In this document: piece after piece, positions 1-64,000 of the stretch
How the letters are laid out: each line of letters starts with the position of its first letter
Numbering within the stretch: the stretch's first letter is position 1
Notes under the pieces: generated by a model
What the model was told of the DNA's origin: nothing
The model's database searches: none
What the model saw: only the letters and a program-made list of their open reading frames with translations
Program-made: the position numbers and the translations under genes
DNA from: Minisyncoccota bacterium
GTDB taxonomy: Bacteria; Patescibacteriota; Minisyncoccia; Phycocordibacterales; Phycocordibacteraceae
DNA: 64,000 bases
Assembly: GCA_036399335.1 (NCBI GenBank)
Contig: DASWNF010000009.1
Location: 20,625 to 84,624 of the forward strand
Direction: 5' to 3'

Positions 1-1
1 C

Positions 2-466
2 GAGCTCTATCAAATTGGCCGTGGCGAACAGGGCGTACTCATGGTCGAACCGTATAAGTCGGAAATACTTCCGCACTGGCGATTCAAGACGCCCGAGATA
101 GCCCAAGTATCCTCAAAAGCTATATACGGGCTCTTTCTCGCGTACAAGCGCAAGAAGGATTTCGTTGGTATGGACATGGCGCGAAAGTTCCTGCAGATGG
201 GGTACACGCGTGCCTGCCGCTACGCGAACCATGCGTCCGGGAAGAAGTACGAGAAGAACCCACAAAAGGAGCAAACCAAAGAGATGGAGAAGGACGCACG
301 CCACAAGGTGCGACCCCAAGAGGCGGACTGGAAGACGAGCGAGAAGGCCGAGGCGGCGCGCATATTTTATGGGGTTTATGTAAGGGCACGTGAAGACCCG
401 GCATATAAGAAGATGCGGGAAGCGCATAAGGAGATAGAGGCCACGCGCAAGAAGTTCGAAACCTAG
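2..466 (+). CDS. hypothetical protein; 5' end runs off the window, highly charged Lys/Glu-rich C-terminus
   Basis: The ORF is open to position 2 in frame. Composition is protein-like and it is followed by a hairpin at 490-517. Confidence 0.5.
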   Translation, partial: ELYQIGRGEQGVLMVEPYKSEILPHWRFKTPEIAQVSSKAIYGLFLAYKRKKDFVGMDMARKFLQMGYTRACRYANHASGKKYEKNPQKEQTKEMEKDARHKVRPQEADWKTSEKAEAARIFYGVYVRAREDPAYKKMREAHKEIEATRKKFET

Positions 467-489
467 TCTGCCAGCAATAAATAGAGAAA

Positions 490-517
490 CCGCGTAAACG
501 GAATCTCCGTTACGCGG
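490..517. terminator. bidirectional hairpin between convergent ORFs
   Basis: ccgcgtaaacgg-aatct-ccgttacgcgg stem-loop. Confidence 0.5.
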
Positions 518-534
518 CACTACTGCTGAGTCCC

Positions 535-723
535 TCAGGAAGGCTTTTCGTACGCGATGACCACATTCTCGTCCGGGTTAGATTTGTCGGTGATCAGGAT
601 ACGCGCACCACTTCCAGACTTGGCATGTCTGTACAGATCGTCGACCGAAAGCGGGGAAGTGAATTTTGCCCTCTCCTGCTCATCCACATTCTGGCCAAGA
701 ACCGTGCGTGCTGGTCTTTTCAT
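535..723 (-). CDS. small hypothetical protein (about 62 aa from the internal Met)
   Basis: A minus-strand ORF with charged, protein-like composition. The overlapping plus-strand ORF 557-772 looks less protein-like. Confidence 0.4.
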   Translation of the reverse strand: MKRPARTVLGQNVDEQERAKFTSPLSVDDLYRHAKSGSGARILITDKSNPDENVVIAYEKPS

Positions 724-774
724 GACCTCTACTCCCTTGCTGCCTGGACAGAACCTTAGCATAGTTGCATAAGG

Positions 775-806
775 GTTCCAACATCGTCCCAGACTGCCAG
801 CAATTG
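775..806 (+). repeat. copy 1 of a recurrent ~30-bp intergenic motif (GTTCCAACATCGTCCCAGACTGCCAGCAA)
   Basis: Direct reading. The same motif recurs at 1095, 1411, 2243, 2723, 33777, 34369 and 34747. Confidence 0.8.
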
Positions 807-810
807 TTGT

Positions 811-1092
811 ATGCTTGAGTGTATGGAATTTCTATATAAAGCGTTTCTACTATTGTTCTGGATTGGTGTGACTTGGCTATTGTATAGAGCCCTTAGAAGT
901 GGCCACATAATGCAGTTTGGTCAGTATCCGAACCCGGATTATCGTATTGGTTCTAATAATCCTGATCACCACCTCTACCGGCACTGGGACAGGAGCAAGA
1001 ATCCGACTGCTTTCTACGTAACCCTTGTAGGGGTGATTGTTATCTTATTTTCACTCACAGGACTCGCGTTAATGTCTTTTACTCAAAACTAG
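811..1092 (+). CDS. small membrane protein (2 predicted TM helices), AT-richer cassette-like ORF
   Basis: Two hydrophobic stretches. Its TAG stop directly abuts motif copy 2. Confidence 0.55.
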   Translation: MLECMEFLYKAFLLLFWIGVTWLLYRALRSGHIMQFGQYPNPDYRIGSNNPDHHLYRHWDRSKNPTAFYVTLVGVIVILFSLTGLALMSFTQN

Positions 1093-1094
1093 GG

Positions 1095-1126
1095 CTCGAA
1101 CATCGTCCCCATTCTTCCAGCAATAC
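1095..1126 (+). repeat. motif copy 2 (GCTCGAACATCGTCCCCATTCTTCCAGCAA, more diverged)
   Basis: Aligned to the consensus by eye. Confidence 0.6.
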
Positions 1127-1179
1127 TCTTGGTAGCAGGAAGTGTGGCATACTAACGCAGGCAACCGAGGGAGTTGGAC

Positions 1180-1323
1180 ATGGCATATCTGAGTCGCGAT
1201 ATTATCGAAAAAATGCACGAGCTGCGGAAAGGGTACGAGATTATCGAAGATGCCCGTCAGAGGTATGTCGAGAAGGTTCGGGCAGACCGCGCTGAACCAC
1301 CGCTTCCGCTGGAGCTTCCATGA
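1180..1323 (+). CDS. small hypothetical protein (47 aa), below the ORF-track length cutoff
   Basis: ATG preceded by a GGGAG Shine-Dalgarno-like sequence. It lies between motif copies 2 and 3. Translation: MAYLSRDIIEKMHELRKGYEIIEDARQRYVEKVRADRAEPPLPLELP. Confidence 0.35.
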   Translation: MAYLSRDIIEKMHELRKGYEIIEDARQRYVEKVRADRAEPPLPLELP

Positions 1324-1410
1324 AGTCATGAATCTGAGGCACTGCTCTTTGCAGCTGTTCAACCGCCCAAGCACCATGCTTGGGCGGTTTCGCATACCAT
1401 AGTTCCATCA

Positions 1411-1442
1411 TCGTCCCAGACCGCCAGCAAAAGCTATATACT
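1411..1442 (+). repeat. motif copy 3 (AGTTCCATCATCGTCCCAGACCGCCAGCAA)
   Basis: Direct reading. Confidence 0.8.
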
Positions 1443-1449
1443 TTAGGTC

Positions 1450-2241
1450 ATGATCAACTCATCAGTTCCAGTTCAAAAAATTGGGTCATATTTTGAGATA
1501 GATAACGACGGTTATGTCACGAATCCGAGTTCGCTTGAGAAGCTTCAGGCGGAGTGGAAGCCACTTATTGATGAAGTGGTAGAAGCATATAAGCGTCATT
1601 CTGGAGACACGCTTCACAGCATCTATGTTCGGGGCTCGGTAGCTCGAGGAAAGGCAATAACTGGGATTTCGGACGTCGACAGCTACGCCTACACGACTCA
1701 AGAGGGGAAGCTGGACAAAACCTGGATGAAAGAGGAAGAGGAAACTCTCTTAAAAAGATTTCCCTTTGCGGAAGGTATAGAGTTTTCGCTCGACCTGCTC
1801 AAGTTCGCAGAGGAAGATCACGTTATGCTGGCTCAAAGCGTCTGTCTATACGGCACGGACCTCACGATACAAGCGCCTAAGCTTAAGCCGGGAAGGGATA
1901 TGGTGGTCCATGTCCTCACGCTCGGTAAGCGTCTTGAGTGGCTTGAAAAACGTCTGCAGCAAATCGACAGTGAAGAGGATATTAAAAAGGCCTGCCTCTG
2001 GCTCATGAAGACTTTCTTGCGTTCCGGATTTGAACTCACCATGCCTCTATCCGGTATGTATACGCGTGACCTGTACCCCTGCTACGAGACATTCTCCAAA
2101 TACTATCCGGATCGTGAGTCCCAGATGTGCGAGTTCCTACGTTTGGCTCTTAACCCCATAGCGGATAAGAAGACGCTTAGAGTTATGGCAAGAGAGTTCG
2201 GGGGCTGGCTACAAGAAGAGGCGAAGCGTGTGTATACATAA
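1450..2241 (+). CDS. nucleotidyltransferase-domain protein with ANT(3'')/ANT(9)/AadA-like architecture; putative aminoglycoside adenylyltransferase-like
   Basis: GS-x11-DxD motif (RGSVARGKAITGISDVDSY) closely resembles AadA (LYGSAVDGGLKPHSDIDLL). It has a helical C-terminal domain and 263 aa, the same length class as AadA. Coding is AT-richer than the surroundings. Confidence 0.6.
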   Translation: MINSSVPVQKIGSYFEIDNDGYVTNPSSLEKLQAEWKPLIDEVVEAYKRHSGDTLHSIYVRGSVARGKAITGISDVDSYAYTTQEGKLDKTWMKEEEETLLKRFPFAEGIEFSLDLLKFAEEDHVMLAQSVCLYGTDLTIQAPKLKPGRDMVVHVLTLGKRLEWLEKRLQQIDSEEDIKKACLWLMKTFLRSGFELTMPLSGMYTRDLYPCYETFSKYYPDRESQMCEFLRLALNPIADKKTLRVMAREFGGWLQEEAKRVYT

Positions 2242-2242
2242 G

Positions 2243-2273
2243 AGTTCCAACGTCGTCCCAGACAGCCGAAATT
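2243..2273 (+). repeat. motif copy 4 (AGTTCCAACGTCGTCCCAGACAGCCGAAA)
   Basis: Direct reading. The stop TAA of the upstream ORF abuts it. Confidence 0.75.
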
Positions 2274-2290
2274 AATGTTCTAATAGCTTC

Positions 2291-2716
2291 ATGCAAGAAA
2301 GGGGGGGCAAGATCATTCGCAACGCCTCAGTCCAATTGGCGATTATCTTTCCTTTTATCTGGTTCGTATTGCTTTCCATACAGGCAGTTCGTGAGGGAAC
2401 GGCGAGCATCTATCTCGAAATGGGATGGCTAGCAGTCCCGCTTAGCTTGCTTATGGCAAGTGATTCGTTCGTAAGGTATACAAAGATAGATTTTGAAAAT
2501 AAAACCATTTCTACTAAAGATGGAATTGGGAATAAGACAATCCTTACCGAGGGGAGTCTTCTAAGGATTATTAAAAAGGGTAGTGCCTATGATCTGGTTT
2601 ATTCAGAAAACGGTGTAGAGAAAACGGTACGGTGGTCGCTCTTCTTTTATGCGCCCAAGAAACAAAAGATGATTGTAGAGACCTTATTAGCGTTTAATCC
2701 ACGTGTCGTTAAATAA
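2291..2716 (+). CDS. hypothetical membrane protein (N-terminal TM helices, possible bacterial PH-like C-terminal domain)
   Basis: ORF with two hydrophobic segments. It lies between motif copies 4 and 5. Confidence 0.5.
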   Translation: MQERGGKIIRNASVQLAIIFPFIWFVLLSIQAVREGTASIYLEMGWLAVPLSLLMASDSFVRYTKIDFENKTISTKDGIGNKTILTEGSLLRIIKKGSAYDLVYSENGVEKTVRWSLFFYAPKKQKMIVETLLAFNPRVVK

Positions 2717-2722
2717 GGAAAG

Positions 2723-2754
2723 GGTTCCAGTATCGTCCCAGAGCCCAGCAGGGT
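2723..2754 (+). repeat. motif copy 5 (GGTTCCAGTATCGTCCCAGAGCCCAGCAGG)
   Basis: Direct reading. The stop TAA of the 2291-2716 ORF abuts it. Confidence 0.75.
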
Positions 2755-2948
2755 TGAAGCCGCTAACTTGCAATATAGCCCCAAACCTGTTACGGTATGG
2801 GCACAATCGTTCTCCTAGTTTTGGCGCGAGTAGCCCTCAGCCCCGGGATTTTCATCCCACTAAACTCGAGATCGCTTGGATCTCTGATTAACGCACAGAG
2901 TTTACTTAATCCGCCCGGGAGCGTTTCGGGCTACTAGTTTTGACTCAT

Positions 2949-4220
2949 ATGGCAACTGAATATATTCGCCGCACTGACGGCCGCCGTCCTCCGCGTACCG
3001 GAGGCTACAGCCGCGTCGGTTCTACCAGCAAACCCCGTTCTTCATCAGGTGGTGACCGCTCACGCGGTAACTCGGGTAATTCCCGCAGCCGCAGCGGAGG
3101 AGGGAAGCGCAATTACCAGGAGATGTCCGTCGACCTCTCGAAGCTCGTGAACAAGGCCCAACCGGCCGAAGAGGTGGAAGCCTTCAACCCGGTGCACGCC
3201 TTCACGGATTTTCCCATCGACGAGCAGCTTAAGGACAACATCGTCAGCAAGGGCTATGCGCTCCCGACCCCTATCCAGGACCAGTCGATCCCGCACGTGC
3301 TTGCGGGCCGCGACATCGTCGGCATCGCGAACACTGGTACCGGCAAGACGGCGAGCTTCCTCGTGCCGCTCATCGATAAGGTATTGAAGGACCGCCAGGA
3401 ACGCATCCTCATCATGGTGCCGACCCGCGAGCTCGCTATCCAGATTGAAGAGGAGTTCTACGGCTTTGCGAAGCGCCTTAACGTCCACGCCGTTACGTGC
3501 GTCGGCGGTGCAGGCATCGAGCCCCAGCTCCGCGGCCTCCGCAGGAGCCCGAACTTCGTCATCGGCACGCCGGGACGCCTTAAGGACCTGATCGAGCGCC
3601 GCTCGCTTAACCTTTCGTCCTTCGCCACCGTCGTACTCGACGAGGCCGATCGCATGCTCGACATGGGCTTCATCGGCGACATGCGTGAAATCATGGGATA
3701 CATGCCGGAGAACCGCCACACGCTCTTCTTCTCGGCAACCCTGTCCCGCGATATCGAGGCACTCATCGGCGCCTTCCTGAACGACCCGGTACGGGTCTCG
3801 GTGAAGACGCGCGATACGGCCCACACCATCGACCAGGACGTCGTCCGCATCGAAGGCGGCCGCAAGTTTGAGCAGCTCGTTGAGCTCCTCCAGGAGCCCG
3901 AGTTCGACAAGGTGCTGGTCTTCGGACGCACGAAGCACGGCGTCGAACGCCTCGCGAACGACCTCCTGCGCGCAAACATCCCGGCTGAGAGCATCCATGG
4001 CGACAAGACGCACGGACGCCGCCAGAAGGCGCTTGGCCTCTTCAAGCAGGATAAGGTGCGCGTGCTCGTCGCGACTGACGTTGCCGCCCGCGGCCTCGAC
4101 ATCTCCGGCGTCTCACACGTCATCAACTACGACCTGCCAGCGACGTATGAAGACTATACGCACCGCATCGGCCGTACCGGCCGCGCAGGGAAGACGGGTA
4201 AGGCACTTACCTTCATCTAA
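2949..4220 (+). CDS. DEAD-box ATP-dependent RNA helicase with an Arg/Gly/Ser-rich N-terminal extension
   Basis: Q motif (PTPIQ), motif I (TGTGKT), DEAD (VLDEADRMLDMGF), SAT, HGDKTHGRRQ, VATDVAARGLDI, HRIGRTGRAGKTG. Confidence 0.92.
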   Translation: MATEYIRRTDGRRPPRTGGYSRVGSTSKPRSSSGGDRSRGNSGNSRSRSGGGKRNYQEMSVDLSKLVNKAQPAEEVEAFNPVHAFTDFPIDEQLKDNIVSKGYALPTPIQDQSIPHVLAGRDIVGIANTGTGKTASFLVPLIDKVLKDRQERILIMVPTRELAIQIEEEFYGFAKRLNVHAVTCVGGAGIEPQLRGLRRSPNFVIGTPGRLKDLIERRSLNLSSFATVVLDEADRMLDMGFIGDMREIMGYMPENRHTLFFSATLSRDIEALIGAFLNDPVRVSVKTRDTAHTIDQDVVRIEGGRKFEQLVELLQEPEFDKVLVFGRTKHGVERLANDLLRANIPAESIHGDKTHGRRQKALGLFKQDKVRVLVATDVAARGLDISGVSHVINYDLPATYEDYTHRIGRTGRAGKTGKALTFI

Positions 4221-4335
4221 CCAAATAGCCCGAAGGTTCACCAAAAGCGCTCGCCCTGCGGGCGCTTTTGTATTGGGGATTAACGGTAACCTCAGCTTTA
4301 GCGGGGTATACTAATCGGGTTCCTAATCAAAACCC

Positions 4336-4620
4336 ATGGAAGACTTTCTCAAAATGGACATTTTCTTCGTCGTCGCTACGGTGGTGATGACGCTTATCGG
4401 CGCGCTTGTCGTAGTCGCGCTCGTCTATGCCGTGCGTTTCCTGCGCACCCTGAACCGCGTCGGCGATGAGTTCGCTGAAGAGGCGAAGGCGATACGTGAG
4501 GATGTGCGCGCAGCACGGGCCCGCGTGAAAGAGGAAGGATTCCGTGCAGCGTCGCTCTTCTCCTTGTTCGGCAAGAGCGTGAAGCGTGCGACGCGCAAGA
4601 AACGTGCGACTAACGAATAA
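4336..4620 (+). CDS. hypothetical membrane protein (N-terminal TM helix plus charged helical tail)
   Basis: Protein-like ORF. Confidence 0.5.
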   Translation: MEDFLKMDIFFVVATVVMTLIGALVVVALVYAVRFLRTLNRVGDEFAEEAKAIREDVRAARARVKEEGFRAASLFSLFGKSVKRATRKKRATNE

Positions 4621-4624
4621 TTTT

Positions 4625-5089
4625 ATGGCATCAAAACAAAAGAAGGGGATGAGTACGCAGACGGTTGTCGGCGTAGGTGCGGGCGTTCTCGCCGCCGCAG
4701 CAGCAGCCGGAGCAGGCTATTACTTCTACGGCGATAAGGACGCAAAGAAGCATCGCCAGGCTGCGAGCAAGTGGGCACAGGGCATGAAGGCAGACGTCGT
4801 GAAGGAAGCGAAGAACCTGAAGAAGCTCGACCAGAAGGCCGTAGCGCGCATCGTCGACCAGGCAGCGGCCATGTACCAGGGAGCGCGTTCCGTCGACCGG
4901 GATGATCTCCGTAATGCCGCGATGGAGCTGAAGCGTAACTGGAAGGAGCTTGCGAGCGAAGTCTCGGTGCCTTCAATCAAGAAGTCAGCAGCAAAGAAAA
5001 CTGCAGCTAAGAAGGCCCCGGCAAAGAAAGCTGCGCCTAAAAAAGCCGCCTCATCTGCGCCTAAGAAGTCCACAAAGCGCGCAAAATAG
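4625..5089 (+). CDS. hypothetical protein with a Gly/Ala N-terminal segment and a Lys/Ala-rich basic C-terminal tail
   Basis: ORF starting at MASKQKK. Low-complexity AKKAAPKK repeats at the C-terminus. Confidence 0.5.
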   Translation: MASKQKKGMSTQTVVGVGAGVLAAAAAAGAGYYFYGDKDAKKHRQAASKWAQGMKADVVKEAKNLKKLDQKAVARIVDQAAAMYQGARSVDRDDLRNAAMELKRNWKELASEVSVPSIKKSAAKKTAAKKAPAKKAAPKKAASSAPKKSTKRAK

Positions 5090-5138
5090 GAAGTGCTACA
5101 ATAGTTTTATTGTCAGGGAATAACAGATATTTGGTTCT

Positions 5139-5828
5139 ATGGCTTCAGAAAACGTATTTATGGAGCGGTATTTGACCCCGCTCGCCGTACTCCTCGGCGC
5201 CGTGCTCATCACCCTCGGCCTTATCTTCGGTGGTGGCCTCGGTACTTCCGGGACGTCCGACGAGCCTGCGGCAGCTGCCGAAGTCGACGTGAACGACATC
5301 GAGACCGACAACAGCCCGTCCGTCGGACAGAAGGACGCGCCGGTCACGGTCGTCGTGTGGTACGACTTCCAGTGCCGATACTGCAAGCAGTTCGAAAGCG
5401 CGACGCTTTCGGAAGTGGAGAAGAATTACGTAGCGAACGGCCAGGTCCGCATCGTCTACAAGGACTTCCAGTTCCTCGGCCCCGAGTCGATTGAAGCTGC
5501 AATTTACTCGCGCGCCGTCTGGGAGGCACATCCTGACCGCTGGCACGAGTGGTTCAAGCGCATGCTGACCGGCGAAAGCGAGTCGGCTCCGTCGCTTGCC
5601 GGCATGAATGAGATCTCGACGTCGCTTGGCCTCGACGCCGCGCGCATCACGCAGCTCATGAACGACAACAAGGCCAAGTACCAGGAAGCAGTTGACGCAG
5701 ACCGCGACGAAGGCATTAAGTTCGGTGTCGACAGCACGCCAAGCACCGTGATCGGCAAGGCCCTCATCAAGGGAGCCCAGCCTATCGCAACGGTTTCGGC
5801 AGCCATTGACGCAGAGCTAAAGAAATAG
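5139..5828 (+). CDS. DsbA-family thiol:disulfide oxidoreductase (thioredoxin fold, CxxC)
   Basis: N-terminal TM/signal segment, then WYDFQCRYCKQF with a CxxC motif. Typical DsbA/BdbD layout. Confidence 0.8.
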   Translation: MASENVFMERYLTPLAVLLGAVLITLGLIFGGGLGTSGTSDEPAAAAEVDVNDIETDNSPSVGQKDAPVTVVVWYDFQCRYCKQFESATLSEVEKNYVANGQVRIVYKDFQFLGPESIEAAIYSRAVWEAHPDRWHEWFKRMLTGESESAPSLAGMNEISTSLGLDAARITQLMNDNKAKYQEAVDADRDEGIKFGVDSTPSTVIGKALIKGAQPIATVSAAIDAELKK

Positions 5829-5844
5829 TTCACGCGGGGTAAAA

Positions 5845-5880
5845 GGAAAACGCACGCAGCAATGCGTGCGTTTTCCTTTT
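5845..5880 (+). terminator. rho-independent terminator after the DsbA-like gene
   Basis: ggaaaacgcacgc-agcaa-gcgtgcgttttcc stem followed by TTTT. Confidence 0.6.
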
Positions 5881-5901
5881 GGGGACGGTATCGTACGTCG
5901 T

Positions 5902-6510
5902 ATGGGTACTATCCGTATCGGCGCCGTTTCCGCGCTCCTATTCGTCCTCTTTGCGGGCTTGCTCATATATGCCCCAGGCGTGCTTGCGCGCATCGACCTT
6001 GCCGCAAGCACGCTCGTAGCGCCGCTCCAGACACTCGATGTCATTGAGGCCTTCCTCGTCATTACGGTGCTTGGCGGCGGCGTGGGCGTCATCGTCGTTT
6101 CGGTCGGTGCAATCTATATCGGACGGTTCGGGACTACGGAGGTATTACAGCTGGGAACCGTCCTTGCGGGAGTCTTGTTCGCGAACAAGGTCCTCAAGGA
6201 GGTATTTGTCAGGGCGCGGCCGGAGACCCTTCTTTGGCTTGACCCCATCCCGTCATTTTCGTTCCCCAGCGGGCACGCTACGGCTGCCATCGCGCTCTAC
6301 GGCTTCCTTGCCGTCCTTGCGTACCGACGGACACAAAGGTTGCTTATACCGGCGCTCCTCGTTGCCGTCGGTATTCTTGTTGGGTTGAGTCGGATCGTCC
6401 TCAGCGCACACTACCTCTCGGACGTGCTCGCTGGATTCTTCCTCGGGACGGCGCTCGTGTGCCTTGCGTTTTCGATGCCTGTCGGTCGGCTCGTAGAAAA
6501 GTATGGATGA
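5902..6510 (+). CDS. PAP2-family phosphatase (phosphatidic acid phosphatase type 2 / undecaprenyl-diphosphatase-like)
   Basis: KxxxxxxRP (KEVFVRARP), PSGH and SRxxxxxHxxxD (SRIVLSAHYLSD) motifs. The start was moved to MGTIRIG because the 5866 start overlaps the upstream terminator. Confidence 0.8.
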   Translation: MGTIRIGAVSALLFVLFAGLLIYAPGVLARIDLAASTLVAPLQTLDVIEAFLVITVLGGGVGVIVVSVGAIYIGRFGTTEVLQLGTVLAGVLFANKVLKEVFVRARPETLLWLDPIPSFSFPSGHATAAIALYGFLAVLAYRRTQRLLIPALLVAVGILVGLSRIVLSAHYLSDVLAGFFLGTALVCLAFSMPVGRLVEKYG

Positions 6511-6937
6511 GGAAACATTTCAGCGCATAGTGGGCGAAGAGTGGGACGCCGTGCCCGCACCTTACCGCGAGCGCATACAGAACGTCGCGCTCCTGGTGGA
6601 AGACGAACCGAACGAGGAGGTCCGGAGGCTGGAAGGGCTTGAAGGTACCGAAACCCTGCTCGGCATCTACCAAGGCGTACCCTTAAGCGAACGCGGTGAA
6701 GGGTATGGGATAGGGGAGGTGCTTCCGGATACCATCACGGTATACCGTCTGCCGACTCTGCTTGAGGCCGAGGATATTCGGCTTGAGACCCGGGTCGATA
6801 GGCTGGAATTCGCTGATATCGTCCGCAGCGTAGTGCGGGATACGATCTGGCATGAGATAGGACATTACTTCGGACACGGCGAGGAAGCCATCATGCATCG
6901 GGAAGAAGAGGGGAAGAACACCTATCCGGTGGTTTGA
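6503..6937 (+). CDS. minimal zinc metallopeptidase family protein (HExxH)
   Basis: HEIGHYFG motif near the C-terminus. Size and layout fit the Zn-dependent 'metallopeptidase family protein' group. Confidence 0.7.
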   Translation: MDEETFQRIVGEEWDAVPAPYRERIQNVALLVEDEPNEEVRRLEGLEGTETLLGIYQGVPLSERGEGYGIGEVLPDTITVYRLPTLLEAEDIRLETRVDRLEFADIVRSVVRDTIWHEIGHYFGHGEEAIMHREEEGKNTYPVV

Positions 6938-7047
6938 GGACTATCCCCACCTGGCGGGCGTTCAGGTTAACCTCATCATTAGGGAGCTATACTTAGCCTA
7001 ATGATAGGGCTTAGCCCATATCAGTACTTATCACGTTAACCACACTT

Positions 7048-7443
7048 ATGGCTAAAACGCTCGCAATCGTGTTCGGTATCGTGTTTGTGCTTGTGGCGGT
7101 CCTCGGCTTTGTCGACAGCGGTATCGCTGGCGAGAACGGGATCTTCCAGACGGACACGCTCCATGACCTTGTGCACCTTATCTTGGGCCTCATCCTCCTC
7201 GTTGTTGCCTTTACGGCACCAGCACGCTCGGCTGCATGGCTTAAGATCCTTGGTATCGTGTACCTCGTGCTCGCCGTACTCGGCTTCCTCACCATCCCTG
7301 AAGGCGGTGAGCTCCTCGGCCTCGTACTCATGAACACGGCGGACCACTGGCTCCACGTCGTCCTCGGTATCGCTCTCATCCTCGCCGGCATGGCAGGACG
7401 GAAGAACGATGTCTCCGGCGGCATGCCCGCAAGCTCGATGTAG
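7048..7443 (+). CDS. hypothetical integral membrane protein (4 TM; DUF4383-like)
   Basis: Four hydrophobic helices with conserved His residues. Confidence 0.6.
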   Translation: MAKTLAIVFGIVFVLVAVLGFVDSGIAGENGIFQTDTLHDLVHLILGLILLVVAFTAPARSAAWLKILGIVYLVLAVLGFLTIPEGGELLGLVLMNTADHWLHVVLGIALILAGMAGRKNDVSGGMPASSM

Positions 7444-7466
7444 GTCTTCCTACTCGGACACTATAA

Positions 7467-7493
7467 GAAAGCGGCGCCTTTGGCGCCGCTTTC
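7467..7493. terminator. bidirectional hairpin terminator
   Basis: aaagcggcgcc-ttt-ggcgccgcttt. A second hairpin, agacccgga-gtgtggg-tccgggtct, follows at 7507-7535. Confidence 0.6.
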
Positions 7494-7623
7494 TTCGTAT
7501 ACGTAAGAAGACCCGGAGTGTGGGTCCGGGTCTTGGGGTGGTGGGTTGAGGTTAAGGAGCAGGGTAGGGGGCGTGGGGGAGGGAGAATTGGGGGCGGTCG
7601 GATAGTGAGGTGGTGGTGGCAGC

Positions 7624-7899
7624 GTGTTCGATAATGGTGGTAGCAGTGAGCGCGCTAGCCTGGGCACCTTCGAGAAATACGATCGCCGTTTGTTCTCCCT
7701 CATGAAGAACGTTTGGAAGCATGAGCCTGAGGACGATAAGCAGTACGCCGAACCCGAAAGCCTTGAAGAGTGGCATAAGGGGAAAGCTAGGGGTAAGCCG
7801 CAAGACGAAGTCTGGCGGCGAGACAAGATGCCTTGTCTCCTGCGTAGGTCTTCGAGGTCCATCTCCCTCTACCCCTTAGAACCAGCCGCGGGAGGGTGA
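7624..7899 (+). CDS. hypothetical small protein (uncertain; alternative minus-strand ORFs overlap)
   Basis: Charged, protein-like composition. It ends 22 bp before msrA. Confidence 0.3.
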   Translation: MFDNGGSSERASLGTFEKYDRRLFSLMKNVWKHEPEDDKQYAEPESLEEWHKGKARGKPQDEVWRRDKMPCLLRRSSRSISLYPLEPAAGG

Positions 7900-7920
7900 G
7901 GTTTCAGGTATAGTGGGCAT

Positions 7921-8394
7921 ATGAAAAAAGCTTATTTTGCAGCCGGATGCTTCTGGGGGGTCGAGCACGCCTTCCGGCAAGTGCCGGGCGTTATCGAGAC
8001 GGTGAGCGGGTACATGAACGGAAAGACCGAGCACCCGACGTATCGGGACGTATGCTCGGGAACGACTGGCCACGCGGAAGCCGTCGAGGTCACCTATGAC
8101 CCGGAAGCCGTTACCTATGAGGCCCTGGTCCGAAAGTTCTTTACGCTCCATGACCCGACCCAGCTGAATCGCCAGGGGCCGGATGTCGGCACGCAGTACC
8201 GTTCAGGCATTTTCTATGGCACTGACGAGGAGCGTGAGGTCTCCGAGAGCGTGAAGAAGGAGCTTTCGTCGGCCTACCCGCAGCCAATCGCAAGCGAGGT
8301 TACCCAAGCAGCGACATTTTATCCTGCAGAGGAGTATCACCAACGCTACTTTGAGAAGAATCCGGGGCGCGCCGCGTGCCACCTTGGTACTTAG
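7921..8394 (+). CDS. msrA: peptide methionine (S)-sulfoxide reductase MsrA
   Basis: GCFWG active-site motif and full-length similarity to MsrA. Confidence 0.93.
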   Translation: MKKAYFAAGCFWGVEHAFRQVPGVIETVSGYMNGKTEHPTYRDVCSGTTGHAEAVEVTYDPEAVTYEALVRKFFTLHDPTQLNRQGPDVGTQYRSGIFYGTDEEREVSESVKKELSSAYPQPIASEVTQAATFYPAEEYHQRYFEKNPGRAACHLGT

Positions 8395-8409
8395 GGTTAT
8401 ACTTTCCGT

Positions 8410-9255
8410 ATGAGAGCCCCACGCTTTGAAGCACAGAAAAAGAAAGACGCTACTGCTTTCGAAGGCGGTGTGGGGAAGAGTAACGTGATGCCGCTCGAAG
8501 AGTTTGACGAGATTGCCGCTGAGACTATAGAGGGGGCTGAAAGGGAATTAGAAATGATTGCTCCCTCCCTACAAGACCTAGCACGCCGTATCCAGCGTGA
8601 ACAACCTGATGCCGTGGTATTTCTCGATATGAGTGCCAGAATTTTCGGAAGCCCATATAAGAAATACCTAAGTGAGAGTATGGGTAGTGAGGCGCCTCAG
8701 GTTCATTTTTATAACGATAACGACCTCAAGGCGTACCATTACACCGATCGTACCCAATTCATAAAAGTAGCAAAGGAAGATTTCGCCCCTCAGGAGGGTA
8801 AGAAAATATTTTTTGTGGATGAGACGTTCTCACACGGGAAGGGAGCGGTTGCGTTACTGGAGGCGTCTGCCGCGGCAGGCGTTGATGCTTATTACATTGC
8901 CCTGACTAAAGATCCGGCGCCAGTAGAGGAACTAATGGACGAGGGCCGTGATAGGAACGTTGCGCGGTACCGCTCAGACGGACGGATAACCGTATACGAT
9001 AATCCGTTAAAGGATGTATTTTCGCGTTTCGCTAGTCGTTTATACGTCCAGGACTTCCAAGGTGAGACTCTATCTCCCCATAAGCAAGACAAACCTGCGG
9101 CAGAAAACAATATTCCGGATGCAAACAAGTATTCAAGACCCCCTGCAGGCATGACAATCGAAGAGTACAACAAGGAACTTTCTGTGCGCACGATGCGACT
9201 CGTGGGGCAACTGAAGGACAGGATATACGATACCCTTATGGCAGAGGAGGCTTAA
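8410..9255 (+). CDS. hypothetical protein with a phosphoribosyltransferase-like (PRTase) core
   Basis: VVFLDMSARIFGSPY ... KKIFFVDETFSHGKGAV resembles a PRPP-binding motif. Confidence 0.45.
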   Translation: MRAPRFEAQKKKDATAFEGGVGKSNVMPLEEFDEIAAETIEGAERELEMIAPSLQDLARRIQREQPDAVVFLDMSARIFGSPYKKYLSESMGSEAPQVHFYNDNDLKAYHYTDRTQFIKVAKEDFAPQEGKKIFFVDETFSHGKGAVALLEASAAAGVDAYYIALTKDPAPVEELMDEGRDRNVARYRSDGRITVYDNPLKDVFSRFASRLYVQDFQGETLSPHKQDKPAAENNIPDANKYSRPPAGMTIEEYNKELSVRTMRLVGQLKDRIYDTLMAEEA

Positions 9256-9257
9256 AA

Positions 9258-9656
9258 CTAGCCAGCGTCTTTTTCGAAGTTGAGGCAGATTGAGTTGATG
9301 CAGTAGCGGAGGCCGCCGCGGTCTTTCGGGCCGTCGGTGAAGACGTGGCCTAAGTGGCTCCCACAGTTTTTGCAGTAGGCTTCAGTCCGGCGCATGCCGT
9401 GGCTCTCGTCTTCGCGGGTGCCGACATTCTCGGCAACGGCAGGGTCGGTGAAGGACGGCCAGCCCGAGCCTGAGTCGAACTTCGCCGATGACGAGAAAAG
9501 TACGGTACTGCACGCGTGGCAGCGGTACGTACCGTCCTCGTGGTTGTCGACATACGCACCCGAAAAGGGCGCTTCGGTGCCGCCCTCGCGCAGGACGTGG
9601 TAAGCCTCGGGTGATAGGCGTTCTTTGAGCTCGCGCTCGCGGTCTTCGTCGGTCAT
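9258..9656 (-). CDS. msrB: peptide methionine (R)-sulfoxide reductase MsrB
   Basis: Two CxxC pairs (zinc site) and the RYCINS active-site motif. Confidence 0.92.
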   Translation of the reverse strand: MTDEDRERELKERLSPEAYHVLREGGTEAPFSGAYVDNHEDGTYRCHACSTVLFSSSAKFDSGSGWPSFTDPAVAENVGTREDESHGMRRTEAYCKNCGSHLGHVFTDGPKDRGGLRYCINSICLNFEKDAG

Positions 9657-9719
9657 AGGTACACCATACTCCTTTCGTCCACGGTTGCCAGCCTGTGCCG
9701 GTAGGGTAGGATAGGGGGC

Positions 9720-10166
9720 ATGTCCCGCAGGGTTCTCCTCGTCAGTATTCTTGTGCTCTCATTCCTCGGTCTCGCTGACTCGTGGTATCTCGCACAATCG
9801 GCACTCACCGATACGGCACTCACCTGCGGTATTGAGTCCCTTAACGGCTGCAATACGGTCGCGCAAAGCGAGTACTCGAACCTCTTCGGCGTACCGCTCG
9901 CGCTTTATGGCGTAGCCTTCTACGCCATTATCTTTATTGCCGCTGCCTTCCTACTCACGAATACCCGCGCTTGGCTTGTGCGCCTCCTGTTCCTTGCAAC
10001 CGTCGTTGGCTTCCTCGCCTCGCTTTATTTCCTGTATCTCCAGGTATTCCTGATCAAAGCGTTGTGCATCTACTGCCTCGCCTCGTTTGTGTTTTCCGTC
10101 CTTCTTTTCCTTGCTGCCTGGCGGTTCAAAGCCCGCGAAACCTTAACCTCATCCGTGGTACCATAA
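9720..10166 (+). CDS. vitamin K epoxide reductase (VKOR) family protein
   Basis: Loop Cys pair (TCGIESLNGC) and a TM CxxC (CIYC). Confidence 0.8.
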   Translation: MSRRVLLVSILVLSFLGLADSWYLAQSALTDTALTCGIESLNGCNTVAQSEYSNLFGVPLALYGVAFYAIIFIAAAFLLTNTRAWLVRLLFLATVVGFLASLYFLYLQVFLIKALCIYCLASFVFSVLLFLAAWRFKARETLTSSVVP

Positions 10167-10173
10167 CCGCATC

Positions 10174-11334
10174 ATGACGAGGCGACTCCTGATAGCGCTT
10201 CTTGGGCTCCTACTTCCGCTCTCGGGCCAGGCGGCAACCTTTGCCGGTAATGACACCGGCCTCACCCTCTCGGAATCCGTTCCCGATAATGCCTACCTCG
10301 GGGGTTCGAGCGTTACCGTTACCGCCGACCTTCCGGCAGACCTCACCGCAGCAGCCGGTACGGTCGGCGTGTATGCGCCAATTGCAGGAGACGTCCTTAC
10401 CGCTGCAGGCACGCTCATCATCGAACGGCCAATCGCGGGAGATGTCCGTGCAGCCGTAGGTAGCCTGCACCTCTCCGGGGATGTAGGAGGCGACGTCGCC
10501 GTCATTGCAGGTACGGCCGTCGTTACGGGAAAGGCGCGGGAGATTTATATAATCGGGAGCCACATCGAGGTGACGGGAGGCGCATCCGGTCCCGTTACCA
10601 TTTACGGGGCAGACGTCACGCTTGCGGGAGACTTTGCCGGTGACATAGAAGTCATCGCGTCGGACCGGTTCGTCATTAAGGAGGGTACGCATGTTGCCGG
10701 AACCCTCCGGTACAACGCGCCCGAAGCCGTACAGGTGCCCCCGTCCGCAGTCGTCGACGGGGGAGTCACGTATACGGGCTCATATGCCTACGTTCCCACC
10801 AAGGAAGAGGCCCGTAAGTTTGCGCTTGCCGGTGCCGGCGTCTTCCTTATCGTCCGCGCTACTGCCGGCATGATTGTCGCCGGGCTCCTGGTCGGCCTTT
10901 TCCCGGGGATTGCCGGCCGCATTACCGGCCTAGCGCTCCGGAGCGGTGGGAAGCGTGCAGGCCTATTCGGGCTCCTCGGCTTTGCGCTCTTCCTCGCGAC
11001 GCCGGTACTTACGCTTTTGCTCCTCCTTTCATTCGTCGGCGCGGGAGTCGCCTTTATACTGGGCATCCTGTATCTCCTCCTCCTTATGCTTTCCTACGCC
11101 TACGCAGGCGTCATTGCCGGGGCGGCGCTCCGTAAGCACGCCTTCTCGCGGCTTACCGACGATCATGAAGTTACCTGGCGGGATGCCGTGCTCGGCGTCC
11201 TTGTGCTGAATGTCATAAGTATCGTGCCGGGGATCGGTTCGCTGGTGAAATTCCTTCTTGCCGCCGTTGCCGCAGGCATCATTGTCACGCTCGCGTACCG
11301 GTATGCATTTCGTGCCGGCGATACGCCCGTCTAG
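10174..11334 (+). CDS. hypothetical membrane protein: signal peptide, repetitive AGDV/GDV ectodomain (bactofilin/polymer-forming-like), C-terminal TM helices
   Basis: Repeated IAGDV.AA.G units, then 4-5 hydrophobic helices. Confidence 0.55.
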   Translation: MTRRLLIALLGLLLPLSGQAATFAGNDTGLTLSESVPDNAYLGGSSVTVTADLPADLTAAAGTVGVYAPIAGDVLTAAGTLIIERPIAGDVRAAVGSLHLSGDVGGDVAVIAGTAVVTGKAREIYIIGSHIEVTGGASGPVTIYGADVTLAGDFAGDIEVIASDRFVIKEGTHVAGTLRYNAPEAVQVPPSAVVDGGVTYTGSYAYVPTKEEARKFALAGAGVFLIVRATAGMIVAGLLVGLFPGIAGRITGLALRSGGKRAGLFGLLGFALFLATPVLTLLLLLSFVGAGVAFILGILYLLLLMLSYAYAGVIAGAALRKHAFSRLTDDHEVTWRDAVLGVLVLNVISIVPGIGSLVKFLLAAVAAGIIVTLAYRYAFRAGDTPV

Positions 11335-11336
11335 CC

Positions 11337-11999
11337 ATGGCAACCTTTGAAGAGCGTAAGGAGCGGGCGGCCGCGCTAGTCGCCTACCTTAAGGAAGCGT
11401 ACCCGGAGCCGAAGACGGAGCTCCGTTACGAGACGCCGTTCCAGATGGTCACGGCCGTCATACTTTCGGCGCAATGCACGGATAAGAAGGTGAACGAAGT
11501 GACGGATGTCATCTATAAGAAATACCGCACCATTGATGACTTTGCGGATGCCGACCCCACCATCTTTACGAAGGAGATTTGCTCAATACCGTTTTATAAC
11601 AACAAGGCGAAGTCCATCTTAGGTGCGGCAAAGATGCTGCGCGATGACTTTGGCGGGGAAGTGCCGAAGACCGAGAAGGAGCTCGTGCTGCTCCCGGGGG
11701 TCGCCTATAAGACCGCGCACGTCGTCCTTGGCGAACTCTATGACCTGTGGGAAGGCATCCCGACCGATACCCATGTCCGGCGGTTCGCGCTCCGCTTCGA
11801 TCTCACGGATAATACGGACCTTACGAAGATATCAAAGGATCTTGAGGCTTTGGTGCCGAAGGAAGACTGGCGGTATGTGAACAACGGCCTCGTACTCTAT
11901 GGCCGGTACGTGTGCCCGGCGCGTCCGCATGAATGCGCGGACCACCCGCTTACCCTCCTCTGGCCGCCTGCGGGACACGTTTGGCCAAAGGCTAAATAA
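11337..11999 (+). CDS. nth: endonuclease III-like HhH-GPD DNA glycosylase (only 2 of the 4 usual Fe-S Cys visible)
   Basis: LPGVAYKTAHVVL helix-hairpin-helix motif, catalytic Lys/Asp region, CPARPHEC. Confidence 0.8.
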   Translation: MATFEERKERAAALVAYLKEAYPEPKTELRYETPFQMVTAVILSAQCTDKKVNEVTDVIYKKYRTIDDFADADPTIFTKEICSIPFYNNKAKSILGAAKMLRDDFGGEVPKTEKELVLLPGVAYKTAHVVLGELYDLWEGIPTDTHVRRFALRFDLTDNTDLTKISKDLEALVPKEDWRYVNNGLVLYGRYVCPARPHECADHPLTLLWPPAGHVWPKAK

Positions 12000-12228
12000 T
12001 TGACACTCCTGCGGCCGGGACTATGCTCGATACCAGTCATGGTCCTTTGCGGGCGGACGCACATGCTCTCGCGAGCGGAAGTAACCATTAGCCCAAGGAG
12101 TGGACGGCCCCCTACGTGCCGCATACCGTTCCAAAGGCTTGAATGCCATGCTTCTACTGAGTTGACGCGTAAGCCTCGGCCCGAAAGCCCCACGATCAAG
12201 CGCCCTCCGACCTCCGGAGGGCGCTTTT
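12000..12228 (+). ncRNA. candidate small RNA or structured leader of unknown family
   Basis: -35/-10-like TTGACA-N17-TATGCT at 12000-12029. A GC hairpin plus TTTT terminator sits at 12200-12228. No convincing ORF. Confidence 0.3.
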
Positions 12229-12232
12229 CCAT

Positions 12233-12938
12233 GTATCATAAAGGTATGGAATCAAAGCGTCCGGTAGCTGTGTTCGATATCGATGGGACGGTCTTCCGTT
12301 CGTCGCTCCTTGTCGAGCTCGTTGACCGCCTCATCCTCCGCGGAATATTCCCGGAAAGCGCACATACGTATTACGAGAAGGCTAAGGAGGAGTGGATTAA
12401 CCGGCAGGGCGAGTTCGAGCCGTACATCAAGAAAGTCGTCACGTCCTTCGCGAAGTACTTAAAGGGCTCCCCGTATGGCGACGTCGCTGACGTTGCCGGC
12501 GAGGTCATCGAAGAGATGCGGCACCGCACGTACCGCTACACGCGCGACCTCATCCAGGAGCTCAAGGCGAAGGACTACTTCCTCCTTGCGGTGTCGCACT
12601 CGCCGAAGTTCATTGTCGATGGCTTTGCGTACGAACTCGGCTTCGATAAGTCATACGGCACGTTCTACGATACGGGCGCGAGTAACCGGTTTACGGGAGA
12701 AATAGTCGACGAGCATCTCATCATGAACAAGGCGTCTATCCTGAGGCGTGCCGTAGAGAAGGAAAGCCTTACGCTCACGGGCTCGGTCGGGGTGGGGGAT
12801 ACGGAAAGCGACGTATCCATGCTCCAGCTTGTTGAGGACCCGATCGCCTTCAACCCGAACCGCGGGCTCTATCGCCATGCGCAGAAGCACCTGTGGCGCA
12901 TTGTCGTCGAGCGGAAGGACGTCATTTATGAAATATAA
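12233..12938 (+). CDS. HAD-superfamily hydrolase (HAD-IB / phosphoserine-phosphatase-like)
   Basis: DIDGT motif I (VAVFDIDGTVF), conserved Ser/Thr motif II, and VGDTESD motif IV. Confidence 0.8.
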
Positions 12939-12963
12939 GGGGTGATTTGGTACAATAGGACCT

Positions 12964-13203
12964 ATGCATAAGAAACTCTACCGCTCACGCGAACACCGCA
13001 TGGTATCGGGCGTTCTGGGCGGCCTCGGTGAATACTTCAAGATTGACCCGGTAATCATCCGTATCGTGGTCGTCCTGGTTACGGTCACGACCGGACTGGT
13101 TCCCGGCATCATCGCGTATGTCGTTGCCGTTTTCATGATTCCCGAGGCCGCGCCTGTAACGCCTTCGGCACCGATCACTGAGGATGACTCCCCGGCGATT
13201 TAG
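12964..13203 (+). CDS. PspC-domain protein
   Basis: LYRSREHRMVSGVLGGLGEYFKIDPVIIRI followed by a TM helix, the typical PspC domain. Confidence 0.8.
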   Translation: MHKKLYRSREHRMVSGVLGGLGEYFKIDPVIIRIVVVLVTVTTGLVPGIIAYVVAVFMIPEAAPVTPSAPITEDDSPAI

Positions 13204-14017
13204 GGACATCGTATTCGACCATGCGGCACGCCACGGCAGGGACCACCTGCCGTGGCGTTCGCGTACGGCCTCACCGTACGCCGTACTCGTATCCGAAATC
13301 ATGCTCCAGCAAACGCAGGTTGACCGCGTTATCCCGTTTTACCGCGCGTTCCTCAGGCGTTTCCCCAGCGTTCGCGCGCTTGCACGCGCCCCGCTTGCAG
13401 ACGTGCTTTCCGCATGGCAAGGCCTTGGCTACAACCGGCGTGCGAAGATGCTCCACGAGGCAGCACAGGCAGTCGTCGGGAAGTACGGCGGGCGGCTCCC
13501 CAAAGAGGTTTCTGAACTCGAGAAGCTCCCCGGGATAGGGCCGTATACGGCGCGCGCCGTCGCTGCCTTCGCACACAACAAAGACGTCGTTTTCGTTGAG
13601 ACGAACTTGCGCACGGCCGTGCTACATCACTTCTTCCCGGGCGACGCGCTGGTGAAGGACGCCCAAATAGTTTCCATACTTGAAAAGGCGCTTCCAGCCG
13701 GACGTGCACGCGATTGGTATGCCGCCCTCATGGACTACGGCGCCCACCTGAAGCGGCACGGCGTCCGCCTAAACCACCGCTCAGCAGGGTACGTGAAGCA
13801 GCCAGTATTTAAGGGCTCGAAGCGCGAAGCGCGCGGTGCCGTGCTAAAGGCGCTTACCCAGGGAGCCAAAAGTGCGCACTTCCTTGAGCGGTTACTCGGA
13901 ACGGAACGGAAGGAACAAGTGCGTGAGGCTATCGCTACGCTCGTGCGCGACGGCATGCTCCAAAAAGAAGGCAGGTCGTACGTACTTCCGGGGGCAGACC
14001 GCAAAACTACCCGATAA
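13184..14017 (+). CDS. HhH-GPD DNA glycosylase, MutY/A-G-specific adenine glycosylase-like (no Fe-S Cys cluster or NUDIX domain visible)
   Basis: IMLQQTQVDRVIPFYRAFLRRFP ... LPGIGPYTARAV motifs as in MutY N-terminal domains. Confidence 0.7.
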   Translation: MTPRRFRDIVFDHAARHGRDHLPWRSRTASPYAVLVSEIMLQQTQVDRVIPFYRAFLRRFPSVRALARAPLADVLSAWQGLGYNRRAKMLHEAAQAVVGKYGGRLPKEVSELEKLPGIGPYTARAVAAFAHNKDVVFVETNLRTAVLHHFFPGDALVKDAQIVSILEKALPAGRARDWYAALMDYGAHLKRHGVRLNHRSAGYVKQPVFKGSKREARGAVLKALTQGAKSAHFLERLLGTERKEQVREAIATLVRDGMLQKEGRSYVLPGADRKTTR

Positions 14018-14084
14018 CCCGAAGCGAACAGCCAGTGAGAGGTGCAGCTGGGGGAAGAAGCCGATGCTTCGCGATGCCTATACG

Positions 14085-14115
14085 AAAAAACCTCCGCGTA
14101 ATGCGGAGGTTTTTT
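14085..14115. terminator. bidirectional rho-independent terminator (A6-hairpin-T6)
   Basis: aaaaaa-cctccgc-gtaat-gcggagg-tttttt. Confidence 0.7.
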
Positions 14116-14130
14116 CGGTCGCGGGTGTCC

Positions 14131-16086
14131 CTACACGCCAATGAGCACGGGGATGACCATCGGTGCCTTATTCGTACGGCTGAAGAGGTAGCCTGCCATG
14201 ACGTCGGCGAGGTTGTTCTTCACGTAGTCGAGGTCGACGGGGTTCATGCCACGGGTTGAATCTTCGACGGTCTTCTTAATGAGAAGCCGCGCCTGGTTCA
14301 GGAGATCCTGTGATTCACGCAGGTAGATGAAGCCGCGCGAAATGATATCCGGTGACTTGCGGAGCTTGCCGGTCTTCAGGTTCACGGTCGCGATGATGAC
14401 GAACATGCCGTCCTTTGAGAGCATCTGGCGGTCGCGGATGACGACCTCCTGCATGTCGCCGATGGCGAAGCCGTCAACGACGAGCGGGGTCGAAGGCACT
14501 TTCTCCTTGTGCACCTCCATGCGGTCGCCGTCGATGATGTCGATGACGCTGCCGTTATCGGCGACGACAATCGATTCCTTTGGGCGTCCGGCCTGCTCCA
14601 CCGCCTTGGCGTGCGACTTGGTCATGGAGTAGTAGCCGTAGGCGGGCATGAAGAACTTGGCGTTTACCTGCTGGTTGATCCAGATGAGCTCGCCCGTGTT
14701 GCCGTGGCCGGTCGAGTGCACATCCGACGAACGGTAGTGGATGAGCGCTGCGCCGGTGCGGAAGAGGTTGTCCTTCAGGCGCTGCACGGAGATCTCGTTA
14801 CCCGGGATGACGGAGGACGAGAGCACGATCGTGTCGCGCTCGGTGAGGGCGATGGACTTGTGCTGCTTCGTCGCGATGCGCATGAGTGCGGCGAATTCTT
14901 CGCCCTGCGCGCCCGTAGCGAGGATGACGACGCGGTCGGGAGGGTAGTCGGCGATCTCCTGCGCTGCGATGATCGTGTCCTTCTTGAGGGTAAGGAGGCC
15001 GGTCTTCTGCGCAATTTCAAGGTTCGTCTTGATCGAACGGCCTTCGGTGACGATTTTCTTGCCCATGCGCTCAGCCGTCATGATGATATGGATCATGCGG
15101 TCGAACTGCGAGGCGAAGGTACCGATGATGAGGCGGCCTTTCACTGTGCGGATGATCTCTTCGAGGGTATCGTGCACGCGGCGCTCGGGGATAGAGAAGC
15201 CGTCGCGCTCGGCGTTCGTCGAGTCAGCGATAAAGAAAAGGTTCTTCTCGGCGCCAAGGGAGCCCCACTTCTTCTGTTCGGCCTCGGTCGGGATGCCGTT
15301 CTCGTGGTCGAGCTTCAAGTCACCGGTGGCGATGACGTTTCCGTACGGGGTGCCGATGGCGATACCCATGGAATCGGGGATCGAGTGGGTTACGGGGAAG
15401 AACCTCACCTTCGAGTTGCCGATGGTGTGGGTCGAGCCCGGTTCGACGACGATAAGGTTCGGGGCCGGCAGGTCAGGGTATTCCTCCTGGCGCTTCGCGA
15501 TCATGACGGCAGAAAGGTTCTGCGTGTAAATCGGCGGGTTGCCGAAACGGTTCATGAGGAAGGGGATGCCGCCGATGTGGTCCAAGTGGCCGTGGGTAAT
15601 AAAGACGGCACGGACGCGGTCGGCATTATGCTCGAGGTACGCGGTATTGGGGAGTACGTAGTCGACGCCGGGATTGGTGTCCTCGGACGTGAACTGGAAG
15701 CCGACATCGAAGACGAAGATATCGTTCTGGGTCTCGACGGCGATCATGTTGCGGCCGACCTCCTCGACGCCGCCGAGGGGGACGATGCGCACGACGTTCT
15801 CAGGCGCAGGAGGCGGGAAGTAGTCGGCGCCGCGCGGTTTCGTGGTTGTCGGTGCGGGACGGCGCATCATGCGACGCGTGTCGCGACCGCCGCGGTTGCC
15901 GCCGCGGTTGCCTCCCCTCCGGGGGCCGTTGTCACGGCTGCGTCCGCCGCCGCCGCTATTTGCGGGGCCACGCCGCGGTGGGCGCGCGGGACCTCCTGCC
16001 GCCGGACCTAGCGGTCGGGTAGCGGGACTGGGTGTTGCCGGTCCCCGGGACTGTGGGGCAGGGGCCGGTGCTGGTGCTGAACTCAT
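14131..16086 (-). CDS. rnj: ribonuclease J (metallo-beta-lactamase/beta-CASP) with a ~95-aa Pro/Gly/Arg-rich N-terminal extension
   Basis: HGHLDHIGG motif, beta-CASP region, C-terminal domain. The N-terminus is RGG/PAPAPAP low-complexity sequence. Confidence 0.9.
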   Translation of the reverse strand: MSSAPAPAPAPQSRGPATPSPATRPLGPAAGGPARPPRRGPANSGGGGRSRDNGPRRGGNRGGNRGGRDTRRMMRRPAPTTTKPRGADYFPPPAPENVVRIVPLGGVEEVGRNMIAVETQNDIFVFDVGFQFTSEDTNPGVDYVLPNTAYLEHNADRVRAVFITHGHLDHIGGIPFLMNRFGNPPIYTQNLSAVMIAKRQEEYPDLPAPNLIVVEPGSTHTIGNSKVRFFPVTHSIPDSMGIAIGTPYGNVIATGDLKLDHENGIPTEAEQKKWGSLGAEKNLFFIADSTNAERDGFSIPERRVHDTLEEIIRTVKGRLIIGTFASQFDRMIHIIMTAERMGKKIVTEGRSIKTNLEIAQKTGLLTLKKDTIIAAQEIADYPPDRVVILATGAQGEEFAALMRIATKQHKSIALTERDTIVLSSSVIPGNEISVQRLKDNLFRTGAALIHYRSSDVHSTGHGNTGELIWINQQVNAKFFMPAYGYYSMTKSHAKAVEQAGRPKESIVVADNGSVIDIIDGDRMEVHKEKVPSTPLVVDGFAIGDMQEVVIRDRQMLSKDGMFVIIATVNLKTGKLRKSPDIISRGFIYLRESQDLLNQARLLIKKTVEDSTRGMNPVDLDYVKNNLADVMAGYLFSRTNKAPMVIPVLIGV

Positions 16087-16176
16087 AGGATGATTAGTTA
16101 TTACTAGAGGTTGCTTTGGTACGTACTGTACCGTGGTGAGTGCGCAAAGGATTGTGGACTCATCACGAAACGGTCG

Positions 16177-17916
16177 TTAGGTGTTGAAGAAGGGCCAGAT
16201 GAGCTCGGTCCGCCGATACCAGTAGCGTGCGCTCTGGAAGCGGTCCGAAGGTGAGGATACGCGGGTAAGGGCGAGTCCCTGCAGGTCGCCCGGGACGGAA
16301 TACAGGAAGTCGGGCGTGTGCGTGAAGGCGGCGGGGTAGTCTGCGGCGATGAGCTCGTTTGCGCGCGCGAGGTCGGCGAGCGCGCGGCCGCGGTCCGTTT
16401 CGGTGCGCGCCCGCTCAAGGAGCTGGTCCACCTCGGTATTCGCGTACCCTGCGATATTGAGTCCCGGGTCGTTCCGCTCGCCCGAATACCAAAAGGCGTA
16501 GAGGTCGGGATAGGTGCCAATGACCTCGCCGAAGAGAAGCGCCCCGAAGGCGCGCGGCCGGATGACGGCTTGCGTGAGCTCGCCCGGCTGGTGGAGCTCA
16601 ATCGTTACCGGTACGCCGATAGCGTTCCATTCGGCCTGGATCTTCGATGCGAGCGCCTTCAGTTCCGGCACGTTCGAGGTCTTGAGGGTGATGGCAAGCA
16701 CCTGCCCGTTCTTGCTCCACGACTGGCCCTCCTCGCTCCATGTCCAATCGCCCTCGTGCAGGATGTTGCGCGCGTCTTCAATGCGCGTGGCGGTGTTCGG
16801 GAGCGGAAGTTCCGGCACGCCGGAGCCTGCCGGTACCGGGCCGATAGCGGGCGTCGCATACCCGCCAAGGACATCGCGCACGAGCGCCTCGCGGTCTATC
16901 GCTAGGGAAAGCGCGCGCCGCGCCGCGCCGTCGGCATACACGGGGCCTGCCTCAGGGTTGAAGAATACGCCGAAGACGCGCGAGTACGGCACCCGAAGCG
17001 CACCTTCACGCGCAACACCGTATCCGCTTTCCGCCTGTCCCTTCCTAAGTCCGGAAAGCAGGGAAGCGTAGTCGGGATAGACGGTAAAGCGGATACGGTC
17101 GAGGTACGGGCGGCCTAGGGCGTACTTCTCGTTCGCGACGACGTCGTAGCGCACGATGCGGCCGGCGCTATCCCGGGCAACACTTCCGACCTTGAAGGGT
17201 CCTGCACCGATGGGCTCGCTCGCGTACGGGGAGAACGGGAATTCCTCCGTACGGATGTTGCTCCAGAGGTGCGCGGGGAGGATGCCCAGGGTAGCGTCCA
17301 CCAGGAACGGCGCGTAGGCACGCGGCAAGGTGAAGCGGACAGTGCGCGGCCCTTCGGCCGCGACCTCGATGTTCGCCCAGTTCGAGAGCACGGGACTCTT
17401 AAGCGCTGGGTCCTTTGCCTTCTCTACGGTGAAGACGACATCCTCGGCAGTCACGGGCGTGCCGTCCGAGAACACGGCGTCCTCACGGATGAGGAAGGTG
17501 TACGTCCGCCCATCCTCCGAACGCGTAAAGCTCTCGGCAATGACGGGTACGATGTCGCCGCCCTCGCCGTATCCCATAAGCCCCGCATACGTAAGGGCCG
17601 TGAGGTCCCGGTCAGAATCTGAAAGCGCGAGCAGGGGATGTACGAAGCGCGGTGCGCCCACCACCCCTTCGGCAAGGCTCCCGCCGACGGCAGGCACTTC
17701 TATAAGGAAGAAGCGCTCGAGCCCGATAAGGCTCACGACGCTCGTGACGGCGACGACGAAGCCGAGCACCCAGGCGATAAAACGGTCACCGGGCGGCAAA
17801 TCGCTTACGTATGCCGAAAGCCGCGCGACGGGACCGCGCCCACGGCGTACGATGTCCGTGATATTACCCGATATATTCCGAGAAACTCGTCCCGGTATGT
17901 CGATGTAGGGTGCCAT
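16177..17916 (-). CDS. ABC transporter substrate-binding protein, family 5 (peptide/nickel type), with an N-terminal TM anchor
   Basis: Family-5 SBP similarity across the protein. The start was taken at the internal Met (MAPYIDIPGR); the ORF is open to 18003. Confidence 0.75.
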   Translation of the reverse strand: MAPYIDIPGRVSRNISGNITDIVRRGRGPVARLSAYVSDLPPGDRFIAWVLGFVVAVTSVVSLIGLERFFLIEVPAVGGSLAEGVVGAPRFVHPLLALSDSDRDLTALTYAGLMGYGEGGDIVPVIAESFTRSEDGRTYTFLIREDAVFSDGTPVTAEDVVFTVEKAKDPALKSPVLSNWANIEVAAEGPRTVRFTLPRAYAPFLVDATLGILPAHLWSNIRTEEFPFSPYASEPIGAGPFKVGSVARDSAGRIVRYDVVANEKYALGRPYLDRIRFTVYPDYASLLSGLRKGQAESGYGVAREGALRVPYSRVFGVFFNPEAGPVYADGAARRALSLAIDREALVRDVLGGYATPAIGPVPAGSGVPELPLPNTATRIEDARNILHEGDWTWSEEGQSWSKNGQVLAITLKTSNVPELKALASKIQAEWNAIGVPVTIELHQPGELTQAVIRPRAFGALLFGEVIGTYPDLYAFWYSGERNDPGLNIAGYANTEVDQLLERARTETDRGRALADLARANELIAADYPAAFTHTPDFLYSVPGDLQGLALTRVSSPSDRFQSARYWYRRTELIWPFFNT

Positions 17917-17953
17917 GCAAGCGACAGATGGGCCGGCACGGCAACGAACCCCC

Positions 17954-18187
17954 TTAGAACGTAAGGAAGTGCGCGACTGCGGTAACGACGAAGAGGACCG
18001 CAACGACTATCGTGGCGTTGAAAAGGAATTTCTCCGCGCCGCGGCGCTTGTAGAACGTCGATGCGAAATTATCGCCTCCAAAAGCCCCTCCGATACCGGC
18101 GCCGCGCTGCTGGAGCACGATGCCAGTGATAAGGAGAAGGGAGAGTATGATTTCAGCGTAAGGCAGGTATGCCATGAGTGACTCCAT
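17954..18187 (-). CDS. secG: preprotein translocase subunit SecG
   Basis: Two TM helices with the Gly-rich loop LQQRGAGIGGAFGG. Confidence 0.8.
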   Translation of the reverse strand: MESLMAYLPYAEIILSLLLITGIVLQQRGAGIGGAFGGDNFASTFYKRRGAEKFLFNATIVVAVLFVVTAVAHFLTF

Positions 18188-18278
18188 CTGTGCCAAAAAG
18201 GTACCACGGCGCGCGTTTGGGAGCAATAGTACGGGGTATATAGAGCTCCCCGGGCGTATCCCGGGGAGGTAAAAGGCG

Positions 18279-18590
18279 TTAGCCGAAGGTTTCGCGGTAT
18301 TTCTGTTGGACTGACGTAACCAGCCATGCGGACACGCCAGCCTGGAAGCAGCAGATGGTGAATTGCGGATATAGCCGCTCCTGTCCGTGGAAGCGCACGA
18401 AGAGCATGCAGAGGGTGAGCGTTACGAATGTCGCAATACCCAGGTGCGCGGTCAGGTAAAAGGTCCCGTCCACCCATTTGGCTTTCCAGGGCAGGTTCAG
18501 CCGCCGTACGAAGAAGAAGAGCATGCTGAAGTAGCTGAAAAGGATGTAGAGGCCGGTTGCGACGACTACCCCAAATTCGAAGATGAGCAT
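18279..18590 (-). CDS. hypothetical membrane protein (3 TM)
   Basis: Hydrophobic ORF. Confidence 0.5.
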   Translation of the reverse strand: MLIFEFGVVVATGLYILFSYFSMLFFFVRRLNLPWKAKWVDGTFYLTAHLGIATFVTLTLCMLFVRFHGQERLYPQFTICCFQAGVSAWLVTSVQQKYRETFG

Positions 18591-18782
18591 CGGTGCCCCC
18601 TTTGGTTAATCTGCCGGGATTAAACTATATCTCTCGCCTATAGGCAAATTGGATTGACGCTGTATTTTCGCAGACCTATACTACGACCGACTCGGCAGGA
18701 AACTGCCGTGGGCATTTTTAAAAGCGAGCTGCTTGTCGTGGCCCTTATGCCCGACTCCAAAGCAGCGGTAACTCATGGCGCT

Positions 18783-19097
18783 ATGGCAAAAACAAATACG
18801 AAACTTTCTCTCTCGCCACTGGCTGACCGCGTCGTGGTGCAGCCCGTCACGCGTGAAGAGAAGACGCTGTCGGGCATCATCATTCCCGACACGGCAAAGC
18901 CGGAGAAGCCCGAACGCGGCACTGTCGTCGCTGTCGGCCCCGGCAAGGTTGGTGACGACAACGAACGCATCCCCATGTCCGTTTCGGTGGGGGATACGGT
19001 CATATTTTCAAAGTACGGCTATGACGAGGTAAAGATCGACGGCACAGAGTACTACATCCTGTCCGAGTCGAGCGTCCTCGCAATTATTAACGACTAA
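18783..19097 (+). CDS. groES: co-chaperonin GroES
   Basis: LSPLADRVVVQP ... GIIIPDTAKEKP ... GTVVAVGPG motifs. Confidence 0.93.
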   Translation: MAKTNTKLSLSPLADRVVVQPVTREEKTLSGIIIPDTAKPEKPERGTVVAVGPGKVGDDNERIPMSVSVGDTVIFSKYGYDEVKIDGTEYYILSESSVLAIIND

Positions 19098-20762
<1,665 letters not shown>

Positions 20763-20795
20763 TAGAGACCCAATAAAAAAGTAAGAGGGGATACA

Positions 20796-20826
20796 ACACC
20801 CGCCGGCACGCGCTGCCGGCGGGTGT
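20796..20826 (+). terminator. hairpin after groEL
   Basis: acacccgccggc-acgcgct-gccggcgggtgt. Confidence 0.55.
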
Positions 20827-20949
20827 TCCCGTATAGGGCCTATGCCTGGGCCCTCCTGTCCACACGTTGCCCCCAGGTACCCAAAACAAGTGCTTTACTT
20901 AGGGCAGTAGCCTATTCCCTTTACAAGAATCTAAAAATGCTATATAATT

Positions 20950-21723
20950 ATGGGCATGGAAACACCAAAGCCAATAGCCATGCAAAGCCCGGAAGCCCAG
21001 GCCGCCCGCGAAAAGGTGGAGCACGCACGGACAGAAAAGGGACGCGTTGAAGCGCAGGCAATTTTTGAACGACAGATGCGCATCGACGCAAAAAACGAAG
21101 GCACCGAGTCCGCATTGTATTCGCACCATGCCGTCCAGGCACGAGAGGCATCTGACCGCGAGCTCGCCCATCGTGCCAAGCAGCGTAATGCGACGAGGAC
21201 ACTTTTTCAGAAACTCACCGGACGCGGCAAGGTATCCGGACTGGATCTATTGCATGAGGAGGCTGACCAGGTGAACGAACTCGTAGATGCTAAGGTGGCG
21301 CGCGAACGAACGGTGATCTCTGCCCAGGAAGCGGCGGACGAGATCATGGACAGCAAGGAATTCGAGGTCTTGGATTCGGCAGCCGGGCTCGACCGTAACG
21401 AATTCCGTGAATACTTGAGGGAACAGGACCCCCAGATAGAAAGGTCAATCGAGGCCGGGGACTTGAAGCCTATAAACGCACTGATAGGTGAGATGGCTGG
21501 TACTGAGGACGGGCGTATGAATAGCAGGTTTTTGGAGTCGGGCAGGAGGATGATTGCCGAGAAAGTGGACACGATGCTCAAGAGCGGGAATACGGAAACG
21601 CTTAAGCTCATGCTTATGCATAACGACCTAAGGTACGTAGACAGAAAGACGCTTGCATCCCTGCCCGAGGAAATACGCACTGCGCCCGGGATAGCGGGGA
21701 AGATTCAGGAGCGGCTCGGTTAG
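20950..21723 (+). CDS. hypothetical protein (charged, helical)
   Basis: ORF preceded by TTTACA-N16-TATATAAT promoter-like sequence. A long terminator follows. Confidence 0.55.
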   Translation: MGMETPKPIAMQSPEAQAAREKVEHARTEKGRVEAQAIFERQMRIDAKNEGTESALYSHHAVQAREASDRELAHRAKQRNATRTLFQKLTGRGKVSGLDLLHEEADQVNELVDAKVARERTVISAQEAADEIMDSKEFEVLDSAAGLDRNEFREYLREQDPQIERSIEAGDLKPINALIGEMAGTEDGRMNSRFLESGRRMIAEKVDTMLKSGNTETLKLMLMHNDLRYVDRKTLASLPEEIRTAPGIAGKIQERLG

Positions 21724-21735
21724 GGCCGTAACGGA

Positions 21736-21784
21736 CATGAACGCAAGAAGCCGCAGCCTATGGCTGCGGCTTCTTGCGTTCATG
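21736..21784 (+). terminator. 23-bp perfect-stem hairpin terminator
   Basis: catgaacgcaagaagccgcagcc-tat-ggctgcggcttcttgcgttcatg. Confidence 0.7.
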
Positions 21785-21809
21785 GGGGAAAGTCCTACAA
21801 TTAAGGTAT

Positions 21810-22370
21810 ATGACTATCCTCTATATATTGATCGGCGTGCTCGTGCTCCTCGTGCTCTGGGTGATATTCGCGTATAACGGCTTCGTTGCGAAGGTAAACC
21901 GCGCGAAGGAAGCGTGGGCTGACATCGATGTGCAGCTGAAGCGCCGGTATGACCTCATCCCTAACCTTGTGGAGACGGTAAAGGGGTACGCGACGCACGA
22001 GCGTGCGACCCTCGACAGCGTCACCGCAGCCCGCGCAAACGCGATGAACGCAACGACCGTTGGCGAGCACGCGGCCGCTGAGAACATGCTCACGGGCGCC
22101 CTCAAGTCGCTCTTTGCGGTTTCCGAGGCCTACCCTGACCTTAAGGCGAATACGAACTTCCTCGAGCTCCAGCGCGAGCTTTCAGATACGGAAAACAAGA
22201 TCATGGCGTCGCGCCGCTTCTACAACAGCACGGTGCAGGAGCTCAACACCTCGGTTGAATCGTTCCCGGGCAACGTCATCGCCTCCTCCTTCAGCTTCGC
22301 GAAAATGGACCTCTTTGAACTGACCGATGCTGAGAGCGCCGCACGCGAACCCGTAAAGGTAGCCTTCTAG
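21810..22370 (+). CDS. lemA: LemA family protein
   Basis: N-terminal TM helix plus conserved LemA core (YNGFV..VN..KEAWADIDVQLKRRYDLIPNLV). Confidence 0.85.
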   Translation: MTILYILIGVLVLLVLWVIFAYNGFVAKVNRAKEAWADIDVQLKRRYDLIPNLVETVKGYATHERATLDSVTAARANAMNATTVGEHAAAENMLTGALKSLFAVSEAYPDLKANTNFLELQRELSDTENKIMASRRFYNSTVQELNTSVESFPGNVIASSFSFAKMDLFELTDAESAAREPVKVAF

Positions 22371-22404
22371 TTGTTACTAAGACTGCGAGCGAAAAGAAGT
22401 CTGC

Positions 22405-22911
22405 ATGACCCCTCCCCAGCCTGCAAATAATGAGTTACATCGGGTCGTGCTGACCGGCACGATCTGGCGCCTCAATAGCTCGGGCAGGTACGAATATCTC
22501 ATCACGAAGCGATCAGATAAGAAAATCTTCCCAAATAAATGGCATTTGCCCGGTGGTGGCATGGAGGCTAGTGATTATGTGAATGAAGAACCTTCATATA
22601 AGAATGCTGAAAGCCCGCAATGGTACTACGCAGTTGAGCGAGCATTAAGGCGTGAGATTCGAGAAGAGGTTGGTCTAGAGATTGAGGATGCAAAGTACCT
22701 GCTTGATGTCGCCTTTATACGCCCAGACGGTATCCCCGTCGTTGTACTTAGCTACTATTGTAAGTATGGGAGTGGGGAAGTCACTCCCGACTACGAGGAT
22801 ACCGTAGACTTTAGGTGGATTACCGTGGACGAGGTAGATGATTTCGACTTTATTAAGGGCATCGAAGATGAAATACGCATGGTAGAAGAACGTCTTACTA
22901 AGCAAGCATAA
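22405..22911 (+). CDS. NUDIX hydrolase with an insertion inside the Nudix box
   Basis: LPGGGMEA ... RREIREEVGLEI. Confidence 0.7.
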   Translation: MTPPQPANNELHRVVLTGTIWRLNSSGRYEYLITKRSDKKIFPNKWHLPGGGMEASDYVNEEPSYKNAESPQWYYAVERALRREIREEVGLEIEDAKYLLDVAFIRPDGIPVVVLSYYCKYGSGEVTPDYEDTVDFRWITVDEVDDFDFIKGIEDEIRMVEERLTKQA

Positions 22912-22912
22912 T

Positions 22913-23794
22913 ATGGCAACCCTATACCAAGACCGCTCCCGCAACATGTTCAAGACCTGGGCCCTCATGGCCGGGTTCCTCGTCGGCGTCATCGCGCTCG
23001 GCTGGGCCGTGTCCGCATACTTCGGCAACCCGGTCATTTTGTATGTTGCTGTGGCCTTCTCGATCGTCATGAACATCGGGAGCTACTGGTTTTCGGACAA
23101 GATAGTCCTCAAGATGACGAATGCGAAGCCGGCAAGCCGCGAGGAATTCTTTGACCTCTATACGGTGACCGAAAACCTCGCCATCACCGCAGGCCTCCCG
23201 ATGCCCAAGCTCTACGTCATCGACGACCCGGCACCTAACGCCTTTGCTACGGGAAGAAACGAGAAGCACGCCGTCGTCGCGGCAACCACCGGACTCCTCG
23301 CGCGCCTCGACCGCACCGAGCTTGAGGGCGTCATCGCGCACGAGCTTTCGCATATCAAGAACAGGGACATGCTCGTCATGACCGTGGCCGTCGTGCTTGC
23401 CGGCTTCATTGCTATTGTCGCCGATATCTTCCTTCGCATGTCGATGTTCGGGGGCGACCGCGACTCGGGCCGCGCAGGCGTCATCTTCCTCGTGCTTGGC
23501 GTCGTGGCTGCCATCCTGCTTCCCATTGCCGCGCAGCTCATCCAGCTTGCAATCTCGCGCCGTCGCGAGTTTCTTGCCGACGCATCAGGGGCGCTTTTGA
23601 CCCGCTACCCGGAGGGTCTCGCCTCAGCGCTCCAGAAGATACACACCTATGCCGCACCGATGAAATCCGCCAACCATGCGACGGCGCACCTCTTTATCGG
23701 GAACCCCTTCGGCCCCCAGGCAGGGAAGCTCATGAACCGCATGTTTGCGACCCATCCGCCCGTCGAGGACCGGGTGGCCGCCCTCCTAACGTAG
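22913..23794 (+). CDS. htpX: zinc metalloprotease HtpX (M48)
   Basis: HELSHIKNRD HExxH motif, 4 TM helices, C-terminal conserved Glu. Confidence 0.9.
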   Translation: MATLYQDRSRNMFKTWALMAGFLVGVIALGWAVSAYFGNPVILYVAVAFSIVMNIGSYWFSDKIVLKMTNAKPASREEFFDLYTVTENLAITAGLPMPKLYVIDDPAPNAFATGRNEKHAVVAATTGLLARLDRTELEGVIAHELSHIKNRDMLVMTVAVVLAGFIAIVADIFLRMSMFGGDRDSGRAGVIFLVLGVVAAILLPIAAQLIQLAISRRREFLADASGALLTRYPEGLASALQKIHTYAAPMKSANHATAHLFIGNPFGPQAGKLMNRMFATHPPVEDRVAALLT

Positions 23795-23855
23795 CGCTTG
23801 ACAATATAGGGACAGCATGCCATGATAGTCCTGGCACATAACAGGAGGAAGCCAC

Positions 23856-24086
23856 ATGGACCAGGTTGCCGAACGCCCCCGGAAGATTCTGACCCTTGCG
23901 ACGCCGCGCCAGATCGCGCCCGTCACTCCCATGACCCTGACCCCGCGCATCGACGCGCCGACGCCCTGCCGCGCATCCTGCAGCAGGGAATCCGCACCGC
24001 CGCGCCCGGCCCGCCCGCCTGCAGGCTCTTTATCGCTCGACAACCGGCAGCTGATGCGGCTCAGGGTCCGTCCCCGTCGCCGCTGA
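23856..24086 (+). CDS. possible small Pro/Arg-rich protein (low complexity; uncertain)
   Basis: Canonical AGGAGG Shine-Dalgarno 7 nt upstream of the ATG, but the composition is low-complexity. Confidence 0.2.
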   Translation: MDQVAERPRKILTLATPRQIAPVTPMTLTPRIDAPTPCRASCSRESAPPRPARPPAGSLSLDNRQLMRLRVRPRRR

Positions 24087-24109
24087 TCTGAAACCATATT
24101 CATGGAAAG

Positions 24110-24137
24110 GGCGGCGCTAGAAATGGCGCCGCTTTTC
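24110..24137 (+). terminator. rho-independent terminator
   Basis: ggcggcgc-tagaaatg-gcgccgc followed by TTTTC. Confidence 0.6.
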
Positions 24138-24164
24138 ATATCTTGTGCTATAACAATTCGGACA

Positions 24165-24251
24165 GGAGACGTCGCATAGTGGTCTAGTGCACCGCCTTGG
24201 AAAGGCGGCAGACTCGAAAGGGTCTCGAGAGTTCGAATCTCTCCGTCTCCG
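24165..24251 (+). tRNA. tRNA-Ser (anticodon GGA), long variable arm; CCA not encoded
   Basis: Acceptor GGAGACG/CGTCTCC, anticodon stem CCGCC/GGCGG with loop TTGGAAA, long variable arm, T-loop GTTCGAATC. Confidence 0.9.
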
Positions 24252-24267
24252 CCTGATTATTTTCTTA

Positions 24268-25311
24268 TCACCCTAGCCAGAACCAAAACTTGTTTTTGAG
24301 GTCTCGGCCAAGCTTGTACGCGTTTGCGTGAGACAACACGCCTAGATACGAGCGCAGCGATGCTTCAAGGCGATCTTTTCCCATCTGACCCTGCTTATGC
24401 TCCCTGACCCTGCTTTCCAGCTTCCTGAATATACGGCTCTTTGTCCTGGCCCTCGGGAGTATGCAGTGGGGAAGGACGACGTATCCAAGAAAGTCCACAC
24501 CCTGTCCGTATTTTCGTATGTCTATTTTGTTTGGGTGAAGAACAAGCTCCAAGCGCTCGCCCAGGAATTCCTCAATCTGTGGAATAAGCGCCTCCAAGTA
24601 GCCTTTGTCGCGCGACACGATAATAAAATCGTCTGTATATCTTGCGTAGTGCTTTACGCGCAACGCGTGTTTCATAAACTGATCAAACTCGTTCATATAA
24701 ATGTTTGCGAACAACTGCGACGTCAGGTTGCCGATAGGGATACCGGCATGCTTAAGGTGGCTCTGTCCCACAGCAAAGCTGCCTACAATCTCTCGCATGA
24801 GCCACATGACGTCACGATCTACAATTCGTCGCTCCAGTATTTCAAGCAGGACGCCGTGGTCGACAGAGTCGAAGAACTTCCGAACGTCGCACTTAAGCGC
24901 GTAACAGGTTCTTGTATTGTTCCGGCTTTCGGAACGGAGCATCTTGGCTATGGCTTCTACGCCTTTATGGGCACCTTTGCCAATGCGGCACGAGAAGGAG
25001 GTGGCTATAAAGCTCGGCTCGAATATGGGATTCAGGACGGCAAAAACGACGTGGTGAAGCACGCGATCTCTGACTGTCGCTTTACTAATCTCTCGGAGTT
25101 TCGGATCGGTGATGCGAAAGCCCGCGTACTCCTGATGCCGATACGTTTTGTCGCGCAAGTCGCGCTGGAGCTTGAAAATGTTCTTCTCAAGCTCCTTCTC
25201 GAAGCGAAGCACATCAAGTTTATTCCGTTTGCCTTTCTTAAAGCGGTCCCACGCCGAAAACAACGCCTCTGCCGAGACAATCTTTTCAAACAATCGCTCA
25301 TGCTGCTCCAT
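24268..25311 (-). CDS. diversity-generating retroelement (DGR) reverse transcriptase
   Basis: RT motifs including IPIGNLTSQLFANIYMNEFD (the DGR-type [IV]GxxxSQ signature) and YTDDF (YxDD), ~350 aa. The N-terminus LFEKIVSAEALFSAWDRFKKGKRNK is typical of DGR RTs. Confidence 0.9.
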   Translation of the reverse strand: MEQHERLFEKIVSAEALFSAWDRFKKGKRNKLDVLRFEKELEKNIFKLQRDLRDKTYRHQEYAGFRITDPKLREISKATVRDRVLHHVVFAVLNPIFEPSFIATSFSCRIGKGAHKGVEAIAKMLRSESRNNTRTCYALKCDVRKFFDSVDHGVLLEILERRIVDRDVMWLMREIVGSFAVGQSHLKHAGIPIGNLTSQLFANIYMNEFDQFMKHALRVKHYARYTDDFIIVSRDKGYLEALIPQIEEFLGERLELVLHPNKIDIRKYGQGVDFLGYVVLPHCILPRARTKSRIFRKLESRVREHKQGQMGKDRLEASLRSYLGVLSHANAYKLGRDLKNKFWFWLG

Positions 25312-25313
25312 AT

Positions 25314-25664
25314 ATGAATGAGGTTGATATACCGATTCTAAAGAAGTCCTATGACTTGTACCGAACTTTTCATGAGTACCGGAAGGTTGTGCCGAAACAA
25401 GACCGTTTTACTATCTTCGAGCGCAGCGAGAACGTGATGCTTGATCTCATCGAGTGCCTCTTGTCGGCCGGGTACGGCGATAAACAAGGTAAGCGCCCGA
25501 TTCTTGAGCGCGCGAGCATAAAATTGAATGTGCTTCGCTTCTTTATCCGGCTCATGAAGGAAACAAAGTCTCTAGATAATAAGAAGTATGTGGTTCTTCA
25601 GGAGATGATCGACGAGATCGGCAGGATGCTAGGAGGGTGGACGCGCTCACTTGAGTCCCGATAA
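25314..25664 (+). CDS. avd: DGR accessory variability determinant Avd (four-helix-bundle protein)
   Basis: 116 aa. IKLNVLRFFIRLMKE ... EIGRMLGGW matches the conserved Avd helices (compare bAvd LAMLRFWLRFL ... EVGRILGSW). Confidence 0.85.
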   Translation: MNEVDIPILKKSYDLYRTFHEYRKVVPKQDRFTIFERSENVMLDLIECLLSAGYGDKQGKRPILERASIKLNVLRFFIRLMKETKSLDNKKYVVLQEMIDEIGRMLGGWTRSLESR

Positions 25665-25694
25665 GCAAAGAGGCGTCGTACGACGCCTCTTTGC
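25665..25694. terminator. perfect palindromic hairpin between avd and TR
   Basis: gcaaagaggcgtcgta|cgacgcctctttgc. Confidence 0.65.
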
Positions 25695-25709
25695 TCTAGC
25701 GAGGAGCGA

Positions 25710-25838
25710 CTTCGGGACGAACCCGGAGGCAGAACCGTAGTTCTCGTTGGCGTTGTCGATCCAGTTCGCGTTGAACTTAACCTTGTCGTCGTTGAAGTTG
25801 AAGATCGGGGCGTTCGAGAAGTCGCCATCGGCGTCCGG
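25710..25838 (-). repeat. DGR template repeat (TR); sense strand is the minus strand
   Basis: The reverse complement matches VR at 27068-27197 except at 15 positions. All 15 are adenines in TR and other bases in VR. Confidence 0.9.
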
Positions 25839-26327
25839 CTAATTGCCTTCACCCATCCATGTCACCGAAGCTCGAAGCCTTACGGCATCTGGCCCCTGAA
25901 TTTAATCCGACGACGCCCGCGCGGCTCGTCTTGGGTGGAGGCAAGCAGTATCTCCTCGCTACGACGCGCTCCCGGAAGCCGTGGCCTTCGGGACTCTGGC
26001 CGTCTTCTCGCAAAGAGAAAGAGTTCGGCGACGGCTTTCCTTGAAAGGCCGTACACGAGCCTAGACTCATGGGGAAGTATAGCAATACAGCTGAGCTGCT
26101 TATGCTTAGAATCCACCACAGCGTTTCCTTGACGAGTTAGGCTATATATAGCATGATAGAGCAGGAACCTTGATAATCAGGATCACTCCATGAGGCGAGC
26201 TTTTTACGGCTTATTTCCAGCTTTACTGGACTCTTTTACAATGGTCTTTAGACCTAGGCCGTAAACAGCTCGCCTCATGGGAGGTCAAGCCGCAAGTCCG
26301 ACGATTCGGGCGTAAGGAGCTAACGTC

Positions 26328-27200
26328 ATGGCGACGCTTACTCGTATCCCCTCGGCCTCTGATGGCCAGCTCAAGCAGATCAACCGTGTGGCCGCCGATG
26401 CGGCCGAAAAGGCGATCAATGAGTTCGGCCTCAACAAGGACCAGGCTCAGCGCGTTCACGGCAGCGCCGAGTTTGCCGCCCGCATCCGCGCGGCGGTGAC
26501 CACGGTCCTCACCGACGTAGCGATCACCGATCGCTACAAGGACGAGGAAGTCGAATCCACCTACGGCTATCTCTCGGGCTACAAGCCCAAGCCGTTCATG
26601 GAGCAGGTCGCGATTCTCCAGCAGCACTTCCCGAATCTCTCGCACACCGACCTGTCGGGGTTCGACATTCCGGACGGCGCGGAGGATACATTCGCAATTC
26701 CGCGCTTCGAGAAGATCGCGCCGACGTACGGCCAGGCGGTGGAAATCGTCCTCGGCCTGATCGGGCAGACCCGCGGGTTCTACAACTACCGGAAGGGCCA
26801 GACCGGTCCGACCTATCTGCGGCAGAGCGAGCGCAAGCTCGCCGCGCTCGAAGCCATCGGCGAGAAGCAGGAAGGCGACATCCTCGTCATCCCGGCGCAG
26901 TTCGGTATCCGCCATCGCGGCCGCTCGGTTCGCCGGGCGCGGGAGGTTTTTGATGGCGACGAGTTCGGCCTGGGTGCTTTCGAGGTCAGCATCATGCTCC
27001 TCACGCACCCGGAACGGCTCCAGCACTACGATGACCTCTGGATTGACTGCGCGGGCGACGAATTCGCCCCGGGCGCCGATGGCGGCTTCTCGGACGCCCC
27101 GTTCTTCTACTTCTACGGCGTCAAGGTTAAGTTCTTCGCGTACTGGATCGACTACGCCTACGAGTACTACGGTTCTGCCTCCGGGTTCGTCCCGCAGTAA
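26328..27200 (+). CDS. DGR target (variable) protein; C-terminal ~45 aa encoded by VR; no signal peptide or TM evident
   Basis: The 3' end carries VR. TR Asn-codon (AAC) positions are replaced by TAC/TTC/GGC etc. in VR. Confidence 0.85.
   Translation: MATLTRIPSASDGQLKQINRVAADAAEKAINEFGLNKDQAQRVHGSAEFAARIRAAVTTVLTDVAITDRYKDEEVESTYGYLSGYKPKPFMEQVAILQQHFPNLSHTDLSGFDIPDGAEDTFAIPRFEKIAPTYGQAVEIVLGLIGQTRGFYNYRKGQTGPTYLRQSERKLAALEAIGEKQEGDILVIPAQFGIRHRGRSVRRAREVFDGDEFGLGAFEVSIMLLTHPERLQHYDDLWIDCAGDEFAPGADGGFSDAPFFYFYGVKVKFFAYWIDYAYEYYGSASGFVPQ
27068..27197 (+). repeat. DGR variable repeat (VR)
   Basis: Base-by-base alignment with the TR reverse complement: 15 of 15 mismatches are TR-A to VR-N. Non-A positions are identical. 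Confidence 0.9.
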
Positions 27201-27259
27201 TCCTCGCGTCTTGAGTCCTTGAATCTTTTGTATCCTTGATCCTTGGGCTCGAAATTTTT

Positions 27260-27291
27260 GGGACCATCCGCGCATATCTGCGGATGGTCCC
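27260..27291 (+). promoter_or_regulatory. 12-bp-stem hairpin downstream of VR (DGR-associated hairpin/cruciform candidate)
   Basis: gggaccatccgc-gcatatct-gcggatggtccc, 60 bp after the VR end. Confidence 0.6.
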
Positions 27292-27467
27292 AACTCTTTA
27301 TATGTTGGATAGGACATCACGCGTAAGGGTGAGCTCATATGAGGCCACTTTCAACAGACTCAGATGTGGGATTAGGACCTTAATGGACGAGCTTACGTGC
27401 TAATCTGTTCTTATTGAATATGGCGGCCTAAGCCGCTCCTCAGGCATAACCCTAAATCGCCACGCAT

Positions 27468-28556
27468 ATGAAAAGTTTTAAGATGTCCACGGGTGACGAA
27501 CCTACTAATGACGGACAGGACGTAAAAGAGGTGCGCCTTGTAGACGAAAAAGATACGCAGACATTCAAGAAGGTGGCGAAATATGCCGGTATTGGTATAG
27601 CCATTCTTCTCGGCATCAAGTTTTGGTATATCGCGGTACCTGCTCTAGCCGTCTGGTACCTCTATAAGAGGGACACCAGGCTCTCTTCCAAGACAAGGAT
27701 GAGGCTCTCTGTCGGTATTACGGCCGTGTTCTTCATGCTCGGCGGTATCACGCTGTATTCAAACAGAGCCCCTTCACTCGTTATTGCCGAACCTGCCGAC
27801 GCAGCAGCAGTTCAATCGGAAAGAATTACCGTTGCAGGCGAGGTGTCTCCCAAGGACTCTACCGTTACGGTAAACGGTATTCCCGTAGAGGTCGACGACC
27901 ACGGCCACTTTTCGTATGACATACGACTGAAGAACGAGAATAATCCACTCACCATTGAAGCCGCTCACGGAAGCAAGAAAAGCTCCCAGACGCTTACGGT
28001 CGCAAGAATATTCACCGAGGAAGAGAAGGAGGCCGTCCGGGTTGCTGAGGTGGAGGCAGCTAAGGAAAATATCCGGAGAGAAATTGCCAGTCTCAATAAG
28101 CCATTCGACGGTAGCAACTTCCGCGGAAGCGTTGTTGCGATGCAGCTAGAGATCGCTCTTTTTGGGGCATACGCAAAAACTGTTGCCGATTACAAACAGC
28201 ATCCCGACCCGGAAGTTAAGGCTCTCGCCAATCAAATGGAAGCGAAGGTGGGGCAGCTGCAGGTGAGCGAGTTCCCAAAGCTCCGGAAGGCCTATGCGGA
28301 CCTAATAGCAAAAGAGATGTGGGAGAACGATATGGAGGTATCCGTGGCTGGTAGTGCAAACAAGACAATTGTCTTTACCGCCGCGATGTTTGCAAGCAAT
28401 AAGAACATTGCGGAAGCGCATGGAACACTCCAGGAAACACTCGGTCTCTTCAGGTTCACACGGGCTAACTATAAGTGGTATACGTACGACAGTGAATACA
28501 GCTTCTATAAGATAGACAGTCCTGCGGACAGCAAGGTGGTCCAGATTGGCCAGTAA
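27468..28556 (+). CDS. hypothetical membrane-anchored protein (2 TM, large C-terminal domain), AT-richer than neighbours
   Basis: ORF with two N-terminal hydrophobic helices. Codon usage is distinct from the flanks. Confidence 0.55.
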   Translation: MKSFKMSTGDEPTNDGQDVKEVRLVDEKDTQTFKKVAKYAGIGIAILLGIKFWYIAVPALAVWYLYKRDTRLSSKTRMRLSVGITAVFFMLGGITLYSNRAPSLVIAEPADAAAVQSERITVAGEVSPKDSTVTVNGIPVEVDDHGHFSYDIRLKNENNPLTIEAAHGSKKSSQTLTVARIFTEEEKEAVRVAEVEAAKENIRREIASLNKPFDGSNFRGSVVAMQLEIALFGAYAKTVADYKQHPDPEVKALANQMEAKVGQLQVSEFPKLRKAYADLIAKEMWENDMEVSVAGSANKTIVFTAAMFASNKNIAEAHGTLQETLGLFRFTRANYKWYTYDSEYSFYKIDSPADSKVVQIGQ

Positions 28557-28592
28557 TTAATCGGGAGTTTAAGCCTGTGCGCCACAGGTAGC

Positions 28593-28629
28593 AAAAACCG
28601 TGGGGAGCTCGTCCCCACGGTTCATTTTT
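28593..28629. terminator. bidirectional terminator
   Basis: aaaaa-ccgtgggg-agctcgt-ccccacgg-ttcattttt. Confidence 0.65.
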
Positions 28630-28645
28630 GTCCGGCCCTCCCTGG

Positions 28646-29299
28646 CTACTCGAACTTCTTCAGGAATTCGCCGTCCACCACGCTGCCGTAGAACTGCTGC
28701 GTGGCGCGGCAATAGTGCTGGACCGCGAGCTCGGACGAAGCGGCGAGTTCCATGCGGAAGTGTTCGTGTTCGCCCGACCTGATGGCCTCGAGCACGGCCT
28801 CGAATTGGTTGGGATTCGACACGACGATACGTCCGCTCTTTGCGGCCGCCCGCAGCAGGGTCGGGCCGCCGATGTCGATAGCCTCGATGACGGAACGGAG
28901 CGTGCAGTCATCCTTGTTCAGCTCTTCGAGAAGCGGATAGAAGTTCACATAGACGAGCGAGATGGGCTCGATGCCGAGGCGCTCGAGCTCGGCCATGTCG
29001 TCCGGGTTGTCGAGCCGCGCAAGGATCCCCGCGTGGATTTCCCGGCTCAGCGTGACCACGCGATGCCCCAGGATGGGCGCGCCCACGATGTCTGCCACAT
29101 CCCTTGAGGGGATGTCGTGCTTTTCGAGGAAGGTCTTTGTCCCCGACGAGGCCAGCAGCGACCAATCGAGGTCGATGAGGCCCTGGGCAAAGGCAACCAG
29201 GGAGGAATCCTTGGTTGATGCGCTCAGGAGCGCAATCTTGGTAGTGGTCTTCACGGCACAACTCCTAGATGAAAGGGCAGGCTGTTTACCCGGTGCCAC
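28646..29299 (-). CDS. IMP cyclohydrolase-like protein (PurH N-terminal MGS-like domain only)
   Basis: IALLSASTKDSSLVAFAQGL ... HRVVTLSREIHAGILARLDNPDD ... ISLVYVNFYP ... IDIGGPTLLRAAAKS parallels E. coli PurH residues ~10-200. There is no AICAR transformylase domain. Confidence 0.7.
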   Translation of the reverse strand: MAPGKQPALSSRSCAVKTTTKIALLSASTKDSSLVAFAQGLIDLDWSLLASSGTKTFLEKHDIPSRDVADIVGAPILGHRVVTLSREIHAGILARLDNPDDMAELERLGIEPISLVYVNFYPLLEELNKDDCTLRSVIEAIDIGGPTLLRAAAKSGRIVVSNPNQFEAVLEAIRSGEHEHFRMELAASSELAVQHYCRATQQFYGSVVDGEFLKKFE

Positions 29300-29329
29300 T
29301 GTATAGGAAGGAGCCCTAAGCGCAACTGG

Positions 29330-29641
29330 CTACACCCAGCCCGAAACGGTAAGGTCCACCGCTTCCTTTTTGAACATCACGCCCTCCTTGCTGAGGAGTT
29401 TCTTCTTCGTGCTCAGGCCATCGCCGTATGCATAGCCCGTGAGTTTGCCGCCGGCGCCTACCACGCGGTGGCAGGGAACGGCCTTCGTATCCTTATTGGT
29501 GCGCATGCACATGCCCACGGCGCGAGCGGCTCCGGGTACGCCTGCGCGTCTTGCGACTTCGCCATACGTGAGTACTTTGCCGGCAGGGATGGCGGCGACA
29601 ATCGCGTAGACCCGCTCACGAAAACTGGGGATGCTCTTCAT
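29330..29641 (-). CDS. ogt: methylated-DNA--protein-cysteine methyltransferase (MGMT/Ogt) DNA-binding/active-site domain
   Basis: PCHRVV active-site motif and YGEVA helix-turn-helix. Confidence 0.8.
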   Translation of the reverse strand: MKSIPSFRERVYAIVAAIPAGKVLTYGEVARRAGVPGAARAVGMCMRTNKDTKAVPCHRVVGAGGKLTGYAYGDGLSTKKKLLSKEGVMFKKEAVDLTVSGWV

Positions 29642-29676
29642 GCATACAGGATACCAGACTGCTACAATGTTCCTAC

Positions 29677-30225
29677 ATGCACGAGCACTTCACCAGGAGA
29701 CCTCTTGTCCTTTACGGCGGCCTCGCCGCAGTGGTGCTGCTTGTCCTTGTTGCCGCTGCATTTCTCATGCGGGAAGACGTGTCCTATACGGAGCCGCCAG
29801 TGGCAACGAGCACCAGCCAGGTGGTTGCTACCTCAAGCCGACCCGCGCCTTCTGCGTCAGTGCCGGCTGAGGCGCCGAAGCCTTTCCGGTTCGAAGTGGT
29901 GACCTCAGTCGCCGCACAAGCTAAAGGCTTGGGCGGCCGTGCCGATATCCCAGCGGATTACGGCATGCTGTTTATATTTGAGGCTAAGGAACGCCGCGGG
30001 TTTTGGATGAAAGACATGTTGGCTCCCATAGATATCATCTGGATTTCCGACGAAAGCATCGTCGTGGGAGTTGAGGAGAACGTATCACCGGACTCCTATA
30101 AGAAGGCAAAGCCCGATGTCTTTTACCCGCCCGAAGCCGTGCGATATGTCCTTGAGACCCGGGCAGGGGAGGCGCGTCGGCTTGGTCTTGCGCCTGGGGT
30201 AAAACTCAACCTCCCGCTGCCGTAA
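29677..30225 (+). CDS. DUF192-domain protein (N-terminal TM anchor)
   Basis: MKDMLAPIDIIWISDESIVVGVEENVSP ... RYVLETRAG pattern typical of DUF192. Confidence 0.65.
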   Translation: MHEHFTRRPLVLYGGLAAVVLLVLVAAAFLMREDVSYTEPPVATSTSQVVATSSRPAPSASVPAEAPKPFRFEVVTSVAAQAKGLGGRADIPADYGMLFIFEAKERRGFWMKDMLAPIDIIWISDESIVVGVEENVSPDSYKKAKPDVFYPPEAVRYVLETRAGEARRLGLAPGVKLNLPLP

Positions 30226-30382
30226 GCTTCCCCGTACTTGCCACGGGGGGTGGAGGGTGTCGCACTGCGCCTTGTCCCCAAGTCGAGCTCGGGCATGGCG
30301 CGGTAGAATAGACTTCACGTCGACTTCACTCCAACCCCGCCCGATTCTTCGACGCCAATTATTACCTCACCCTTAATGTCGT

Positions 30383-32743
30383 ATGCCCAAAACCGCGAAG
30401 TCTCCAGCCGCCAAGAAGGCCGCCCCTAGTGCCCCAGCCGTTATCGAAAGCAAGGAGACTAAGCGATATCGCGAACTCATTCCTAAGATTGAGAAGCGCG
30501 ATGGCCGTCTTACGACATTCAACTTTGAGAAGATTGTAGAAGCCACCCACAAGGCGATGCTCGCCGCAGACGAAGGTTCCCACGACGACGCTACCCTGGT
30601 CGCGCACCAAGTTGCCGGCAACCTCGCGCGCTTCGCGAAGAAGTACAAGAATTTCCTCCCAACCGTCGAGGGCATCCAGGACGATGTCGAGAAGCAGCTC
30701 ATGTTGAACGACTTCACGGCAACGGCGAAGGCGTACATCCTGTACCGCGACAAGAGGAACCAGATGCGTGCGGAGCAGGTGGAAATCCCGGACGAGGTAC
30801 GGGCGCTTGCTGCCGAGAGTAAGGCATATTTTAAAGACAACGCGCTCGGCGAATTCGTGTACCTGCGCAGCTACTCGAAGTGGGTACCGGGCGAAGGGCG
30901 CCGCGAGACGTGGATCGAGACCGTTGACCGCTACCTCGGCTTCATGCGCGAGAACCTCGGCACCAAGCTGACCGAAAAGGAATACACGGAAATCCGGACG
31001 GCCATCCTGAACCAGGAGATCGTCCCGTCGATGCGCCTCATGCAGTTCGCCGGCGAGGCCGTGCGTCGCTGCAACGTCGCCGCCTACAATTGCTCGTACA
31101 TCGCACCGTCGAAGGTGCGCGACTTCGCCGAGATCATGTACATCTCCATGTGCGGTACGGGCGTAGGCTATTCGGTCGAGAGCGCAAACGTGCAGGCGCT
31201 CCCACAGATCAGCTACCAGACCGGCGATAAGCTCGCGACCCACGTCGTTGAGGACTCGAAGGAAGGCTGGTGCGACGCGCTTACCCTCGGGCTTACCACC
31301 TGGTATGACGGCAACGACATCGACTTCGATTTCTCTAAGATCCGTCCTGCAGGCGCCCGCCTCAAGACCATGGGCGGCAAGGCCTCGGGCCCGGAGCCGC
31401 TCCGCAGCCTCCTCGCCTTCGCGCGTGAACGCTTGCTCGCACGCCAGGGCCGCCGTCTCCGCAACATCGACGCGCACGACATCATCTGCAAGATCGGGGA
31501 ATGCGTCGTTGCCGGCGGCGTACGCCGTAGCGCCATGATTTCGCTTTCCGACCTCGACGACGAGCAGGTGCGTGACGCAAAGAAGGGCCAGTTCTGGATG
31601 ACCGACGCCCATCGCTCAATCGCAAACAACTCCGCCGTTTACCACGAGAAACCGACGAACGAAGAGTTCATGGACGAGTGGGTTGCGCTCATGAAGAGCA
31701 AGACGGGCGAGCGCGGCATCTTTAACCGCGGCGGCCTCATGACCCAGCTCCCAGAACGCCGCATCAACTTCTGGAAGGAGAGCGGCTACGTACGCAACGA
31801 CAAGGTCGTCGGTCCTGCCGGCACGAACCCGTGCGGCGAGATCATCCTCAAGTCGAAGCAGTTCTGTAACCTCACCGAAGTCATCGCCCGTGCCGAAGAT
31901 ACGAAGGAGACCCTCGTACGCAAGGCCCGCCTCGCGACCATCCTCGGCACCTACCAGTCGACGCTCGTGAAGCTCGGCTACCTCTCCGAAGAGTGGACGA
32001 AGAACTGCAAGGAAGAGCGCCTTCTCGGCGTTTCCATTACCGGGCAGTGGGACTCAAAGGTCGTACGCACCGACGAAGCGCTCCGTGCCATGCGCAAAGA
32101 GACGATCAAGACGAACCAGAAGTATGCCGAACGGTTCGGCGTGCCGGCATCAACGGCCATCACCTGCGTAAAGCCTTCCGGAACCACGTCGCAGACCATG
32201 GGCGTCTCAAGCGGCATGCATCCGCGTCACGCGCCATACTACGTGCGCCGTATCCGCATCAGCGCAACGGACTCCTTGTTCAAGCTTATGCGCGACGCCG
32301 GCGTGCCGTACTACCCGGAAGTGGGGCAGGCGATAGACAGCGCCAATACGTACGTACTCGAGTTCCCGGTGAAGGCTCCGCAAGGCGCCATCTGCAAGGA
32401 CGACCTTACGGCACTCGACCAGCTCGAGCACTGGAAGCTCGTGAAGGAAAGCTACACCGAGCACAACCCGTCCGTGACCATCTCCATCGGTGACGACGAG
32501 TGGATTGAGGTCGCTAACTGGGTGTATGAGAACTGGGAGAAGGTGGGCGGCCTTTCCTTCCTTCCGCGCGAGAACCACGCCTACCGCCTCGCGCCGTACG
32601 AAGCAATCTCGAAGGATGAGTACGAGGAGCGCATGAAGAGCTTCCCGACGGTGGATTACGCCAAGCTCATGCTCTACGAGCGCCAGGACGAGACGGAGCT
32701 TAAGAAGGAGCTGGCCTGCGTTTCAGGCGTCTGCGAAATCTAA
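30383..32743 (+). CDS. nrdJ: ribonucleotide reductase, most likely adenosylcobalamin-dependent class II (NrdJ-like), with N-terminal ATP-cone
   Basis: TNPCGEI active-site motif and a C-terminal Cys pair. No small-subunit gene lies adjacent. Confidence 0.75.
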   Translation: MPKTAKSPAAKKAAPSAPAVIESKETKRYRELIPKIEKRDGRLTTFNFEKIVEATHKAMLAADEGSHDDATLVAHQVAGNLARFAKKYKNFLPTVEGIQDDVEKQLMLNDFTATAKAYILYRDKRNQMRAEQVEIPDEVRALAAESKAYFKDNALGEFVYLRSYSKWVPGEGRRETWIETVDRYLGFMRENLGTKLTEKEYTEIRTAILNQEIVPSMRLMQFAGEAVRRCNVAAYNCSYIAPSKVRDFAEIMYISMCGTGVGYSVESANVQALPQISYQTGDKLATHVVEDSKEGWCDALTLGLTTWYDGNDIDFDFSKIRPAGARLKTMGGKASGPEPLRSLLAFARERLLARQGRRLRNIDAHDIICKIGECVVAGGVRRSAMISLSDLDDEQVRDAKKGQFWMTDAHRSIANNSAVYHEKPTNEEFMDEWVALMKSKTGERGIFNRGGLMTQLPERRINFWKESGYVRNDKVVGPAGTNPCGEIILKSKQFCNLTEVIARAEDTKETLVRKARLATILGTYQSTLVKLGYLSEEWTKNCKEERLLGVSITGQWDSKVVRTDEALRAMRKETIKTNQKYAERFGVPASTAITCVKPSGTTSQTMGVSSGMHPRHAPYYVRRIRISATDSLFKLMRDAGVPYYPEVGQAIDSANTYVLEFPVKAPQGAICKDDLTALDQLEHWKLVKESYTEHNPSVTISIGDDEWIEVANWVYENWEKVGGLSFLPRENHAYRLAPYEAISKDEYEERMKSFPTVDYAKLMLYERQDETELKKELACVSGVCEI

Positions 32744-32767
32744 TTCGCTTTAAGAAAAAGGTAATAG

Positions 32768-32795
32768 CAAAGACCCGCCGTTAGGCGGGTCTTTG
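32768..32795. terminator. bidirectional terminator between the RNR gene and rnpB
   Basis: caaagacccgcc-gtta-ggcgggtctttg. Confidence 0.7.
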
Positions 32796-32803
32796 CATAT
32801 ATT

Positions 32804-33141
32804 GTGGACCGGCCCGATAAGCCGAATTCTGTCCGGGGCCGAAGCCCCTAGGACGGTCATCTATCTGGGATGGCTGTTACCAGCCACCTCGAGCGGCGCT
32901 CCAGGTCAAGCCTGGCTCGGCCTTGCACCGGGGTAAGGATTTAGCCGTTTCAGCCCGGGATCGCTCCGGGGACGCTCTCAGGGAGAGCACCTATCCTTTC
33001 GGAATCGGTCGTTTCTGTTCGCACCTCGTAGTTCGCACTAGGCGGGCGTTACCCGCTACCTTGCTGCGCTCTTCCGAGCGCCGGTGTTCGGACTTTCCTC
33101 TAGGGCCGGAGCCCCAGCGACCGTCTAGACCGGTCCGGCAG
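32804..33141 (-). ncRNA. rnpB: RNase P RNA (bacterial type A)
   Basis: Minus strand reads GAGGAAAGUCCGAAC (P4 5' strand), GGUAACGCCCG, AACAGAAACGACCG, and ACAGAAUUCGGCUUAUCGGGCCGGUCC (P4 3' strand plus P1). GG to AA and CC to UU covary in P4. P1 pairs the two ends. Confidence 0.85.
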
Positions 33142-33276
33142 CAATATACCACGCGTATCCATACTAACCATGGTTCGAAACTAGTCTGCCCAGCGATGAT
33201 AAAGAAAAGCCGTCGCTTGTAAGTGCCCATAAGGCGACTTAGAAGCGACGACTTGAGTCTGCTTGCCTAGTTCAGG

Positions 33277-33762
33277 CTAGGCTTCCGGGAAACCGAGGCG
33301 GAGAAACCCATCGGGGTCGTAGACGCCGCCGTTCAGGTGGAAGCTCACGGCACCCTGTACAGAACTGACGTTCTTGATTCTCAGCTCGGCGAGCGCCTTA
33401 GCCAACGAATCCATGTAGCCGTGAAAGGCATAGAGTTGAGCAGGCTTGATAGCCTGGATGGACAGTCGGAACTTAACCGTATGCGCTCCCCATTTGTGGT
33501 CGAAAGCTATGTCAGGCCCAAGAACGCTCGGCTCTTTCCATTCTTCACCCCGCGTAGCATCGCGCCACGGATGCGCTTCGCTAAAGTTCAGGAGCGCTAC
33601 CCGCAAGTCGCTCACGAGGGAATGCCTGGGGTAATAGCGAGAGGTAATGAAGCTGATGCTGCCCTCGCAACTGTGGCGTGTTTGACGCCAGTTTTCACGG
33701 GTCTCCATAGGAGGACCTCCTCTATCGGGCGGAACTACCCGAGACAAATGGTACTCGTCCAA
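33277..33762 (-). CDS. hypothetical protein (orphan)
   Basis: Protein-like ORF between rnpB and the island. An antisense ORF of similar length also exists. Confidence 0.4.
   Translation of the reverse strand: MDEYHLSRVVPPDRGGPPMETRENWRQTRHSCEGSISFITSRYYPRHSLVSDLRVALLNFSEAHPWRDATRGEEWKEPSVLGPDIAFDHKWGAHTVKFRLSIQAIKPAQLYAFHGYMDSLAKALAELRIKNVSSVQGAVSFHLNGGVYDPDGFLRLGFPEA
33708..33762 (-). other. alternative start region; see the CDS 33277-33762
   Basis: Internal Met METRENW. Confidence 0.1.
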
Positions 33763-33776
33763 ATAAGGATGTCAAA

Positions 33777-33808
33777 GTTCCAGCATCGTCCCAGAGCCCA
33801 GCAAGTGC
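33777..33808 (+). repeat. motif copy 6 (AGTTCCAGCATCGTCCCAGAGCCCAGCAAG)
   Basis: Direct reading, 13 nt upstream of the ATG at 33821. Confidence 0.8.
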
Positions 33809-33820
33809 TAGCATAAGAAC

Positions 33821-34345
33821 ATGAATAAATACGTGATACTTGTCGTTTTGTGTGCGGCACTCTTAGGCGTATTCCTTTTAAACAAAAACTGGTCAGGAAA
33901 CGACACGACTAATTACGAAGGGGCGCCAGCCTCCTCAAGCGTTATGAGCGTGATTGACTTAAAGCCAGGAGATATTTCTGGAGGTATGCGTGTAGTTTCC
34001 ATTGAGCCATATAACAAGGAGTTCGGGCCGTTGGCATCAAACAATGCTAAGGCGGAGTTCTCTGGGACTGCGGTAATTGAAGGAGAGTACAACTATTATT
34101 TTAGTGAGCTTGGCGGTGACTGGTGGCTCAGTTTTTCCGCCTCAAGCACGAGTAGTGGGCTTCCGGCGGTCGAAGAAAGATCCCCAGGTTTTAGCGTGAT
34201 CAACCAGGAGGAAGCACTGCGCCTTCTTAAAATCACACCGCAAATAGCTGCAAAGGGTGCGGCTCGCGTTACGGTGCAAAATTACACGTTAGAAAGCTAT
34301 CCATCAGAGGTAAGTGATAAATCAACAATTATTTCCGTAGAGTAA
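33821..34345 (+). CDS. hypothetical secreted protein (signal peptide), AT-richer
   Basis: N-terminal hydrophobic signal sequence. Codon usage is lower-GC. Confidence 0.55.
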   Translation: MNKYVILVVLCAALLGVFLLNKNWSGNDTTNYEGAPASSSVMSVIDLKPGDISGGMRVVSIEPYNKEFGPLASNNAKAEFSGTAVIEGEYNYYFSELGGDWWLSFSASSTSSGLPAVEERSPGFSVINQEEALRLLKITPQIAAKGAARVTVQNYTLESYPSEVSDKSTIISVE

Positions 34346-34368
34346 TCTTGCCGTTCTTAGGGCAGCGG

Positions 34369-34398
34369 TTCCAACATCGTCCCACACTCTCAACAATA
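34369..34398 (+). repeat. motif copy 7 (GGTTCCAACATCGTCCCACACTCTCAACAA)
   Basis: Direct reading. Followed by the hairpin cggccgcag-actag-ctgcggccg at 34400-34422. Confidence 0.7.
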
Positions 34399-34431
34399 AC
34401 GGCCGCAGACTAGCTGCGGCCGCGTTCCATC

Positions 34432-34722
34432 TCAGGCTGGCTTCTGTCCCAGAATCGAAATATTCACTTCTTCAAACCAGCGCTGCTCGAGGAACTCATT
34501 AGGGAGTGGATCCTTCTCGCGCTGCTCCTGCTCACCATGGGCGCGAGCTTTCTCCATCCACGCCTCAGAAATGGCGTCATGGTTTGCCGGGATAGCCGTC
34601 TGTGTGAGAAATGTAGCGAGTCTCCTTAGTCCTTCTTTATCCGTAGGTTTGGTCTCGCTGATAAGATTGAGGACCGACTCATGAAAGGGCATTAGCATGG
34701 TGCTTCTCCTTAGCCTCCACAC
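34432..34722 (-). CDS. hypothetical small protein
   Basis: Minus-strand ORF between motif copies 7 and 8. Confidence 0.45.
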   Translation of the reverse strand: MWRLRRSTMLMPFHESVLNLISETKPTDKEGLRRLATFLTQTAIPANHDAISEAWMEKARAHGEQEQREKDPLPNEFLEQRWFEEVNISILGQKPA

Positions 34723-34746
34723 TATCTAACCCCAACATACTTAAAG

Positions 34747-34775
34747 AAGTTCCAACGCTGTCCTACTGCCAATTA
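34747..34775 (+). repeat. motif copy 8 (degenerate: AGTTCCAACGCTGTCCTACTGCCAATTA)
   Basis: Aligned by eye. Weaker match. Confidence 0.5.
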
Positions 34776-34855
34776 TTTCCTATTAGACCGTACACCCGAG
34801 ACGCGTAGTTCAAGAGGATTTATTAATCCTACAAAAGAGCTATATACTGCTGAGT

Positions 34856-37800
34856 ATGGAACTTACCCGCACCTTTGGTGGGTTAAGTAAGAACGACGCC
34901 CCAATCGCCGGCGGGAAAGGTGCGTCCCTTGGCGAAATGACCCAGGCGGGTATTCCGGTGCCTCCCGGATACGTTATTCTCTCTTCCGCCTTCGAGCGCT
35001 TTCTTGAGGAGGCAGACCTCATCCAGGAAGTGGAGGCAATTCTCGGACAAGTAGACCATAACGAGGTCCACACCATAGAACGTGCTTCCGAAGAGATCCA
35101 AGGCCTCATCTTGAACGCGAAGATGCCTGAGAATATCGAAACCGATGTTATGAAACTCTTCAGGGAACTCGATACTGAGTACGTTGCGGTGCGCTCATCC
35201 GCGACTGCTGAGGACGGGGCTGAGCACGCATGGGCAGGACAACTCGACAGTTATCTCAATACGACCGAGGAGGCACTCCTAAAGAACGTACAGCGCTGCT
35301 GGGCGTCTCTCTTCACCCCTCGTGCCATCTTCTATCGTTTCGAAAAGGGCTTGCATACGACCAGCATTTCAGTCGCCGTTGTGGTACAGAAAATGGTCGA
35401 CTCTGAAATCTCAGGGATCGCTTTCTCAGTGCATCCAATCACTGAAGACCGGAACCAGCTCATTATCGAATCGGGCTTCGGTCTCGGTGAAGCTATTGTT
35501 TCCGGCCAAGTGACCCCTGACAGCTACGTGGTCGAGAAGCAGCCACGGAAGCTTATCGATAAGAATATTTCGGCCCAAACCCGCGGCATTTACCGTGCTG
35601 AAGAAGGAGGGAATGAGTGGCGAGATATTCCTGAACCAAAAGCTTCCTCTCAGGTGCTCTCCGATGAGCAAATCCTTGAGCTCTCAGAGCTCGTCATACG
35701 AATCGAGACCCACTACGGCTTCCCATGCGATATTGAGTGGGCGTACGAGAAGGGAAGTTTCTATATAACCCAGAGCAGGCCAATTACGACCCTCTCGTCA
35801 TTAACGAATGAGAATAGGCGACCGCTGTATAGGGTAAATGTTGCACGCGATATTTGCCTCGCTACGTTTGAGGTGTGGGCAGAGAGTGATACCAAGTACC
35901 TCAACGACTGGATAGGAGTTACTACTGAGCGGCTAGTCTTGGAAAGAAAGGAAGGAGTGATTACCGCCTATGAGGACGAGCAGATATTCAAGGATGTTAC
36001 TGAACGGCTCACGTATCTCCTGAAGGACCCAGAGTGGTTCAACACCGCAATTGAGAAATATCGGGCGGGAATCAAACGCGCAGAAGAGCTAAAGGGAGTC
36101 CTTCGAGAGAGCCCTTCTAAGGAGAATTTACGAAGGTTGTTTGAGCAACTTGCTCGTACTCAGGGCGGCCTAGCCGTTGTGTATTTTGTCCCTTCAGTCG
36201 CGGGTATACCTGAGGAGATAAAGGAACGAGCGCTTGATGAGCGTAAGAATACAGAAGCGTTTTTCTATAGCTCTGACGAGGTGCTTAGCGAAGCAATTAA
36301 GACCCTATACCCTGACCAAGCTGAGTATGCGCAAATTCTAAGCATCGAGGAACTTACAACAAATCTTCCTTATGTAAGCGAACTGCAGAAACGACTTAAT
36401 CATTTCATCTATTACGATAAGAAGTTCTTCTATGATCAAGGCCTGGAAGTTGTAGAAAATGAATTAGGTATTCAGATTGAAAGGCCTACGCCTACAAGTA
36501 ACACATATCAGAAGCATCAGCGTGACTACACGCTGCTAGGAACCTCCGTCGTGTTCTCAGGGTACTGCGGTAAAGTTACTCAGGATTACTTCTCCTTCTC
36601 CCCGCAGCCGATGTTCATTTATATAAATAATGGTATTTTGTACCACTTTACCTCTGAGGGGGACTCGGCTGGCCGCGCAAAATCATGGGTGCATAAATAT
36701 GGGTCGGCCAAGGAGCTAGACGCGCACAAGAAGGTGCACGACACTCTCCTAAAGGACTATCGCGCCTTTATGGCGAGGGAAGGTCATAGTGGACGCGAGA
36801 GCCTCCCCATATTGCACAAATATTTTACTAACCTACTTCCTCTAATTCTCGTTGCGATTGAAGTCCCAGAGCATGAGGCGGCAATAGACAAGGAAATTAT
36901 TGACGCGTGTTTTAAGATTCGTTCGGAAAACGAGGACGTGTATAAAGTGGGCTTTGACTTCCAAAAGAAGCTACTTAACCAGCTGGAGACAGAAGACGGG
37001 CTTGCGGAAAACGTCCTCTCGCTTACTACGGTAAACGAGTTTGACAGGTATCTTTCCACAGGCGCATTGCCGACTGATCTAGTAAACAGGAATGCATTTG
37101 CTCTTATAGAGCACGGTACTGGAGGCATTATCGTCCATAAAGATGAATCAAAACTTACTGAGTTAGATCGCCAGGCTACGGTTACTGACACCAGCGAGTT
37201 GAAAGGCAATACTGCGTATGGTGGGAGGGCTACGGGAAGAGTGCGCATTATTAAGCTGGTTAAAGACATGGACCAGCTTCAAGAAGGCGAGGTTCTTGTG
37301 GCATCAATGACGGATCCAAGATACGTTCCAGCGATGAAAAAAGCCGCAGCAATCGTTACCGATGAGGGTGGAGTAACGAGCCACGCGGCGATAGTCGCGA
37401 GAGAGCTGAAGAAGCCCTGCATTATTGGTACCAAAGTTGCCACCCAAGTATTAAGAAATGGAGACGACGTTGATGTGGACGCGGACTCTGGAGTAATCCG
37501 CATAGTGAAGCGAGCGCCATTGTTCAAAAAAGAGGATTACGTACTTTCATTTTGGGCGCAGGGAGTGAGTATTTTTGTTACGGATATTCATTTTGATGCT
37601 TACAAACACCTAGGCATTCTCTTCATAATTGAAGATGGAAAATTCAAACAGTACTTCCTAAAGGAAAAATACGAGGAAGCCCTTGATGAAGGAGTCAAGT
37701 TTTACAGTCAGGAGCATGCGGTCCTGGAGTACAAGGAGGCGCTTGAGGCGCATTGCAATAACCTGGCTCAATTCTTTGAGACTCAAATTAAGGGGAAGGA

Positions 37801-38596
37801 GCATCTCGCTCAAAATCAGGTTAGAGAATTTTTTGAGTACACAAAGAAACTCGTAGGGGACTACACCAAAATGAATTTTGAGTATACGGACAAGGCGTAC
37901 ACCAAGAAGGACCAAGATACAGTGATTGAGAGTAATCTTGCGCTCATCACCAAGTTTAAGGACGAAGTACGGGCCGTCATGAACAAGACCCTCTTTGAAT
38001 CAGATGGCTATGTCGCGGAAATTTGGAAAATCTTGGCTAAACAGTTTGACGTGGCTCCCGCAATGCTCGATAACCTGACACAAGAGGAGATACTTGCATT
38101 GTTTAGTGGCTCTAAGCCAGCTGCTGACGTGGCAGATAGGCGGCACGCGTTTGTATATAGTTACGCGAATCGTATGCCAATAGATGGGGAGGAGGCCGTG
38201 AGCATAGTCAAAGAATTTGAGGAGAACGTAGACGCTGCAATGGAGTTGCGTGGCCAGACGGCAAACAAGGGCAAGGTTAGGGGGAGGGTAAAAGTAATCG
38301 CGGTAGATTACAGCGATTTCGGGAAATTAAACAGAGAAATTGAGCGCATGAAGGAGGGTGAAGTCCTCGTCGCCGAGACGACCGCACCCGAGCTGTTGAT
38401 GGCCTGCAAAAAAGCGGGTGCCATCATTACAGATATGGGTGGCTTGATGTCGCATGCCGCTATCGTGAGCCGGGAGTTCGGCATCCCCTGCATTGTTGGA
38501 ACAAAAAATGCGAGCCAGGTGCTCAAAGACGGTGACTTAGTAGAAGTGGATGCCGATACGGGGGTGGTCACCAGGATTGAAACTAGCCGCAGTTAA
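34856..38596 (+). CDS. large PEP-utilizing-enzyme-family protein: N-terminal PEP-synthase/PPDK-type ATP-grasp nucleotide-binding domain plus two phosphohistidine swivel domains (rifampin-phosphotransferase/PEP-synthase-like architecture, duplicated)
   Basis: GGKGASLGEM ... VAVRSSATAEDG in the N-terminal domain. Two copies of the mobile His domain (GGVTSHAAIVARELKKPCIIGTK and GGLMSHAAIVSREFGIPCIVGTK). AT-richer coding. Confidence 0.75.
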   Translation: MELTRTFGGLSKNDAPIAGGKGASLGEMTQAGIPVPPGYVILSSAFERFLEEADLIQEVEAILGQVDHNEVHTIERASEEIQGLILNAKMPENIETDVMKLFRELDTEYVAVRSSATAEDGAEHAWAGQLDSYLNTTEEALLKNVQRCWASLFTPRAIFYRFEKGLHTTSISVAVVVQKMVDSEISGIAFSVHPITEDRNQLIIESGFGLGEAIVSGQVTPDSYVVEKQPRKLIDKNISAQTRGIYRAEEGGNEWRDIPEPKASSQVLSDEQILELSELVIRIETHYGFPCDIEWAYEKGSFYITQSRPITTLSSLTNENRRPLYRVNVARDICLATFEVWAESDTKYLNDWIGVTTERLVLERKEGVITAYEDEQIFKDVTERLTYLLKDPEWFNTAIEKYRAGIKRAEELKGVLRESPSKENLRRLFEQLARTQGGLAVVYFVPSVAGIPEEIKERALDERKNTEAFFYSSDEVLSEAIKTLYPDQAEYAQILSIEELTTNLPYVSELQKRLNHFIYYDKKFFYDQGLEVVENELGIQIERPTPTSNTYQKHQRDYTLLGTSVVFSGYCGKVTQDYFSFSPQPMFIYINNGILYHFTSEGDSAGRAKSWVHKYGSAKELDAHKKVHDTLLKDYRAFMAREGHSGRESLPILHKYFTNLLPLILVAIEVPEHEAAIDKEIIDACFKIRSENEDVYKVGFDFQKKLLNQLETEDGLAENVLSLTTVNEFDRYLSTGALPTDLVNRNAFALIEHGTGGIIVHKDESKLTELDRQATVTDTSELKGNTAYGGRATGRVRIIKLVKDMDQLQEGEVLVASMTDPRYVPAMKKAAAIVTDEGGVTSHAAIVARELKKPCIIGTKVATQVLRNGDDVDVDADSGVIRIVKRAPLFKKEDYVLSFWAQGVSIFVTDIHFDAYKHLGILFIIEDGKFKQYFLKEKYEEALDEGVKFYSQEHAVLEYKEALEAHCNNLAQFFETQIKGKEHLAQNQVREFFEYTKKLVGDYTKMNFEYTDKAYTKKDQDTVIESNLALITKFKDEVRAVMNKTLFESDGYVAEIWKILAKQFDVAPAMLDNLTQEEILALFSGSKPAADVADRRHAFVYSYANRMPIDGEEAVSIVKEFEENVDAAMELRGQTANKGKVRGRVKVIAVDYSDFGKLNREIERMKEGEVLVAETTAPELLMACKKAGAIITDMGGLMSHAAIVSREFGIPCIVGTKNASQVLKDGDLVEVDADTGVVTRIETSRS

Positions 38597-38795
38597 AAGA
38601 GGGTATGAGTAATAGAGCCTTAACCCGTCCGTAGCGGGCTCGACACAATCCATTTAGCTCTCGGAAGAGCTCCAGGAAACCGCCTAGATGCTATTCAAGC
38701 TGTCCCCAAAATAATTAAGGACCAGGTGCGAGCGCGCTATACTAAAGGAGTTATTAATTGTGCAGGGTTAATCCCGTAATTACGGAGTAAAAAAT

Positions 38796-41213
38796 ATGGA
38801 ACCTACAACTTCCGCATCGACGGCGCCTCACCCCAGGCGTACTTCGTTCGATGCGCTCGCCCTGTGGGCGCTTACGATAACCGCGTCGCTCGCGGCCGTC
38901 GTATTCATCCCCTCAGCTGGCATACCGTTTATCTATAGCAAGGTGTCGGTCTTGGCCCTCGGCGGCCTTGTCGCCCTTGCGTTCTATGTCCTGGCACGCC
39001 TTACACGCGGCAACATCATCGTGCCGCCTATGGCGCTCGTCGGGGCATTCTGGCTCGTACCGCTCGCGTACGCGCTCTCAAGCCTGTTCTCGGGAGTCGG
39101 CATCATGGCCGGACTCTTCGGTAACGCGCTTGAGACGGACACGCTCGGCTTCATGATCATCCTCGCATCCTTCGCGAGCCTGGTCGCGCTCACCTTCCGT
39201 CGTTCAAGCCAGTACCGGATCTTCTTCAAGGCAGCACTTATCGTGCTCGGGCTCGTGCTTGCCGCCCAAATAGTGTTCCTCATCATCGGCAATACGTCGG
39301 AGTCCTTGTCGGCAACGGCAAACCTCGTCGGTTCCTTCGCCGACCTCGGCATGCTGCTCGGCCTCGGCGTCGCGCTCATCTTGCTTGCGTTCCGTTTCCT
39401 CGAACTCGATGAGCGGATGGTGCGCGTGCTCTGGGCGATTGAAGGCCTTTCGCTCCTCATGCTCGCCTTGGTGAACTCACGTCTCGTCTGGGTCCTCGTG
39501 TCCCTCGTCGCACTCGGCCTCTTCATCGAAGCCATCATGCGTCGCCAGGGCACGAGCAACGACGACGACCTTGAAGGTGGAAGCCTCGTCTCGGACGACG
39601 TTCGTTCGCTTGATAACGCGCCCGCAACCGATCCGCACGGCCTTGCCGCGCCGCTCGTGACGCTCGTCGCCGCGCTCTTCTTCGTCATCGGCGGGAGCAC
39701 CATCGGTACGAGCCTCGCAAACACGCTGGGCGTCAGCTACCTCGATGTCCGTCCGTCTTGGCAGGCCACCTTCGATGTCGGGAGCCATACCTACGCGGCG
39801 TCACCGCTCTTTGGTTCGGGCCCTGGCTCGTTCGTAAGCGAGTGGCTTAAGTTCAAGGACCGCGCGCTTAACGAGACGGTCTTCTGGAACGTCGACTTCA
39901 CGTCAGGTATCGGCCTCATCCCGACATCGTTCATCACGACCGGTATTGCCGGAGCCCTCGCGTGGCTCGCCTTTATCGGTATCTTCCTCTACGTGGGTAT
40001 CAGGTTCCTCCTGTTCCGCGCCCCTGAGGAAGCGTTTGCGCGGTACGTATCGATAGCGACCTTCGTCGGTACCATCTACGTACTTGCGCTCGCCGTCTTC
40101 TCCGTGCCAGGGCCGGTCGTGCTCATCGCCGGCTTCTTCCTCGCCGGACTGTTCGCGTCCTCGCTCCGCTACGGCGGTACGCGGCGTGAACGGGGCATTA
40201 TCTTCTCGCGAAACCCGCGCGTCGGCTTCATTATCGTCTTCGTACTGACGCTGCTTTTGCTGGCGTCCGTCGTGACGGCCTATGTCGTCATTGAGCGGTA
40301 CCTCGCCGACGTCTCGTACCAGAAGGGAACGGCCATGCTCGCAGATGGCGACCTCGCCGGAGCCGATGCGGCCGCGCGCCGCTCACTCGTCTTCGCGGCA
40401 AGCGACCGGGCATACCAGCTCGCCGCAGCCGTAGGCATTGCGAACATGAACCGTATCGCCGCCGATACGACCTTGGCGCCTTCCGAAGCGCAGCAGCAAT
40501 TCCAGGCATCGCTTTCAAGCGCGATCCAGGCATCGCTCGCCGCTACGCAGCTCCGCCCGGACAACTACCAGAACTGGGTAGCGCTCGGCAATGTGTACCA
40601 GACCGTCGTACCGCTCCGCATCGAAGGCGCGTATGAGAACGCGAAAGCCGCATACGAGCGCGCCGTGGAACTGAACCCGACCAACCCGACCCTGCCGTTC
40701 GTCATGGCGCAGCTCGAGATTGCACGCGGGAACGGCCAGGCGGCAGAAGCCGAGCTTGTGAAGGCGATCGGGCTCAAGCGCGATTACACACAGGCCATCT
40801 TCCTCTTGTCACAGCTCGAGGTGCAGCTCGGTAAGGCCCGCGAGGCCCTCCAGGCTGCCGAGGCCGCGGCGTACTTCGCGCCGAACGACCCGGTTGTCCT
40901 CTTCCAGGTCGGTATCCTCCGCTCGGGTACGGGCGACGTCGATGGCTCGGTCCAGGCACTTTCGCGTGCCGTGGAACTCAATCCGCAGTACGCTAACGCC
41001 CGGTTCTTCCTCGCCGTCTCGTACGCAACCAAGGGAGCCTTCGACCAAGCGCTTGCGCAGCTGAATGCCGTTGCGGCACTCTCACCGGAGAACGCTGCAG
41101 CCGTCGACACCTACATCACGGCCCTCGCGCAAGGACGCAACCCGTTCCCGCGCCAGGCGCTTAGCATTCCGCCTCCCGTAACCGACACGCCACAGACAAG
41201 AACCGGACAGTAG
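38796..41213 (+). CDS. O-antigen ligase/Wzy_C-family membrane protein fused to C-terminal TPR repeats (possible O-oligosaccharyltransferase)
   Basis: >10 TM helices, ASPLFGSGPGSF Wzy_C-type motif, then TPR-like repeats (AYERAVELNP, LSRAVELNPQY). Confidence 0.7.
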   Translation: MEPTTSASTAPHPRRTSFDALALWALTITASLAAVVFIPSAGIPFIYSKVSVLALGGLVALAFYVLARLTRGNIIVPPMALVGAFWLVPLAYALSSLFSGVGIMAGLFGNALETDTLGFMIILASFASLVALTFRRSSQYRIFFKAALIVLGLVLAAQIVFLIIGNTSESLSATANLVGSFADLGMLLGLGVALILLAFRFLELDERMVRVLWAIEGLSLLMLALVNSRLVWVLVSLVALGLFIEAIMRRQGTSNDDDLEGGSLVSDDVRSLDNAPATDPHGLAAPLVTLVAALFFVIGGSTIGTSLANTLGVSYLDVRPSWQATFDVGSHTYAASPLFGSGPGSFVSEWLKFKDRALNETVFWNVDFTSGIGLIPTSFITTGIAGALAWLAFIGIFLYVGIRFLLFRAPEEAFARYVSIATFVGTIYVLALAVFSVPGPVVLIAGFFLAGLFASSLRYGGTRRERGIIFSRNPRVGFIIVFVLTLLLLASVVTAYVVIERYLADVSYQKGTAMLADGDLAGADAAARRSLVFAASDRAYQLAAAVGIANMNRIAADTTLAPSEAQQQFQASLSSAIQASLAATQLRPDNYQNWVALGNVYQTVVPLRIEGAYENAKAAYERAVELNPTNPTLPFVMAQLEIARGNGQAAEAELVKAIGLKRDYTQAIFLLSQLEVQLGKAREALQAAEAAAYFAPNDPVVLFQVGILRSGTGDVDGSVQALSRAVELNPQYANARFFLAVSYATKGAFDQALAQLNAVAALSPENAAAVDTYITALAQGRNPFPRQALSIPPPVTDTPQTRTGQ

Positions 41214-41216
41214 TTC

Positions 41217-42926
41217 ATGGTGCGACAGATACTGTCTCGCATATCAGCACCGGTAAGCGGCCTTCATCAGGCCGCTTACCTGCTTGCTGGGCTTACCCTC
41301 GCGTCCCAAGTGCTTGCGCTCTTGCGCGACCGCATGTTCGCGCACCTCTTCGGCGCAGGGGAAGTACTCGACCTCTACTACGCGGCATTCCGTATCCCGG
41401 ACCTGGTGTACGCGCTCGTCGTGTCGCTTGTCTCGGCGTACGTGCTCATCCCGCGCATTGCCGGGCTCCTGGACGGTCCTGACGGAGATGCAGGGGAGGG
41501 CAGGGCGAGGGCGCGCGAGCTCATCTCGCACACGGCGTCCTTCCTCTTCCTTGGTGCCGGAGCCATCGCGCTCGTTGCGGCGGTGCTTGCGCCCCAGCTT
41601 CTCGCAATCTTGTTCCCGGCCCTTACGGAATCGGTACACGCAGACCAATTCATCGGCCTTGTCCGGCTCCTTCTGCTCCAGCCTATCCTGCTCGGGCTTT
41701 CGAGCGTGCTTTCAAGCGTGACACAGCTGAAGCGCCGCTTCTTCCTGTTCGCCTTGTCGCCCGTGCTCTACAACCTCGGCATCATCCTCGGCACCGCGCT
41801 CCTCTACCCGCACTATGGGCTTATGGGCATCGGCCTTGGCGTGCTCATCGGTGCCATCGCGCACGTCGCGATACATATTCCGGTCGTCCGAAATGCCGGG
41901 CTTATGCCGCGTCCGGTGCTGCCTGACTTCAGGCTCTTGTGGAGCGTGGCGAAGGACTCGGCACCGCGCTCGCTCGCGCTTACGCTCGGTTCCTTCTCAA
42001 CCCTACTTCTCGTCGCCCTTGCGTCCCGGACGGGGGAGGGCGGCGTCTCGGTCTTCATGCTTGCCGCAAACCTTGAAGCCGTGCCCCTCTCGCTCATCGG
42101 TGCCGCATACGCTACGGCGGCATTCCCGGTCCTTGCCGAACAGGTGGGTGGAAAGCGCCTTGAGGAGTTCAAGGCGACCCTCGTCACGGCATTCAGGCAC
42201 ATCATCTTCTGGTCTTCGGTGATCACCGTTCTTGCCATCGTGCTCCGTGCGCATATCGTGCGCGTCTTGTACGGTTCGGGCGCCTTTGACTGGGACGACA
42301 CCCGTCTCACTGCGGCCATCTTCGCCGTGCTCGTCATCGGCCTCTTGGCCCAAGGCATCGTTCTGCTCGCCTCGCGCGCCTTCTACGCTTCAGGGCGCTC
42401 CTGGAACCCGCTGGCCGTGCAGTTCGTCGGTCTCGTGCTTTCGGTCGTAAGCGCCTATGCCATGCTCTCCGTAGCCTATGAGTACCCGCCTATCCGGTAC
42501 TTCTTCGAAGCCCTGCTCCGTGTACCCGAAGTCCAAGGGGCGCCCATCGTCTTTATCGCTATCGGCGCGACCTTGGGGCAGCTCGCTATGGCCGCCATCG
42601 CGCTCGGCTCGCTTCGTGCGGTTGCGCCCGGGATGGCATCATCGCTTGCGCGGCCGTTGTTCGAGGGACTGGGCGCGGCTATCGTCGGCGGGGCGGCCGC
42701 GTATGTGGCACTTGCCTTCATGGGAGCGCTCGCACCGCTCACGTCGCTCGCCGTAGTGGTTGCGGAAGGCGCCGTGGCTGGTATCGTGGGCTTAACCGTT
42801 TCCGGCACGATACTCGCCTACCTTGAGAACCAGGAATACCACGGCCTGGTCGCCTCACTTCGGCGGCTTACCTCAGCCGAGGCACTCGAGCCCTACGGAT
42901 CAATGAATGACCGATCAAATACGTAA
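41217..42926 (+). CDS. murJ: lipid II flippase MurJ (MviN family)
   Basis: 14-TM MOP-superfamily topology. The N-terminal LRDRMFAHLFGAGEVLDLYYAAFRIPDLV is a typical MurJ signature. Confidence 0.85.
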   Translation: MVRQILSRISAPVSGLHQAAYLLAGLTLASQVLALLRDRMFAHLFGAGEVLDLYYAAFRIPDLVYALVVSLVSAYVLIPRIAGLLDGPDGDAGEGRARARELISHTASFLFLGAGAIALVAAVLAPQLLAILFPALTESVHADQFIGLVRLLLLQPILLGLSSVLSSVTQLKRRFFLFALSPVLYNLGIILGTALLYPHYGLMGIGLGVLIGAIAHVAIHIPVVRNAGLMPRPVLPDFRLLWSVAKDSAPRSLALTLGSFSTLLLVALASRTGEGGVSVFMLAANLEAVPLSLIGAAYATAAFPVLAEQVGGKRLEEFKATLVTAFRHIIFWSSVITVLAIVLRAHIVRVLYGSGAFDWDDTRLTAAIFAVLVIGLLAQGIVLLASRAFYASGRSWNPLAVQFVGLVLSVVSAYAMLSVAYEYPPIRYFFEALLRVPEVQGAPIVFIAIGATLGQLAMAAIALGSLRAVAPGMASSLARPLFEGLGAAIVGGAAAYVALAFMGALAPLTSLAVVVAEGAVAGIVGLTVSGTILAYLENQEYHGLVASLRRLTSAEALEPYGSMNDRSNT

Positions 42927-44706
42927 CTTCAGCATTATTGCCCACATCGATCACGGGAAGTCGACCCTCGCGGACCGGCTTCTTGAGCGTACCGGGACCA
43001 TCGAGGCGCGTAAGATGCGCGACCAGGTCCTCGACTCGATGGATCTCGAACGCGAGCGCGGCATCACCATTAAGATGCAGCCGGCCCGCATGGCGTACCG
43101 CGCAAACGACGGGAAGCAATACGTCATGAACCTGATTGATACGCCGGGGCATATCGACTTCGCGTACGAGGTGTCCCGGGCACTTTCGGCAGTCGAAGGC
43201 GTGGTACTCCTTGTCGACTGTACCCAGGGCGTGCAGGCGCAGACGCTCACGACGCTCGGCATGGCCCGTAAGGCCGGGTGCGTCATCATCCCCGTCCTCT
43301 CAAAGGTGGACTCGCCGTATGCGCGCGTCGACGACGTGCGCTTCGAGCTCGCCGAGCTCCTCTCCGTCCCTGAGGACACGGTGCTTGCCGTCTCAGGGCG
43401 GACTGGCGAGGGGGTCGAGGTGCTTCTCGAGAAGATTGTAGAGCTCGTACCGCCGCCGCGCGTAAGCGAAGGCATTGCGGCGCGTGCGCTTATCTTCGAC
43501 TTCTCGTACTCGACGCATCGCGGCGTCGCCGTCTACGCCCGCATCTTCGACGGGTCCTTGAAGAAGGGTGACGCGCTTGAATTCAAGGCCGCGGGGAAGC
43601 GCTTTACCGCGCTTGAGACCGGCATCTTCGCCCCGGGCGAGACGCCGACGCCCCGCCTCGAGACTGGGGAAATCGGTTATATCGTCACGGGTATCAAGGA
43701 GCCGGGTGTCGTTGCCGTCGGTGACACGATTGCCGCCGAACGCACGGGCGCAGAAGCGGCGCTCGCAGGCTTCGAGCGCCCGCGTCCTGTCGTGTGGGCA
43801 TCCATATACCCTAAGAACCAGGACAACCTGCCTGATTTGCGCCAGGCGCTTGAGCGCCTCCGGCTTACCGACTCCTCGCTCTCCTTCGAGGAGGAATCGT
43901 CAGGCGTGCTCGGCCGCGGTTTCCGCTGCGGCTTCCTCGGCATGCTCCACCTTGAGATCATCACCGAGCGGCTCCGCCGCGAGCACGACCTCGACCTTAT
44001 CGTCACCATCCCGACGATTGCGTATACGGTTGTCGATAAGCAAGGGAAGCGCGAAATCGTGTACACACCGTCCAAGTTCCCGGCTTTCGGGGATATCGGC
44101 GCCATCGAAGAGCCGTGGGTGAAGGTCATCCTCATCACGCCTCCCGAAACGCTCTCCGGCATGATCCAGCTCTTCCAAGACCATGAGGGCGCCATCATGA
44201 CGACGGAGACGTATCTCGACGGGCGCATAGAGCTCGTCGCCGAAATGCCGCTCCGCGAGCTCATGCGCGGCTTCTTCGACCGGGTTAAGAACGTATCCTC
44301 GGGGTACGCGTCGCTCTCGTACGAGTTCCTCGACGAGCGGCCCGCAGACGTGGTGAAGCTTGAGATTTTCGTGGCTGAAGAGTCCGTACCCGCCTTTGCA
44401 CGCGTCGTCTCGCGCCGCCGGGTCGTTGAAGAAGGGGAGCGTATGGTGGAAAAGCTCCACGGTATCCTGCCGCGCCAACAGTTCGTGACGAAGATCCAGG
44501 CGCACGCACTTGGACGCATCCTCGCGTCCAAGTCCCTGTCGGCGTTCCGCAAGGACGTGACCGGATACCTCTACGGCGGCGACATCACGCGCAAGATGAA
44601 GCTCCTTGAGAAGCAGAAGAAGGGGAAGAAGCGCCGCGGTGAGCACGCCAAGATGGACATCCCGCAAGAGGTGTTCATGAAGATGGTTCAGGATTCGGAA
44701 CGGTAA
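42907..44706 (+). CDS. lepA: elongation factor 4 (LepA)
   Basis: IRNFSIIAHIDHGKST G1 motif, DTPGH, and the LepA-specific C-terminal domain. Confidence 0.95.
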   Translation: MTDQIRNFSIIAHIDHGKSTLADRLLERTGTIEARKMRDQVLDSMDLERERGITIKMQPARMAYRANDGKQYVMNLIDTPGHIDFAYEVSRALSAVEGVVLLVDCTQGVQAQTLTTLGMARKAGCVIIPVLSKVDSPYARVDDVRFELAELLSVPEDTVLAVSGRTGEGVEVLLEKIVELVPPPRVSEGIAARALIFDFSYSTHRGVAVYARIFDGSLKKGDALEFKAAGKRFTALETGIFAPGETPTPRLETGEIGYIVTGIKEPGVVAVGDTIAAERTGAEAALAGFERPRPVVWASIYPKNQDNLPDLRQALERLRLTDSSLSFEEESSGVLGRGFRCGFLGMLHLEIITERLRREHDLDLIVTIPTIAYTVVDKQGKREIVYTPSKFPAFGDIGAIEEPWVKVILITPPETLSGMIQLFQDHEGAIMTTETYLDGRIELVAEMPLRELMRGFFDRVKNVSSGYASLSYEFLDERPADVVKLEIFVAEESVPAFARVVSRRRVVEEGERMVEKLHGILPRQQFVTKIQAHALGRILASKSLSAFRKDVTGYLYGGDITRKMKLLEKQKKGKKRRGEHAKMDIPQEVFMKMVQDSER

Positions 44707-44738
44707 GGCTGGGCATACCGGCTGATATACTGGGCAGG

Positions 44739-45095
44739 ATGATACGCCGACCAAGCCGGAACCGCATGCGCGAGTACGCCATCGCCGCTATCCTGGCGCT
44801 CATTATCATTTGGCTCCTCTCGCTCATATTCGGCATTGCCCGCAAAGAGGAGATAGCCCGGAGCGCCGTCGGAGAGACTCGCGCCGAACTTGAGCTCTTG
44901 CGAGAGCGAGAGACAATCCTTGAAGCTAACTTGGCCGAACTGGCCACTGACCGTGGCCAGGAGGCGACGCTGCGCCAGGCATTCGGCGTTGCGAAACCCG
45001 GTGAGGAAGTTATTATCGTCGTACCCGAAAAGCAGATGGTGCCGCCGCCCACGCTCCCGTGGTGGCGGAAGGCGCTCAACCTTATCGGGCTCTAA
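44739..45095 (+). CDS. septum formation initiator (FtsB/DivIC family)
   Basis: N-terminal TM plus a coiled coil (ELELLRERETILEANLAEL). Confidence 0.65.
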   Translation: MIRRPSRNRMREYAIAAILALIIIWLLSLIFGIARKEEIARSAVGETRAELELLRERETILEANLAELATDRGQEATLRQAFGVAKPGEEVIIVVPEKQMVPPPTLPWWRKALNLIGL

Positions 45096-45106
45096 ATAGC
45101 GCCATT

Positions 45107-45180
45107 GCGGAATTAGTTTAGTGGCAGAATGAGTGCTTCCCAAGCACTAGGCACGAGTTCGATTCTCGTATTCCGCACCA
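45107..45180 (+). tRNA. tRNA-Gly (anticodon CCC), CCA encoded
   Basis: Acceptor GCGGAAT/ATTCCGC, anticodon loop TTCCCAA, T-loop GTTCGATTC, ends ACCA. Confidence 0.85.
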
Positions 45181-45283
45181 TTGCAGGATAGTTGCCGGGA
45201 CGTCGTTCCTGGTAGGGAAATTGCAGTTAAGCCCAAGTATTGGGCACGTTATCCACAGACCCCGTATGCTATAATCGACTCCT

Positions 45284-45526
45284 ATGGATAAACAAGTCAC
45301 TATCTACAGCACGCCAACGTGCCACTTTTGTCAGCTTGCGAAGGAGTACTTTGCGGAAAATAATGTTTCTTATACCGAGCACAATGTTGCTGCGGATATG
45401 GAAAAGCGCCAGGAGATGATCGATAGGAGCGGCCAGATGGGCGTTCCCGTCATTTTCATCGGTGAGGAGATGATTGTCGGCTTCGATAAGGAGCGAATTG
45501 CCGCAGCCGTCGGTGCCGGCGCGTAA
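45284..45526 (+). CDS. glutaredoxin-like protein (NrdH/Grx family, CxxC)
   Basis: YSTPTCHFCQLAKEYF CxxC thioredoxin fold, 80 aa. Confidence 0.8.
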   Translation: MDKQVTIYSTPTCHFCQLAKEYFAENNVSYTEHNVAADMEKRQEMIDRSGQMGVPVIFIGEEMIVGFDKERIAAAVGAGA

Positions 45527-45542
45527 GTACGAGCGGTAACAC

Positions 45543-45572
45543 AAAAGCGCCCTCCTGCGGAGGGCGCTTTTG
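45543..45572 (+). terminator. rho-independent terminator
   Basis: aaaa-gcgccctcc-tgcg-ggagggcgc-tttt. Confidence 0.7.
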
Positions 45573-45589
45573 TGTTAGTCTCGTCACAA

Positions 45590-45661
45590 GCCCCTGTAGT
45601 TCAATGGATAGAACATCTCACTCCTAACGAGATAATGTAGGTTCGATTCCTGCCGGGGGCA
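45590..45661 (+). tRNA. tRNA-Arg (anticodon CCT); CCA not encoded
   Basis: Acceptor GCCCCTG pairs with CGGGGGC (one GU). D-stem GTTC/GAAC, anticodon loop CTCCTAA, T-arm GTAGG-TTCGATT-CCTGC. Confidence 0.8.
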
Positions 45662-45716
45662 TGAAAGAAAGCCGCCTCCCGTACGGCTCAGGTAAGGTAC
45701 TTGCTATACTATCCCC

Positions 45717-46454
45717 ATGAACCAAAAACAGCGCACCACTGCCGCCCTCATCGCACTCTTCCTTGTCGCCGGAGGAGCCTATGCCTTCCTCGAGTGGCAG
45801 GCGAACCCGTCCTCCGTCCAGGTGGCTGACGGCACCGCTACGACGACTCCGGGCGCCCCAGCGACGACTACGGAAGAGAAGCCGGCAGAGCCGGAACCCG
45901 TACCGGCGACGTCTTCTACGCACGCATACGGTACGGTGACCCTCCGCTTGAACGAGACCGCATCGTTCCCTGACGGGCTTTCGATGCGCGTCGCCGCCGT
46001 AACCGAGGACAGCCGTTGTCCGCAGGACGTGCACTGCATCCAAGCCGGTACTGTTCGCATCTCGCTTCGCACCCGTTCTGCCATGGGAGCAAGCACCAGC
46101 GACCTCGCGCTCGGCGCAAGCGTCACGACCGAGGCTGAGCGCATTACCTTCCTGCGCGTGGCTCCCGGCAAGAACTCCACCCAACCTATTACCGATGCCG
46201 ACTACCGCTTTACCTTCGAGGTGGCCAAGAAGGACGCACCGCCTGCCCCTGTCGCAGGACCCTGCTTCGTCGGCGGCTGTTCCGCGCAGCTTTGCAGTGA
46301 CACTCCGTCTATGGCGTCTACCTGCGAATACCGCTCAGAATATGCCTGCTATAGAAATGCGACCTGCGAGCGCCAAGCCAGCGGCCAGTGCGGTTGGACG
46401 GAGACTTCAGAGCTTCGTGCGTGTCTCAGGAATCCTCCGGAGGACGAGGAATAG
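45717..46454 (+). CDS. hypothetical secreted/lipoprotein-like protein with a Cys-rich C-terminal domain
   Basis: N-terminal TM/signal and Thr/Pro-rich linker. 8+ Cys in the last 70 aa. Confidence 0.55.
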   Translation: MNQKQRTTAALIALFLVAGGAYAFLEWQANPSSVQVADGTATTTPGAPATTTEEKPAEPEPVPATSSTHAYGTVTLRLNETASFPDGLSMRVAAVTEDSRCPQDVHCIQAGTVRISLRTRSAMGASTSDLALGASVTTEAERITFLRVAPGKNSTQPITDADYRFTFEVAKKDAPPAPVAGPCFVGGCSAQLCSDTPSMASTCEYRSEYACYRNATCERQASGQCGWTETSELRACLRNPPEDEE

Positions 46455-46719
46455 GAAGGCATATAAAGGGGCCGGGGAGGCGTACGGGCTTCGTACTCCT
46501 CCCCGGCCAACTATGCCTTTTTCATACGTACCTATCTCACCTTAATGGGTAATGCCTCGTCGATAATGAATCGCACTTCAGCATTCCTGTCGTATCAAGA
46601 AATTAAAATCGTATCAGAGAACTAAAAGTGTGCGTACTACGAGGTAATCGAGGCCGCAACGCGTGCCTTCGAATGACCTCAAGCGAACTATAGCTGGCAG
46701 GCCGTGAACGAAAGATGAA

Positions 46720-47847
46720 TTACGAGAGGTTCAAATCGACCTCTTCCACTTCGTCGCGCGCCCCCTCCGCCCGGATTTGGTCACTTATGATCTTGGGGAA
46801 GGTAACCGATATCGTTGTACCGCGGTTGAGGACGCTTCGGACGAATATTTTGCCGTGATGCGCCCGGACGATCTCATTGACGATTGCGAGCCCGAGACCC
46901 GAAGTACCGCCGTTTACGCCGCGTGCGCGCGAAGTGTCCGCCCGGTAGAACGGCTGGAATATATAGGACAGGTCTTCCTTGGCAATGCCGATGCCCGTGT
47001 CTGAAACCGAGACCGTTACCTTGTCACCTTCGCTGCGTACCAAAACCCTCACTTCACCGCCCGAATGTTGGGGCGTATAGTTTAGGGCGTTTTTAACAAG
47101 GTTCGTCAGTACTTGCTCGATGCCTGTCGAGTTGCCGAGGATGAGGTGCTCGTCGCGCGAATCAACTGAGAGCGCGATGCCGCGGGACTCGGCAAGAGGC
47201 CGGTGGCGCTCCGTAACGGCTTCGGCAACGATGCCGAGGTCGAGCTCGATGAGGGAAACCTTGCTCGGACGGATCATCGTCTCGAAAGACAGGAGGTTAT
47301 TAATCGTTTCCGAAATACGGTCCAGTTCCGTGCTCGTCGTCTCGAGGACGTCGCGTACGTCAGCGTTAATCTTGGGGTCCATGAGCGCTACTTCCGTGTT
47401 GGTCTTGATGATGGCAAGGGGCGTACGGAGTTCGTGTGCCATGTTACCGATAAAGCGTTTCTGGAACTGGAGTGAGTCCCGGGTAGGCCGGAGCGCGAAG
47501 CGCGCCATAAGGTAGCCAAAGAAGACGGTAAGCAGTACGAGGCCTGTAAGCGCGAACCTAAGGGTCTCGAGCCGCACGGCGCGAAGGGACTCCCCAAGCG
47601 GGGTTACGGCTCCCGTACTCCCCGTAAGGAGGGCATCGACATACGTGCCGACTGCGGTAATCGTACTTTCTTGCTGGAACCTAAGGGCAACGCCGAATAC
47701 GAGGACGAGGATAATCGTCAGGAGTACCTGGAGCAGGATTATGTTGACCGTGCTCCGTACGTACGGGTTATGCCGGTACCTATCCGTTAAGTCGGTAGCC
47801 GATACCGCGGATAGTTTCGAAGAGAGGATCGGAATCTTCATAGTCAT
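46720..47847 (-). CDS. two-component sensor histidine kinase
   Basis: 2 TM helices, HisKA (MAHELRTPL) and HATPase_c (N/G1/F/G2 boxes). Its ORF start overlaps the end of the RR gene by 68 bp, so the true start is probably internal. Confidence 0.85.
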   Translation of the reverse strand: MTMKIPILSSKLSAVSATDLTDRYRHNPYVRSTVNIILLQVLLTIILVLVFGVALRFQQESTITAVGTYVDALLTGSTGAVTPLGESLRAVRLETLRFALTGLVLLTVFFGYLMARFALRPTRDSLQFQKRFIGNMAHELRTPLAIIKTNTEVALMDPKINADVRDVLETTSTELDRISETINNLLSFETMIRPSKVSLIELDLGIVAEAVTERHRPLAESRGIALSVDSRDEHLILGNSTGIEQVLTNLVKNALNYTPQHSGGEVRVLVRSEGDKVTVSVSDTGIGIAKEDLSYIFQPFYRADTSRARGVNGGTSGLGLAIVNEIVRAHHGKIFVRSVLNRGTTISVTFPKIISDQIRAEGARDEVEEVDLNLS

Positions 47848-48457
47848 CTAGCTTTTTACGAAGGTTCTTCATGTGTACGTCGAGCACGTTACTGAAGGCA
47901 GGGAAGTCGAAGCTCCACACGTGGTCCAGGACCGTTTCGCGTTTTACGGCCTCGTTCGGATTGCGCATGAAGAACTCAAGGAGCGAGAACTCTTTAAGGG
48001 TAAGGGAAACCTCTTTGCCGCCCTTGGTAACCGTGTGCTTTCCGGGGTCGAGGGTAATGTCGCGGATAGCAAGCACGGACGGCAACGCGTGCTCCGGGCG
48101 GCGGAGGACCGCGTTAATGCGGGCCACAAGCTCGTCGAAGGAGAACGGCTTCGAAAGGTAGTCGTCAGCGCCGAGGTTAAGGAGGTCGACCTTGGTCTCG
48201 GTCTCGTCACGGGCCGTAAGGACGATGATAGGAGTTGAGACGCCCGCTTCGCGCACATCCTTGCAGATGGTGGCACCGTCGACGCCAGGGAGCATGAGAT
48301 CGAGCAGGATGACGTCGTACTCGTCGCGGTAGAGCATCATGCGGGTACGCGCCTTCTCGGCGTCAGCAAGCCAGTCCACGGTAAAGCCCTTGAGTTCAAG
48401 GCCTTTTTTCGTGGCTTCTGCCAGCTTCTCTTCGTCTTCTACGATTAGGATACGCAT
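47780..48457 (-). CDS. OmpR-family response regulator
   Basis: Receiver domain (DEEKLAE ... LDLMLPGVDG ... KP) plus a winged-helix DNA-binding domain. Confidence 0.9.
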   Translation of the reverse strand: MRILIVEDEEKLAEATKKGLELKGFTVDWLADAEKARTRMMLYRDEYDVILLDLMLPGVDGATICKDVREAGVSTPIIVLTARDETETKVDLLNLGADDYLSKPFSFDELVARINAVLRRPEHALPSVLAIRDITLDPGKHTVTKGGKEVSLTLKEFSLLEFFMRNPNEAVKRETVLDHVWSFDFPAFSNVLDVHMKNLRKKLDDYEDSDPLFETIRGIGYRLNG

Positions 48458-48553
48458 AGGATGATTATTTAAAGTACCTCTGCAGTATCAAGCATAGAGC
48501 ATGAACGCTTCATGAATTATCTTCATGAAGCGTATATTTATTATTATCTAGAA

Positions 48554-48940
48554 TTAGGTGCCTTTCTGCGCTTCAAGCTCAAGCGTCTTAATGCGAGCGG
48601 CGAGCGGGTCAAAGTGTTGGTGGAATGTCCCGACCTGCTTGTCGATGGCAATGGCGAAGTCGCCACGGGTAGTCTCAAATTCCTTCTGCACTGAGTCCCT
48701 GAAGGCGTTAATGTCCTGTCTGGTCGTCGAAAATTCTTCGGCTGTTGACCGCGCCAAACTATCAATTTCTTCACGTGTCAGCACAAACTCTGCAGTCATG
48801 GTTTTACGCAAATCCTCAATCGAGCCCTCTAGAGTCCCAACAGAACCCTTCAAATTCTCAATCGAACCCTTTAAGGTCTCACTTAGTTGGTCAATTTTCG
48901 CCTCAAGCGCCTTCATTGGGTCGAGTATATCATCCTGCAT
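48554..48940 (-). CDS. hypothetical coiled-coil protein, AT-richer
   Basis: Repetitive heptad-like sequence (LKGSIENLKGSVGTLEGSIEDL). Confidence 0.5.
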   Translation of the reverse strand: MQDDILDPMKALEAKIDQLSETLKGSIENLKGSVGTLEGSIEDLRKTMTAEFVLTREEIDSLARSTAEEFSTTRQDINAFRDSVQKEFETTRGDFAIAIDKQVGTFHQHFDPLAARIKTLELEAQKGT

Positions 48941-48951
48941 ATTTTTCGGAA

Positions 48952-49410
48952 TTATCGGGTAACACAATAAGGCTCGCTGTCTTCTATGGAGGCCTCGGCA
49001 GCAGCAGGGGCGCAAATAGTGAGGCGCCCAGATGCAGTGTCACGGACAATGGTATATCCGGTATCGTAATCCTCACCCGTAATCCCAACGGAGGGATCGA
49101 CAGGGAGCTCGGCGATGTAGAGGGGGACGAGGCAGGAGCGCAAGTCGAATTGTCGAGCCGCTATACGTACGGCATCAATAGGGATGTCTCCTGGACAGTC
49201 TCCTGTGCCAGCCAATAAGCCGCGATTCTCTGCCATACGCGTACTGAGAGCATTCAGGATTGCGTGTATGTTGCTTACGCGCTGAGTATTGCGCGCTTGT
49301 GCAAATTGGCGCGCAGGATTAATGGCAACGAGAACACTTGAAGCGAGTATGGCGATGAGGCCCATTACTATTAATATTTCAATCAGGGTAAATCCGTGGG
49401 TCTGGCGCAT
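48952..49410 (-). CDS. type IV pilin / pseudopilin (prepilin-type N-terminal cleavage/methylation domain)
   Basis: MRQTHG|FTLIEILIVMGLIAILA class III signal peptide with Glu at +5. Confidence 0.85.
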   Translation of the reverse strand: MRQTHGFTLIEILIVMGLIAILASSVLVAINPARQFAQARNTQRVSNIHAILNALSTRMAENRGLLAGTGDCPGDIPIDAVRIAARQFDLRSCLVPLYIAELPVDPSVGITGEDYDTGYTIVRDTASGRLTICAPAAAEASIEDSEPYCVTR

Positions 49411-49516
49411 ACCCTTAGTCTAGGTTCCGGTTAAGAAAAACAGGCGTAATTAGAGGTGCGCACAGGGCAGCTAGGGCAGGAATTATTTTAGGTATATTCC
49501 ATAGCGCACACATCCC

Positions 49517-49861
49517 TTACCGATGAATCCGTTCTGAATAAGTGGTATGACCAACCCGAGAAAAAGCGATGACTGACTCGCCGCTATCGTCAGGCAGGAC
49601 AAGGCAGGTAGATTCTTTGGATAGTCGCACCACATCTCCATCCGTATCCGGGTAGTAGGAAGAGTCTTGTACGATCAAGATGCGGACGGCCGCGCCGCAG
49701 GCACGGGCAGCATGTTTCGCTATAACCCTGTTTTCCAGGTCCGTGCTATTCATTCTCGAATAGAAGCTTGACTGGGTAGCCGTAATCGCGAACGAGGTGA
49801 GTGTGAGCGAAAGGAGGAATATGGTCACTAGGGCGATGTAAGCGCGGTGCGTATGAGTCAT
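49517..49861 (-). CDS. hypothetical protein with N-terminal TM in the pilus operon (possible atypical minor pilin)
   Basis: Lies between pilin genes on the same strand. Hydrophobic N-terminus without a canonical GFxxxE motif. Confidence 0.45.
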   Translation of the reverse strand: MTHTHRAYIALVTIFLLSLTLTSFAITATQSSFYSRMNSTDLENRVIAKHAARACGAAVRILIVQDSSYYPDTDGDVVRLSKESTCLVLPDDSGESVIAFSRVGHTTYSERIHR

Positions 49862-50325
49862 GACGCAGTAAGCACTAAAAGGCGCTTAACTTCTCGAACT
49901 ACGGGCTGCCCGCTTCTGGTTCGTGTAGATAGCCGTATCTCTAGATGCAGGTCTGCACCCCTCCTTTCAAAGGAAAGCACCTCTGTGGTTATATCTCCAT
50001 CGCTTACCAGAAGGACGCCGTGACTATCCTCTAATACGATATGGTCTTCTGTCACATAGATGCTGAAGACCCCTTCAGGCGTGCGGGCGCTAAGCCGGCG
50101 CCCATGTCCATTTGGACCTGGCTCTTCAATTGTTTGGGCCTGGCTGACTACGTACTCAACCTTCTGTACGACAAACTCCAGCTCATCTGTGAGCCGTGCA
50201 TCAGTCTCGACCCGCGCTGCACTATCGGTAACGGCGCGAAAGGCAGTCGCTATACCCGTCACGAGTACGGAGAAGAGCGCAATATAGAGAAGCAGTTCAA
50301 TCATCGTGAAGCCGCGCATATTCAA
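49858..50325 (-). CDS. prepilin-type N-terminal domain protein (minor pilin/pseudopilin)
   Basis: MNMRG|FTMIELLLYIALFSVL. Confidence 0.8.
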   Translation of the reverse strand: MNMRGFTMIELLLYIALFSVLVTGIATAFRAVTDSAARVETDARLTDELEFVVQKVEYVVSQAQTIEEPGPNGHGRRLSARTPEGVFSIYVTEDHIVLEDSHGVLLVSDGDITTEVLSFERRGADLHLEIRLSTRTRSGQPVVREVKRLLVLTAS

Positions 50326-51782
50326 GTACTTTCATACGCTTCAATGAACCCGCGACCGCCCTCGTCTGTTGAACCGATAAACAGGGTATTGCCGCGGCAC
50401 GAAAGCGCGGTTCCCGTACCGGCGAGATTAACCGGTACGGCTTGCTCGACATAGGATTCGTTTATTGGAGCAAGCGTAAGGAGACGTTTGCCGGATAATA
50501 CGAGGACAAGGCCTTGCCGCACGATGAGGCCGTTAACGCTTTCCGGCTGTAGCGACTTTCCCAGGTCTACGCTAGCAAGGGGAGTCGGTGCTTGCAGATT
50601 AGTAGTGTCGAGTACCCAAAACTCGGGTGCATTATTTACATACGTGCGGCCAAGGTACACTTGTCCGTCCCGCACAAATATACGATTACCAAGACCGAAA
50701 TTCTGAGATCCGGGTGCATCCCATGTCCCGACAATGCGCGGACGTGAGGGTTCGCGTATATCGACAATAATAAGTTCCCTTAAGGGATCGCTTGTGGCGA
50801 GATATGCGTGCCCGTTGGAAACGGCGATGCCGTGTACGCTCCTCCCAACACGCACCCCTCCGAGCCACGCTGGACTCGAAGGGTTCCGGACATCGATAAT
50901 ATTGAATTCCATTCCGTCTACCGTTTTCTCGAGACCTACGTATAGGATTTCCTCGGCGTAAAGCAAGCTTTTTCCGGGGGTGGTCAAACTCCCTGCGCTT
51001 ATAGCCCTCGCGCCGGTAGTCGTACCTAGCGCAAGGCTACCGACAAGCTCCCCCTGAGGTGAGAGTATGTGCACTTGGCTGCACGCATACGACATACACG
51101 TGGCAGGGCTTGCGCTGCCAAAGGCATTAGCCGCATATATGTAGCCCTGTCCAGCAACAACAGCGGCATACCCCGTCCTTGAGGTGGGAGCGTTGTCATG
51201 TGCCCTAAGTAGTTGCGGATGTTCGGGGAAGTTACCCAGGGAATAAAAAGACAGAGTGGCATCACCTGGTCCGAGTGTCGTTGAGAGTGACGTCACGAGG
51301 AGGTCTCTGCTAATTGCGATGCCCGAAATTGCATAAGAGCCTGCGCCTAAGGGGAATGAGGCTGCTTTCCTAAGCGCAGACCACGTACCGAAGAGAATTG
51401 GGCTGCAAGACTCAAACCTGGCAGCATCAGGGTTAGTGATGAGTGATGCTACTTGGACGCGTCTGTGTTCTCCGCGAGCATCGGTCCACCCGACATAGGC
51501 CTCGACAAAGGCCGCGAGCGGCGCATGAAGGGGCACCAGGCTGAGCTCCTGCTCAAAGCCGTCTTCCGTAGTTGTTGAGGTGTTGGCGAGTGAGGTGAAG
51601 TCTTTGTTTGCGCGGGTTTTGGCACGGTCGAGCAGGGTATCGGCGACCGCATAGGCGTGCCGCTCTAGACGCGCGTTCTCGAGCATTAAGGGTGCGCCGA
51701 GTACCAATAGTGACGCGGCAATAATCCCGGTCATCCCTACGGCGCAGGCAATAAGGAGCTCGATAATAGAGAAGGCGCGCAT
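50322..51782 (-). CDS. large pilin-like protein: prepilin-like N-terminus plus C-terminal LVIVD-repeat beta-propeller-like domain
   Basis: MRA|FSIIELLIA N-terminus. Repeated xLVIVD-like units (IIVDIREPSRPRIVG, FWVLDTTN, YIYAANAFG ...). Confidence 0.65.
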   Translation of the reverse strand: MRAFSIIELLIACAVGMTGIIAASLLVLGAPLMLENARLERHAYAVADTLLDRAKTRANKDFTSLANTSTTTEDGFEQELSLVPLHAPLAAFVEAYVGWTDARGEHRRVQVASLITNPDAARFESCSPILFGTWSALRKAASFPLGAGSYAISGIAISRDLLVTSLSTTLGPGDATLSFYSLGNFPEHPQLLRAHDNAPTSRTGYAAVVAGQGYIYAANAFGSASPATCMSYACSQVHILSPQGELVGSLALGTTTGARAISAGSLTTPGKSLLYAEEILYVGLEKTVDGMEFNIIDVRNPSSPAWLGGVRVGRSVHGIAVSNGHAYLATSDPLRELIIVDIREPSRPRIVGTWDAPGSQNFGLGNRIFVRDGQVYLGRTYVNNAPEFWVLDTTNLQAPTPLASVDLGKSLQPESVNGLIVRQGLVLVLSGKRLLTLAPINESYVEQAVPVNLAGTGTALSCRGNTLFIGSTDEGGRGFIEAYEST

Positions 51783-51783
51783 A

Positions 51784-52212
51784 TTAGTGGATGCTAATGC
51801 TGCCGATTCGGCTTACCGACAATATTCTTACTTTCCCCGGGCCGGTATCGATCCGCACGGCTACCGGCTGCTTCACATCCCCAGATTGTGGGAGGAAAGA
51901 GATTTCCGTTGGCTCAAGCTGCAAGTGACCGGAAAGCGGAATACGCTCGTACGTAACATCGGCATCAAGGAGCGCTATCTCATCCGAAGTAATGCGTACC
52001 GACTGTATTGTGCCGGCGTGGCACGCCGCTTCCCGGCATGACTCAGTCATCGCAAGGACACGGGCCCGCCGCAGGAAGAGCATTATTTGGTCAACTTCAG
52101 ATTGGGCCGCTACTCGACGGTACTCGCTGGCACCTGTCCATGCGGCACCTCCCAGTAAGACGGTCAGTATGCCCAGTACGCACATGAGTTCGATGAGAGT
52201 GAACGCGCGCAT
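51784..52212 (-). CDS. prepilin-type pseudopilin (GspH-like)
   Basis: MRA|FTLIELMCVLGILTVL from the internal Met. Confidence 0.75.
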   Translation of the reverse strand: MRAFTLIELMCVLGILTVLLGGAAWTGASEYRRVAAQSEVDQIMLFLRRARVLAMTESCREAACHAGTIQSVRITSDEIALLDADVTYERIPLSGHLQLEPTEISFLPQSGDVKQPVAVRIDTGPGKVRILSVSRIGSISIH

Positions 52213-52213
52213 G

Positions 52214-53302
52214 TTACGGGGAGTTGAGGGTATTCGTAATGCTGTATATGGGAGAAACAATGGCCATCGCCACGAAGCCGATAATTAGGCCCATAAACAC
52301 CATGAGGACTGGTTCGACCAAGTCGGTTAAAAGGTTTATGGTTTCAGCCAAGTCTTCCTCAAACAAGTCAGCCGCCGTCCCGAGCGTCTTACTTAAGGAT
52401 CCGCTTGCCTCACCGGCGGCAGCCAGCTCGACTAGTGACGGATGATAGAGCTCGGGATGGCTGCCTAGGGAGTGAGAGAAGCGATTGCCGTGTTCAATCT
52501 CTTTGCGGAGCGTCTCAAGGCTCTTTTGATATAGGTGATGCTCGATGCCCTCACGGACCAGTACAAGGGAGGGTATGAGCGGGGTACCGCTGCCAAGAAG
52601 TATTGAAAGGGTGCGTGAGATGTGGCCGCTGTAATAGGTACGGGATAAGTCCCGTACGAAGGGAAGCTGCAAGGTGAGTTTCTGTATCATGCGGCGTATG
52701 CGCGCTGTACGCAGGCCCAACCCAACGCCTGTCGTAAGCAGGAGTGCGGCCAGTAGTAGTGCCATTCCGTGAGAAGCGAACAGGCTCGAAACTACCATAA
52801 GTACTTTTGTAGATAATGGAAGCACCGTGCCAAAGCTGCGGAAGATGGGTACGATTTTAGGCAACGCGTAGAGCATGAGAAAAGTCAGCACGCCACCTGC
52901 GCCACATATGATAATTAAAGGGTACACACATGCCGTTCGAACCTTTCGAATAACCACACGCCTCTTCCTGAGAAGGGTTGCGGCCTGGGCCAAGTAGAGA
53001 GACAGGTTCCCACTTTGCTCGCCAAGCCGTATGAGGTGGATTTCAAAGACCGGAATACTGGGTATGGCGCGTGGAAGCGCTACGGAAAGTTGAACTCCTG
53101 ACCGAATTGACTCCTCTACGCGGGCGAGCAATGCACGACGCGTACCGTCTGCTGTACTCCCGAGTAACTGCAAGGATGCGTGGATTGGTATGCCTGATCG
53201 AAGGAAGAGTGAAAGCCGTTCGTAGAGAAGGATCCGGCCCATGACCGTCATGCGAAGGTCGGTGCGCCAGGACTGGACTGCCGTGACTAGTGAGCTAAGC
53301 AT
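52214..53302 (-). CDS. pilC: type IV pilus / type II secretion platform protein PilC/GspF family
   Basis: Two GspF repeats and 3 TM segments. Confidence 0.85.
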   Translation of the reverse strand: MLSSLVTAVQSWRTDLRMTVMGRILLYERLSLFLRSGIPIHASLQLLGSTADGTRRALLARVEESIRSGVQLSVALPRAIPSIPVFEIHLIRLGEQSGNLSLYLAQAATLLRKRRVVIRKVRTACVYPLIIICGAGGVLTFLMLYALPKIVPIFRSFGTVLPLSTKVLMVVSSLFASHGMALLLAALLLTTGVGLGLRTARIRRMIQKLTLQLPFVRDLSRTYYSGHISRTLSILLGSGTPLIPSLVLVREGIEHHLYQKSLETLRKEIEHGNRFSHSLGSHPELYHPSLVELAAAGEASGSLSKTLGTAADLFEEDLAETINLLTDLVEPVLMVFMGLIIGFVAMAIVSPIYSITNTLNSP

Positions 53303-54428
53303 GGCGGAGACAGGTAAGCTCTTCTATAGAAGTGTGACCTTGTGCAGCCTTTCCGTACCCGTCTTCGAGAAGGGAAGGAATACCGTTCGCACGGATGCGG
53401 GCAACGAGTGACGTACGGTCAGGTCTATGTAAAAACTCCTCGCGAAACTCCTGGGTAACCTCAAAAACCTCATAGAGTGCAATACGTCCTTTGAAGCCAC
53501 TGCCTCGGCAAGTGCGGCACTCATGCGAAGGAGGGCGCGCCGCATGTGCGCCACAAGCCCTGCATCGCTTACGCACCAAGCGTTGTGCTATGACGAGGGA
53601 AACGGTTGAGGCAATGACATACGGATCTACTCCCAGATCCTGAAGTCGGGGGAAGGCGCCTGCTACGTCGTTTGCATGCAGCGTCGTAAGTACGAGGTGT
53701 CCGGTCAGGGCAGCGTGCGCGGCAAGGCTGGCGGTCTCCTGGTCCCTGACCTCGCCGACCATAATGACATCTGGATCCTGGCGTAAGAGGCTTCTGAGTC
53801 CGACCGAGAAGGTGTACCCCGCTTGTTGGTTTACTTGTGTTTGTACCACTTCCGCAAGCTCGTACTCCACCGGCTCCTCAATACTAACCATGCTTTTTGT
53901 ACCGGTAGCCAAGAATCGCATACAGGCGTAGAGGGTAGTAGTCTTCCCGCTTCCCGTAGGGCCCGTCACGATAACCATGCCGTGCGCCTGTCCCAGGGTT
54001 CGCAAGACAGACTCCCTTTGTGCATTGGTGAGCGCAAGTGAATCCAGCGAAAAAGACTCAGCGACCAGGAACCGGAGTACTGCGTTCTCGCCATGTATGG
54101 CAGGAGCAATCGAAAGACGGATATCAATAGTGGAGTCGTCACAAATATACTTGAACTTTCCGTCCTGTGGCAGGAAGTGCTCGTCTATCCTTAGTCCAGC
54201 CAGGACTTTTAGTCTTGCGACAAGTTCGTCGTGTGCATCTTTGGGACATTCTTGCAGGGCTCGCACCTGCCCGTCTACGCGTATTCGTGCGATAACTTTA
54301 GTACTCGTGGGAGTAAGATGCAGGTCAGAAGCGCCCTCGGCGCACGCCTGGGTAATAAGCGAATCAAGTAGGTGGGGGCTAAGTACGCCAGACGAGCGTG
54401 AAGTTAATGGGGCGGTAATCTTTTCCAT
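53295..54428 (-). CDS. pilB: type IV pilus assembly ATPase PilB/GspE family (short form, C-terminal tetracysteine)
   Basis: Walker A GPTGSGKTTT, Asp box, Walker B, His box, CRAC ... CRTC tetracysteine. Confidence 0.88.
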   Translation of the reverse strand: MEKITAPLTSRSSGVLSPHLLDSLITQACAEGASDLHLTPTSTKVIARIRVDGQVRALQECPKDAHDELVARLKVLAGLRIDEHFLPQDGKFKYICDDSTIDIRLSIAPAIHGENAVLRFLVAESFSLDSLALTNAQRESVLRTLGQAHGMVIVTGPTGSGKTTTLYACMRFLATGTKSMVSIEEPVEYELAEVVQTQVNQQAGYTFSVGLRSLLRQDPDVIMVGEVRDQETASLAAHAALTGHLVLTTLHANDVAGAFPRLQDLGVDPYVIASTVSLVIAQRLVRKRCRACGAHAARPPSHECRTCRGSGFKGRIALYEVFEVTQEFREEFLHRPDRTSLVARIRANGIPSLLEDGYGKAAQGHTSIEELTCLRHA

Positions 54429-54555
54429 AGCTATCTATATAGGGTAAGGCGACGCAACAGAATGCGCTTGGATTTAAAGCTGCGTTTGCCAACATTAGGC
54501 TATCCTTGGCTTTAACTTCGCGTTAGGAATGCATAATGCGTGGTAGCATTCTCAT

Positions 54556-54948
54556 ATGACTGACAAACAACAACACATCCTGACGATCGCACTCGTGCTT
54601 GTAGCCGGGCTCTTGGGCGGGTACATGATTGGCGGGCATGCACACGGGAAGGGGGGCCATGGGCATGGTGACGAGAAGTCGCATATGGACGGCGGCCACA
54701 GCATGCGTGACCAGATGCACAGCATGACTGCCGGACTTGAGGGGAAAGAAGGTACGGAGTTTGATAAGGCCTTCCTCCACGACATGATTGATCACCACGA
54801 AGGGGCGGTCGATATGGCACAGCTCGCGCTCGTGCACGCAGAACGTCCTGAGATAAAGGCGCTTGCCCAGAAAATAATTGATTCGCAAGGTGCCGAATTG
54901 ACGCAGATGGAAACCTGGCACCACGACTGGTTCCACGCAGGGGAGTAA
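54556..54948 (+). CDS. DUF305-domain protein with His-rich N-terminal segment (metal-binding candidate)
   Basis: HAHGKGGHGHGDEKSHMDGGH, then FDKAFLHDMIDHHEGAVDMA and a second conserved helix pair. Confidence 0.65.
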   Translation: MTDKQQHILTIALVLVAGLLGGYMIGGHAHGKGGHGHGDEKSHMDGGHSMRDQMHSMTAGLEGKEGTEFDKAFLHDMIDHHEGAVDMAQLALVHAERPEIKALAQKIIDSQGAELTQMETWHHDWFHAGE

Positions 54949-55076
54949 GGAGTGTGAGTAAGCAAAACGCCGTCCTTATAGGGCGGCGTTTTGCTTACGG
55001 ACGAGCTTCATAATTCCTTAACTCATCAGGTGCTTAAATGCGGCCTGGATCGCTTATAACTAATGACCCTCTGAAC

Positions 55077-55325
55077 ATGAGCATTATCTTGTGGATTGTT
55101 TTCGGTGCTATCGTCGGTTGGCTCGCGTCTATCATTATGAAGACGAACGGCCAGCAAAACCTCCTTCTGGACATCATTGTCGGTATCGTAGGTGCCCTCC
55201 TCGGCGGTTGGATCATGACGATGCTCGGCCAGGAGAGCGCGTCCGGCTTCAACCTTTACAGCTTTGTGGTTGCCCTCATCGGCGCAATCGTGCTGCTCGC
55301 AATCGTGAAGGCCGTCCGCCGCTAA
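55077..55325 (+). CDS. GlsB/YeaQ/YmgE family stress-response membrane protein
   Basis: IVFGAIVGWLAS ... IIVGIVGALLGGWI twin-helix signature. Confidence 0.8.
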   Translation: MSIILWIVFGAIVGWLASIIMKTNGQQNLLLDIIVGIVGALLGGWIMTMLGQESASGFNLYSFVVALIGAIVLLAIVKAVRR

Positions 55326-55388
55326 TATCCGAAAGCCCTTTTGAAAGGCCGCCTCATGAGGCGGCCTTTCTGGTACACTAATGGACAT

Positions 55389-55940
55389 ATGGCATACGAC
55401 TTTTCCAAATTAAAGACCCAGATTAAGGAGACGGAGGAATGGCTGCAGCGCGAGCTCGCCGGCGTCCGGACCGGGCGTGCTACTCCAGCACTCCTCGACT
55501 CCATCAAGGCCGAAGCATACGGCGCCCGCACACCAGTTACCGGTCTTGCGTCGCTTACCGTCGAGGACGCGCGTACGATACGCGTCGTACCGTGGGACAA
55601 GACGGTCTCAAAGGCCATCGAAAAGGCGATTAATGACGCTGACCTCGGCGTGTCGGTTGCCGTCGATGACACGGGCCTCCGCGTCATCTTCCCTGAGCTT
55701 ACGGCTGACCGCCGCACGATGCTCTCAAAGCTTGCCGGCGAGCGCCTTGAGCAGGCGCGCGTTACGCTGCGCGGCCACCGCGCCGAAGCGCTCAAGGATC
55801 TTGAGGCCGCAGAGAAAGAAGGCGGTATGGGACAGGACGATTTGAAGCGCCTTAAGGAAGAAGCACAGAAGTACGTCGCCGGCTGCATGGACACACTTGA
55901 GGCGCTTGCGAAGAAGAAACAGGAAGACATCGCCCAGTAA
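55389..55940 (+). CDS. frr: ribosome recycling factor
   Basis: Full-length RRF similarity (LRGHRAEALKDL ... KEEAQKYVAGCMDTLE). Confidence 0.92.
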   Translation: MAYDFSKLKTQIKETEEWLQRELAGVRTGRATPALLDSIKAEAYGARTPVTGLASLTVEDARTIRVVPWDKTVSKAIEKAINDADLGVSVAVDDTGLRVIFPELTADRRTMLSKLAGERLEQARVTLRGHRAEALKDLEAAEKEGGMGQDDLKRLKEEAQKYVAGCMDTLEALAKKKQEDIAQ

Positions 55941-55942
55941 GC

Positions 55943-57034
55943 ATGAGCGTCATCCTCTTCATCCTCATACTGGTACTGCTCATCGTCGTGCACGAGTTCG
56001 GGCACTTTGTCGTAGCGAAGCTTTCGGGCATGCGCGTCGATGAGTTCGGTATCGGGTACCCGCCAAGGATTGCCGGGTTCAGGAAAGGGGAGACGGAATA
56101 CACGCTTAACGCGCTCCCGTTCGGTGGCTTCGTAAGCATCTTCGGGGAAGACGACACGGAGGCTGGCTCGCCGCGCGCCTTTGCCGCGCGCCCGCGCATC
56201 CTCCAGGCAGCGACGCTCGTGGCGGGTATCGTGATGAACCTCCTTCTCGGCTACGTCATCATCTCGGGCATGCTTGCGGTGGGCACCCCGCGCTCGCTCA
56301 CTGCAGAAGAAGCGGCGCGCACTCCGGACGCGCGTCTCGTCGTAGCGAGCGTCCTGCCGGGCAGTCCTGCAGAGAAGGCCGGCCTACAGGCAGGGGATAC
56401 GATTAAGGAAACGACGAATGCCGCCGGTATATTTACAACGAACGACCCCTCCGCATTCACGGCGTACGTGTCGGATACCGTCGTGAGCGGCCCGCTTACA
56501 CTCGTAGTCGAGCGTAATGGCGCGCTTGAATCGCTTACGGCAGCCCCTGAGACCGGCGTGATAGCCGGGGAACCGGAACGCCGCGCGCTTGGCATATCGC
56601 TTGCGACCGTGGGCACGCTTGCAGTGCCGTGGTACTTGGCGCCTATCGAGGGCGCGAAACTTACCTGGGAAATAACCAAGCAGGTGGGAGCTGGGCTCAT
56701 TGGTTTCTTTGGCAGCGTCTTTACGCTTTCGGCGGACCTTGCACAAGTCTCGGGACCTGTCGGCATTGCAGGCGCCGTGGGCGACGCCTATGACCAGGGA
56801 CTAACGCCCCTCTTTACCATTACCGCGCTCATATCCATAAACTTGGCGCTCATTAACCTCCTTCCGATACCGGCGCTCGATGGCGGCAGGCTCCTCTTCG
56901 TCATTATCGAATCCATCACTCGTCGCCCGATACCGGCCTTGTTCGTGCGGACGGTGAACGTTGCCGGTTTCGCCTTCCTCATCCTCCTCATGCTGGTCAT
57001 AACGGCGAGCGATATCCTGAAGCTCGTGTTCTAG
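55943..57034 (+). CDS. rseP: RIP metalloprotease RseP (site-2 protease, M50) with PDZ domain
   Basis: HEFGHFVVAK HExxH, PDZ segment, LNLLPIPALDGG motif. Confidence 0.92.
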   Translation: MSVILFILILVLLIVVHEFGHFVVAKLSGMRVDEFGIGYPPRIAGFRKGETEYTLNALPFGGFVSIFGEDDTEAGSPRAFAARPRILQAATLVAGIVMNLLLGYVIISGMLAVGTPRSLTAEEAARTPDARLVVASVLPGSPAEKAGLQAGDTIKETTNAAGIFTTNDPSAFTAYVSDTVVSGPLTLVVERNGALESLTAAPETGVIAGEPERRALGISLATVGTLAVPWYLAPIEGAKLTWEITKQVGAGLIGFFGSVFTLSADLAQVSGPVGIAGAVGDAYDQGLTPLFTITALISINLALINLLPIPALDGGRLLFVIIESITRRPIPALFVRTVNVAGFAFLILLMLVITASDILKLVF

Positions 57035-57052
57035 CGAGGTATACTAATTCCT

Positions 57053-57346
57053 ATGGACGAAGAACAGCTGACGCTTGCGCGGATGCAGCAACTCCTTGAG
57101 GAGAACCTCGAGCTTGCCGAGGAGAATAACCAGCTCCTGCGGAAGATGCGCCGTATGGGGCGCCTTCGCATGGTTGGCTGGATCCTTCTCATCATCCTCC
57201 CGTTCCTCCTTCTCATCCCGGTCATGAACGTACTTATCCCAAGTACTGGCGGGGAAGACTCGGGAATCTTCGGGCTCCCTACGGTAGAGCGCGTACAACG
57301 GGCGCTTGAAGCCCTGCAGAGCCAGGAAATAGGGGAGCGGCTCTAG
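57053..57346 (+). CDS. hypothetical small membrane protein (N-terminal coiled coil plus 1 TM)
   Basis: Protein-like ORF. Confidence 0.5.
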   Translation: MDEEQLTLARMQQLLEENLELAEENNQLLRKMRRMGRLRMVGWILLIILPFLLLIPVMNVLIPSTGGEDSGIFGLPTVERVQRALEALQSQEIGERL

Positions 57347-57388
57347 TGGAAAAAGCAGGGCGATGTGCTAGCATACCTCTACTCAAGC

Positions 57389-57464
57389 GCTTGGATAGCT
57401 CAGTTGGTAGAGCACTTCCCTGAAGAGGAAGGGGTCGTCGGTTCGAACCCGACTCCAAGCACCA
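57389..57464 (+). tRNA. tRNA-Phe (anticodon GAA), CCA encoded
   Basis: Acceptor GCTTGGA/TCCAAGC, D-loop AGTTGGTA, anticodon loop CTGAAGA, T-arm GTCGG-TTCGAAC-CCGAC, ends ACCA. Confidence 0.9.
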
Positions 57465-57478
57465 CGTGAGGTTGAAAC

Positions 57479-57508
57479 AAAAAGAGCTGGCATGCGCCAG
57501 CTCTTTTT
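57479..57508. terminator. bidirectional terminator
   Basis: aaaaagagctggc-atgc-gccagctcttttt. Confidence 0.75.
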
Positions 57509-57510
57509 GT

Positions 57511-58047
57511 TTAGAGGATTGGGGCGAGGGGTACGTCTTTTATCTCCTTGAGGTCGAGCCCTTCGCGGACTTCCTTTAAGATGTTCTCCATTTCCTCTTT
57601 CTTTTTCGTAACCGCCTCGGAAGTATCTTCTATCTTCTCTGCGAGGTCTTTTGCTTCGGTAACCGTTTCGGTAACCTTGGGCAGTACTTTCTCGACGACT
57701 GGAAGCGGGAGCGCCGGGCGTACGGCGGGCGTTGCGCTCGCGCTTCCCGTCACGGCCTTCTTAAGTGACGGGACTGAAGACGTGGCTAGGGAGGTGGCCT
57801 CGGGGGCTGCCTGGGGTGTCGAAGTCGACATCGCTTCGAGTAATCCTGATTTTTTGAGCCCTGCCTTAAATTGCACGATAGGGTCTTCCTGCATCTCTAC
57901 CAGTAGGTTTGAGGCGGCCCAGCTTATGCCGAAGATGCCGAGGAAGCCCAGTATGCCGACAAGTACCCGTGGAAGGTATCTTCTAAAGAGACCAAACATT
58001 ACTATAAATAGTACCATTTTCGGTTTTGTTGCTTCAAGCGCATCCAT
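57511..58047 (-). CDS. hypothetical membrane protein (N-terminal TM, Ser/Thr/Ala-rich linker, charged C-terminus)
   Basis: Protein-like ORF. Confidence 0.5.
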   Translation of the reverse strand: MDALEATKPKMVLFIVMFGLFRRYLPRVLVGILGFLGIFGISWAASNLLVEMQEDPIVQFKAGLKKSGLLEAMSTSTPQAAPEATSLATSSVPSLKKAVTGSASATPAVRPALPLPVVEKVLPKVTETVTEAKDLAEKIEDTSEAVTKKKEEMENILKEVREGLDLKEIKDVPLAPIL

Positions 58048-58068
58048 AAAAGAGGCTATACTGACCCC

Positions 58069-59145
58069 ATGAACGGCCTACTCTCCTTCATAGAGCGCCA
58101 CGAACATCGGCTTTCGACCCTTGTCTTCATTACCGGTTTCGTTACCGACCTCCTGACTCTCACCCTGCTCGACCTCAGGCAAATCAACCTGGTTTTCCTC
58201 GCGTACCTCGGTATCGCGGCCCTGCTCACCATATGTACGCACACGTTCAGGCAATACGTGCACGAGCCAGCTTCCTGGCTCAGGAGTATTGCCGTATGCG
58301 CGCCTCTCGGAGCCGCCTTTACCATCGGGAGCATCCTCTCCGGTTGCCTCATCCTCTTTACCCGAAGTTCTGCGCTGTCGGTCTCATGGCCGTTCCTGCT
58401 GCTCCTCGGCATGATCTTCCTTGGGAACGAGCTTTTCCGCAGTTACCGCTCGCACCTGGTATTCCAGGGCATACTCTTCTTCTTTGCGCTCTACGCGTAC
58501 CTCATTTTTGCCATGCCGCTCTATACGCATGTGCTCGCGCCATGGGTCTTCCTCTGGAGCACGACGCTTGCCGTGCTCTTCTTCGCGCTTTTCATGTGCG
58601 TACTTGCACTCTTTAGTCGACAGCAGTTTTCGTCTACGCTTTGGCAGGTTATCGGCGGCGCAGCCGGCATCGTTGCCGTTGTGGTCGGGCTCTACTATAG
58701 CGGCCTGGTACCGCCGATACCGCTTACTCTTATGGAGAGCGGCGTATACCACAGCATCACGCGTACGCCTGACGGCTACGTCGTGACGCACGAGGGCGCA
58801 GGGCGCTGGTCGCGCTTCCTTGAGCGTACGGTACATCATGTGCCCGGCACGCCACTCTACGCGTACGGTGCCGTCTTTGCCCCGGCAGCCTTCTCCGAGA
58901 ACGTCATACATCGTTGGGAGCGCTACGACCCTGCACGCGGTGCGTGGGTGACCGAATCGGTCGTCGCCTTCACCCTCTCAGGAGGCCGTAAGCAAGGCTA
59001 TCGCGGCTACTCGGAAAAGAGCGACCCTAAACCCGGCACGTGGCGCGTAAGCATCGAGACCCTCGACGGGCAGGTAATCGGCCGGCTCCGTTTTGAAGTC
59101 GTGAACGTGTCCGTGCCGCCCCGGCTCTATACGAGTGTGCGATAG
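58069..59145 (+). CDS. DUF2914-domain membrane protein
   Basis: 7-8 TM helices plus a C-terminal domain (GGRKQGYRGYSEKSDPKPGTWRVSIETLDGQVIG) typical of DUF2914. Confidence 0.65.
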   Translation: MNGLLSFIERHEHRLSTLVFITGFVTDLLTLTLLDLRQINLVFLAYLGIAALLTICTHTFRQYVHEPASWLRSIAVCAPLGAAFTIGSILSGCLILFTRSSALSVSWPFLLLLGMIFLGNELFRSYRSHLVFQGILFFFALYAYLIFAMPLYTHVLAPWVFLWSTTLAVLFFALFMCVLALFSRQQFSSTLWQVIGGAAGIVAVVVGLYYSGLVPPIPLTLMESGVYHSITRTPDGYVVTHEGAGRWSRFLERTVHHVPGTPLYAYGAVFAPAAFSENVIHRWERYDPARGAWVTESVVAFTLSGGRKQGYRGYSEKSDPKPGTWRVSIETLDGQVIGRLRFEVVNVSVPPRLYTSVR

Positions 59146-59191
59146 CAAAAGCCTCCGACTATGCGGAGGCTTTGTGCGAAGGCGGATGCGG

Positions 59192-59698
59192 CTAGCCCGC
59201 CTTAACCTTGAGCTTTGTCTGGCGCGACTTATCGAGGCGCGGGAGGGCGAGCGTAAGGAGGCCGTCCTTTGCGCTTGCCGTCGCGTTATCAACGTCTATT
59301 TCCTGGGGCAGGAGGATGGTGGTGGAGAAGGAGCCCCAGAAAAGCTCGCGCTTGATGTAGTCGTGGTCCAAGACCTGGTCGCGCTCCTCGCGCACGCCGT
59401 CGATGACGACCATGTCACGGCTGATAGAAAGGTTGATGTCGTCAGGACGAACGCCGGCGACGAAGGCCCGAACGACGATCTCGTTCTCGGTCTGGTATAC
59501 GTCAACGGGGAGCTGCCCTTCGGCAGTGTCGGGCTCGTGGGCAGCGTATGTGTTTACGGCGACTGCGGATGGGGCTGATGAGGTGCCCGTTACGCCGCGT
59601 CGTACGCCGTATGCGGGTGCAACGTCGTCGTCGAAGGCATCGTAGTCGTCGATTGGGGCAGAGCCCGAGAGGCGATCGAAGAATGAGCGCTTTTTCAT
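59192..59698 (-). CDS. Hsp20/alpha-crystallin family small heat-shock protein
   Basis: Alpha-crystallin domain (ENEIVVRAFVAGVRPDDINL ... GLLTLALPR). Confidence 0.85.
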   Translation of the reverse strand: MKKRSFFDRLSGSAPIDDYDAFDDDVAPAYGVRRGVTGTSSAPSAVAVNTYAAHEPDTAEGQLPVDVYQTENEIVVRAFVAGVRPDDINLSISRDMVVIDGVREERDQVLDHDYIKRELFWGSFSTTILLPQEIDVDNATASAKDGLLTLALPRLDKSRQTKLKVKAG

Positions 59699-59708
59699 AA
59701 TGAAGTTG

Positions 59709-60461
59709 CTAGCAAGTGTTCTTTGGTAAATTGCGATACCTGAAGTAGCGCAGGGCCTCGAAGAGAGCGAAAAATACGACTGCCGAAGTCCAGACGGTCA
59801 GGAATGCGTACAACGTATAGGCGCCGTCTCCTTGGATTATAAAAAAGTTGAACACAGCATGCAATGCGATAGCAAGGATAAGTCCTGCTGCGGCGCAGAG
59901 GGCACGGACCGGTTTGGAATAGGTGAAGGAGAAGGCGAGTGCGAAACCGATGACGGATGAGGCCATAACGTGGAGCAGGGTTGCGCCGATAAAGCGGAGG
60001 TTGCCGGTCGCAAGCCCCGAGAGCACTTCGCCGCTTGCAAACGGCACGACGAGGAAGAGGACGTTTTCGAGGGCGGCAAAGCCGAGTGCAACCGTCAGCA
60101 TGTAAATGACGAGGTCGACAGATTCGTTGACGTCCTTCCGCCAAAGGACGAGGAGGGCGGCGAGACCGTACTTAAGTGTCTCTTCTACGATGGACCAGCC
60201 GAGGATGATGGGCATGCAGAGCGCACCGCCGCGGCATTCGGCATACGTGAGCCGGGCAAAATCACGCACGAGGGCTTCGAGCGGCAGGGCGAGCGGTATG
60301 GCGAGCATGCCGGCGGCGAAGGCGATGACCAGCATCGGCAGCGGTTCGGGGCAGCGCTCGTCCTCCTTGAGGAGGAAGTAAAGCCAGACGAGCGGCGGCA
60401 GCACGCCGCCCAGGAAGGCGTAACCGATGGTGCTGAGCGGGAGGGTCTGGAGGAGTTCCAT
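59709..60461 (-). CDS. prsW: PrsW-family intramembrane metalloprotease
   Basis: EETLKY (EExxK), FxxxH-type motifs (LHVMASS, HAVFNF), 7-8 TM helices. Confidence 0.75.
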   Translation of the reverse strand: MELLQTLPLSTIGYAFLGGVLPPLVWLYFLLKEDERCPEPLPMLVIAFAAGMLAIPLALPLEALVRDFARLTYAECRGGALCMPIILGWSIVEETLKYGLAALLVLWRKDVNESVDLVIYMLTVALGFAALENVLFLVVPFASGEVLSGLATGNLRFIGATLLHVMASSVIGFALAFSFTYSKPVRALCAAAGLILAIALHAVFNFFIIQGDGAYTLYAFLTVWTSAVVFFALFEALRYFRYRNLPKNTC

Positions 60462-60512
60462 AGAGGGCCGGTACGCCTAAGTATAGCCCGTCCATGCCCC
60501 GTATGCGGGGGA

Positions 60513-62639
60513 TTAGGCAGTGGGAGCTGAGGGCCAAGGGGCGACCATAAGGAGGCCATCCGTTCCCGGTACCGAGCCCCAAACCTCTTCGGTGACAAAA
60601 GGCATGAAGGGATGGAGGAGCTTCAGGGAGTCGGTAAGGAGCGACAGGAGAAGCGCCTGGCGCGACGCCTTGGCAGCGATGTCGTCGCCCTGGAGGAGCG
60701 GCTTTGATTCTTCGAGGATGACGGCAGCGAAGCGGTCCCAAACATAGTGGTAGAGCTTCTCGGCGGCAAGGTAGATGCGGTATGCCTCGAGGTCGGCGGT
60801 TACGTCCTTGGCAAGCGCGTCGAGTTCGGCGCGAAGTTCCTGGTCGGCATCCGTAAGCGGAGCGGTGAGGTCTGCGCCTTCAGTATTCTCAAGGACAAAG
60901 CGCGCAATATTCCAGAGCTTGTTGGCGAAGTGCTTGTAGCCCTTGACCTTATCCTCGCGGAGCGCGAGGTCGGTGCCCGGAGTATTCCCGACGACGAGGC
61001 TCATGCGGAGCGCGTCCGTGCCGTACTTGTCGGTGAGTTCGAGTGGGTTGATGACATTGCCCTTCGACTTCGACATCTTCTTGCCGTTCGCGTCGTTCAC
61101 GAGGCCGTGAAGGTAGATGGTGTGGAAGGGCGCCTTGCCCGTCAGGTACAGGCTAAAGGCGACCATACGCGCTACCCAGAAGAAGATGATGTCGCGGCCG
61201 GTTTCCATGACGTCAGTCGGGAAGTGCGCGCCGTAGTCAGGACCGTCCGGGTACCCAGTGACCATAAGCGGCCACTGGCCGGAAGAAAACCACGTATCAA
61301 AGGTGTCTGCGTCGCGTTCCCAGCCTTCACCCTCGGGCTGTTCGAGGGATGCCACTACCTCTTCGGCAGCGGTGCCGCGCCCGCGGAACCAAGCGGGGAT
61401 TTGGATGCCCCAGACAATCTGGCGGGAAATATTCCAATCGAGGACATTTTCCATCCAGTGGCGGAATATTTTCGCTTCGTTATCGGGCACGAAACGGAAG
61501 TCACCGGCGGCCTCGGCCGCAAGCGCTTTCTCGGCAAGCGGTGCCATCTTCACGAACCACTGGTCCTTAACCTGGGGCTCGATCAAGGTCGCGCACTTAT
61601 AGCAGCGCTTTACGACGTGTCGGTAAGACTCGTCAATGCGGGTGACGAGGCCCTTCGCACGGAGCTTCTCGACGATCTTCTCCCGCGCCTCGGCTATCTT
61701 CATGCCTTCGAACTCGCCTGCGATAGGCAGGAGCTTTCCGCGCCAATCGAGAATTTGCTCCATGGGGAGGTCGTACTTCTTAGCCAGGTCGAAGTCAACC
61801 TGGCTGTGCCAGGGGGTAATGGTCATGACGCCGGTACCGAATTCCGGGTCGATGACCTCATCCTTGAGTACCGTCGCCTCGATAGGCCCGTTAATCCACT
61901 CCACCGTGAGCTTCTGGCCGTGTTCGTAGCTTGCATAGCGCGCATCGTCCGGATGCATGACGACGTACTTGTCGGCGAACTTCGTTTCGGGGCGCGCCGT
62001 CGCAATCTCAAACGGGCCGTACTGGAAGTAGTAGAGCTTCGACGGCTCGTCGACGCTTTCGGTCTCGATGTCGGAGAGGGAGGTCTGGTGCTTCGAACAC
62101 CAGTTCACGATGCGGTTGCCGCGGTAGACGAGCCCGTCCCCGTGCATCTTTACGAAGGTTTCTTGCACGCGGGTCACGACGTCCGGGTCGAGGGTGAACT
62201 TCTCACGCGACCAATCGCATGAAGCGCCAAGCGCGCGCACCTGGCCTTCCATGTTCTTCTTATTCTCAAGCGTAAAGGCGAGGATCTCCTCATAGAGTTC
62301 CTTCGGGTCCATCTGGAAGCGGGAGCGACCCTCCTTCTCGAGCTTCTTCTCGTAGACGACCTGGGTCTCAAAGCCTGCGTGGTCTGCGCCCGGGATCCAA
62401 AGCGCCTTATATCCCTGCATGCGGCGGAAGCGTATGAAGAGGTCTTCAAGGGTAATGAAGAGCGCGTGGCCGGCGTGGAGGTTGCCGTTCGCGTTTGGCG
62501 GGGGCATCACGATGGTGAATGCCCGACTTCGCTCGCCCGGAAGGTTGTCCGGGTTAAAGTACCCGCTTTCTTCCCAGCGCTCATAGATAGGCTTCTCGGC
62601 TTCGAGCGGGTTGTACGGCTTAAGGAATTTCTCGTCCAT
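60513..62639 (-). CDS. valS: valine--tRNA ligase (short form)
   Basis: HIGH-type PNANGNLHAGHAL, KMSKSKGNV, and ValRS-like editing domain. Start taken at MDEKFLKPYNP; the ORF is open to 62762. Confidence 0.85.
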   Translation of the reverse strand: MDEKFLKPYNPLEAEKPIYERWEESGYFNPDNLPGERSRAFTIVMPPPNANGNLHAGHALFITLEDLFIRFRRMQGYKALWIPGADHAGFETQVVYEKKLEKEGRSRFQMDPKELYEEILAFTLENKKNMEGQVRALGASCDWSREKFTLDPDVVTRVQETFVKMHGDGLVYRGNRIVNWCSKHQTSLSDIETESVDEPSKLYYFQYGPFEIATARPETKFADKYVVMHPDDARYASYEHGQKLTVEWINGPIEATVLKDEVIDPEFGTGVMTITPWHSQVDFDLAKKYDLPMEQILDWRGKLLPIAGEFEGMKIAEAREKIVEKLRAKGLVTRIDESYRHVVKRCYKCATLIEPQVKDQWFVKMAPLAEKALAAEAAGDFRFVPDNEAKIFRHWMENVLDWNISRQIVWGIQIPAWFRGRGTAAEEVVASLEQPEGEGWERDADTFDTWFSSGQWPLMVTGYPDGPDYGAHFPTDVMETGRDIIFFWVARMVAFSLYLTGKAPFHTIYLHGLVNDANGKKMSKSKGNVINPLELTDKYGTDALRMSLVVGNTPGTDLALREDKVKGYKHFANKLWNIARFVLENTEGADLTAPLTDADQELRAELDALAKDVTADLEAYRIYLAAEKLYHYVWDRFAAVILEESKPLLQGDDIAAKASRQALLLSLLTDSLKLLHPFMPFVTEEVWGSVPGTDGLLMVAPWPSAPTA

Positions 62640-62667
62640 GTAGCCCAAATATAGCAGAGTTACGGCG

Positions 62668-63855
62668 TTATTTAAGCCGGGTACCGAGCGCGCGATTGCC
62701 GTCCGCAATGAGCCCGTCCGCATCTGCAAATTCGCCCCGCTTCGCCCGGAAGTATCCGGCAAGCGCGATCATGATGGCGTTATCGCCTGTAAGGAAGGGC
62801 ACTGGTATGGAAAGCGAGACTTCAGGGTGGTCGGCGGGGAGCTTTTCCGAGAATACCCGCTTTATGTACGCGTTAGCCGAGACGCCACCGCCAATCGCAA
62901 GCGATAGCGCGCCGGTCTCTTCAATAGCCCGCACGGTCTTCGCGTAGAGTACGTCGGCAACGGCCTCCTCGAAGGCGAGCGCCATGTCCTCCTTCTCCGT
63001 CTCGTCGAGTTCTTTATCCTTCACGAGGTACAGCACGGCCGTCTTAAGGCCGCTAAAGGAGAAATCGCAGCTGTCGCTCGTAAGCATGGGGCGCGGAAGG
63101 GTGAACGGGTTGGCGCCGCCGCGCTCGCGCGCCCTCTCTGCGAGCCGCGAAATCTCAGGGCCGCCCGGATAGGGAAGCGCGAGCATGCGCGCGACTTTAT
63201 CGAAGGCTTCGCCCACGGCATCATCACGCGTCTGCCCGACGAGCCGGTACTCGAGCCAGTCGGTCATCTCGACTATTTCCGTATGGCCGCCCGAGATGAG
63301 GAGGCCGAGCAAGGGAAGCGACGTCTCGGGAAGGAGATATGCGTTAGCTTCTTGTTCTTGTAAGAGCGCTGCGAGCAAATGCCCCTCCATGTGATTTACC
63401 GAGATGAGCGGCTTGTGCCATACGAGCGCGAGCGCCTTTGCGAAGTTAACCCCTACCCAAAGCGCGGGCTCGAGCCCGGGGCCGGCCGTCACGGCAATGG
63501 CATCGATATCCGGCACCCCGTACTCGCGCAGCATGGCGAGGAGCGCACCCGCGAGGTCGCCCTCGCGCTCAAGCAGTGTGCCAAGCGCAGACTCAATGTC
63601 GGCAGGGATGCTTTGCAGGTCTTTCCGGAGCATCTCTGCTTCTTCGAGCGCCGCAGAAAGGAGCGGTACGAGGTTCTTTGCATGCTCGCGCTTCGCGAGC
63701 ATGGGGTACACGCCGCCGTATTCGCGGTGTACTTCTATTTGCGAGAGGAGGGCATTCCCGAGAATAGTGAAAGACGTGCCGCCTTCGGCCACTGTCCCCT
63801 CGACGATGGCAATCGCCGTTTCGTCGCAGCTCGTTTCTATGGCCAGGATTCGCAT
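62668..63855 (-). CDS. tsaD: tRNA N6-adenosine threonylcarbamoyltransferase TsaD (Kae1/Gcp family)
   Basis: MRILAIETSCDETAIAIVEG N-terminus. His/His/Asp metal-site pattern of the ASKHA fold. Confidence 0.92.
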   Translation of the reverse strand: MRILAIETSCDETAIAIVEGTVAEGGTSFTILGNALLSQIEVHREYGGVYPMLAKREHAKNLVPLLSAALEEAEMLRKDLQSIPADIESALGTLLEREGDLAGALLAMLREYGVPDIDAIAVTAGPGLEPALWVGVNFAKALALVWHKPLISVNHMEGHLLAALLQEQEANAYLLPETSLPLLGLLISGGHTEIVEMTDWLEYRLVGQTRDDAVGEAFDKVARMLALPYPGGPEISRLAERARERGGANPFTLPRPMLTSDSCDFSFSGLKTAVLYLVKDKELDETEKEDMALAFEEAVADVLYAKTVRAIEETGALSLAIGGGVSANAYIKRVFSEKLPADHPEVSLSIPVPFLTGDNAIMIALAGYFRAKRGEFADADGLIADGNRALGTRLK

Positions 63856-64000
63856 ACGTAGTCAGGGCTACTGACCGTTAGGGGTTCGTGGCTTTTGTAT
63901 TGCCCGTATCCTCATTCGTTTCGACTATTTCCCAAGGGAACGGCCCTTCGCGGGGTATTAGGAAGCCTGCGGAATTGGGGTGCCCGTTGCCGCCGTATTT

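Follow-up and report, generated by a model that had tools for sequence, protein, structure and literature searches.

A conserved 35-nt motif, probably a recombination site, bounds single-gene cassettes in arrays that start at tRNA-Gln-like sequences in Patescibacteria

The window (the whole stretch of DNA analysed, 64 kb in length) contains two arrays of small genes separated by copies of a short motif. Array 1 (453–2751) opens with a presumed docking site, or ‘tail’, AGTTCGAAACCTAGTCTGCCAGCAA (453–477, + strand), which overlaps the stop codon of a DUF4385 ORF (41–466) and mimics the 3′ end of tRNA-Gln (T-loop, 3′ strand of the T-stem and 3′ strand of the acceptor); ARAGORN detected no tRNA gene at 453–477. 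Cassette 1 (478–768, − strand) carries a 75-aa ORF (535–762; coinciding with a gene call in the source contig), a hairpin at ∼489–517 facing the tail and a conserved 32-nt reverse-facing promoter-like extension at 743–774. All subsequent elements of this array are on the + strand. Motif copy 1, GTTCCAACATCGTCCCAGACTGCCAGCAA (769–803, core 775–803; pattern and profile match), is followed by cassette 2 (804–1093) with a small membrane-like ORF (the longest ORF is 811–1092, the start chosen by the gene caller 910) that has no match in Pfam or NCBIfam. Degenerate motif copy 2, GCTCGAACATCGTCCCCATTCTTCCAGCAA (1094–1122; profile E 0.0039), precedes cassette 3 (1123–1401), which has a 47-aa ORF (1180–1323) and then a hairpin at ∼1366–1386. 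Motif copy 3, GTTCCATCATCGTCCCAGACCGCCAGCAA (1402–1430; pattern and profile match), leads to cassette 4 (1431–2243), where a −10-like TATACT (1437–1442) lies 7 nt ahead of the ATG of a 263-aa ORF (1450–2241) with a weak nucleotidyltransferase-fold signal. Cassette 5 (2273–2723), with a 141-aa membrane-like ORF (2291–2716), lies between motif copy 4, GTTCCAACGTCGTCCCAGACAGCCGAAAT (2244–2272; profile match, degenerate right end), and the last copy of the array, GTTCCAGTATCGTCCCAGAGCCCAGCAG (2724–2751; profile match), after which comes the leader of a core DEAD-box helicase gene.

Array 2 (33172–34775) starts next to the RNase P RNA gene (32802–33136, − strand), whose 5′ end is 36 nt away from a second tRNA-Gln 3′-end-like tail, GGTTCGAAACTAGTCTGCCCAGCGA (33172–33196, + strand). 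The first cassette (33197–33776, − strand) encodes a 143-aa ORF (33277–33708) and has a reverse-facing TTGACA-16-TACCAT at 33775–33748, adjoining motif copy GTTCCAGCATCGTCCCAGAGCCCAGCAAG (33777–33805, + strand; profile match). A forward cassette (33806–34367, + strand) follows with a 174-aa ORF (33821–34345) starting with a signal or transmembrane segment, then motif copy GTTCCAACATCGTCCCACACTCTCAACAA (34368–34396, + strand; profile match), directly after which stands the terminator belonging to the following ORF, which runs in reverse. This last cassette (34397–34748, − strand; ORF 34432–34701, ∼88 aa; intrinsic terminator 34423–34399) ends at a degenerate terminal copy, GTTCCAACGCTGTCCTACTGCCAATTA (34749–34775, + strand), recognized by eye and lying below the profile threshold (no nhmmer match). 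Array 2, both tRNA-Gln-like tails and the reverse ORF 535–762 ahead of the first motif were absent from the initial annotation.

The five motif copies reported earlier for array 1 all exist, with positions corrected to cores starting at 775, 1094 (degenerate), 1402 (not 1411), 2244 and 2724. The upstream stop codon abuts the motif for ORFs 811–1092 and 1450–2241, as had been described; at 2291–2716, for which the same was claimed, there is a 7-nt gap. The lower GC content noted for the array units is real (0.40–0.51 in array 1 versus 0.56–0.64 for the DNA immediately past the array and for the DEAD-box helicase gene), and the ‘ATAAGG’ seen before several copies corresponds to a conserved A.AAAG at positions −6 to −1. 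The label ‘AadA/ANT-like’ given to the 263-aa ORF could not be kept: its sole evidence was an NTP_transf_2 match under threshold (E 0.0047, 17.7 bits, cut-off 21), and the ORF had no NCBIfam match and no significant PDB sequence match (best E 0.19).

The motif consensus is A.AAAG-GTTCCAACATCGTCCCAGAC-n-sCCAGCAA with the core GTTCCAA. Two exact matches to the full pattern occur in the window against 0.00 expected, and the 11-mer ATCGTCCCAGA with at most one mismatch occurs six times against 1.19 expected. A profile built from the motif copies gave seven matches with E<0.01 in the 64 kb, all on the + strand, and the rest were at noise level; the motif is confined to the two arrays, every copy being on the + strand. 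Chance is ruled out as the source of these copies. The motif is C-rich and without a fold as single-stranded DNA: folds of the copies on both strands had z values from −1.4 to +1.3, most being less stable than shuffles, and no dyad symmetry was found in the consensus or in the folds. The upstream extension and the motif can be read as forming an inverted repeat (GAACCT…AGGTTC), but this occurs only in a subfamily with reverse upstream ORFs and reads better as a reverse-facing promoter.

Position 20 of the motif is free and positions 0–16 are near-invariant; conservation lies almost wholly on one (5′) side of the crossover point discussed below. As loci were chosen by a near-perfect motif, the apparent conservation of the scanned copies is inflated; still, copies outside the scan-pattern selection are 84–98% conserved at positions 0–16. 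The last 16 nt of the motif, CCCAGACTGCCAGCAA, match the tail sequence CCTAGTCTGCCAGCAA at 14 of 16 positions, and by this resemblance the 3′ half of the motif appears to derive from the tRNA-Gln 3′ end. The left half, GGTTCCAACATCGTCC, which is not tRNA-like, is 84–98% conserved across class-level diversity, which points to selection rather than decay.

Exact-motif scans revealed the same layout in at least 201 CPR-type (Patescibacteria) loci, with at least 506 motif copies, 505 of the 506 being on the majority strand and one on the minority strand. At least 303 units can be delimited in the listed loci, their median length being 557 bp; motif spacing ranges from 182 to 2388 bp (median 557–564 bp) with an ORF in every interval. 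Each unit is one compact ORF, oriented forward in 62% of cases and reverse in 38%. Outside CPR, all 35 Rhodobacteraceae and viral-contig matches to the first pattern were one protein-coding stretch (…VEGSNIVPDNS…) in high-GC contigs without CPR flanks, a chance 19-mer match multiplied by gene conservation; six second-pattern matches of this kind had neither the CPR left half nor CPR flanks. The motif presumably resembles the I-CreI target region (a 23S rRNA/homing-endonuclease site); read as rRNA, the Rhodobacteraceae loci had no match in Rfam.

The arrays occupy conserved hotspots that lie between core genes. Where their start is visible, most begin with a genuine tRNA-Gln gene or with a 23–27 nt sequence that imitates its 3′ end and is fused to the end of one of various core genes. 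A strict pattern detected such a tRNA-Gln-like tail, co-oriented with the motifs, in 49 of the 98 genome loci listed and in none on the opposite strand; a looser pattern placed a tail no more than 1.5 kb ahead of the first motif in 76 of the 102 informative loci listed (∼2 expected). Among the loci listed, real tRNA-Gln genes account for ∼40% of the visible tails and the remainder are the 23–27-nt mimic only. The internal repeats have just ∼16 nt in common with tRNA-Gln.

The cassettes often carry their own promoter-like elements or a terminator. In the loci listed, 66 of 182 forward units (36%) have TGnTAnnnT (extended −10) ∼8–15 nt past the motif, and a conserved reverse-facing promoter-like extension overlaps the left end of the motif in 23 of 111 reverse units; some reverse units carry their own terminators. 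The cargo is an open pool: the 367 cassette ORFs from the loci listed fell into 318 clusters, 276 of them singletons and the largest having four members, and 150 of the 367 matched 59 Pfam families (HAD, NUDIX, DAG kinase, M14 peptidase, SDR, GNAT and others).

Several pairs of arrays have cassettes in common (L003 and L108, 79% identity; L012 and L113, 88%; L012 and L052, 86%; L039 and L089, 86%), and the homology of the shared cassettes ends at the sites. A further case is a two-cassette block present in L064 and L187, ∼97% identical over the first 160 nt and identical beyond. In L064 the block follows a YchF-like gene and a tail, in L187 at least three other cassettes and a motif; the identity begins exactly at CCAGCAA. 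Related genomes lose homology exactly at the sites: at the motif between L022 and L104 (92.6% identical), at a motif and at a tail end between L071 and L091 (90.8%), and at the tail end between L064 and L089 (85.8%). L003 and L070 (77%) have unrelated cassettes at the same tRNA-Gln site. Left halves (tail or motif) are reassorted with right halves (GCAA… or CCCyTTT…) at CCA, and the same cassettes are found after a tail or after a motif with the junction at this fixed CCA. Motif boundaries are exactly where the cassette content of related genomes and metagenomes varies, which supports the cassette-boundary or recombination site of undescribed type suggested by the initial annotation. Exact-protein look-ups for strain variants of the window's own arrays led back to the same organism in every case; a Logan contig that begins precisely at motif position 775 reflects a break in assembly caused by the repeat.

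Regular expressions and tblastn with an Xer-like probe detected no tyrosine or serine recombinase beside the arrays in ∼1.4 Mb of listed loci or in the 64-kb window; the single exception was a syntenic hotspot (L021, L246 and L277) in which an Xer-like gene abuts the last motif at the distal end. A gamma-delta resolvase probe had no match. Neither the Pfam census nor motif patterns nor tblastn identified a recombinase among the 367 cassette ORFs (318 clusters), and two patterns searched in IMG/VR gave no phage or plasmid with the motif as attP beside an integrase. With no linked recombinase, there is no reason to expect an integrase flanking the arrays.

We consider it probable that the motif is the recombination site, a functional analogue of attC, of a cassette-capture system widespread in Patescibacteria. 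The mobile unit would consist of a single small gene, in most cases equipped with a promoter or terminator of its own, and of one 35-nt motif that closes it on the 3′ side. A putative trans-acting site-specific recombinase encoded elsewhere would recombine the motif of such a cassette, free and probably circular, with a docking site on the chromosome, namely a tRNA-Gln gene's 3′ end or a 23–27-nt mimic at the end of a core gene, which would act as the analogue of attI or attB. Strand exchange may occur at the CCA preceding GCAA in …CT(G/C)CCAGCAA, corresponding to positions 70–72 of tRNA-Gln. Repeated insertion would produce the order tail-cassette-motif-cassette-motif…-flank with all sites in direct repeat, and deletion between sites would lead to cassette loss. 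The data fit conservative site-specific recombination by a putative unlinked recombinase; the circular intermediate, the class of the enzyme and a preference for insertion beside the tail are what we infer from the arrays. One-sided conservation and lack of a dyad are atypical of simple tyrosine or serine recombinase core sites and count against this explanation, as do the recombinase searches, negative outside one hotspot; neither excised circles nor reads from an empty site were seen. The broader reading, that the principle of integrons was invented independently and phylum-wide, with an unlinked dedicated or co-opted recombinase, an unstructured 35-nt site and docking at tRNA-Gln 3′ ends or mimics behind several core genes per genome, is in our judgement somewhat favoured. 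The literature searched contained no match to the motif sequence on either strand and no description of integron-like systems in CPR.

Among other explanations, the arrays might be passive remains of successive integrase-carrying elements at tRNA-Gln, with the motifs being decayed partial-tRNA att repeats and no dedicated cassette system involved. The start of arrays at tRNA-Gln or its 3′ mimic, the tRNA-Gln-like 3′ half of the motif and partial tRNA-Gln duplicates in two loci (L006 and L056) agree with this scenario, as do the scattered partial tRNAs and tandem integrations of tycheposon islands (10.1101/2020.12.28.424599). We nevertheless think it unlikely: apart from the Xer-like hotspot, no integrase or integrase fragment is present in or beside the arrays in the ∼200 loci listed, the units are compact intact single genes, often with promoter-like elements, near-identical cassettes occupy different positions, and the conservation of the left half of the motif speaks for selection, not decay.

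A second possibility is that no dedicated enzyme exists: incoming DNA from natural transformation would be recombined by RecA, with the repeated 35-bp motifs and the conserved flanks supplying the homology for cassette exchange. CPR bacteria are generally regarded as naturally competent, and the location of arrays at hotspots between core genes with no linked recombinase would suit such exchange. However, tail and motif have only ∼10–16 nt in common, too little for RecA recombination, and yet the same cassettes follow either of them with the junction fixed at CCA; conservation is position-specific (free at 20, near-invariant at 0–16) where uniform conservation would be expected; and the strict co-orientation of the listed copies also disagrees. 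This makes exchange by RecA improbable.

Least of all do we believe that the motif is a shared regulatory or RNA element (a promoter or operator, leader, terminator, insulator or tRNA-like processing signal) in arrays arisen for unrelated reasons: the TGnTAnnnT past the motif, the reverse promoter-like extension over its left end and its C-rich, unstructured nature are compatible with such a role, but 38% of unit ORFs run in the reverse direction, terminators of convergent genes come right after motif copies (34368–34423), the terminal copies at 2724 and 34749 have no cassette after them, no copy is upstream of any other gene in the window, neither an Rfam family nor a fold was found, and cassette reassortment at CCA is left unaccounted for. 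The initial annotation had kept such an element as the alternative only, and the opposite-strand ORFs and convergent terminators weaken it further. In a search with Rfam 15, only RNase P RNA and four tRNAs reached the gathering score in the window, none of them inside the arrays. As for promoters (sigma-70, ECF or sigma-54), several window copies have a −10-like hexamer ∼35 nt from the motif start, and no fixed −10 exists across 216 copies, consistent with the earlier exclusion of a sigma-70 promoter; a generic scan for promoters and terminators gave nothing above shuffles. A generic promoter or leader motif, whose ubiquity had been named as the outcome to watch for, is rejected by the presence of just two arrays in 64 kb and by the reversed downstream ORFs. 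A CRISPR array was rightly dismissed earlier, as the intervals contain ORFs and have the median spacing given above, not ∼30–40 bp of non-coding spacer.

Patescibacteria have ∼1-Mb genomes and are host-dependent, yet they experience substantial horizontal gene transfer (HGT) by largely undescribed mechanisms. If the broader, phylum-wide reading is true, these minimal-genome symbionts would gain multiple gene-acquisition hotspots fed by a shared environmental cassette pool. A survey of HGT in CPR put the transferred share at up to 13% of genome length and made no mention of integrases, tRNA sites or cassettes (PMC12455944). A conserved, searchable boundary site would permit the flexible genes of the whole radiation to be catalogued systematically, and the putative enzyme recombining tail and motif at CCA offers a concrete biochemical target. 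Integron-like gene capture would have evolved more than once, here with a simple double-strand-type site. Docking sites mimicking tRNA behind protein-coding genes are unusual in themselves, and the pair of sites could serve as a genetic tool where genetics is only starting.

Three groups of known systems are worth comparing. In accretion, integrase-less cis-mobilizable elements pile up at ICE att sites. Islands anchored at tRNA genes resemble the arrays in tandem stacking, where newcomers push older units distally, and in integrase-less units mobilized in trans; the tycheposons of Prochlorococcus (10.1101/2020.12.28.424599) add anchoring at tRNA 3′ ends, to which the arrays headed by a real tRNA-Gln gene may correspond, and tRNA-related repeats. 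These islands consist of multi-kb elements, whereas the units here are single genes of 0.2–1.4 kb; no integrase-bearing master element was found here, the repeat inside the arrays is a separate, conserved motif with only ∼16 nt in common with the tRNA, and many of the docking sites merely imitate a tRNA and follow protein-coding genes.

Xer-dependent dif modules include the pdif modules of Acinetobacter plasmids and IMEX elements. They too are small gene modules bounded by short sites (∼28–35 bp) and mobilized by an unlinked host recombinase, and one hotspot here has an Xer-like gene abutting the array. In contrast to dif, the motif lacks both an ATTATGT-like arm and the dyad of 11-bp XerC/XerD arms that flank a 6-bp spacer; the sites are all direct rather than alternating, and a genome has several loci, where dif is a single site at the terminus.

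The closest comparison is with integrons, including CALIN arrays, which have no integrase. The motif is not attC, as had been concluded earlier: attC is a structure-conserved hairpin of 60–140 nt with imperfect inverted repeats R″-L″…L′-R′ and the R′ core GTTRRRY, whereas the motif is a sequence-conserved, unstructured 35-nt site with GTTCCAA and …CCA followed by GCAA, and no hairpin as single-stranded DNA. In integrons intI adjoins attI; here, one Xer-like hotspot aside, no integrase is adjacent, and docking would take place at a tRNA-Gln 3′ end or mimic, several per genome. Integron cassettes are mostly promoterless and co-oriented on Pc, unlike the present ones with their own promoter-like elements and 38% reversed. 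The two systems are alike in having mostly single-gene cassettes set between recombination sites of one orientation, a docking site of a different kind where the array begins, conservation almost wholly 5′ of the crossover and a huge, mostly unannotated cargo pool with strain-variable content; the two-cassette block of L064 and L187 is consistent with insertion beside the docking site, as in integrons.

The core of the motif (position 0 onwards, GTTCCAACATCGTCCCAGACTGCCAGCAA in the first copy) occurs in array 1 on the + strand at 775, 1094 (a degenerate copy), 1402, 2244 and 2724, as extracted on reading region 1–4200. The repeat reported there by the initial annotation is real, as its pattern has two exact matches in the window versus 0.00 expected. 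Allowing one mismatch, the 11-mer ATCGTCCCAGA had six matches in the window (1.19 expected), two of which revealed a second array near 33.8–34.4 kb. A profile built from the motif copies matched the 64 kb seven times at E<0.01, each time on the + strand, and gave nothing further; within the window the motif is thus confined to the arrays. The lower GC claimed for the array was borne out (0.40–0.51 in the arrays versus 0.56–0.64 both for the DEAD-box helicase gene and immediately downstream of array 1), and re-derived cassette ORFs agreed with their earlier description; we dropped the label ‘AadA-like’, whose sole basis was a sub-threshold NTP_transf_2 match.

A 2900-bp Logan contig (SRR10954984, locus L157), assembled independently from the same organism, equals window positions 775–3674. 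It starts precisely on the opening base of motif copy 1; an assembly break at the site, induced by the repeat or by variants, would fit. Immediately beyond the degenerate final motif copy of array 2 lies a gene (34856–38596; GC 0.42–0.52) for a 1246-aa PEP-utilising enzyme with a PPDK_N domain and two mobile domains, similar to PEP synthase or rifampin phosphotransferase and below every NCBIfam cut-off; no terminal motif was seen at 38597–38800, and the gene may be an oversized cassette or an island gene lacking a terminal motif. The window also has a DGR-like pair in a low-GC patch (24165–25661) directly after tRNA-Ser (24165–24253), namely a reverse transcriptase (24271–25311, − strand; RVT_1, E 4e-23) and a bAvd-like accessory protein (25314–25661, E 1e-17). 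At 49517–54428, pilin-like proteins whose N-termini are of the type IV prepilin type are clustered next to PilC-like and PilB/T-like ORFs on the − strand, as judged by eye from translations.

An exact motif scan with one genome per species detected at least 119 loci; a metagenome scan added at least 120. Among the matches listed, 201 loci were kept after ∼38 high-GC single matches were set aside, and nearly all genome loci were Patescibacteria (CPR) MAGs, labelled Parcubacteria/Paceibacterota, Kaiser-, Nomura-, Wolfe-, Moranii-, Levyi- and Berkelbacteria and ‘Saccharibacteria’. These 201 loci contain, among the matches listed, 506 motif matches (one on the minority strand), at most eight copies per array, and 303 units with median length of 557 bp. 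Several genomes have more than one array; the window has two. The ∼38 matches set aside are chance matches, unrelated to the CPR motif, within a conserved Rhodobacteraceae/prophage coding gene: the 19-mer GTTCCAACATCGTCCCAGA lies in a protein-coding gene (...VEGSNIVPDNS...) that is highly conserved in Rhodobacteraceae (L007, L018, L032, L046 and others) and IMG/VR contigs (viral loci L120–L154) with GC 0.60–0.70, in regions ∼90% identical between genera over several kb.

In 216 copies the conserved block, A.AAAG GTTCCAACATCGTCCCAGAC n sCCAGCAA, spans −6 to +28, with no conservation outside it; copies outside the scan-pattern selection are still 84–98% conserved at positions 0–16. The window search found no Rfam family matching the motif. 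Its conservation is one-sided, which is not what the core sites of simple tyrosine or serine recombinases usually show.

Upstream of each window array (453–477 and 33172–33196) stands a tail resembling the 3′ end of tRNA-Gln, GGTTCGAAAC(C)TAGTCTGCC(C)AGC. Of 98 genome loci, 49 had a co-oriented match to a strict tail pattern, and none had one on the other strand; a looser pattern matched in 76 of 102 informative loci, at most 1.5 kb ahead of the first motif, versus ∼2 expected. Several tails (L003, L070, L050, L006, L075 and L002) are 3′ ends of genuine tRNA-Gln genes according to ARAGORN. The others have only the last 23–27 nt (T-loop, 3′ strands of T-stem and acceptor, G73) and are fused to stop codons of unrelated core genes; in the window one tail ends a DUF4385 gene and the other adjoins the RNase P RNA gene. 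The same gene-end tails were found again across genomes just 65–75% identical and are therefore old and maintained. The 3′ end of the motif, CCCAGACTGCCAGCAA, matches the tail CCTAGTCTGCCAGCAA at 14 of 16 positions, while the 5′ half differs. In L006 (− strand, 1408–1720 in array orientation) and L056 (7040–7200), a full tRNA-Gln gene, a conserved 30-nt spacer (ACAGCACATTTCACTC.CTC.CTTG...) and a ∼55-nt partial tRNA-Gln, with a foreign acceptor end in L056, precede the array, an arrangement suggestive of an att duplication that is older or of another kind.

All-against-all locus comparison and pairwise alignments provided the evidence for mobility. Arrays with nothing else in common share single cassettes, and the homology stops at the sites on either side (L003/L108, L012/L113, L012/L052 and L039/L089); unrelated cassettes occupy the same tRNA-Gln site in L003 and L070. 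Homology ends 4 nt before a motif in L022/L104 (92.6% identical), is lost both at a motif and at the end of a tail in L071/L091 (90.8%) and stops directly after CCAGCAA in L064/L089 (85.8%). Such shared cassettes and homology breaks support the proposal that the motif is a cassette boundary or recombination site, and the anticipated presence or absence of cassettes was seen as homology between related genomes stopping exactly at sites. A cassette that stands behind a tail in one genome may stand behind a motif in another (L089 versus L039; L064 versus L187), a swap also visible in several shorter similarities, some of which cover just the start of the cassette or its terminator region. The two-cassette block of L064 and L187 begins exactly at CCAGCAA, with ∼97% identity over the first 160 nt and complete identity beyond; upstream are a YchF-like gene and tail in L064 and at least three other cassettes in L187. 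Alternative right halves (GCAA... or CCCyTTT...) pair with either left half, which places the exchange point at the CCA of ...sCCA|G, corresponding to tRNA-Gln positions 70–72.

A trans-acting site-specific cassette system is probably the best explanation of these arrays. In the simplest model, a cassette-borne motif (attP/attC-like) would undergo conservative site-specific recombination with a docking site (attB/attI-like), catalysed in trans by a recombinase presumably encoded away from the arrays; such a model would predict exactly the observed order of tail, cassettes each followed by a motif, and flank. RecA recombination is disfavoured because tail and motif share only 10–16 nt, which is too short, and a dedicated enzyme would better account for the fixed junction and the strict co-orientation. 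The Pfam census found no recombinase in 367 cassette ORFs, and no tyrosine or serine recombinase was found beside arrays except at one syntenic hotspot, where orthologous Xer-like tyrosine recombinase genes, 70–77% identical and convergent with the array, end 2–15 nt after the last motif in L021 (4195–5142, −) and L246 (5431–6471, −) and lie ∼0.9 kb past the last detected motif in L277 (4780–5628, −). They may be a coincidence or a hint at the enzyme.

An unlikely alternative is that the motif itself acts as promoter, leader or RNA-processing element. The longest ORF runs in the direction of the motif in 182 units and against it in 111; in forward units its stop codon is a median 15 nt ahead of the next motif. 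Among the 182 forward units, 66 have an extended −10 (TGnTAnnnT) after the preceding motif, versus 2 of 111 reverse units, a conserved 32-nt reverse-facing promoter-like extension, TCTAGACAGAACCTAACATAGATTGCATAAAG, abuts the motif in 23 of 111 reverse versus 5 of 182 forward units, and reverse-unit terminators point toward the preceding site. ORFs in both orientations, with promoter-like elements and terminators of the units, argue against such roles. The extension was noted immediately upstream of the motif at window 743–774 and ∼35 loci (e.g. L054 4039–4070 and L013 5563–5594), only where the upstream ORF is reverse-oriented; its reverse strand reads TTGGAA-N18-TAGGTT. Since it is common to unrelated cassettes, it may be a portable outward-facing promoter, part of a long form of the site. 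Cargo is extremely diverse: the 367 ORFs form 318 clusters (276 singletons), and 150 match 59 Pfam families, each with at most three members.

A dif-like site was rejected for the motif, and the array is not CRISPR, as the initial annotation had held. Full-text literature searches brought up no paper with the motif sequence and none describing such arrays; a recent survey of HGT in Patescibacteria mentions no integrases, tRNA sites or cassettes (PMC12455944). The tycheposons of Prochlorococcus (10.1101/2020.12.28.424599) are alike in tRNA-anchored accretion of islands, but they involve integrase-bearing elements, which the CPR arrays lack, and the internal repeat here is a distinct motif. Integrons have an adjacent intI, a folded attC with the GTTRRRY core and mostly promoterless, co-oriented cassettes. 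The CPR arrays have no adjacent intI, and their cassettes are neither promoterless nor uniformly oriented; as the initial annotation had proposed, the motif is not attC-like, because neither of its strands, folded as single-stranded DNA, does better than shuffled sequence, and it lacks the GTTRRRY core. The logic of the two systems is nevertheless alike.

Follow-up and report, generated by a model that had tools for sequence, protein, structure and literature searches.

An ANT-like-fold nucleotidyltransferase of a separate, so far uncharacterised family in a motif-bounded gene array of a Minisyncoccota bacterium

Background

Nucleotidyltransferases (NTases) of the ANT(3'')(9)/ANT(9) type, such as AadA, AadA1 and AAD(9), are built from an NTP_transf_2 domain and an AadA_C domain (PF13427, formerly DUF4111), while in the ANT(4') enzymes NTP_transf_2 is joined to KNTase_C (PF07827). 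MntA nucleotidylylates HepT, and GlnE and DrrA likewise modify protein targets. The attC site at the end of an integron cassette is imperfectly palindromic (R''-L''...L'-R') and folds in its single-stranded form.

[quoted passage not shown] Many proteins have the AadA architecture without these antibiotic determinants and "may perform a different function" (PMC6065190).

In the present study a stretch of 64,000 nt (the window; contig DASWNF010000009.1, assembly GCA_036399335.1) from a Minisyncoccota bacterium was analysed computationally. A first-pass annotation had read the gene at 1450-2241 as an AadA/ANT-like nucleotidyltransferase within a cassette-like array. Resistome surveys based on motif or fold would likewise label its product an aminoglycoside adenylyltransferase. 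The protein shares the ANT architecture, without the AadA family or its recognisable known substrate determinants.

The NTase gene and the domain organization of its product

The NTase gene (1450..2241, plus strand) is an ATG-initiated ORF for 263 aa whose N-terminus matches the homolog starts in the alignment. Its TAA stop codon at 2239-2241 is part of the downstream boundary element described below, at the A-rich 5' edge. The protein is 100% identical to P0001, an NCBI [quoted passage not shown] from a 124-kb metagenomic contig, and the ORF is real and intact. A putative -10-like hexamer, TATACT (1437..1442, plus strand), was read by eye 7 nt 5' of the ATG; neither a -35 box nor a clear Shine-Dalgarno sequence was seen by eye in the upstream region, and a scan with the consensus sigma-70 promoter called no promoter there. 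With a GC content of 0.485 and a GC3 of 0.545, the gene lies below the means of the 30 long ORFs of the window (0.589 ± 0.043 and 0.681 ± 0.089), as expected from its earlier description as compositionally foreign; the flanking core genes have GC3 values of 0.77-0.84.

Residues 1-33 (1450..1548, plus strand) form a family-specific N-terminal extension with nearly invariant G12, D18 and G21, which has high pLDDT and is mostly non-helical in the AlphaFold2 model. It is followed by a nucleotidyltransferase domain of Pol-beta type (residues 34-141; 1549..1872, plus strand). Residues 61-79 read RGSVARGKAITGISDVDSY, so that the GS-x11-DxD motif reported before is indeed present, with G62-S63, 11 residues and D75-V-D77. 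From conserved columns and the pairing with AadA, the motif R61-G62-S63...S74-D75-V-D77 (1630..1686, plus strand) is predicted to bind the NTP phosphates and to supply metal ligands. The nearly invariant E111 (1780..1782, plus strand), located in model strand 109-111, is the predicted third carboxylate and general base. By position rather than by superposition, it would be the counterpart of AadA Glu-87, and it stands 34-36 residues past the DxD pair compared with 38-40 for Glu-87. Taken with this putative equivalence, the GS...SDxD motif and downstream glutamate of the AadA NTase domain are both present.

The AlphaFold2 model, computed from the family alignment (pLDDT 96.4, pTM 0.89), consists of an alpha/beta NTase domain and C-terminal helices. 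Five of these (155-171, 175-201, 208-218, 220-234 and 240-261) make up the C-terminal domain (residues 155-261; 1912..2232, plus strand), which agrees with the helical C-terminal half noted in the first-pass annotation and resembles HEPN and KNTase_C in fold only. Two segments of this domain are conserved in the alignment, a helix face C182-x-W184-x-M186-K187-xxx-R191-x-G193-x-E195 (1993..2034, plus strand) and a family signature Y204-TRDLYPCY-212 (2059..2085, plus strand). By analogy with Arg-192 and Lys-205 of AadA (PMC6065190), the C182-E195 face may contact the NTP phosphates and the acceptor.

A large family with a conserved C-terminal signature

A word-index search returned 228 homologs of the NTase protein. 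In an exhaustive profile search the family comprised at least 2,081 cluster representatives (50% identity) at E ≤ 1e-3 and 646 at E ≤ 1e-30, nearly all of them 260-280 aa long. Named members come from Paceibacterota, Taylorbacteria, Nomurabacteria and the cyanobacterium Limnoraphis. An alignment of 52 sequences with 35-72% identity was used as the family alignment. G62, V64, S74, D75 and D77 are invariant in it, and R61, S63 and E111 are at least 90% conserved. NTP_transf_2 is matched by 45 of the 52 members (best 4e-8); the window protein itself scores 17.7 bits against a Pfam cut-off of 21, and apart from this sub-threshold match it hits no Pfam domain and no NCBIfam model. The many homologs, the invariant G62, D75 and D77 columns, the NTP_transf_2 matches and the pairing with the AadA motif together argue that the motif is not fortuitous.

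In the C-terminal domain, K187 and R191 are invariant and C182, W184, M186, G193 and E195 at least 90% conserved among the 52 sequences; in the second segment R206 and L208 are invariant, and T205, D207, Y209, C211 and Y212 reach at least 90%. W36, W184 and W253 are the only conserved tryptophans, and the alignment contains no invariant or nearly invariant histidine, which excludes the Rx4-6H RNase motif of HEPN proteins. None of the 52 members matched AadA_C, KNTase_C, HEPN or another C-terminal Pfam family at E ≤ 0.1. No functional name was found in any source consulted, and the C-terminal half of the family falls outside all Pfam and NCBIfam models. From the invariant basic and aromatic residues of the C-terminal domain and the at least 2,081 clusters it can be argued that the protein is a functional enzyme under selection. 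Judged by sequence comparison, the family is distinct, large, widespread and so far uncharacterised. Its conserved C-terminal signature could form the basis of a new domain definition, and the substrate is a directly testable question.

A few members are fused to other domains, namely a GNAT acetyltransferase, Hanks-type Ser/Thr kinases (three clusters) and an HxlR HTH domain. The assignment of the kinase partner to the Hanks type follows from the match to Pkinase at 1e-32 versus 4e-6 to APH. The Hanks-type kinase partners and the HxlR fusion would be as compatible with regulation or with a protein target as with a small-molecule acceptor.

Comparison with AadA and other ANT enzymes

At the level of sequence, the relationship to AadA is confined to the NTase core. 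The profile check against ANT families and DUF4111 that the first-pass annotation had proposed returned generic NTase core matches only: AadA_C (PF13427) was not matched by the window protein at E ≤ 1, nor was it found in its 52 relatives, whereas the AadA1 control sequence matches AadA_C at 9.4e-34 and the domain is present in 120 of 120 AadA homologs among the matches listed. The control sequence was checked to be approximately 99% identical to PDB 7uy4. The first-pass annotation had itself named hits to non-resistance nucleotidyltransferases without an ANT-specific C-terminal domain as grounds against its reading, and the sequence test therefore speaks against membership in the AadA family.

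Profile-profile alignment with hhalign paired the motif column by column with AadA YGSAVDGGLKPHSDIDLL (YGS...SDID), in which G62/S63 correspond to G35/S36, S74 to S46 and D75/D77 to D47/D49. This alignment covers 51 columns around GS...DxD at 15% probability and ends after the NTase core; the AadA alignment used (18 sequences, 46-86% identity to AadA1) is narrow, which limits sensitivity. With the AadA1 sequence in place of the AadA alignment, hhalign likewise aligned just the GS...DxD core. The N-terminus of AadA aligns only from query residue 38. Since the alignment ends there, it falls short of the AadA substrate determinants, and the invariant AadA block ELQFGEW has no counterpart. A phmmer search of the PDB with the window protein gave no match, and matches of the family profile to the PDB were restricted to profile positions 33-107, the best being 9xbd_E, a minimal NTase of 120 aa (1e-5), followed by kanamycin nucleotidyltransferase (3e-3); AAD(9) reached E 0.52.

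At the level of structure the picture is different. A Foldseek search of the PDB with the model ranked AadA, ANT(3'')(9) and AAD(9) at the top, then ANT(4'). The ANT matches extend over the full length (E 2e-6 to 4e-4, probability 1.0) with a TM score of only 0.41-0.52 and 11-17% identity; such values point to a family of its own and not to a diverged AadA. As modelled, the two-domain fold can be superposed on the solved ANT(3'')(9) and ANT(9) structures. Only weak NTase matches were obtained with Foldseek in BFVD.

The architecture is thus common to the present family and the ANT(3'')(9)/ANT(9) enzymes, but no relationship between its C-terminal domain and AadA_C can be detected in sequence. 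Compared with AadA, the NTase adds a conserved N-terminal segment of 33 residues (G12, D18, G21, W36) that has no AadA counterpart, and its net charge of -6 (family median -9) makes it far less acidic than AadA1 (-21). Only 148 residues superpose on ANT(4'), whose KNTase_C domain is found in 0 of 52 members, and for LinB/Lnu(B) the Foldseek match has an E of only 0.02 and a TM score of 0.32, with no sequence relationship. The earlier AadA/ANT-like reading therefore holds for the ANT-type architecture, as seen with AlphaFold2 and Foldseek, and fails for the AadA family, given the missing AadA_C and the core-only alignment. The protein is an ANT-like-fold nucleotidyltransferase from a separate family and not a demonstrated AadA-family resistance gene.

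Proposed mechanism and alternative functions

The protein is probably an active Mg2+-dependent Pol-beta nucleotidyltransferase with the two-domain architecture of ANT(3'')/ANT(9), belonging to a distinct family; catalytic competence, residue roles and acceptor are proposed by analogy. As in AadA and kanamycin nucleotidyltransferase, G62-S63 and S74 would hold the NTP phosphates, and D75, D77 and E111 would bind two metal ions. The invariant K187, R191 and R206 of the helical domain may clamp the triphosphate and the leaving pyrophosphate, and the acceptor would be held in an inter-domain cleft presumably lined by W184, D207, Y209 and Y212. E111 (or E195) would deprotonate the acceptor hydroxyl, which would then attack the alpha-phosphate in-line by a two-metal mechanism to give an O-nucleotidylylated product and PPi. 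Concerning the acceptor, a small molecule (antibiotic, xenobiotic or metabolite) is tentatively preferred to streptomycin or spectinomycin specifically, a leaning that falls short of a probable assignment. It is based on the GNAT and kinase fusions, which resemble bifunctional modifying enzymes, on xenobiotic-like neighbours at some loci, on the lack of a conserved protein partner and on the mildly acidic character of the proteins.

Several points weigh against this best explanation. There is no sequence link to a characterised ANT beyond the universal NTase core. Moreover, the substrate determinants of AadA cannot be recognised in the protein, whose net charge differs widely from that of AadA1. 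On the same side stand the Hanks-type kinase and HxlR fusions, the anecdotal nature of the xenobiotic-like neighbours, residue roles that come from analogy rather than superposition, and the note in PMC6065190 on proteins of the AadA architecture that lack the antibiotic determinants.

The alternatives differ mainly in the acceptor. A genuine resistance enzyme of the ANT(3'')/ANT(9) type, which adenylylates streptomycin and/or spectinomycin and is carried on a resistance cassette, would account for these enzymes being the closest structural neighbours, for the equal length of 263 aa, for the pairing of GS...SDxD with the AadA ligands and for the location of a GC-poor unit in a cassette-like array. 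We consider it highly unlikely; the protein belongs to a separate, large and uncharacterised family, and for this reason the label of resistance gene is premature. A protein target is a better, though still unlikely, candidate: the chain could be a fused MNT and HEPN-like module that AMPylates or nucleotidylylates a protein in a regulatory or toxin-antitoxin-like role, as MntA, GlnE and DrrA do with their targets. In contrast to the MNT-HEPN modules MntA-HepT and HI0073/HI0074, however, the two parts are here fused in one chain, the Rx4-6H motif is absent for want of an invariant histidine, and no conserved partner gene was found in 11 contexts. In addition, Pfam HEPN, DUF86 and NTase_sub_bind are matched by 0 of 52 members, and the full-length matches to small-molecule ANTs outscore the separate domain matches.

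Synthesis of an anti-phage signal or oligonucleotide, either oligo-dA as by HalB or a cyclic product as by a CD-NTase-like cyclase, with the 141-aa membrane protein encoded at 2291-2716 as effector, is judged very unlikely. The PADLOC matches of the window protein are weak and confined to the NTase core; those to "Cyclase" (1e-3 to 1e-2) cover residues 21-107 only, which is not what is expected of a CD-NTase (CBASS) or SMODS protein, and five of the 52 members match SMODS, none better than 0.014; there is no effector-like neighbour. Nor was a HalB-like NTase linked to a HalA-type transmembrane effector found, as in Hailong: the oligodeoxyadenylate synthase HalB is shorter (217 aa) and without sequence relationship to the present protein, a conserved HalA-type partner is lacking here, and the match to HalB is weaker than those to ANTs. 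The gene for the membrane protein is a separate motif-bounded unit with no homolog beside other family members, the family does not occur on viral contigs, and the surroundings contain no defence genes. The Pol-beta NTase core, together with tRNA synthetase genes near one locus and smpB at another, would be compatible with an RNA 3'-end nucleotidyltransferase acting on tRNA or other RNA; against it stand the absence of PolyA_pol, CCA-adding and RNA-binding domains in Pfam searches, structural neighbours that are ANTs and not CCA or poly(A) polymerases, and contexts that are not conserved, which makes this function extremely unlikely. The preferred explanation is still the two-domain nucleotidyltransferase of a distinct family described above.

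Genomic contexts of family members

When the neighbours of family members were compared by blastp in 11 loci, no conserved neighbour gene was found. In some cases the gene lies near an RND pump and an MBL-fold protein, a P450 and an ABC exporter, or PhnB/glyoxalase-fold proteins; such xenobiotic-like neighbours are present in 4 of the 11 loci, an anecdotal count in which none is conserved. At one locus a class I tRNA synthetase gene precedes the NTase gene in what looks like an operon, with a class II synthetase gene close by; at another locus the NTase gene follows smpB. A scan of the IMG/VR viral contigs with the pattern RDLY[PRL]CY, taken from the family signature, did not detect the family.

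The NTase gene is GC-poorer than its locus in six of seven loci, suggesting that horizontal acquisition is frequent. The relative nearest in sequence (72% identity) has a different context without the boundary motif, and among six homolog loci examined the motif is absent from five and degenerate in the sixth. Conversely, the NTase family is absent from all 120 motif-bearing loci among the matches listed, and the NTase is thus not a typical passenger of motif-bounded arrays. In the source genome, as part of the best explanation taken as a whole, it is probably a horizontally acquired accessory gene that forms one unit of such an array.

The boundary element and the arrays of the window

The NTase unit is enclosed by two short-form copies of a boundary element at 1398..1434 (nhmmer E 7.9e-9) and 2235..2273 (E 7.7e-9), both on the plus strand and assigned to repeat families D1/D2, so that the earlier term motif-bounded is appropriate. 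The element of approximately 36 nt has the form A.AAAG-GTTCCAACATCGTCCCAGAC-nGCCAGCAAt; in a long form of approximately 66 nt, which occurs beside unrelated ORFs, TCTRGACAGAACCTANCAYAGATTGCAKAAAG is added upstream. Its core 11-mer occurs 6 times in the window, compared with 1.2 expected. The element matches no Rfam family. Readings of the motif as a sigma-54 or ECF promoter, a dif/Xer site or a tRNA 3'-end were dropped by eye owing to poor fit.

Array 1 (447..2746, plus strand) contains six co-oriented copies of the element that delimit five single-gene units. Besides the two copies at the NTase gene, these are a variant copy at 447-478 that overlaps the DUF4385 stop codon, a long form at 746/765-808, a degenerate copy at 1090-1124 and a copy at 2719-2746. 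Of the unit ORFs, one (62-75 aa) is encoded on the minus strand and four (93 aa, 47 aa, the NTase gene and 141 aa) on the plus strand; they match no Pfam family. Array 1 shows no enrichment of canonical sigma-70 promoters, and the extended -10 boxes read by eye are therefore unsupported. Between the RNase P RNA gene and the start of array 2 (33172-34775), which has four copies of the element, lie 36 nt. In 80 metagenome loci of DUF4385 orthologs, of which the closest is only 71% identical, the motif was not found; at this distance the comparison says nothing about synteny.

The first-pass annotation had interpreted array 1 as cassette-like. Like integron cassettes and CALINs, the arrays consist of tandem single-gene units with a repeated co-oriented site, their content is hypervariable and often GC-poor, and no protein family is common to them. 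Unlike attC, the site of approximately 36 nt is conserved in sequence across the radiation, is unfolded and lacks R''/L''/L'/R' boxes, and unlike integron cassettes the genes occur in both orientations (47:29) without an IntI nearby. An attC-like hairpin was tried and rejected, as the short forms flanking the NTase gene fold no better than shuffled sequences (z +0.5 to +1.0, plus strand); for single-stranded folding of the long-form element z was -0.9 and -1.2 against shuffles. No Phage_integrase or recombinase Pfam family was found among the called genes within 10 kb of either array of the window. With hypervariable units and no integrase nearby, the array is not a canonical integron. The cassette interpretation hence stands for the single-gene units and the repeated co-oriented site, and fails for the attC fold and the integrase: the array is cassette-like in organisation and lacks the defining features of integron cassettes.

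Distribution of the element in Patescibacteria

A scan of GTDB species representatives with a core of 16 specified bases yielded at least 120 stretches. Single matches in unrelated phyla fit the chance expectation (a few hundred), while all multi-copy loci with an informative title belong to Patescibacteria, including Saccharibacteria, Paceibacteria, Parcubacteria, Nomurabacteria, Lloydbacteria and Minisyncoccia. The 34 loci contain 79 units with a median of 552 nt. In none of them is the element found on both strands of one locus, and the longest ORF is co-directional with the element in 47 units and opposite in 29. No protein family is common to the arrays of different loci (34 loci, 79 units), none recurs beside the arrays in the 34 loci, and no recombinase was found within 8-10 kb. 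Across Patescibacteria it is the sequence of the element that is conserved and not a structure. The literature searched describes neither the motif nor cassette arrays in CPR bacteria, and the motif-bounded arrays are more unusual than the NTase itself.

The element may serve in recombination or, alternatively, act as a signal for transcription, processing or insulation. In the former case, the NTase could be cargo of a so far undescribed gene-capture platform of Patescibacteria with a site conserved in sequence from Saccharibacteria to Paceibacteria and a recombinase encoded elsewhere, a reading that is possible rather than probable. Tandem single-gene units would be inserted in either orientation at the co-oriented site of approximately 36 nt (long form approximately 66 nt), which would be recognised by its double-strand sequence rather than as a folded attC; such a platform would be a functional analogue of integrons with a different mechanism. 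The NTase family would then represent an exchangeable accessory or defensive enzyme, and a motif that marks a recombination platform would bear on the gain and shuffling of accessory genes in bacteria with small genomes that are often host-dependent. In several divergent genomes the arrays adjoin dnaX and a gene for an HI0933-like flavoprotein, with different content in each.

Distribution and structure of the boundary element

Hypervariable single-gene units were found to be delimited by copies of an intergenic, co-oriented and sequence-conserved element of about 36 nt (A.AAAG-GTTCCAACATCGTCCCAGAC-nGCCAGCAAt). The window contains two arrays of this element (array 1, 447-2746; array 2, 33172-34775), and such arrays are present across many lineages of the Patescibacteria (candidate phyla radiation, CPR), where the element-bearing loci included L010, L013, L019/L120, L022, L023, L027, L030, L032, L043, L054, L069, L092, L100, L103, L108 and L126, among others. 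The units (79 in 34 loci) had a median length of 552 nt, and no cassette protein was common to different arrays in this set. Neither a recombinase adjoining the arrays nor an ssDNA fold of the element was found; the element had no match in Rfam, and no description of it was found in the searched literature. These arrays may constitute a system for gene capture or for regulation that has not yet been described.

A longer form of the element, about 66 nt in length, consists of the core and a conserved upstream block, TCTRGACAGAACCTANCAYAGATTGCAKAAAG. It is located at 746-808 in the window, in three copies in L030, and in L019, L032, L054, L088, L103 and L120; the ORFs beside it are mutually unrelated. 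The element core and the left arm of this form make up an imperfect inverted repeat, and an AGAC(A/T)G box is also repeated in this arm, at a distance of about 44 nt. The hairpin predicted for the long form was not significant (z about -1).

Array starts and conserved flanks

A single variant of the element, GTTCGAAAC(C)TAGTCTGCC(C)AGC, opens both arrays of the window; the central GTCCCAGA block is missing from it. In array 1 a DUF4385 gene (41-466) has its stop codon within this variant (447-478), and in array 2 (33172-33196) the 5′ end of the RNase P RNA gene (32802-33136, minus strand) is 36 nt away from it. This array-opening variant could represent the form of the element that serves as a chromosomal attachment site. 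Near the arrays, several divergent CPR genomes (L013, L022, L069, L082, L092, L100 and L120) share housekeeping genes, namely dnaX and/or a gene for an HI0933-like flavoprotein. These neighbours are 51-70% identical between genomes and the units of the adjacent arrays are unrelated, i.e., the flank is conserved and the content is variable.

Downstream of the array 1 start, a perfect-stem hairpin (CCGCGTAAACGG...CCGTTACGCGG, 491-517) between the DUF4385 gene and the convergent minus-strand ORF of 62-75 aa in the first unit is probably a bidirectional terminator. At other loci, similar hairpins were observed after the element wherever the next unit was reversed. An independent 2.9-kb assembly of the array 1 locus (L003, a Logan contig of SRR10954984) begins at window position 775, exactly where an element copy starts. 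This copy is identical to the CPR-wide consensus, and the contig start is compatible with branching of the assembly graph at the element, caused by k-mers shared with other CPR genomes or by alternative junctions.

Large ORF downstream of array 2

Array 2 closes with a degenerate element copy, directly followed by an ORF of 1,246 aa (34856-38596, plus strand) with a low GC content of 0.487. This ORF is possibly an acquired unit of very large size. It encodes a PPDK_N ATP-grasp domain together with two swivel domains of the PEP-utilizer type, a phosphotransferase architecture reminiscent of rifampin phosphotransferase-type enzymes, which are shorter.

The nucleotidyltransferase family and a bAvd-type gene

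Some relatives of the ANT-fold nucleotidyltransferase encoded in array 1 (1450-2241, plus strand) are fusion proteins (P0147, P0165, P0166, P0186 and P0201), with a GNAT acetyltransferase at the C-terminus or, at the N-terminus, either an HxlR HTH domain or Ser/Thr kinase domains of the Hanks type. In L219 the gene for a kinase fusion is flanked by Mur-ligase-like genes. In most genomes sampled the family gene is GC-poorer than the surrounding locus (L129, with 0.436 versus 0.586, L133, L004, L005 and L007, in contrast to L131), which hints at common horizontal transfer of the family, even where the boundary motif is not present.

Accessory variability determinants (bAvd) belong to diversity-generating retroelements, and a gene with a Pfam bAvd match in its product at about 25314-25664 (L135, 459-809) suggests a retroelement of this type nearby.

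Follow-up and report, generated by a model that had tools for sequence, protein, structure and literature searches.

A CPR-type DGR in a Patescibacterial genome with a conserved structured leader before its template repeat

The locus considered here lies in a 64-kb window (the whole stretch of DNA that was analysed, along which all positions are counted) and carries a reverse transcriptase (RT) gene, an avd gene and a TR/VR repeat pair, with the VR in a target gene on the opposite strand (Table 1). At the gene level the cassette is a complete, intact-looking and ordinary CPR-type DGR, and very probably the best explanation of the locus as a whole is a chromosomal CPR-type DGR of architecture B3, TR-(avd)-RT, in a Candidatus Paceibacterota genome, working through the RNA mechanism proposed below. 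The Patescibacterial host is indicated by an identical protein annotated in a Candidatus Paceibacterota MAG. Its template, however, appears to sit in a separate RNA gene, with a conserved structured "helper" before the template and not behind it as in the well-studied phage system.

Table 1. Features of the DGR locus and its surroundings, in window coordinates.
Feature	Position	Strand	Basis or remark
tRNA-Ser(GGA)	24165..24253	+	ARAGORN; Rfam tRNA 56.6 bits; neighbour, not a functional DGR part
DGR reverse transcriptase, 347 aa	24268..25311	-	Pfam RVT_1 4.4e-23; PHROG 1423 1.4e-118; PDB 8ub7_A
avd, 116 aa	25314..25664	+	NCBIfam DivGenRetAVD; Pfam bAvd; PHROG 3206 'Avd protein of DGR'
Palindrome/hairpin, perfect 16+16 nt	25664..25695	.	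Inverted repeat; just 3' of TR, at avd stop codon
Post-TR strand of putative long-range helix H6, AGUCGCUCCUC	25701..25711	-	Inverted repeat; predicted to pair with leader 25957-25947
TR	25709..25838	- (sense strand)	TR/VR alignment; fixed A/C boundary at 25712
Structured 5' leader of the predicted TR RNA	25839..26070	-	Comparative alignment and covariation
Extended -10-like box, TGCTATACT	26076..26084	-	Family consensus TTTGATATAAT; alignment columns 5-16
Sigma-70-like promoter candidate, target gene	26129..26157	+	TTGACG-17-CATGAT; consensus scan, 9/12 matches
Conserved structured target 5' UTR	26188..26309	+	Inverted repeat; compensatory changes
DGR target gene, 290 aa	26328..27200	+	Helical N-terminus, alpha/beta core, C-terminal C-type-lectin-like domain
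VR	27069..27198	+	TR/VR alignment; final 43 codons of target
Octamer array, ~4.5 units (CTTGAATC)	27210..27245	+	TRF period 8; just past VR and stop codon
Terminator-like hairpin, target gene	27258..27293	+	15-bp stem, then CTCTTTATAT

The RT carries both motifs named in the original prediction, IGNLTSQ at residues 193-199 and YTDD at residues 225-228, and is of the DGR type, an assignment made by motifs, profile scores and PDB sequence match: among solved structures the Bordetella phage DGR RT comes nearest (8ub7_A; 150 bits, 9.7e-43), while the best group II intron RT reaches 82 bits. We take entry 8ub7 to be the bRT-Avd complex because it also includes a 290-aa chain named 'Avd'. The neighbouring gene is indeed an avd, scoring 84.1 bits with the NCBIfam model (curated cut-off 80) and 64.6 bits with Pfam bAvd (cut-off 40; 1.3e-17), and its start codon and that of the RT are divergent and 2 bp apart, as had been described. 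The best NCBIfam match of the RT is group_II_RT_mat, as might be found if the RT came from a group II intron, a retron or a defence system and the adjacent repeat were a coincidence. We regard such an origin as extremely improbable, as this match (156.9 bits) is far under the cut-off of 300 and tops the list because NCBIfam is without a DGR-RT model, while the retron and Drt models are further under their cut-offs still (Retron St85, 53.5 bits against 235). The bRT leads the solved relatives by 68 bits, and it is accompanied by the adjacent Avd gene and by an adenine-only TR/VR pattern (P = 3e-11); an Rfam search found neither intron nor retron RNA at the locus.

The TR/VR match reported earlier is real, though its coordinates were off by one base: the best ungapped alignment places the reverse complement of 25838..25709 against 27069..27198, with 15 mismatches over 130 nt. 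All 15 fall among the 32 TR adenines and none of the 98 non-adenine positions differs, in agreement with the adenine specificity that had been claimed (P = 3.3e-11 for 15 random mismatches all landing on A), and when 37 loci are pooled, 642 of 662 TR/VR mismatches are at TR adenines. The claim that the changes affect AAC codons is correct for nine of the 15, which lie in eight such codons (becoming GAC, TAC in six cases and TTC), with the remainder elsewhere; GGC was wrongly derived from AAC, as both GGC and GTC come from GAC, GCG arises nowhere, and TTC in the VR has also been derived from ATC. The last mismatch (TR 25712 A, VR 27195 C; AAG to CAG) shows the same two bases, TR A and VR C, in 37/37 related loci, and by this comparison it appears to be a fixed IMH-like boundary and not a product of random mutagenesis. 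Fourteen of the 15 mismatches would therefore reflect mutagenesis (VR sites 27073, 27085, 27093, 27102, 27108, 27114, 27118, 27121, 27135, 27136, 27141, 27153, 27159 and 27165), followed by an invariant, G+C-rich IMH-like 3' part (27166-27194) which ends at the boundary C. The nearest hairpin after this block is terminator-like and lies 58 nt beyond the stop codon, with the octamer array in between; the array is kept in the target family, where a spacing of 7-9 nt dominates across 79 loci. No further TR-like copies were found elsewhere in the window.

The VR occupies the 3' end of the target gene and encodes part of a lectin-fold domain. Structure prediction for the C-terminus of the target, one of the checks proposed with the original prediction, returned a distant C-type-lectin/FGE-like fold for the C-terminal half (pLDDT 97). 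The protein itself had no matches in Pfam, NCBIfam, PHROG or PDB, and a Foldseek search found nothing. It was rightly described as being without a signal peptide or TM segment, having no hydrophobic N-terminus and a maximum Kyte-Doolittle 19-residue mean of 1.15, and the same holds for the family to which it belongs, which is large (2,049 representatives at 50% identity) and found in Patescibacteria. The targets of CPR DGR clade 2 also have no recognisable TM segment or conserved domain, and the earlier suggestion of an intracellular target agrees with a question that has already been raised for them (Roux et al. 2021, PMC8144416). Upstream of the gene, the sigma-70-like sequence is a weak promoter candidate, and a similar CTTGACA...TATACT is present at the equivalent place in other inverted loci. 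The 5' UTR contains a long hairpin (arms 26188-26213 and 26255-26280) and a small hairpin (26298-26309), next to which is the SD sequence AAGGAG (26314-26319); it has 20 pairs, 11 with compensatory changes, and the hairpin is common to direct, inverted and DGR-less loci.

We compared the window with 81 related loci, and in this survey the layout, which had been called atypical, turned out to be the norm for the lineage. Wu et al. 2018 (PMC5758913) give architecture B3 as that of 90% of CPR DGRs, and the TR-(avd)-RT order with avd on the reverse strand was found in 38/38 loci with an A-biased TR, window included. All of these have the same order whichever way the target points, this being direct in 28 loci and inverted in ten, the window among the latter. 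The flip is seen in 10-12 of ~40 related loci (about a quarter) and in at least two RT clades, and we read it as a clade-level rearrangement of the target relative to the RNA/avd/RT module that retrohoming in trans would tolerate. The cassette adjoins tRNA-Ser(GGA) as noted earlier, at 14 nt from the RT stop codon. However, a tRNA lies within 400 nt of the RT end in only ~5/31 related loci, the tRNAs differ, and no integrase was found near the tRNA-adjacent related loci; the adjacency is therefore uninformative on mobility.

Activity is seen in the family, though not in the window genome: in a near-clonal relative (P0104 cluster), 14 near-identical proteins have at least four VR haplotypes and an almost invariant body. 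The window cassette could still be a recently inactivated relic, in which the TR/VR pattern stems from past retrohoming and the target is no longer diversified in the population. Adenine-only mismatches persist in relatives with a deleted or truncated RT (L001/L002, L059, L066 and L078), including 17/17 mismatches in L002 from which the RT has been lost, so the pattern can outlive the machinery; the protein collection has one sequence only of the window target, whose 90% cluster has a single member, and roughly one target homolog in two is without a DGR within 6 kb. We nevertheless consider a relic unlikely, given an RT that is full length with its catalytic motifs, an Avd that is full length and above its curated cut-off, leader helices that are all intact in the window, and zero non-A differences over 130 nt.

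The ~230 nt before the TR make up the leader, a structured RNA with strong covariation that is conserved across 38 loci to a greater degree than the proteins. RNAalifold recovers 65 pairs, 48 with compensatory changes, and paired cells amount to 92.4% (43-51% in slid controls), with 0/500 shuffles reaching the observed values. Reading 5' to 3', helices P1-P5 are followed by the H6 5' strand (25957-25947), a GC linker (25946-25945), the P7 5' strand (25944-25933), P8 (25929-25910), an A-rich single strand (25909-25897), P9/P10 (25896-25867) and the P7 3' strand (25854-25843), which stops 4 nt short of the TR. Of all parts of the RNA, P7 covaries most strongly (12 bp, 98.9% paired, 9/12 pairs covarying), and the U-G-C-U-U around and including the GC linker is invariant in 37/37 loci. 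No conserved ORF was found in the leader. Searched against Rfam 15 it belonged to no family, RT-7 (RF03028) scoring 22.9 bits against a gathering score of 116.8, and neither RT-10 nor any other Rfam RT motif was found at the window. Leaders of eight related loci gave nothing in Rfam at E<=1, and 12 loci gave nothing at gathering thresholds.

It might be argued that this region is not DGR RNA at all and is instead either an sRNA in its own right or regulatory sequence of the neighbouring target gene, since in direct loci it comes directly after that gene. We find this very unlikely. The strand of the leader and its fixed distance from the TR are kept while the target is flipped in a quarter of loci, and the target owns a separate conserved 5' UTR. 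The P7 3' strand abuts the limit of TR/VR homology, the 5' end of which is within 5 nt of it in 35/37 loci, and in metagenomes 7/7 full leaders adjoin a target, together with avd and RT on contigs that are long enough.

A leader belonging to the DGR RNA would also reach across the TR. Its long-range helix, H6, has 11 bp formed with the segment just 3' of the TR, and appears in both the MFE and centroid folds of the window RNA (z=-3.6). Comparative support for H6 is moderate: it is 77% paired in 37 loci against 34-65% in slid controls, which reach such values because the strands are purine-rich and pyrimidine-rich, and 37/500 shuffles have at least as many covarying pairs as the real alignment, the proximal base pairs being invariant and therefore uninformative. 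Past the TR come ~14 nt and a 32-nt hairpin, and after these avd in antisense. The hairpin is the perfect palindrome of the original prediction, now extended to 25664-25695, and its structure is kept with compensatory changes in 37 loci together with a following T-run (helices 11/12). It is likely to be a bidirectional terminator serving both the TR RNA and avd, and from its position, which is that of the Avd-binding stem-loop of BPP-1 (Sp3-33), it may also bind Avd. At the other end, the extended -10-like box is the presumed promoter of the TR RNA.

A BPP-1-type RNA layout (avd segment-TR-Sp) was considered and rejected, as what follows the TR is the short segment, hairpin and antisense avd just described. 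In the predicted structure, one continuous strand of the leader first pairs with the sequence that immediately follows the TR, runs on through the invariant GC and next pairs with the sequence that immediately precedes the TR. The order, template:primer duplex and then cPRT-stop duplex, is that of BPP-1, and the TR RNA therefore looks like a circular permutation of the BPP-1 DGR RNA. In the mechanism we propose, the TR would be transcribed off the minus strand as a stand-alone RNA of ~410 nt (~26070 to ~25662), starting from its own extended -10 promoter and ending at the hairpin shared with avd, these ends being predictions, as is the priming. The 230-nt leader would take the role of the BPP-1 3' spacer (Sp): 25957-25947 with the 11 nt directly 3' of the TR would form the template:primer duplex, the invariant GC would be the counterpart of Sp G57-C58, and 25944-25933 with 25854-25843 would be the cPRT-stop duplex that sets the cDNA 5' limit, after which come, in BPP-1 order, a stem-loop, the single strand with its conserved A-rich sequence and a long stem with interruptions. 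Cis-priming by RT-Avd near U25947 would start a cDNA copy of the TR, with bases put in at random opposite TR adenines, and synthesis would halt at P7. This cDNA would go on to replace the VR, which is 1.2 kb off on the other strand, recoding up to the 14 observed positions, mostly in AAC and GAC codons, on what is predicted to be the ligand-binding face of the lectin-fold domain.

A working DGR could also use its leader in other ways, for RNA stability, recruitment of RT/Avd or regulation, with priming from the post-TR hairpin region or from the 3'-OH of nicked RNA. The moderate covariation of H6 would allow this, and a nick-primed alternative has been put forward for BPP-1 (PMC5703328). In Handa et al., CPR DGRs, included in general terms, are given BPP-1-like elements downstream of the TR, which counts against the permuted model, and the Avd-binding stem-loops and stop duplexes were sought in no more than 40 nt before and 100 nt after the TR. 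In the window, however, the 40 nt before the TR have their pairing partner in the leader (P7) and not in downstream sequence, where there are only the ~14 nt, one hairpin and antisense avd, and the strand order, GC linker and following elements match Sp53-139 one for one. We judge priming of another kind rather unlikely and retain cis-priming from the leader as the preferred reading.

Among known systems, the closest are the CPR DGRs (architecture B3, PMC5758913; clade 2, PMC8144416), which have the same core order, opposite-strand avd, Patescibacterial host and chromosomal location, and the same type of target, in which the VR is C-terminal and neither a TM segment nor a Pfam domain can be recognised. 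There is no gene-level difference between these and the window DGR. We found no mention of a structured leader upstream of the TR or of the pairing scheme in the accessible CPR DGR literature.

The Treponema denticola TvpA and other FGE-type lectin-fold targets have no sequence similarity to the window target, which differs in being without a lipoprotein or signal sequence and in having two parts that find no structural match, a basic motif that is conserved, RHRGRSVRRARE, and the alpha/beta half at the N-terminus. In retron msr-msd RNA, the priming nucleotide is 5' of the template, beside a duplex formed by an upstream strand and the 3' end of the template, and the window RNA as modelled here would share this topology. 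Retrons make a satellite msDNA product, have a role in defence and are not known to carry out mutagenic homing; in RT family, product and role they are unrelated to the window DGR, the RT of which is far under the retron cut-offs.

Compared with BPP-1 (mtd-avd-TR-Sp-brt), the window locus differs in that the phage has all its parts on one strand with Sp 3' of the TR, between TR and brt, whereas the window target is on the opposite strand; the BPP-1 priming position is an A and the putative one in the window RNA a U; and BPP-1 is without a counterpart of the extra ~110-nt 5' domain (P1-P5). The two have in common a homologous RT, an Avd, TR-to-VR transfer that is specific to adenines, and a target of C-type-lectin fold whose VR is C-terminal. 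From the BPP-1 sequence and element map, the phage order is primer strand, GC, stop-duplex strand, stem-loop, adenosines with single strand and long stem-loop, and the leader has the same order. The hallmark of two adjacent duplexes bracketing the TR through one continuous strand with a 2-nt linker thus appears to be present here in permuted form.

The cassette is almost certainly a DGR, and the original prediction of a complete element, with an RT, an Avd and a template repeat (TR) and variable repeat (VR) pair that differ only at adenines, was borne out in each of these parts. The RT matches Pfam RVT_1 (4.4e-23) and PHROG 1423 (1.4e-118), carries the motifs IGNLTSQ (aa 193) and YTDD (aa 225) that had been noticed earlier, and among solved structures is closest to 8ub7_A (9.7e-43, 150 bits), with group II intron RTs next at ~82 bits. 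PDB entry 8ub7 also holds a 290-aa 'Avd' chain which fits the Avd-Fae fusion used in the cryo-EM work on bRT-Avd-RNA, identifying chain A as the Bordetella phage DGR RT (bRT). The group II, retron and Drt models of NCBIfam, a collection from which a DGR-RT model is absent, score our RT far below their cut-offs. The Avd scores 84.1 bits against NCBIfam DivGenRetAVD (curated cut-off 80), and also matches Pfam bAvd and the PHROG 'Avd protein of DGR'. The divergent RT and avd promoters must be located within each other's coding sequence, and we note that the arms of a 21-nt inverted repeat (86% complementary), located in the 5' portion of the RT gene and in avd respectively, flank the head-to-head start codons and are possibly a regulatory site. 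The G+C content differs inside the cassette (RT 50.7%, avd 47.6% and target 63.1%, with 56.9% for the window), and high G+C explains a spurious 371-aa antisense ORF over the target and a 78-aa ORF over the leader, the structured RNA 5' of the TR.

Coordinates of features in the window and in related loci (L numbers)
Feature	Locus	Position	Strand
G+C-rich stretch upstream of tRNA-Ser	window	23800-24140	
Terminator-like hairpin in this stretch	window	24107-24136	
RT (347 aa)	window	24268-25311	minus
21-nt inverted repeat, arm in RT	window	25201-25221	
21-nt inverted repeat, arm in avd	window	25521-25541	
Avd (116 aa)	window	25314-25664	
Post-TR hairpin	window	25664-25695	
Template strand, AGUCGCUCCUC (putative)	window	25711-25701	minus
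TR	window	25838-25709	minus
Fixed TR/VR difference	window	25712 (TR), 27195 (VR)	
P7 (12 bp)	window	25944-25933 with 25854-25843	minus
P9/P10	window	25896-25867	minus
A-rich single strand (13 nt)	window	25909-25897	minus
P8	window	25929-25910	minus
GC linker	window	25946-25945	minus
Primer strand, GAGGAGAUACU (putative)	window	25957-25947	minus
Leader	window	26070-25839	minus
TR RNA gene (very probable)	window	~26070 to ~25662	minus
78-aa ORF over leader (rejected)	window	25849-26085	minus
-10-like box	window	26084-26076	minus
Target 5'-UTR element	window	26188-26319	plus
Long hairpin, arms	window	26188-26213, 26255-26280	plus
Small CCG-loop-CGG hairpin	window	26298-26309	plus
371-aa antisense ORF (spurious)	window	26223-27338	
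Target ORF (290 aa)	window	26328-27200	plus
VR	window	27069-27198	plus
Octamer array	window	27210-27245	plus
Hairpin downstream of target	window	27258-27293	
RNase P RNA, bacterial class A	window	32802-33136	minus
Decayed DGR	L001	7830-8322	
Decayed DGR	L002, L003, L016	7454-7648	
Decayed DGR	L059, L066, L078		
LOOT RNA (RF03000)	L006	5567-5696	
LOOT RNA (RF03000)	L010	1622-1751	
LOOT RNA (RF03000)	L008	7066-7185	
LOOT RNA (RF03000)	L012	7050-7178	
LOOT RNA (RF03000)	L021	7050-7172	
LOOT RNA (RF03000)	L011	3618-3738, 4295-4412	
DnaA-box-like terminator hairpin, downstream of target stop	L006	~6960-7000	
DnaA-box-like terminator hairpin, downstream of target stop	L008	~6960-7010	

The reverse complement of the TR aligns with the VR over 130 nt without gaps at 88% identity, so that the predicted repeat is real with its positions shifted by one base. 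When recomputed, all 15 mismatches fall on the 32 TR adenines and none of the 98 other bases differs (the chance of 15 random mismatches all falling on A is 3.3e-11), and in 37 related loci pooled together TR adenines hold 642 of 662 TR/VR mismatches. AAC codons were correctly named as targets and account for nine mismatches in eight codons (changed to GAC, TAC in six cases, and TTC), but the rest are found in GAC codons (four mismatches, giving GGC three times and GTC), ATC (giving TTC) and AAG (giving CAG), and the GCG codon that had been listed never arises. The last of these differences is non-random and of the IMH/IMH* type, fixed at the TR/VR boundary, with the TR reading CCG-AAG-U and the VR CCG-CAG in 37/37 related loci, which leaves 14 window sites that reflect mutagenesis. 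A scan of the rest of the genome with the TR had been proposed as a way of finding further VR copies; within the 64-kb window, BLAST with the TR returned the TR itself and the known VR only.

Natural VR diversification is seen in the target family, though in a relative rather than in the window population, as the 90% cluster of the window target consists of one sequence. The relative is the P0104 protein cluster (~55% identical to the window target), whose 14 sequences share at least 94% identity and differ at around six biallelic sites over residues 1–264, with at least four haplotypes and ~15 differing positions over residues 265–297. The A-only mismatch pattern outlives the enzyme, as decayed DGRs, whose RT is truncated or missing and whose avd is truncated, still have nearly all of their TR/VR mismatches at adenines. 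These include L002 and L003, where the RT is absent, avd is truncated and 17/17 mismatches are at adenines, and the pattern alone is therefore no proof of present activity.

The target protein has no sequence match in Pfam, NCBIfam, PHROG or PDB, and an identical sequence from a Candidatus Paceibacterota MAG carries the annotation 'hypothetical protein'. A 90%-clustered collection yielded more than 3,200 homologs, almost all 285–305 aa in length and from Patescibacteria/Parcubacteria MAGs, and a profile search of a 50%-clustered library recovered 2,049 representatives. In the family alignment the body is strongly conserved (including GWFAIPKW, QFGxRHRGRSVRRAREV, LLTHPER and DCAGDE), and variation is concentrated exactly at the positions templated by TR adenines. 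Four homologs of ~480 aa (P0003, P0004, P0007 and P0027) carry tandem duplications of the core domain, each half having a VR-like end. The suggestion that the target lacks a signal peptide and TM segment agrees with its hydropathy, where neither a signal-peptide-like N-terminus nor a TM-like stretch was found (maximum 1.15), and with the account by Roux et al. (PMC8144416) of CPR clade-2 targets as typically without TM or conserved domains (these authors left true non-membrane status open). Structure prediction gives a lectin-fold model at high confidence, and a Foldseek search of PDB with this model returned nothing at E<3. A model of this confidence for a family of >2,000 makes it easier to address the long-standing question of what these abundant and apparently non-secreted CPR targets bind.

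We compared 80 species-representative loci encoding target relatives, plus two found by exact look-up, and determined the positions of the target, TR, RT and Avd in each. The direct layout of 28 loci runs from target-VR through a spacer, the TR and avd (opposite strand) to the RT, with the TR as a direct repeat (starting 539 nt after the VR start in L001 and L002, the two direct loci measured), and in the inverted layout, which 10 loci share (the window among them), this spacer-TR-(avd)-RT module is retained with the target gene flipped (in two additional inverted loci the TR/VR are degraded). Pairwise BLAST of the window and L001 likewise found the spacer, TR, hairpin, avd, RT and tRNA-Ser to be collinear, with the target gene alone inverted. 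LOOT RNA (RF03000) adjoins the target gene in several relatives on the side opposite the DGR module, with none in the window, and in both layouts its orientation with respect to the RT is unchanged, indicating that the flip is confined to the target cassette. [quoted passage not shown] We rejected inversion of the target as a phase-variable switch, as orientation follows RT clades, flanking inverted repeats and a recombinase are absent, and VR/TR recombination is unable to turn the direct layout into the inverted one. Instead, the inverted loci form one clade of seven and a separate pair (the window and L055) in the RT NJ tree, which argues for rearrangement at the level of clades on two or more occasions.

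A tRNA lies near the RT end in ~5/31 loci, and with adjacency sporadic, the tRNAs differing and an integrase absent, we also rejected tRNA-Ser as an integration site. The stretch upstream of tRNA-Ser in the window is G+C-rich and has no family match; its ORFs, on both strands, are all Pro/Arg-rich and of low complexity, and it contains a terminator-like hairpin. RNase P RNA (132.6 bits) is found ~5.6 kb from the cassette, with tRNA-Gly, tRNA-Arg and tRNA-Phe beyond. It should be noted that contigs with a Patescibacteria-type target and DGR are also filed under Gammaproteobacteria (L018, L047, L059, L061, L074 and L079), Flavobacteriales (L065), Loktanella (L031), Bdellovibrionales (L075/L081) and Humimicrobiaceae (L016), and these are probably mis-binned or mis-labelled. 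Around 40 of the 80 loci (e.g. L013, L015, L020 and L026) lack an A-biased TR, an RT and an Avd within 6 kb of the target homolog, and such homologs may be former targets or may be served in trans by a DGR located elsewhere; many still keep the 5'-UTR hairpin and octamer array associated with the target gene.

The target 5' UTR contains a long hairpin (ATGAGGCGAGC...GCTCGCCTCAT) and then a small one followed by the Shine-Dalgarno AAGGAG. The long hairpin, to which Rfam 'mir-208' matches in this region are spurious hits, is found in direct, inverted and DGR-less loci and has 20 pairs with compensatory changes in 11 (the sequences were chosen by the arm motif, making arm conservation circular but not the covariation of the upper stem). 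A GAG(A/G)C copy of the 5' arm lies downstream, and the two change in step, suggestive of alternative pairing. Just 3' of the stop codon is an array of CTTGAATC-like octamers (TRF period 8, 4.5 copies); TTGAnTC-like repeats, mostly at 7–9 nt spacing, occur downstream of the target in nearly all 79 related loci, including those without a nearby TR, and are followed by the target terminator hairpin. The array's position is one that a DGR target-recognition element might occupy, and it could be such an element for retrohoming or a 3'-UTR binding platform. The terminator hairpin arms of relatives are often GGGTTATCCACA / TGTGGATAACCC, a pair of DnaA-box consensus sequences in inverted orientation, and the DnaA box TTATCCACA (≤1 mismatch) is ~12-fold enriched there (3.4 vs 0.29 per kb; 37/79 loci); the hairpin of the window lacks this consensus.

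The ~250–290 nt 5' of the TR on its sense strand are conserved across 38 loci to a degree exceeding that of the proteins. This region opens with a -10-like box (family consensus TTTGATATAAT; TGCTATACT in the window), and 3' of the TR every locus has ~14 conserved nt and then a G+C hairpin, a perfect palindrome in the window, with a T-run abutting the avd stop codon. No ORF in the leader is conserved across relatives, and we rejected the 78-aa ORF because stop-free stretches span 31–78 aa and the leaders differ in length by numbers of nucleotides not divisible by 3. RNAalifold predicted 65 pairs from 37 sequences, with compensatory double changes in 48; in a 73-pair structure 92.4% of cells are paired compared with 43–51% when partners are slid, and 53 pairs show double changes, values reached by 0/500 shuffles. 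No family in Rfam 15 matches the leader, and an RT-7 match in the window (22.9 bits) did not recur in eight relatives at E≤1 and is ascribed to chance. A metagenome scan using the near-invariant 14-mer box GGAGATACTGCTTG returned 120 stretches, mostly chance matches, and the full leader in seven, all of which adjoin a target homolog and, on contigs that extend far enough, avd and RT as well (the layout is inverted in two). The TR very probably belongs to a structured RNA gene of ~410 nt that stands alone, and useful co-transcription of TR and RT is impossible because avd lies antisense between them.

Tens of thousands of DGRs have been catalogued, and the window element is routine as a DGR, with a gene layout and kind of target already described for CPR bacteria. 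What is added here is a strongly covarying stand-alone TR RNA with a probably permuted Sp-like leader, a high-confidence lectin-fold model for a very large target family and two more conserved non-coding elements (the 5' UTR and octamer array). To our knowledge, DGR reverse transcription has a mechanistic model for a single phage element only, whose helper RNA comes after the template, and our comparisons suggest that the clade dominating CPR may build the same duplex geometry from a separately transcribed RNA preceding it. If true, the working of the largest cellular DGR clade would be defined by an RNA family that has gone unrecognised until now and has no entry in Rfam 15; the arrangement would also provide a natural test of essential (geometry) and incidental (connectivity) features of the DGR ribonucleoprotein, and a compact, separately expressed template RNA for targeted-mutagenesis engineering.

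We mapped the elements of the BPP-1 DGR RNA, in which the spacer RNA (Sp) is 3' of the TR, from the phage sequence and the cryo-EM study, and find that the order of elements along the leader is that along Sp. The BPP-1 primer strand Sp53-56 (GUCA; A56 primes) pairs with TR118-121 and has a U·C mismatch, and in the predicted counterpart of this template:primer duplex GAGGAGAUACU in the leader pairs with AGUCGCUCCUC, also with a U·C mismatch. The BPP-1 linker Sp57-58 (GC, of which G57 is required) resembles the leader GC, around which U-G-C-U-U is invariant in 37/37 sequences. The 11-bp cPRT-stop duplex (Sp59-70 with avd369-379, 8 nt upstream of the TR) has its counterpart in P7, 4 nt upstream, which is the best-supported helix (98.9% paired, 9/12 pairs covarying); the 5' limit of TR/VR homology is ≤5 nt from the P7 3' strand in 35/37 loci, as expected from a polymerisation stop there. 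The short stem-loop Sp71-78 is similar to P8, the A-minor adenosines and single-stranded thumb ring Sp79-94 to a conserved A-rich strand (family consensus CAnAUAAAAUUCA), and the long interrupted bRT-binding stem-loop Sp95-139 to P9/P10. The Avd-binding stem-loop Sp3-33 just 3' of the BPP-1 TR resembles the post-TR hairpin. The leader:post-TR helix (H6), which encloses the TR, forms in both the MFE and centroid folds of the window (z=-3.6) and has moderate comparative support, being 77% paired compared with 34–65% when slid and having 19 double-change cells compared with 7.9±2.3 in shuffles, with proximal pairs that never vary and a number of covarying pairs reached by 37/500 shuffles.

The simplest reading of these sequence and covariation data would be a circular permutation of the BPP-1 RNA, in which the RNA is opened in the loop that separates the primer strand from the Avd-binding stem-loop, the Sp 3' end is connected to the sequence preceding the TR, and ~110 nt (P1-P5) are gained as an additional 5' domain. 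We lean towards this permuted priming geometry for the window. According to the available text of Handa et al., CPR DGRs carry BPP-1-like elements, and the interval analysed was 40 nt upstream and 100 nt downstream of the TR; in the lineage studied here, such an interval would cover the 3' strand of P7, the post-TR hairpin and antisense avd, leaving the partner strands outside. There is perhaps slightly better than an even chance that CPR B3-type DGRs use a circularly permuted RNA, in which the equivalents of Sp53-139 are 5' of the template in a stand-alone ~410-nt gene and the Avd-binding-like hairpin alone stays 3'. With the primer strand 5' of the template, cis-priming would then be retron-like in topology.
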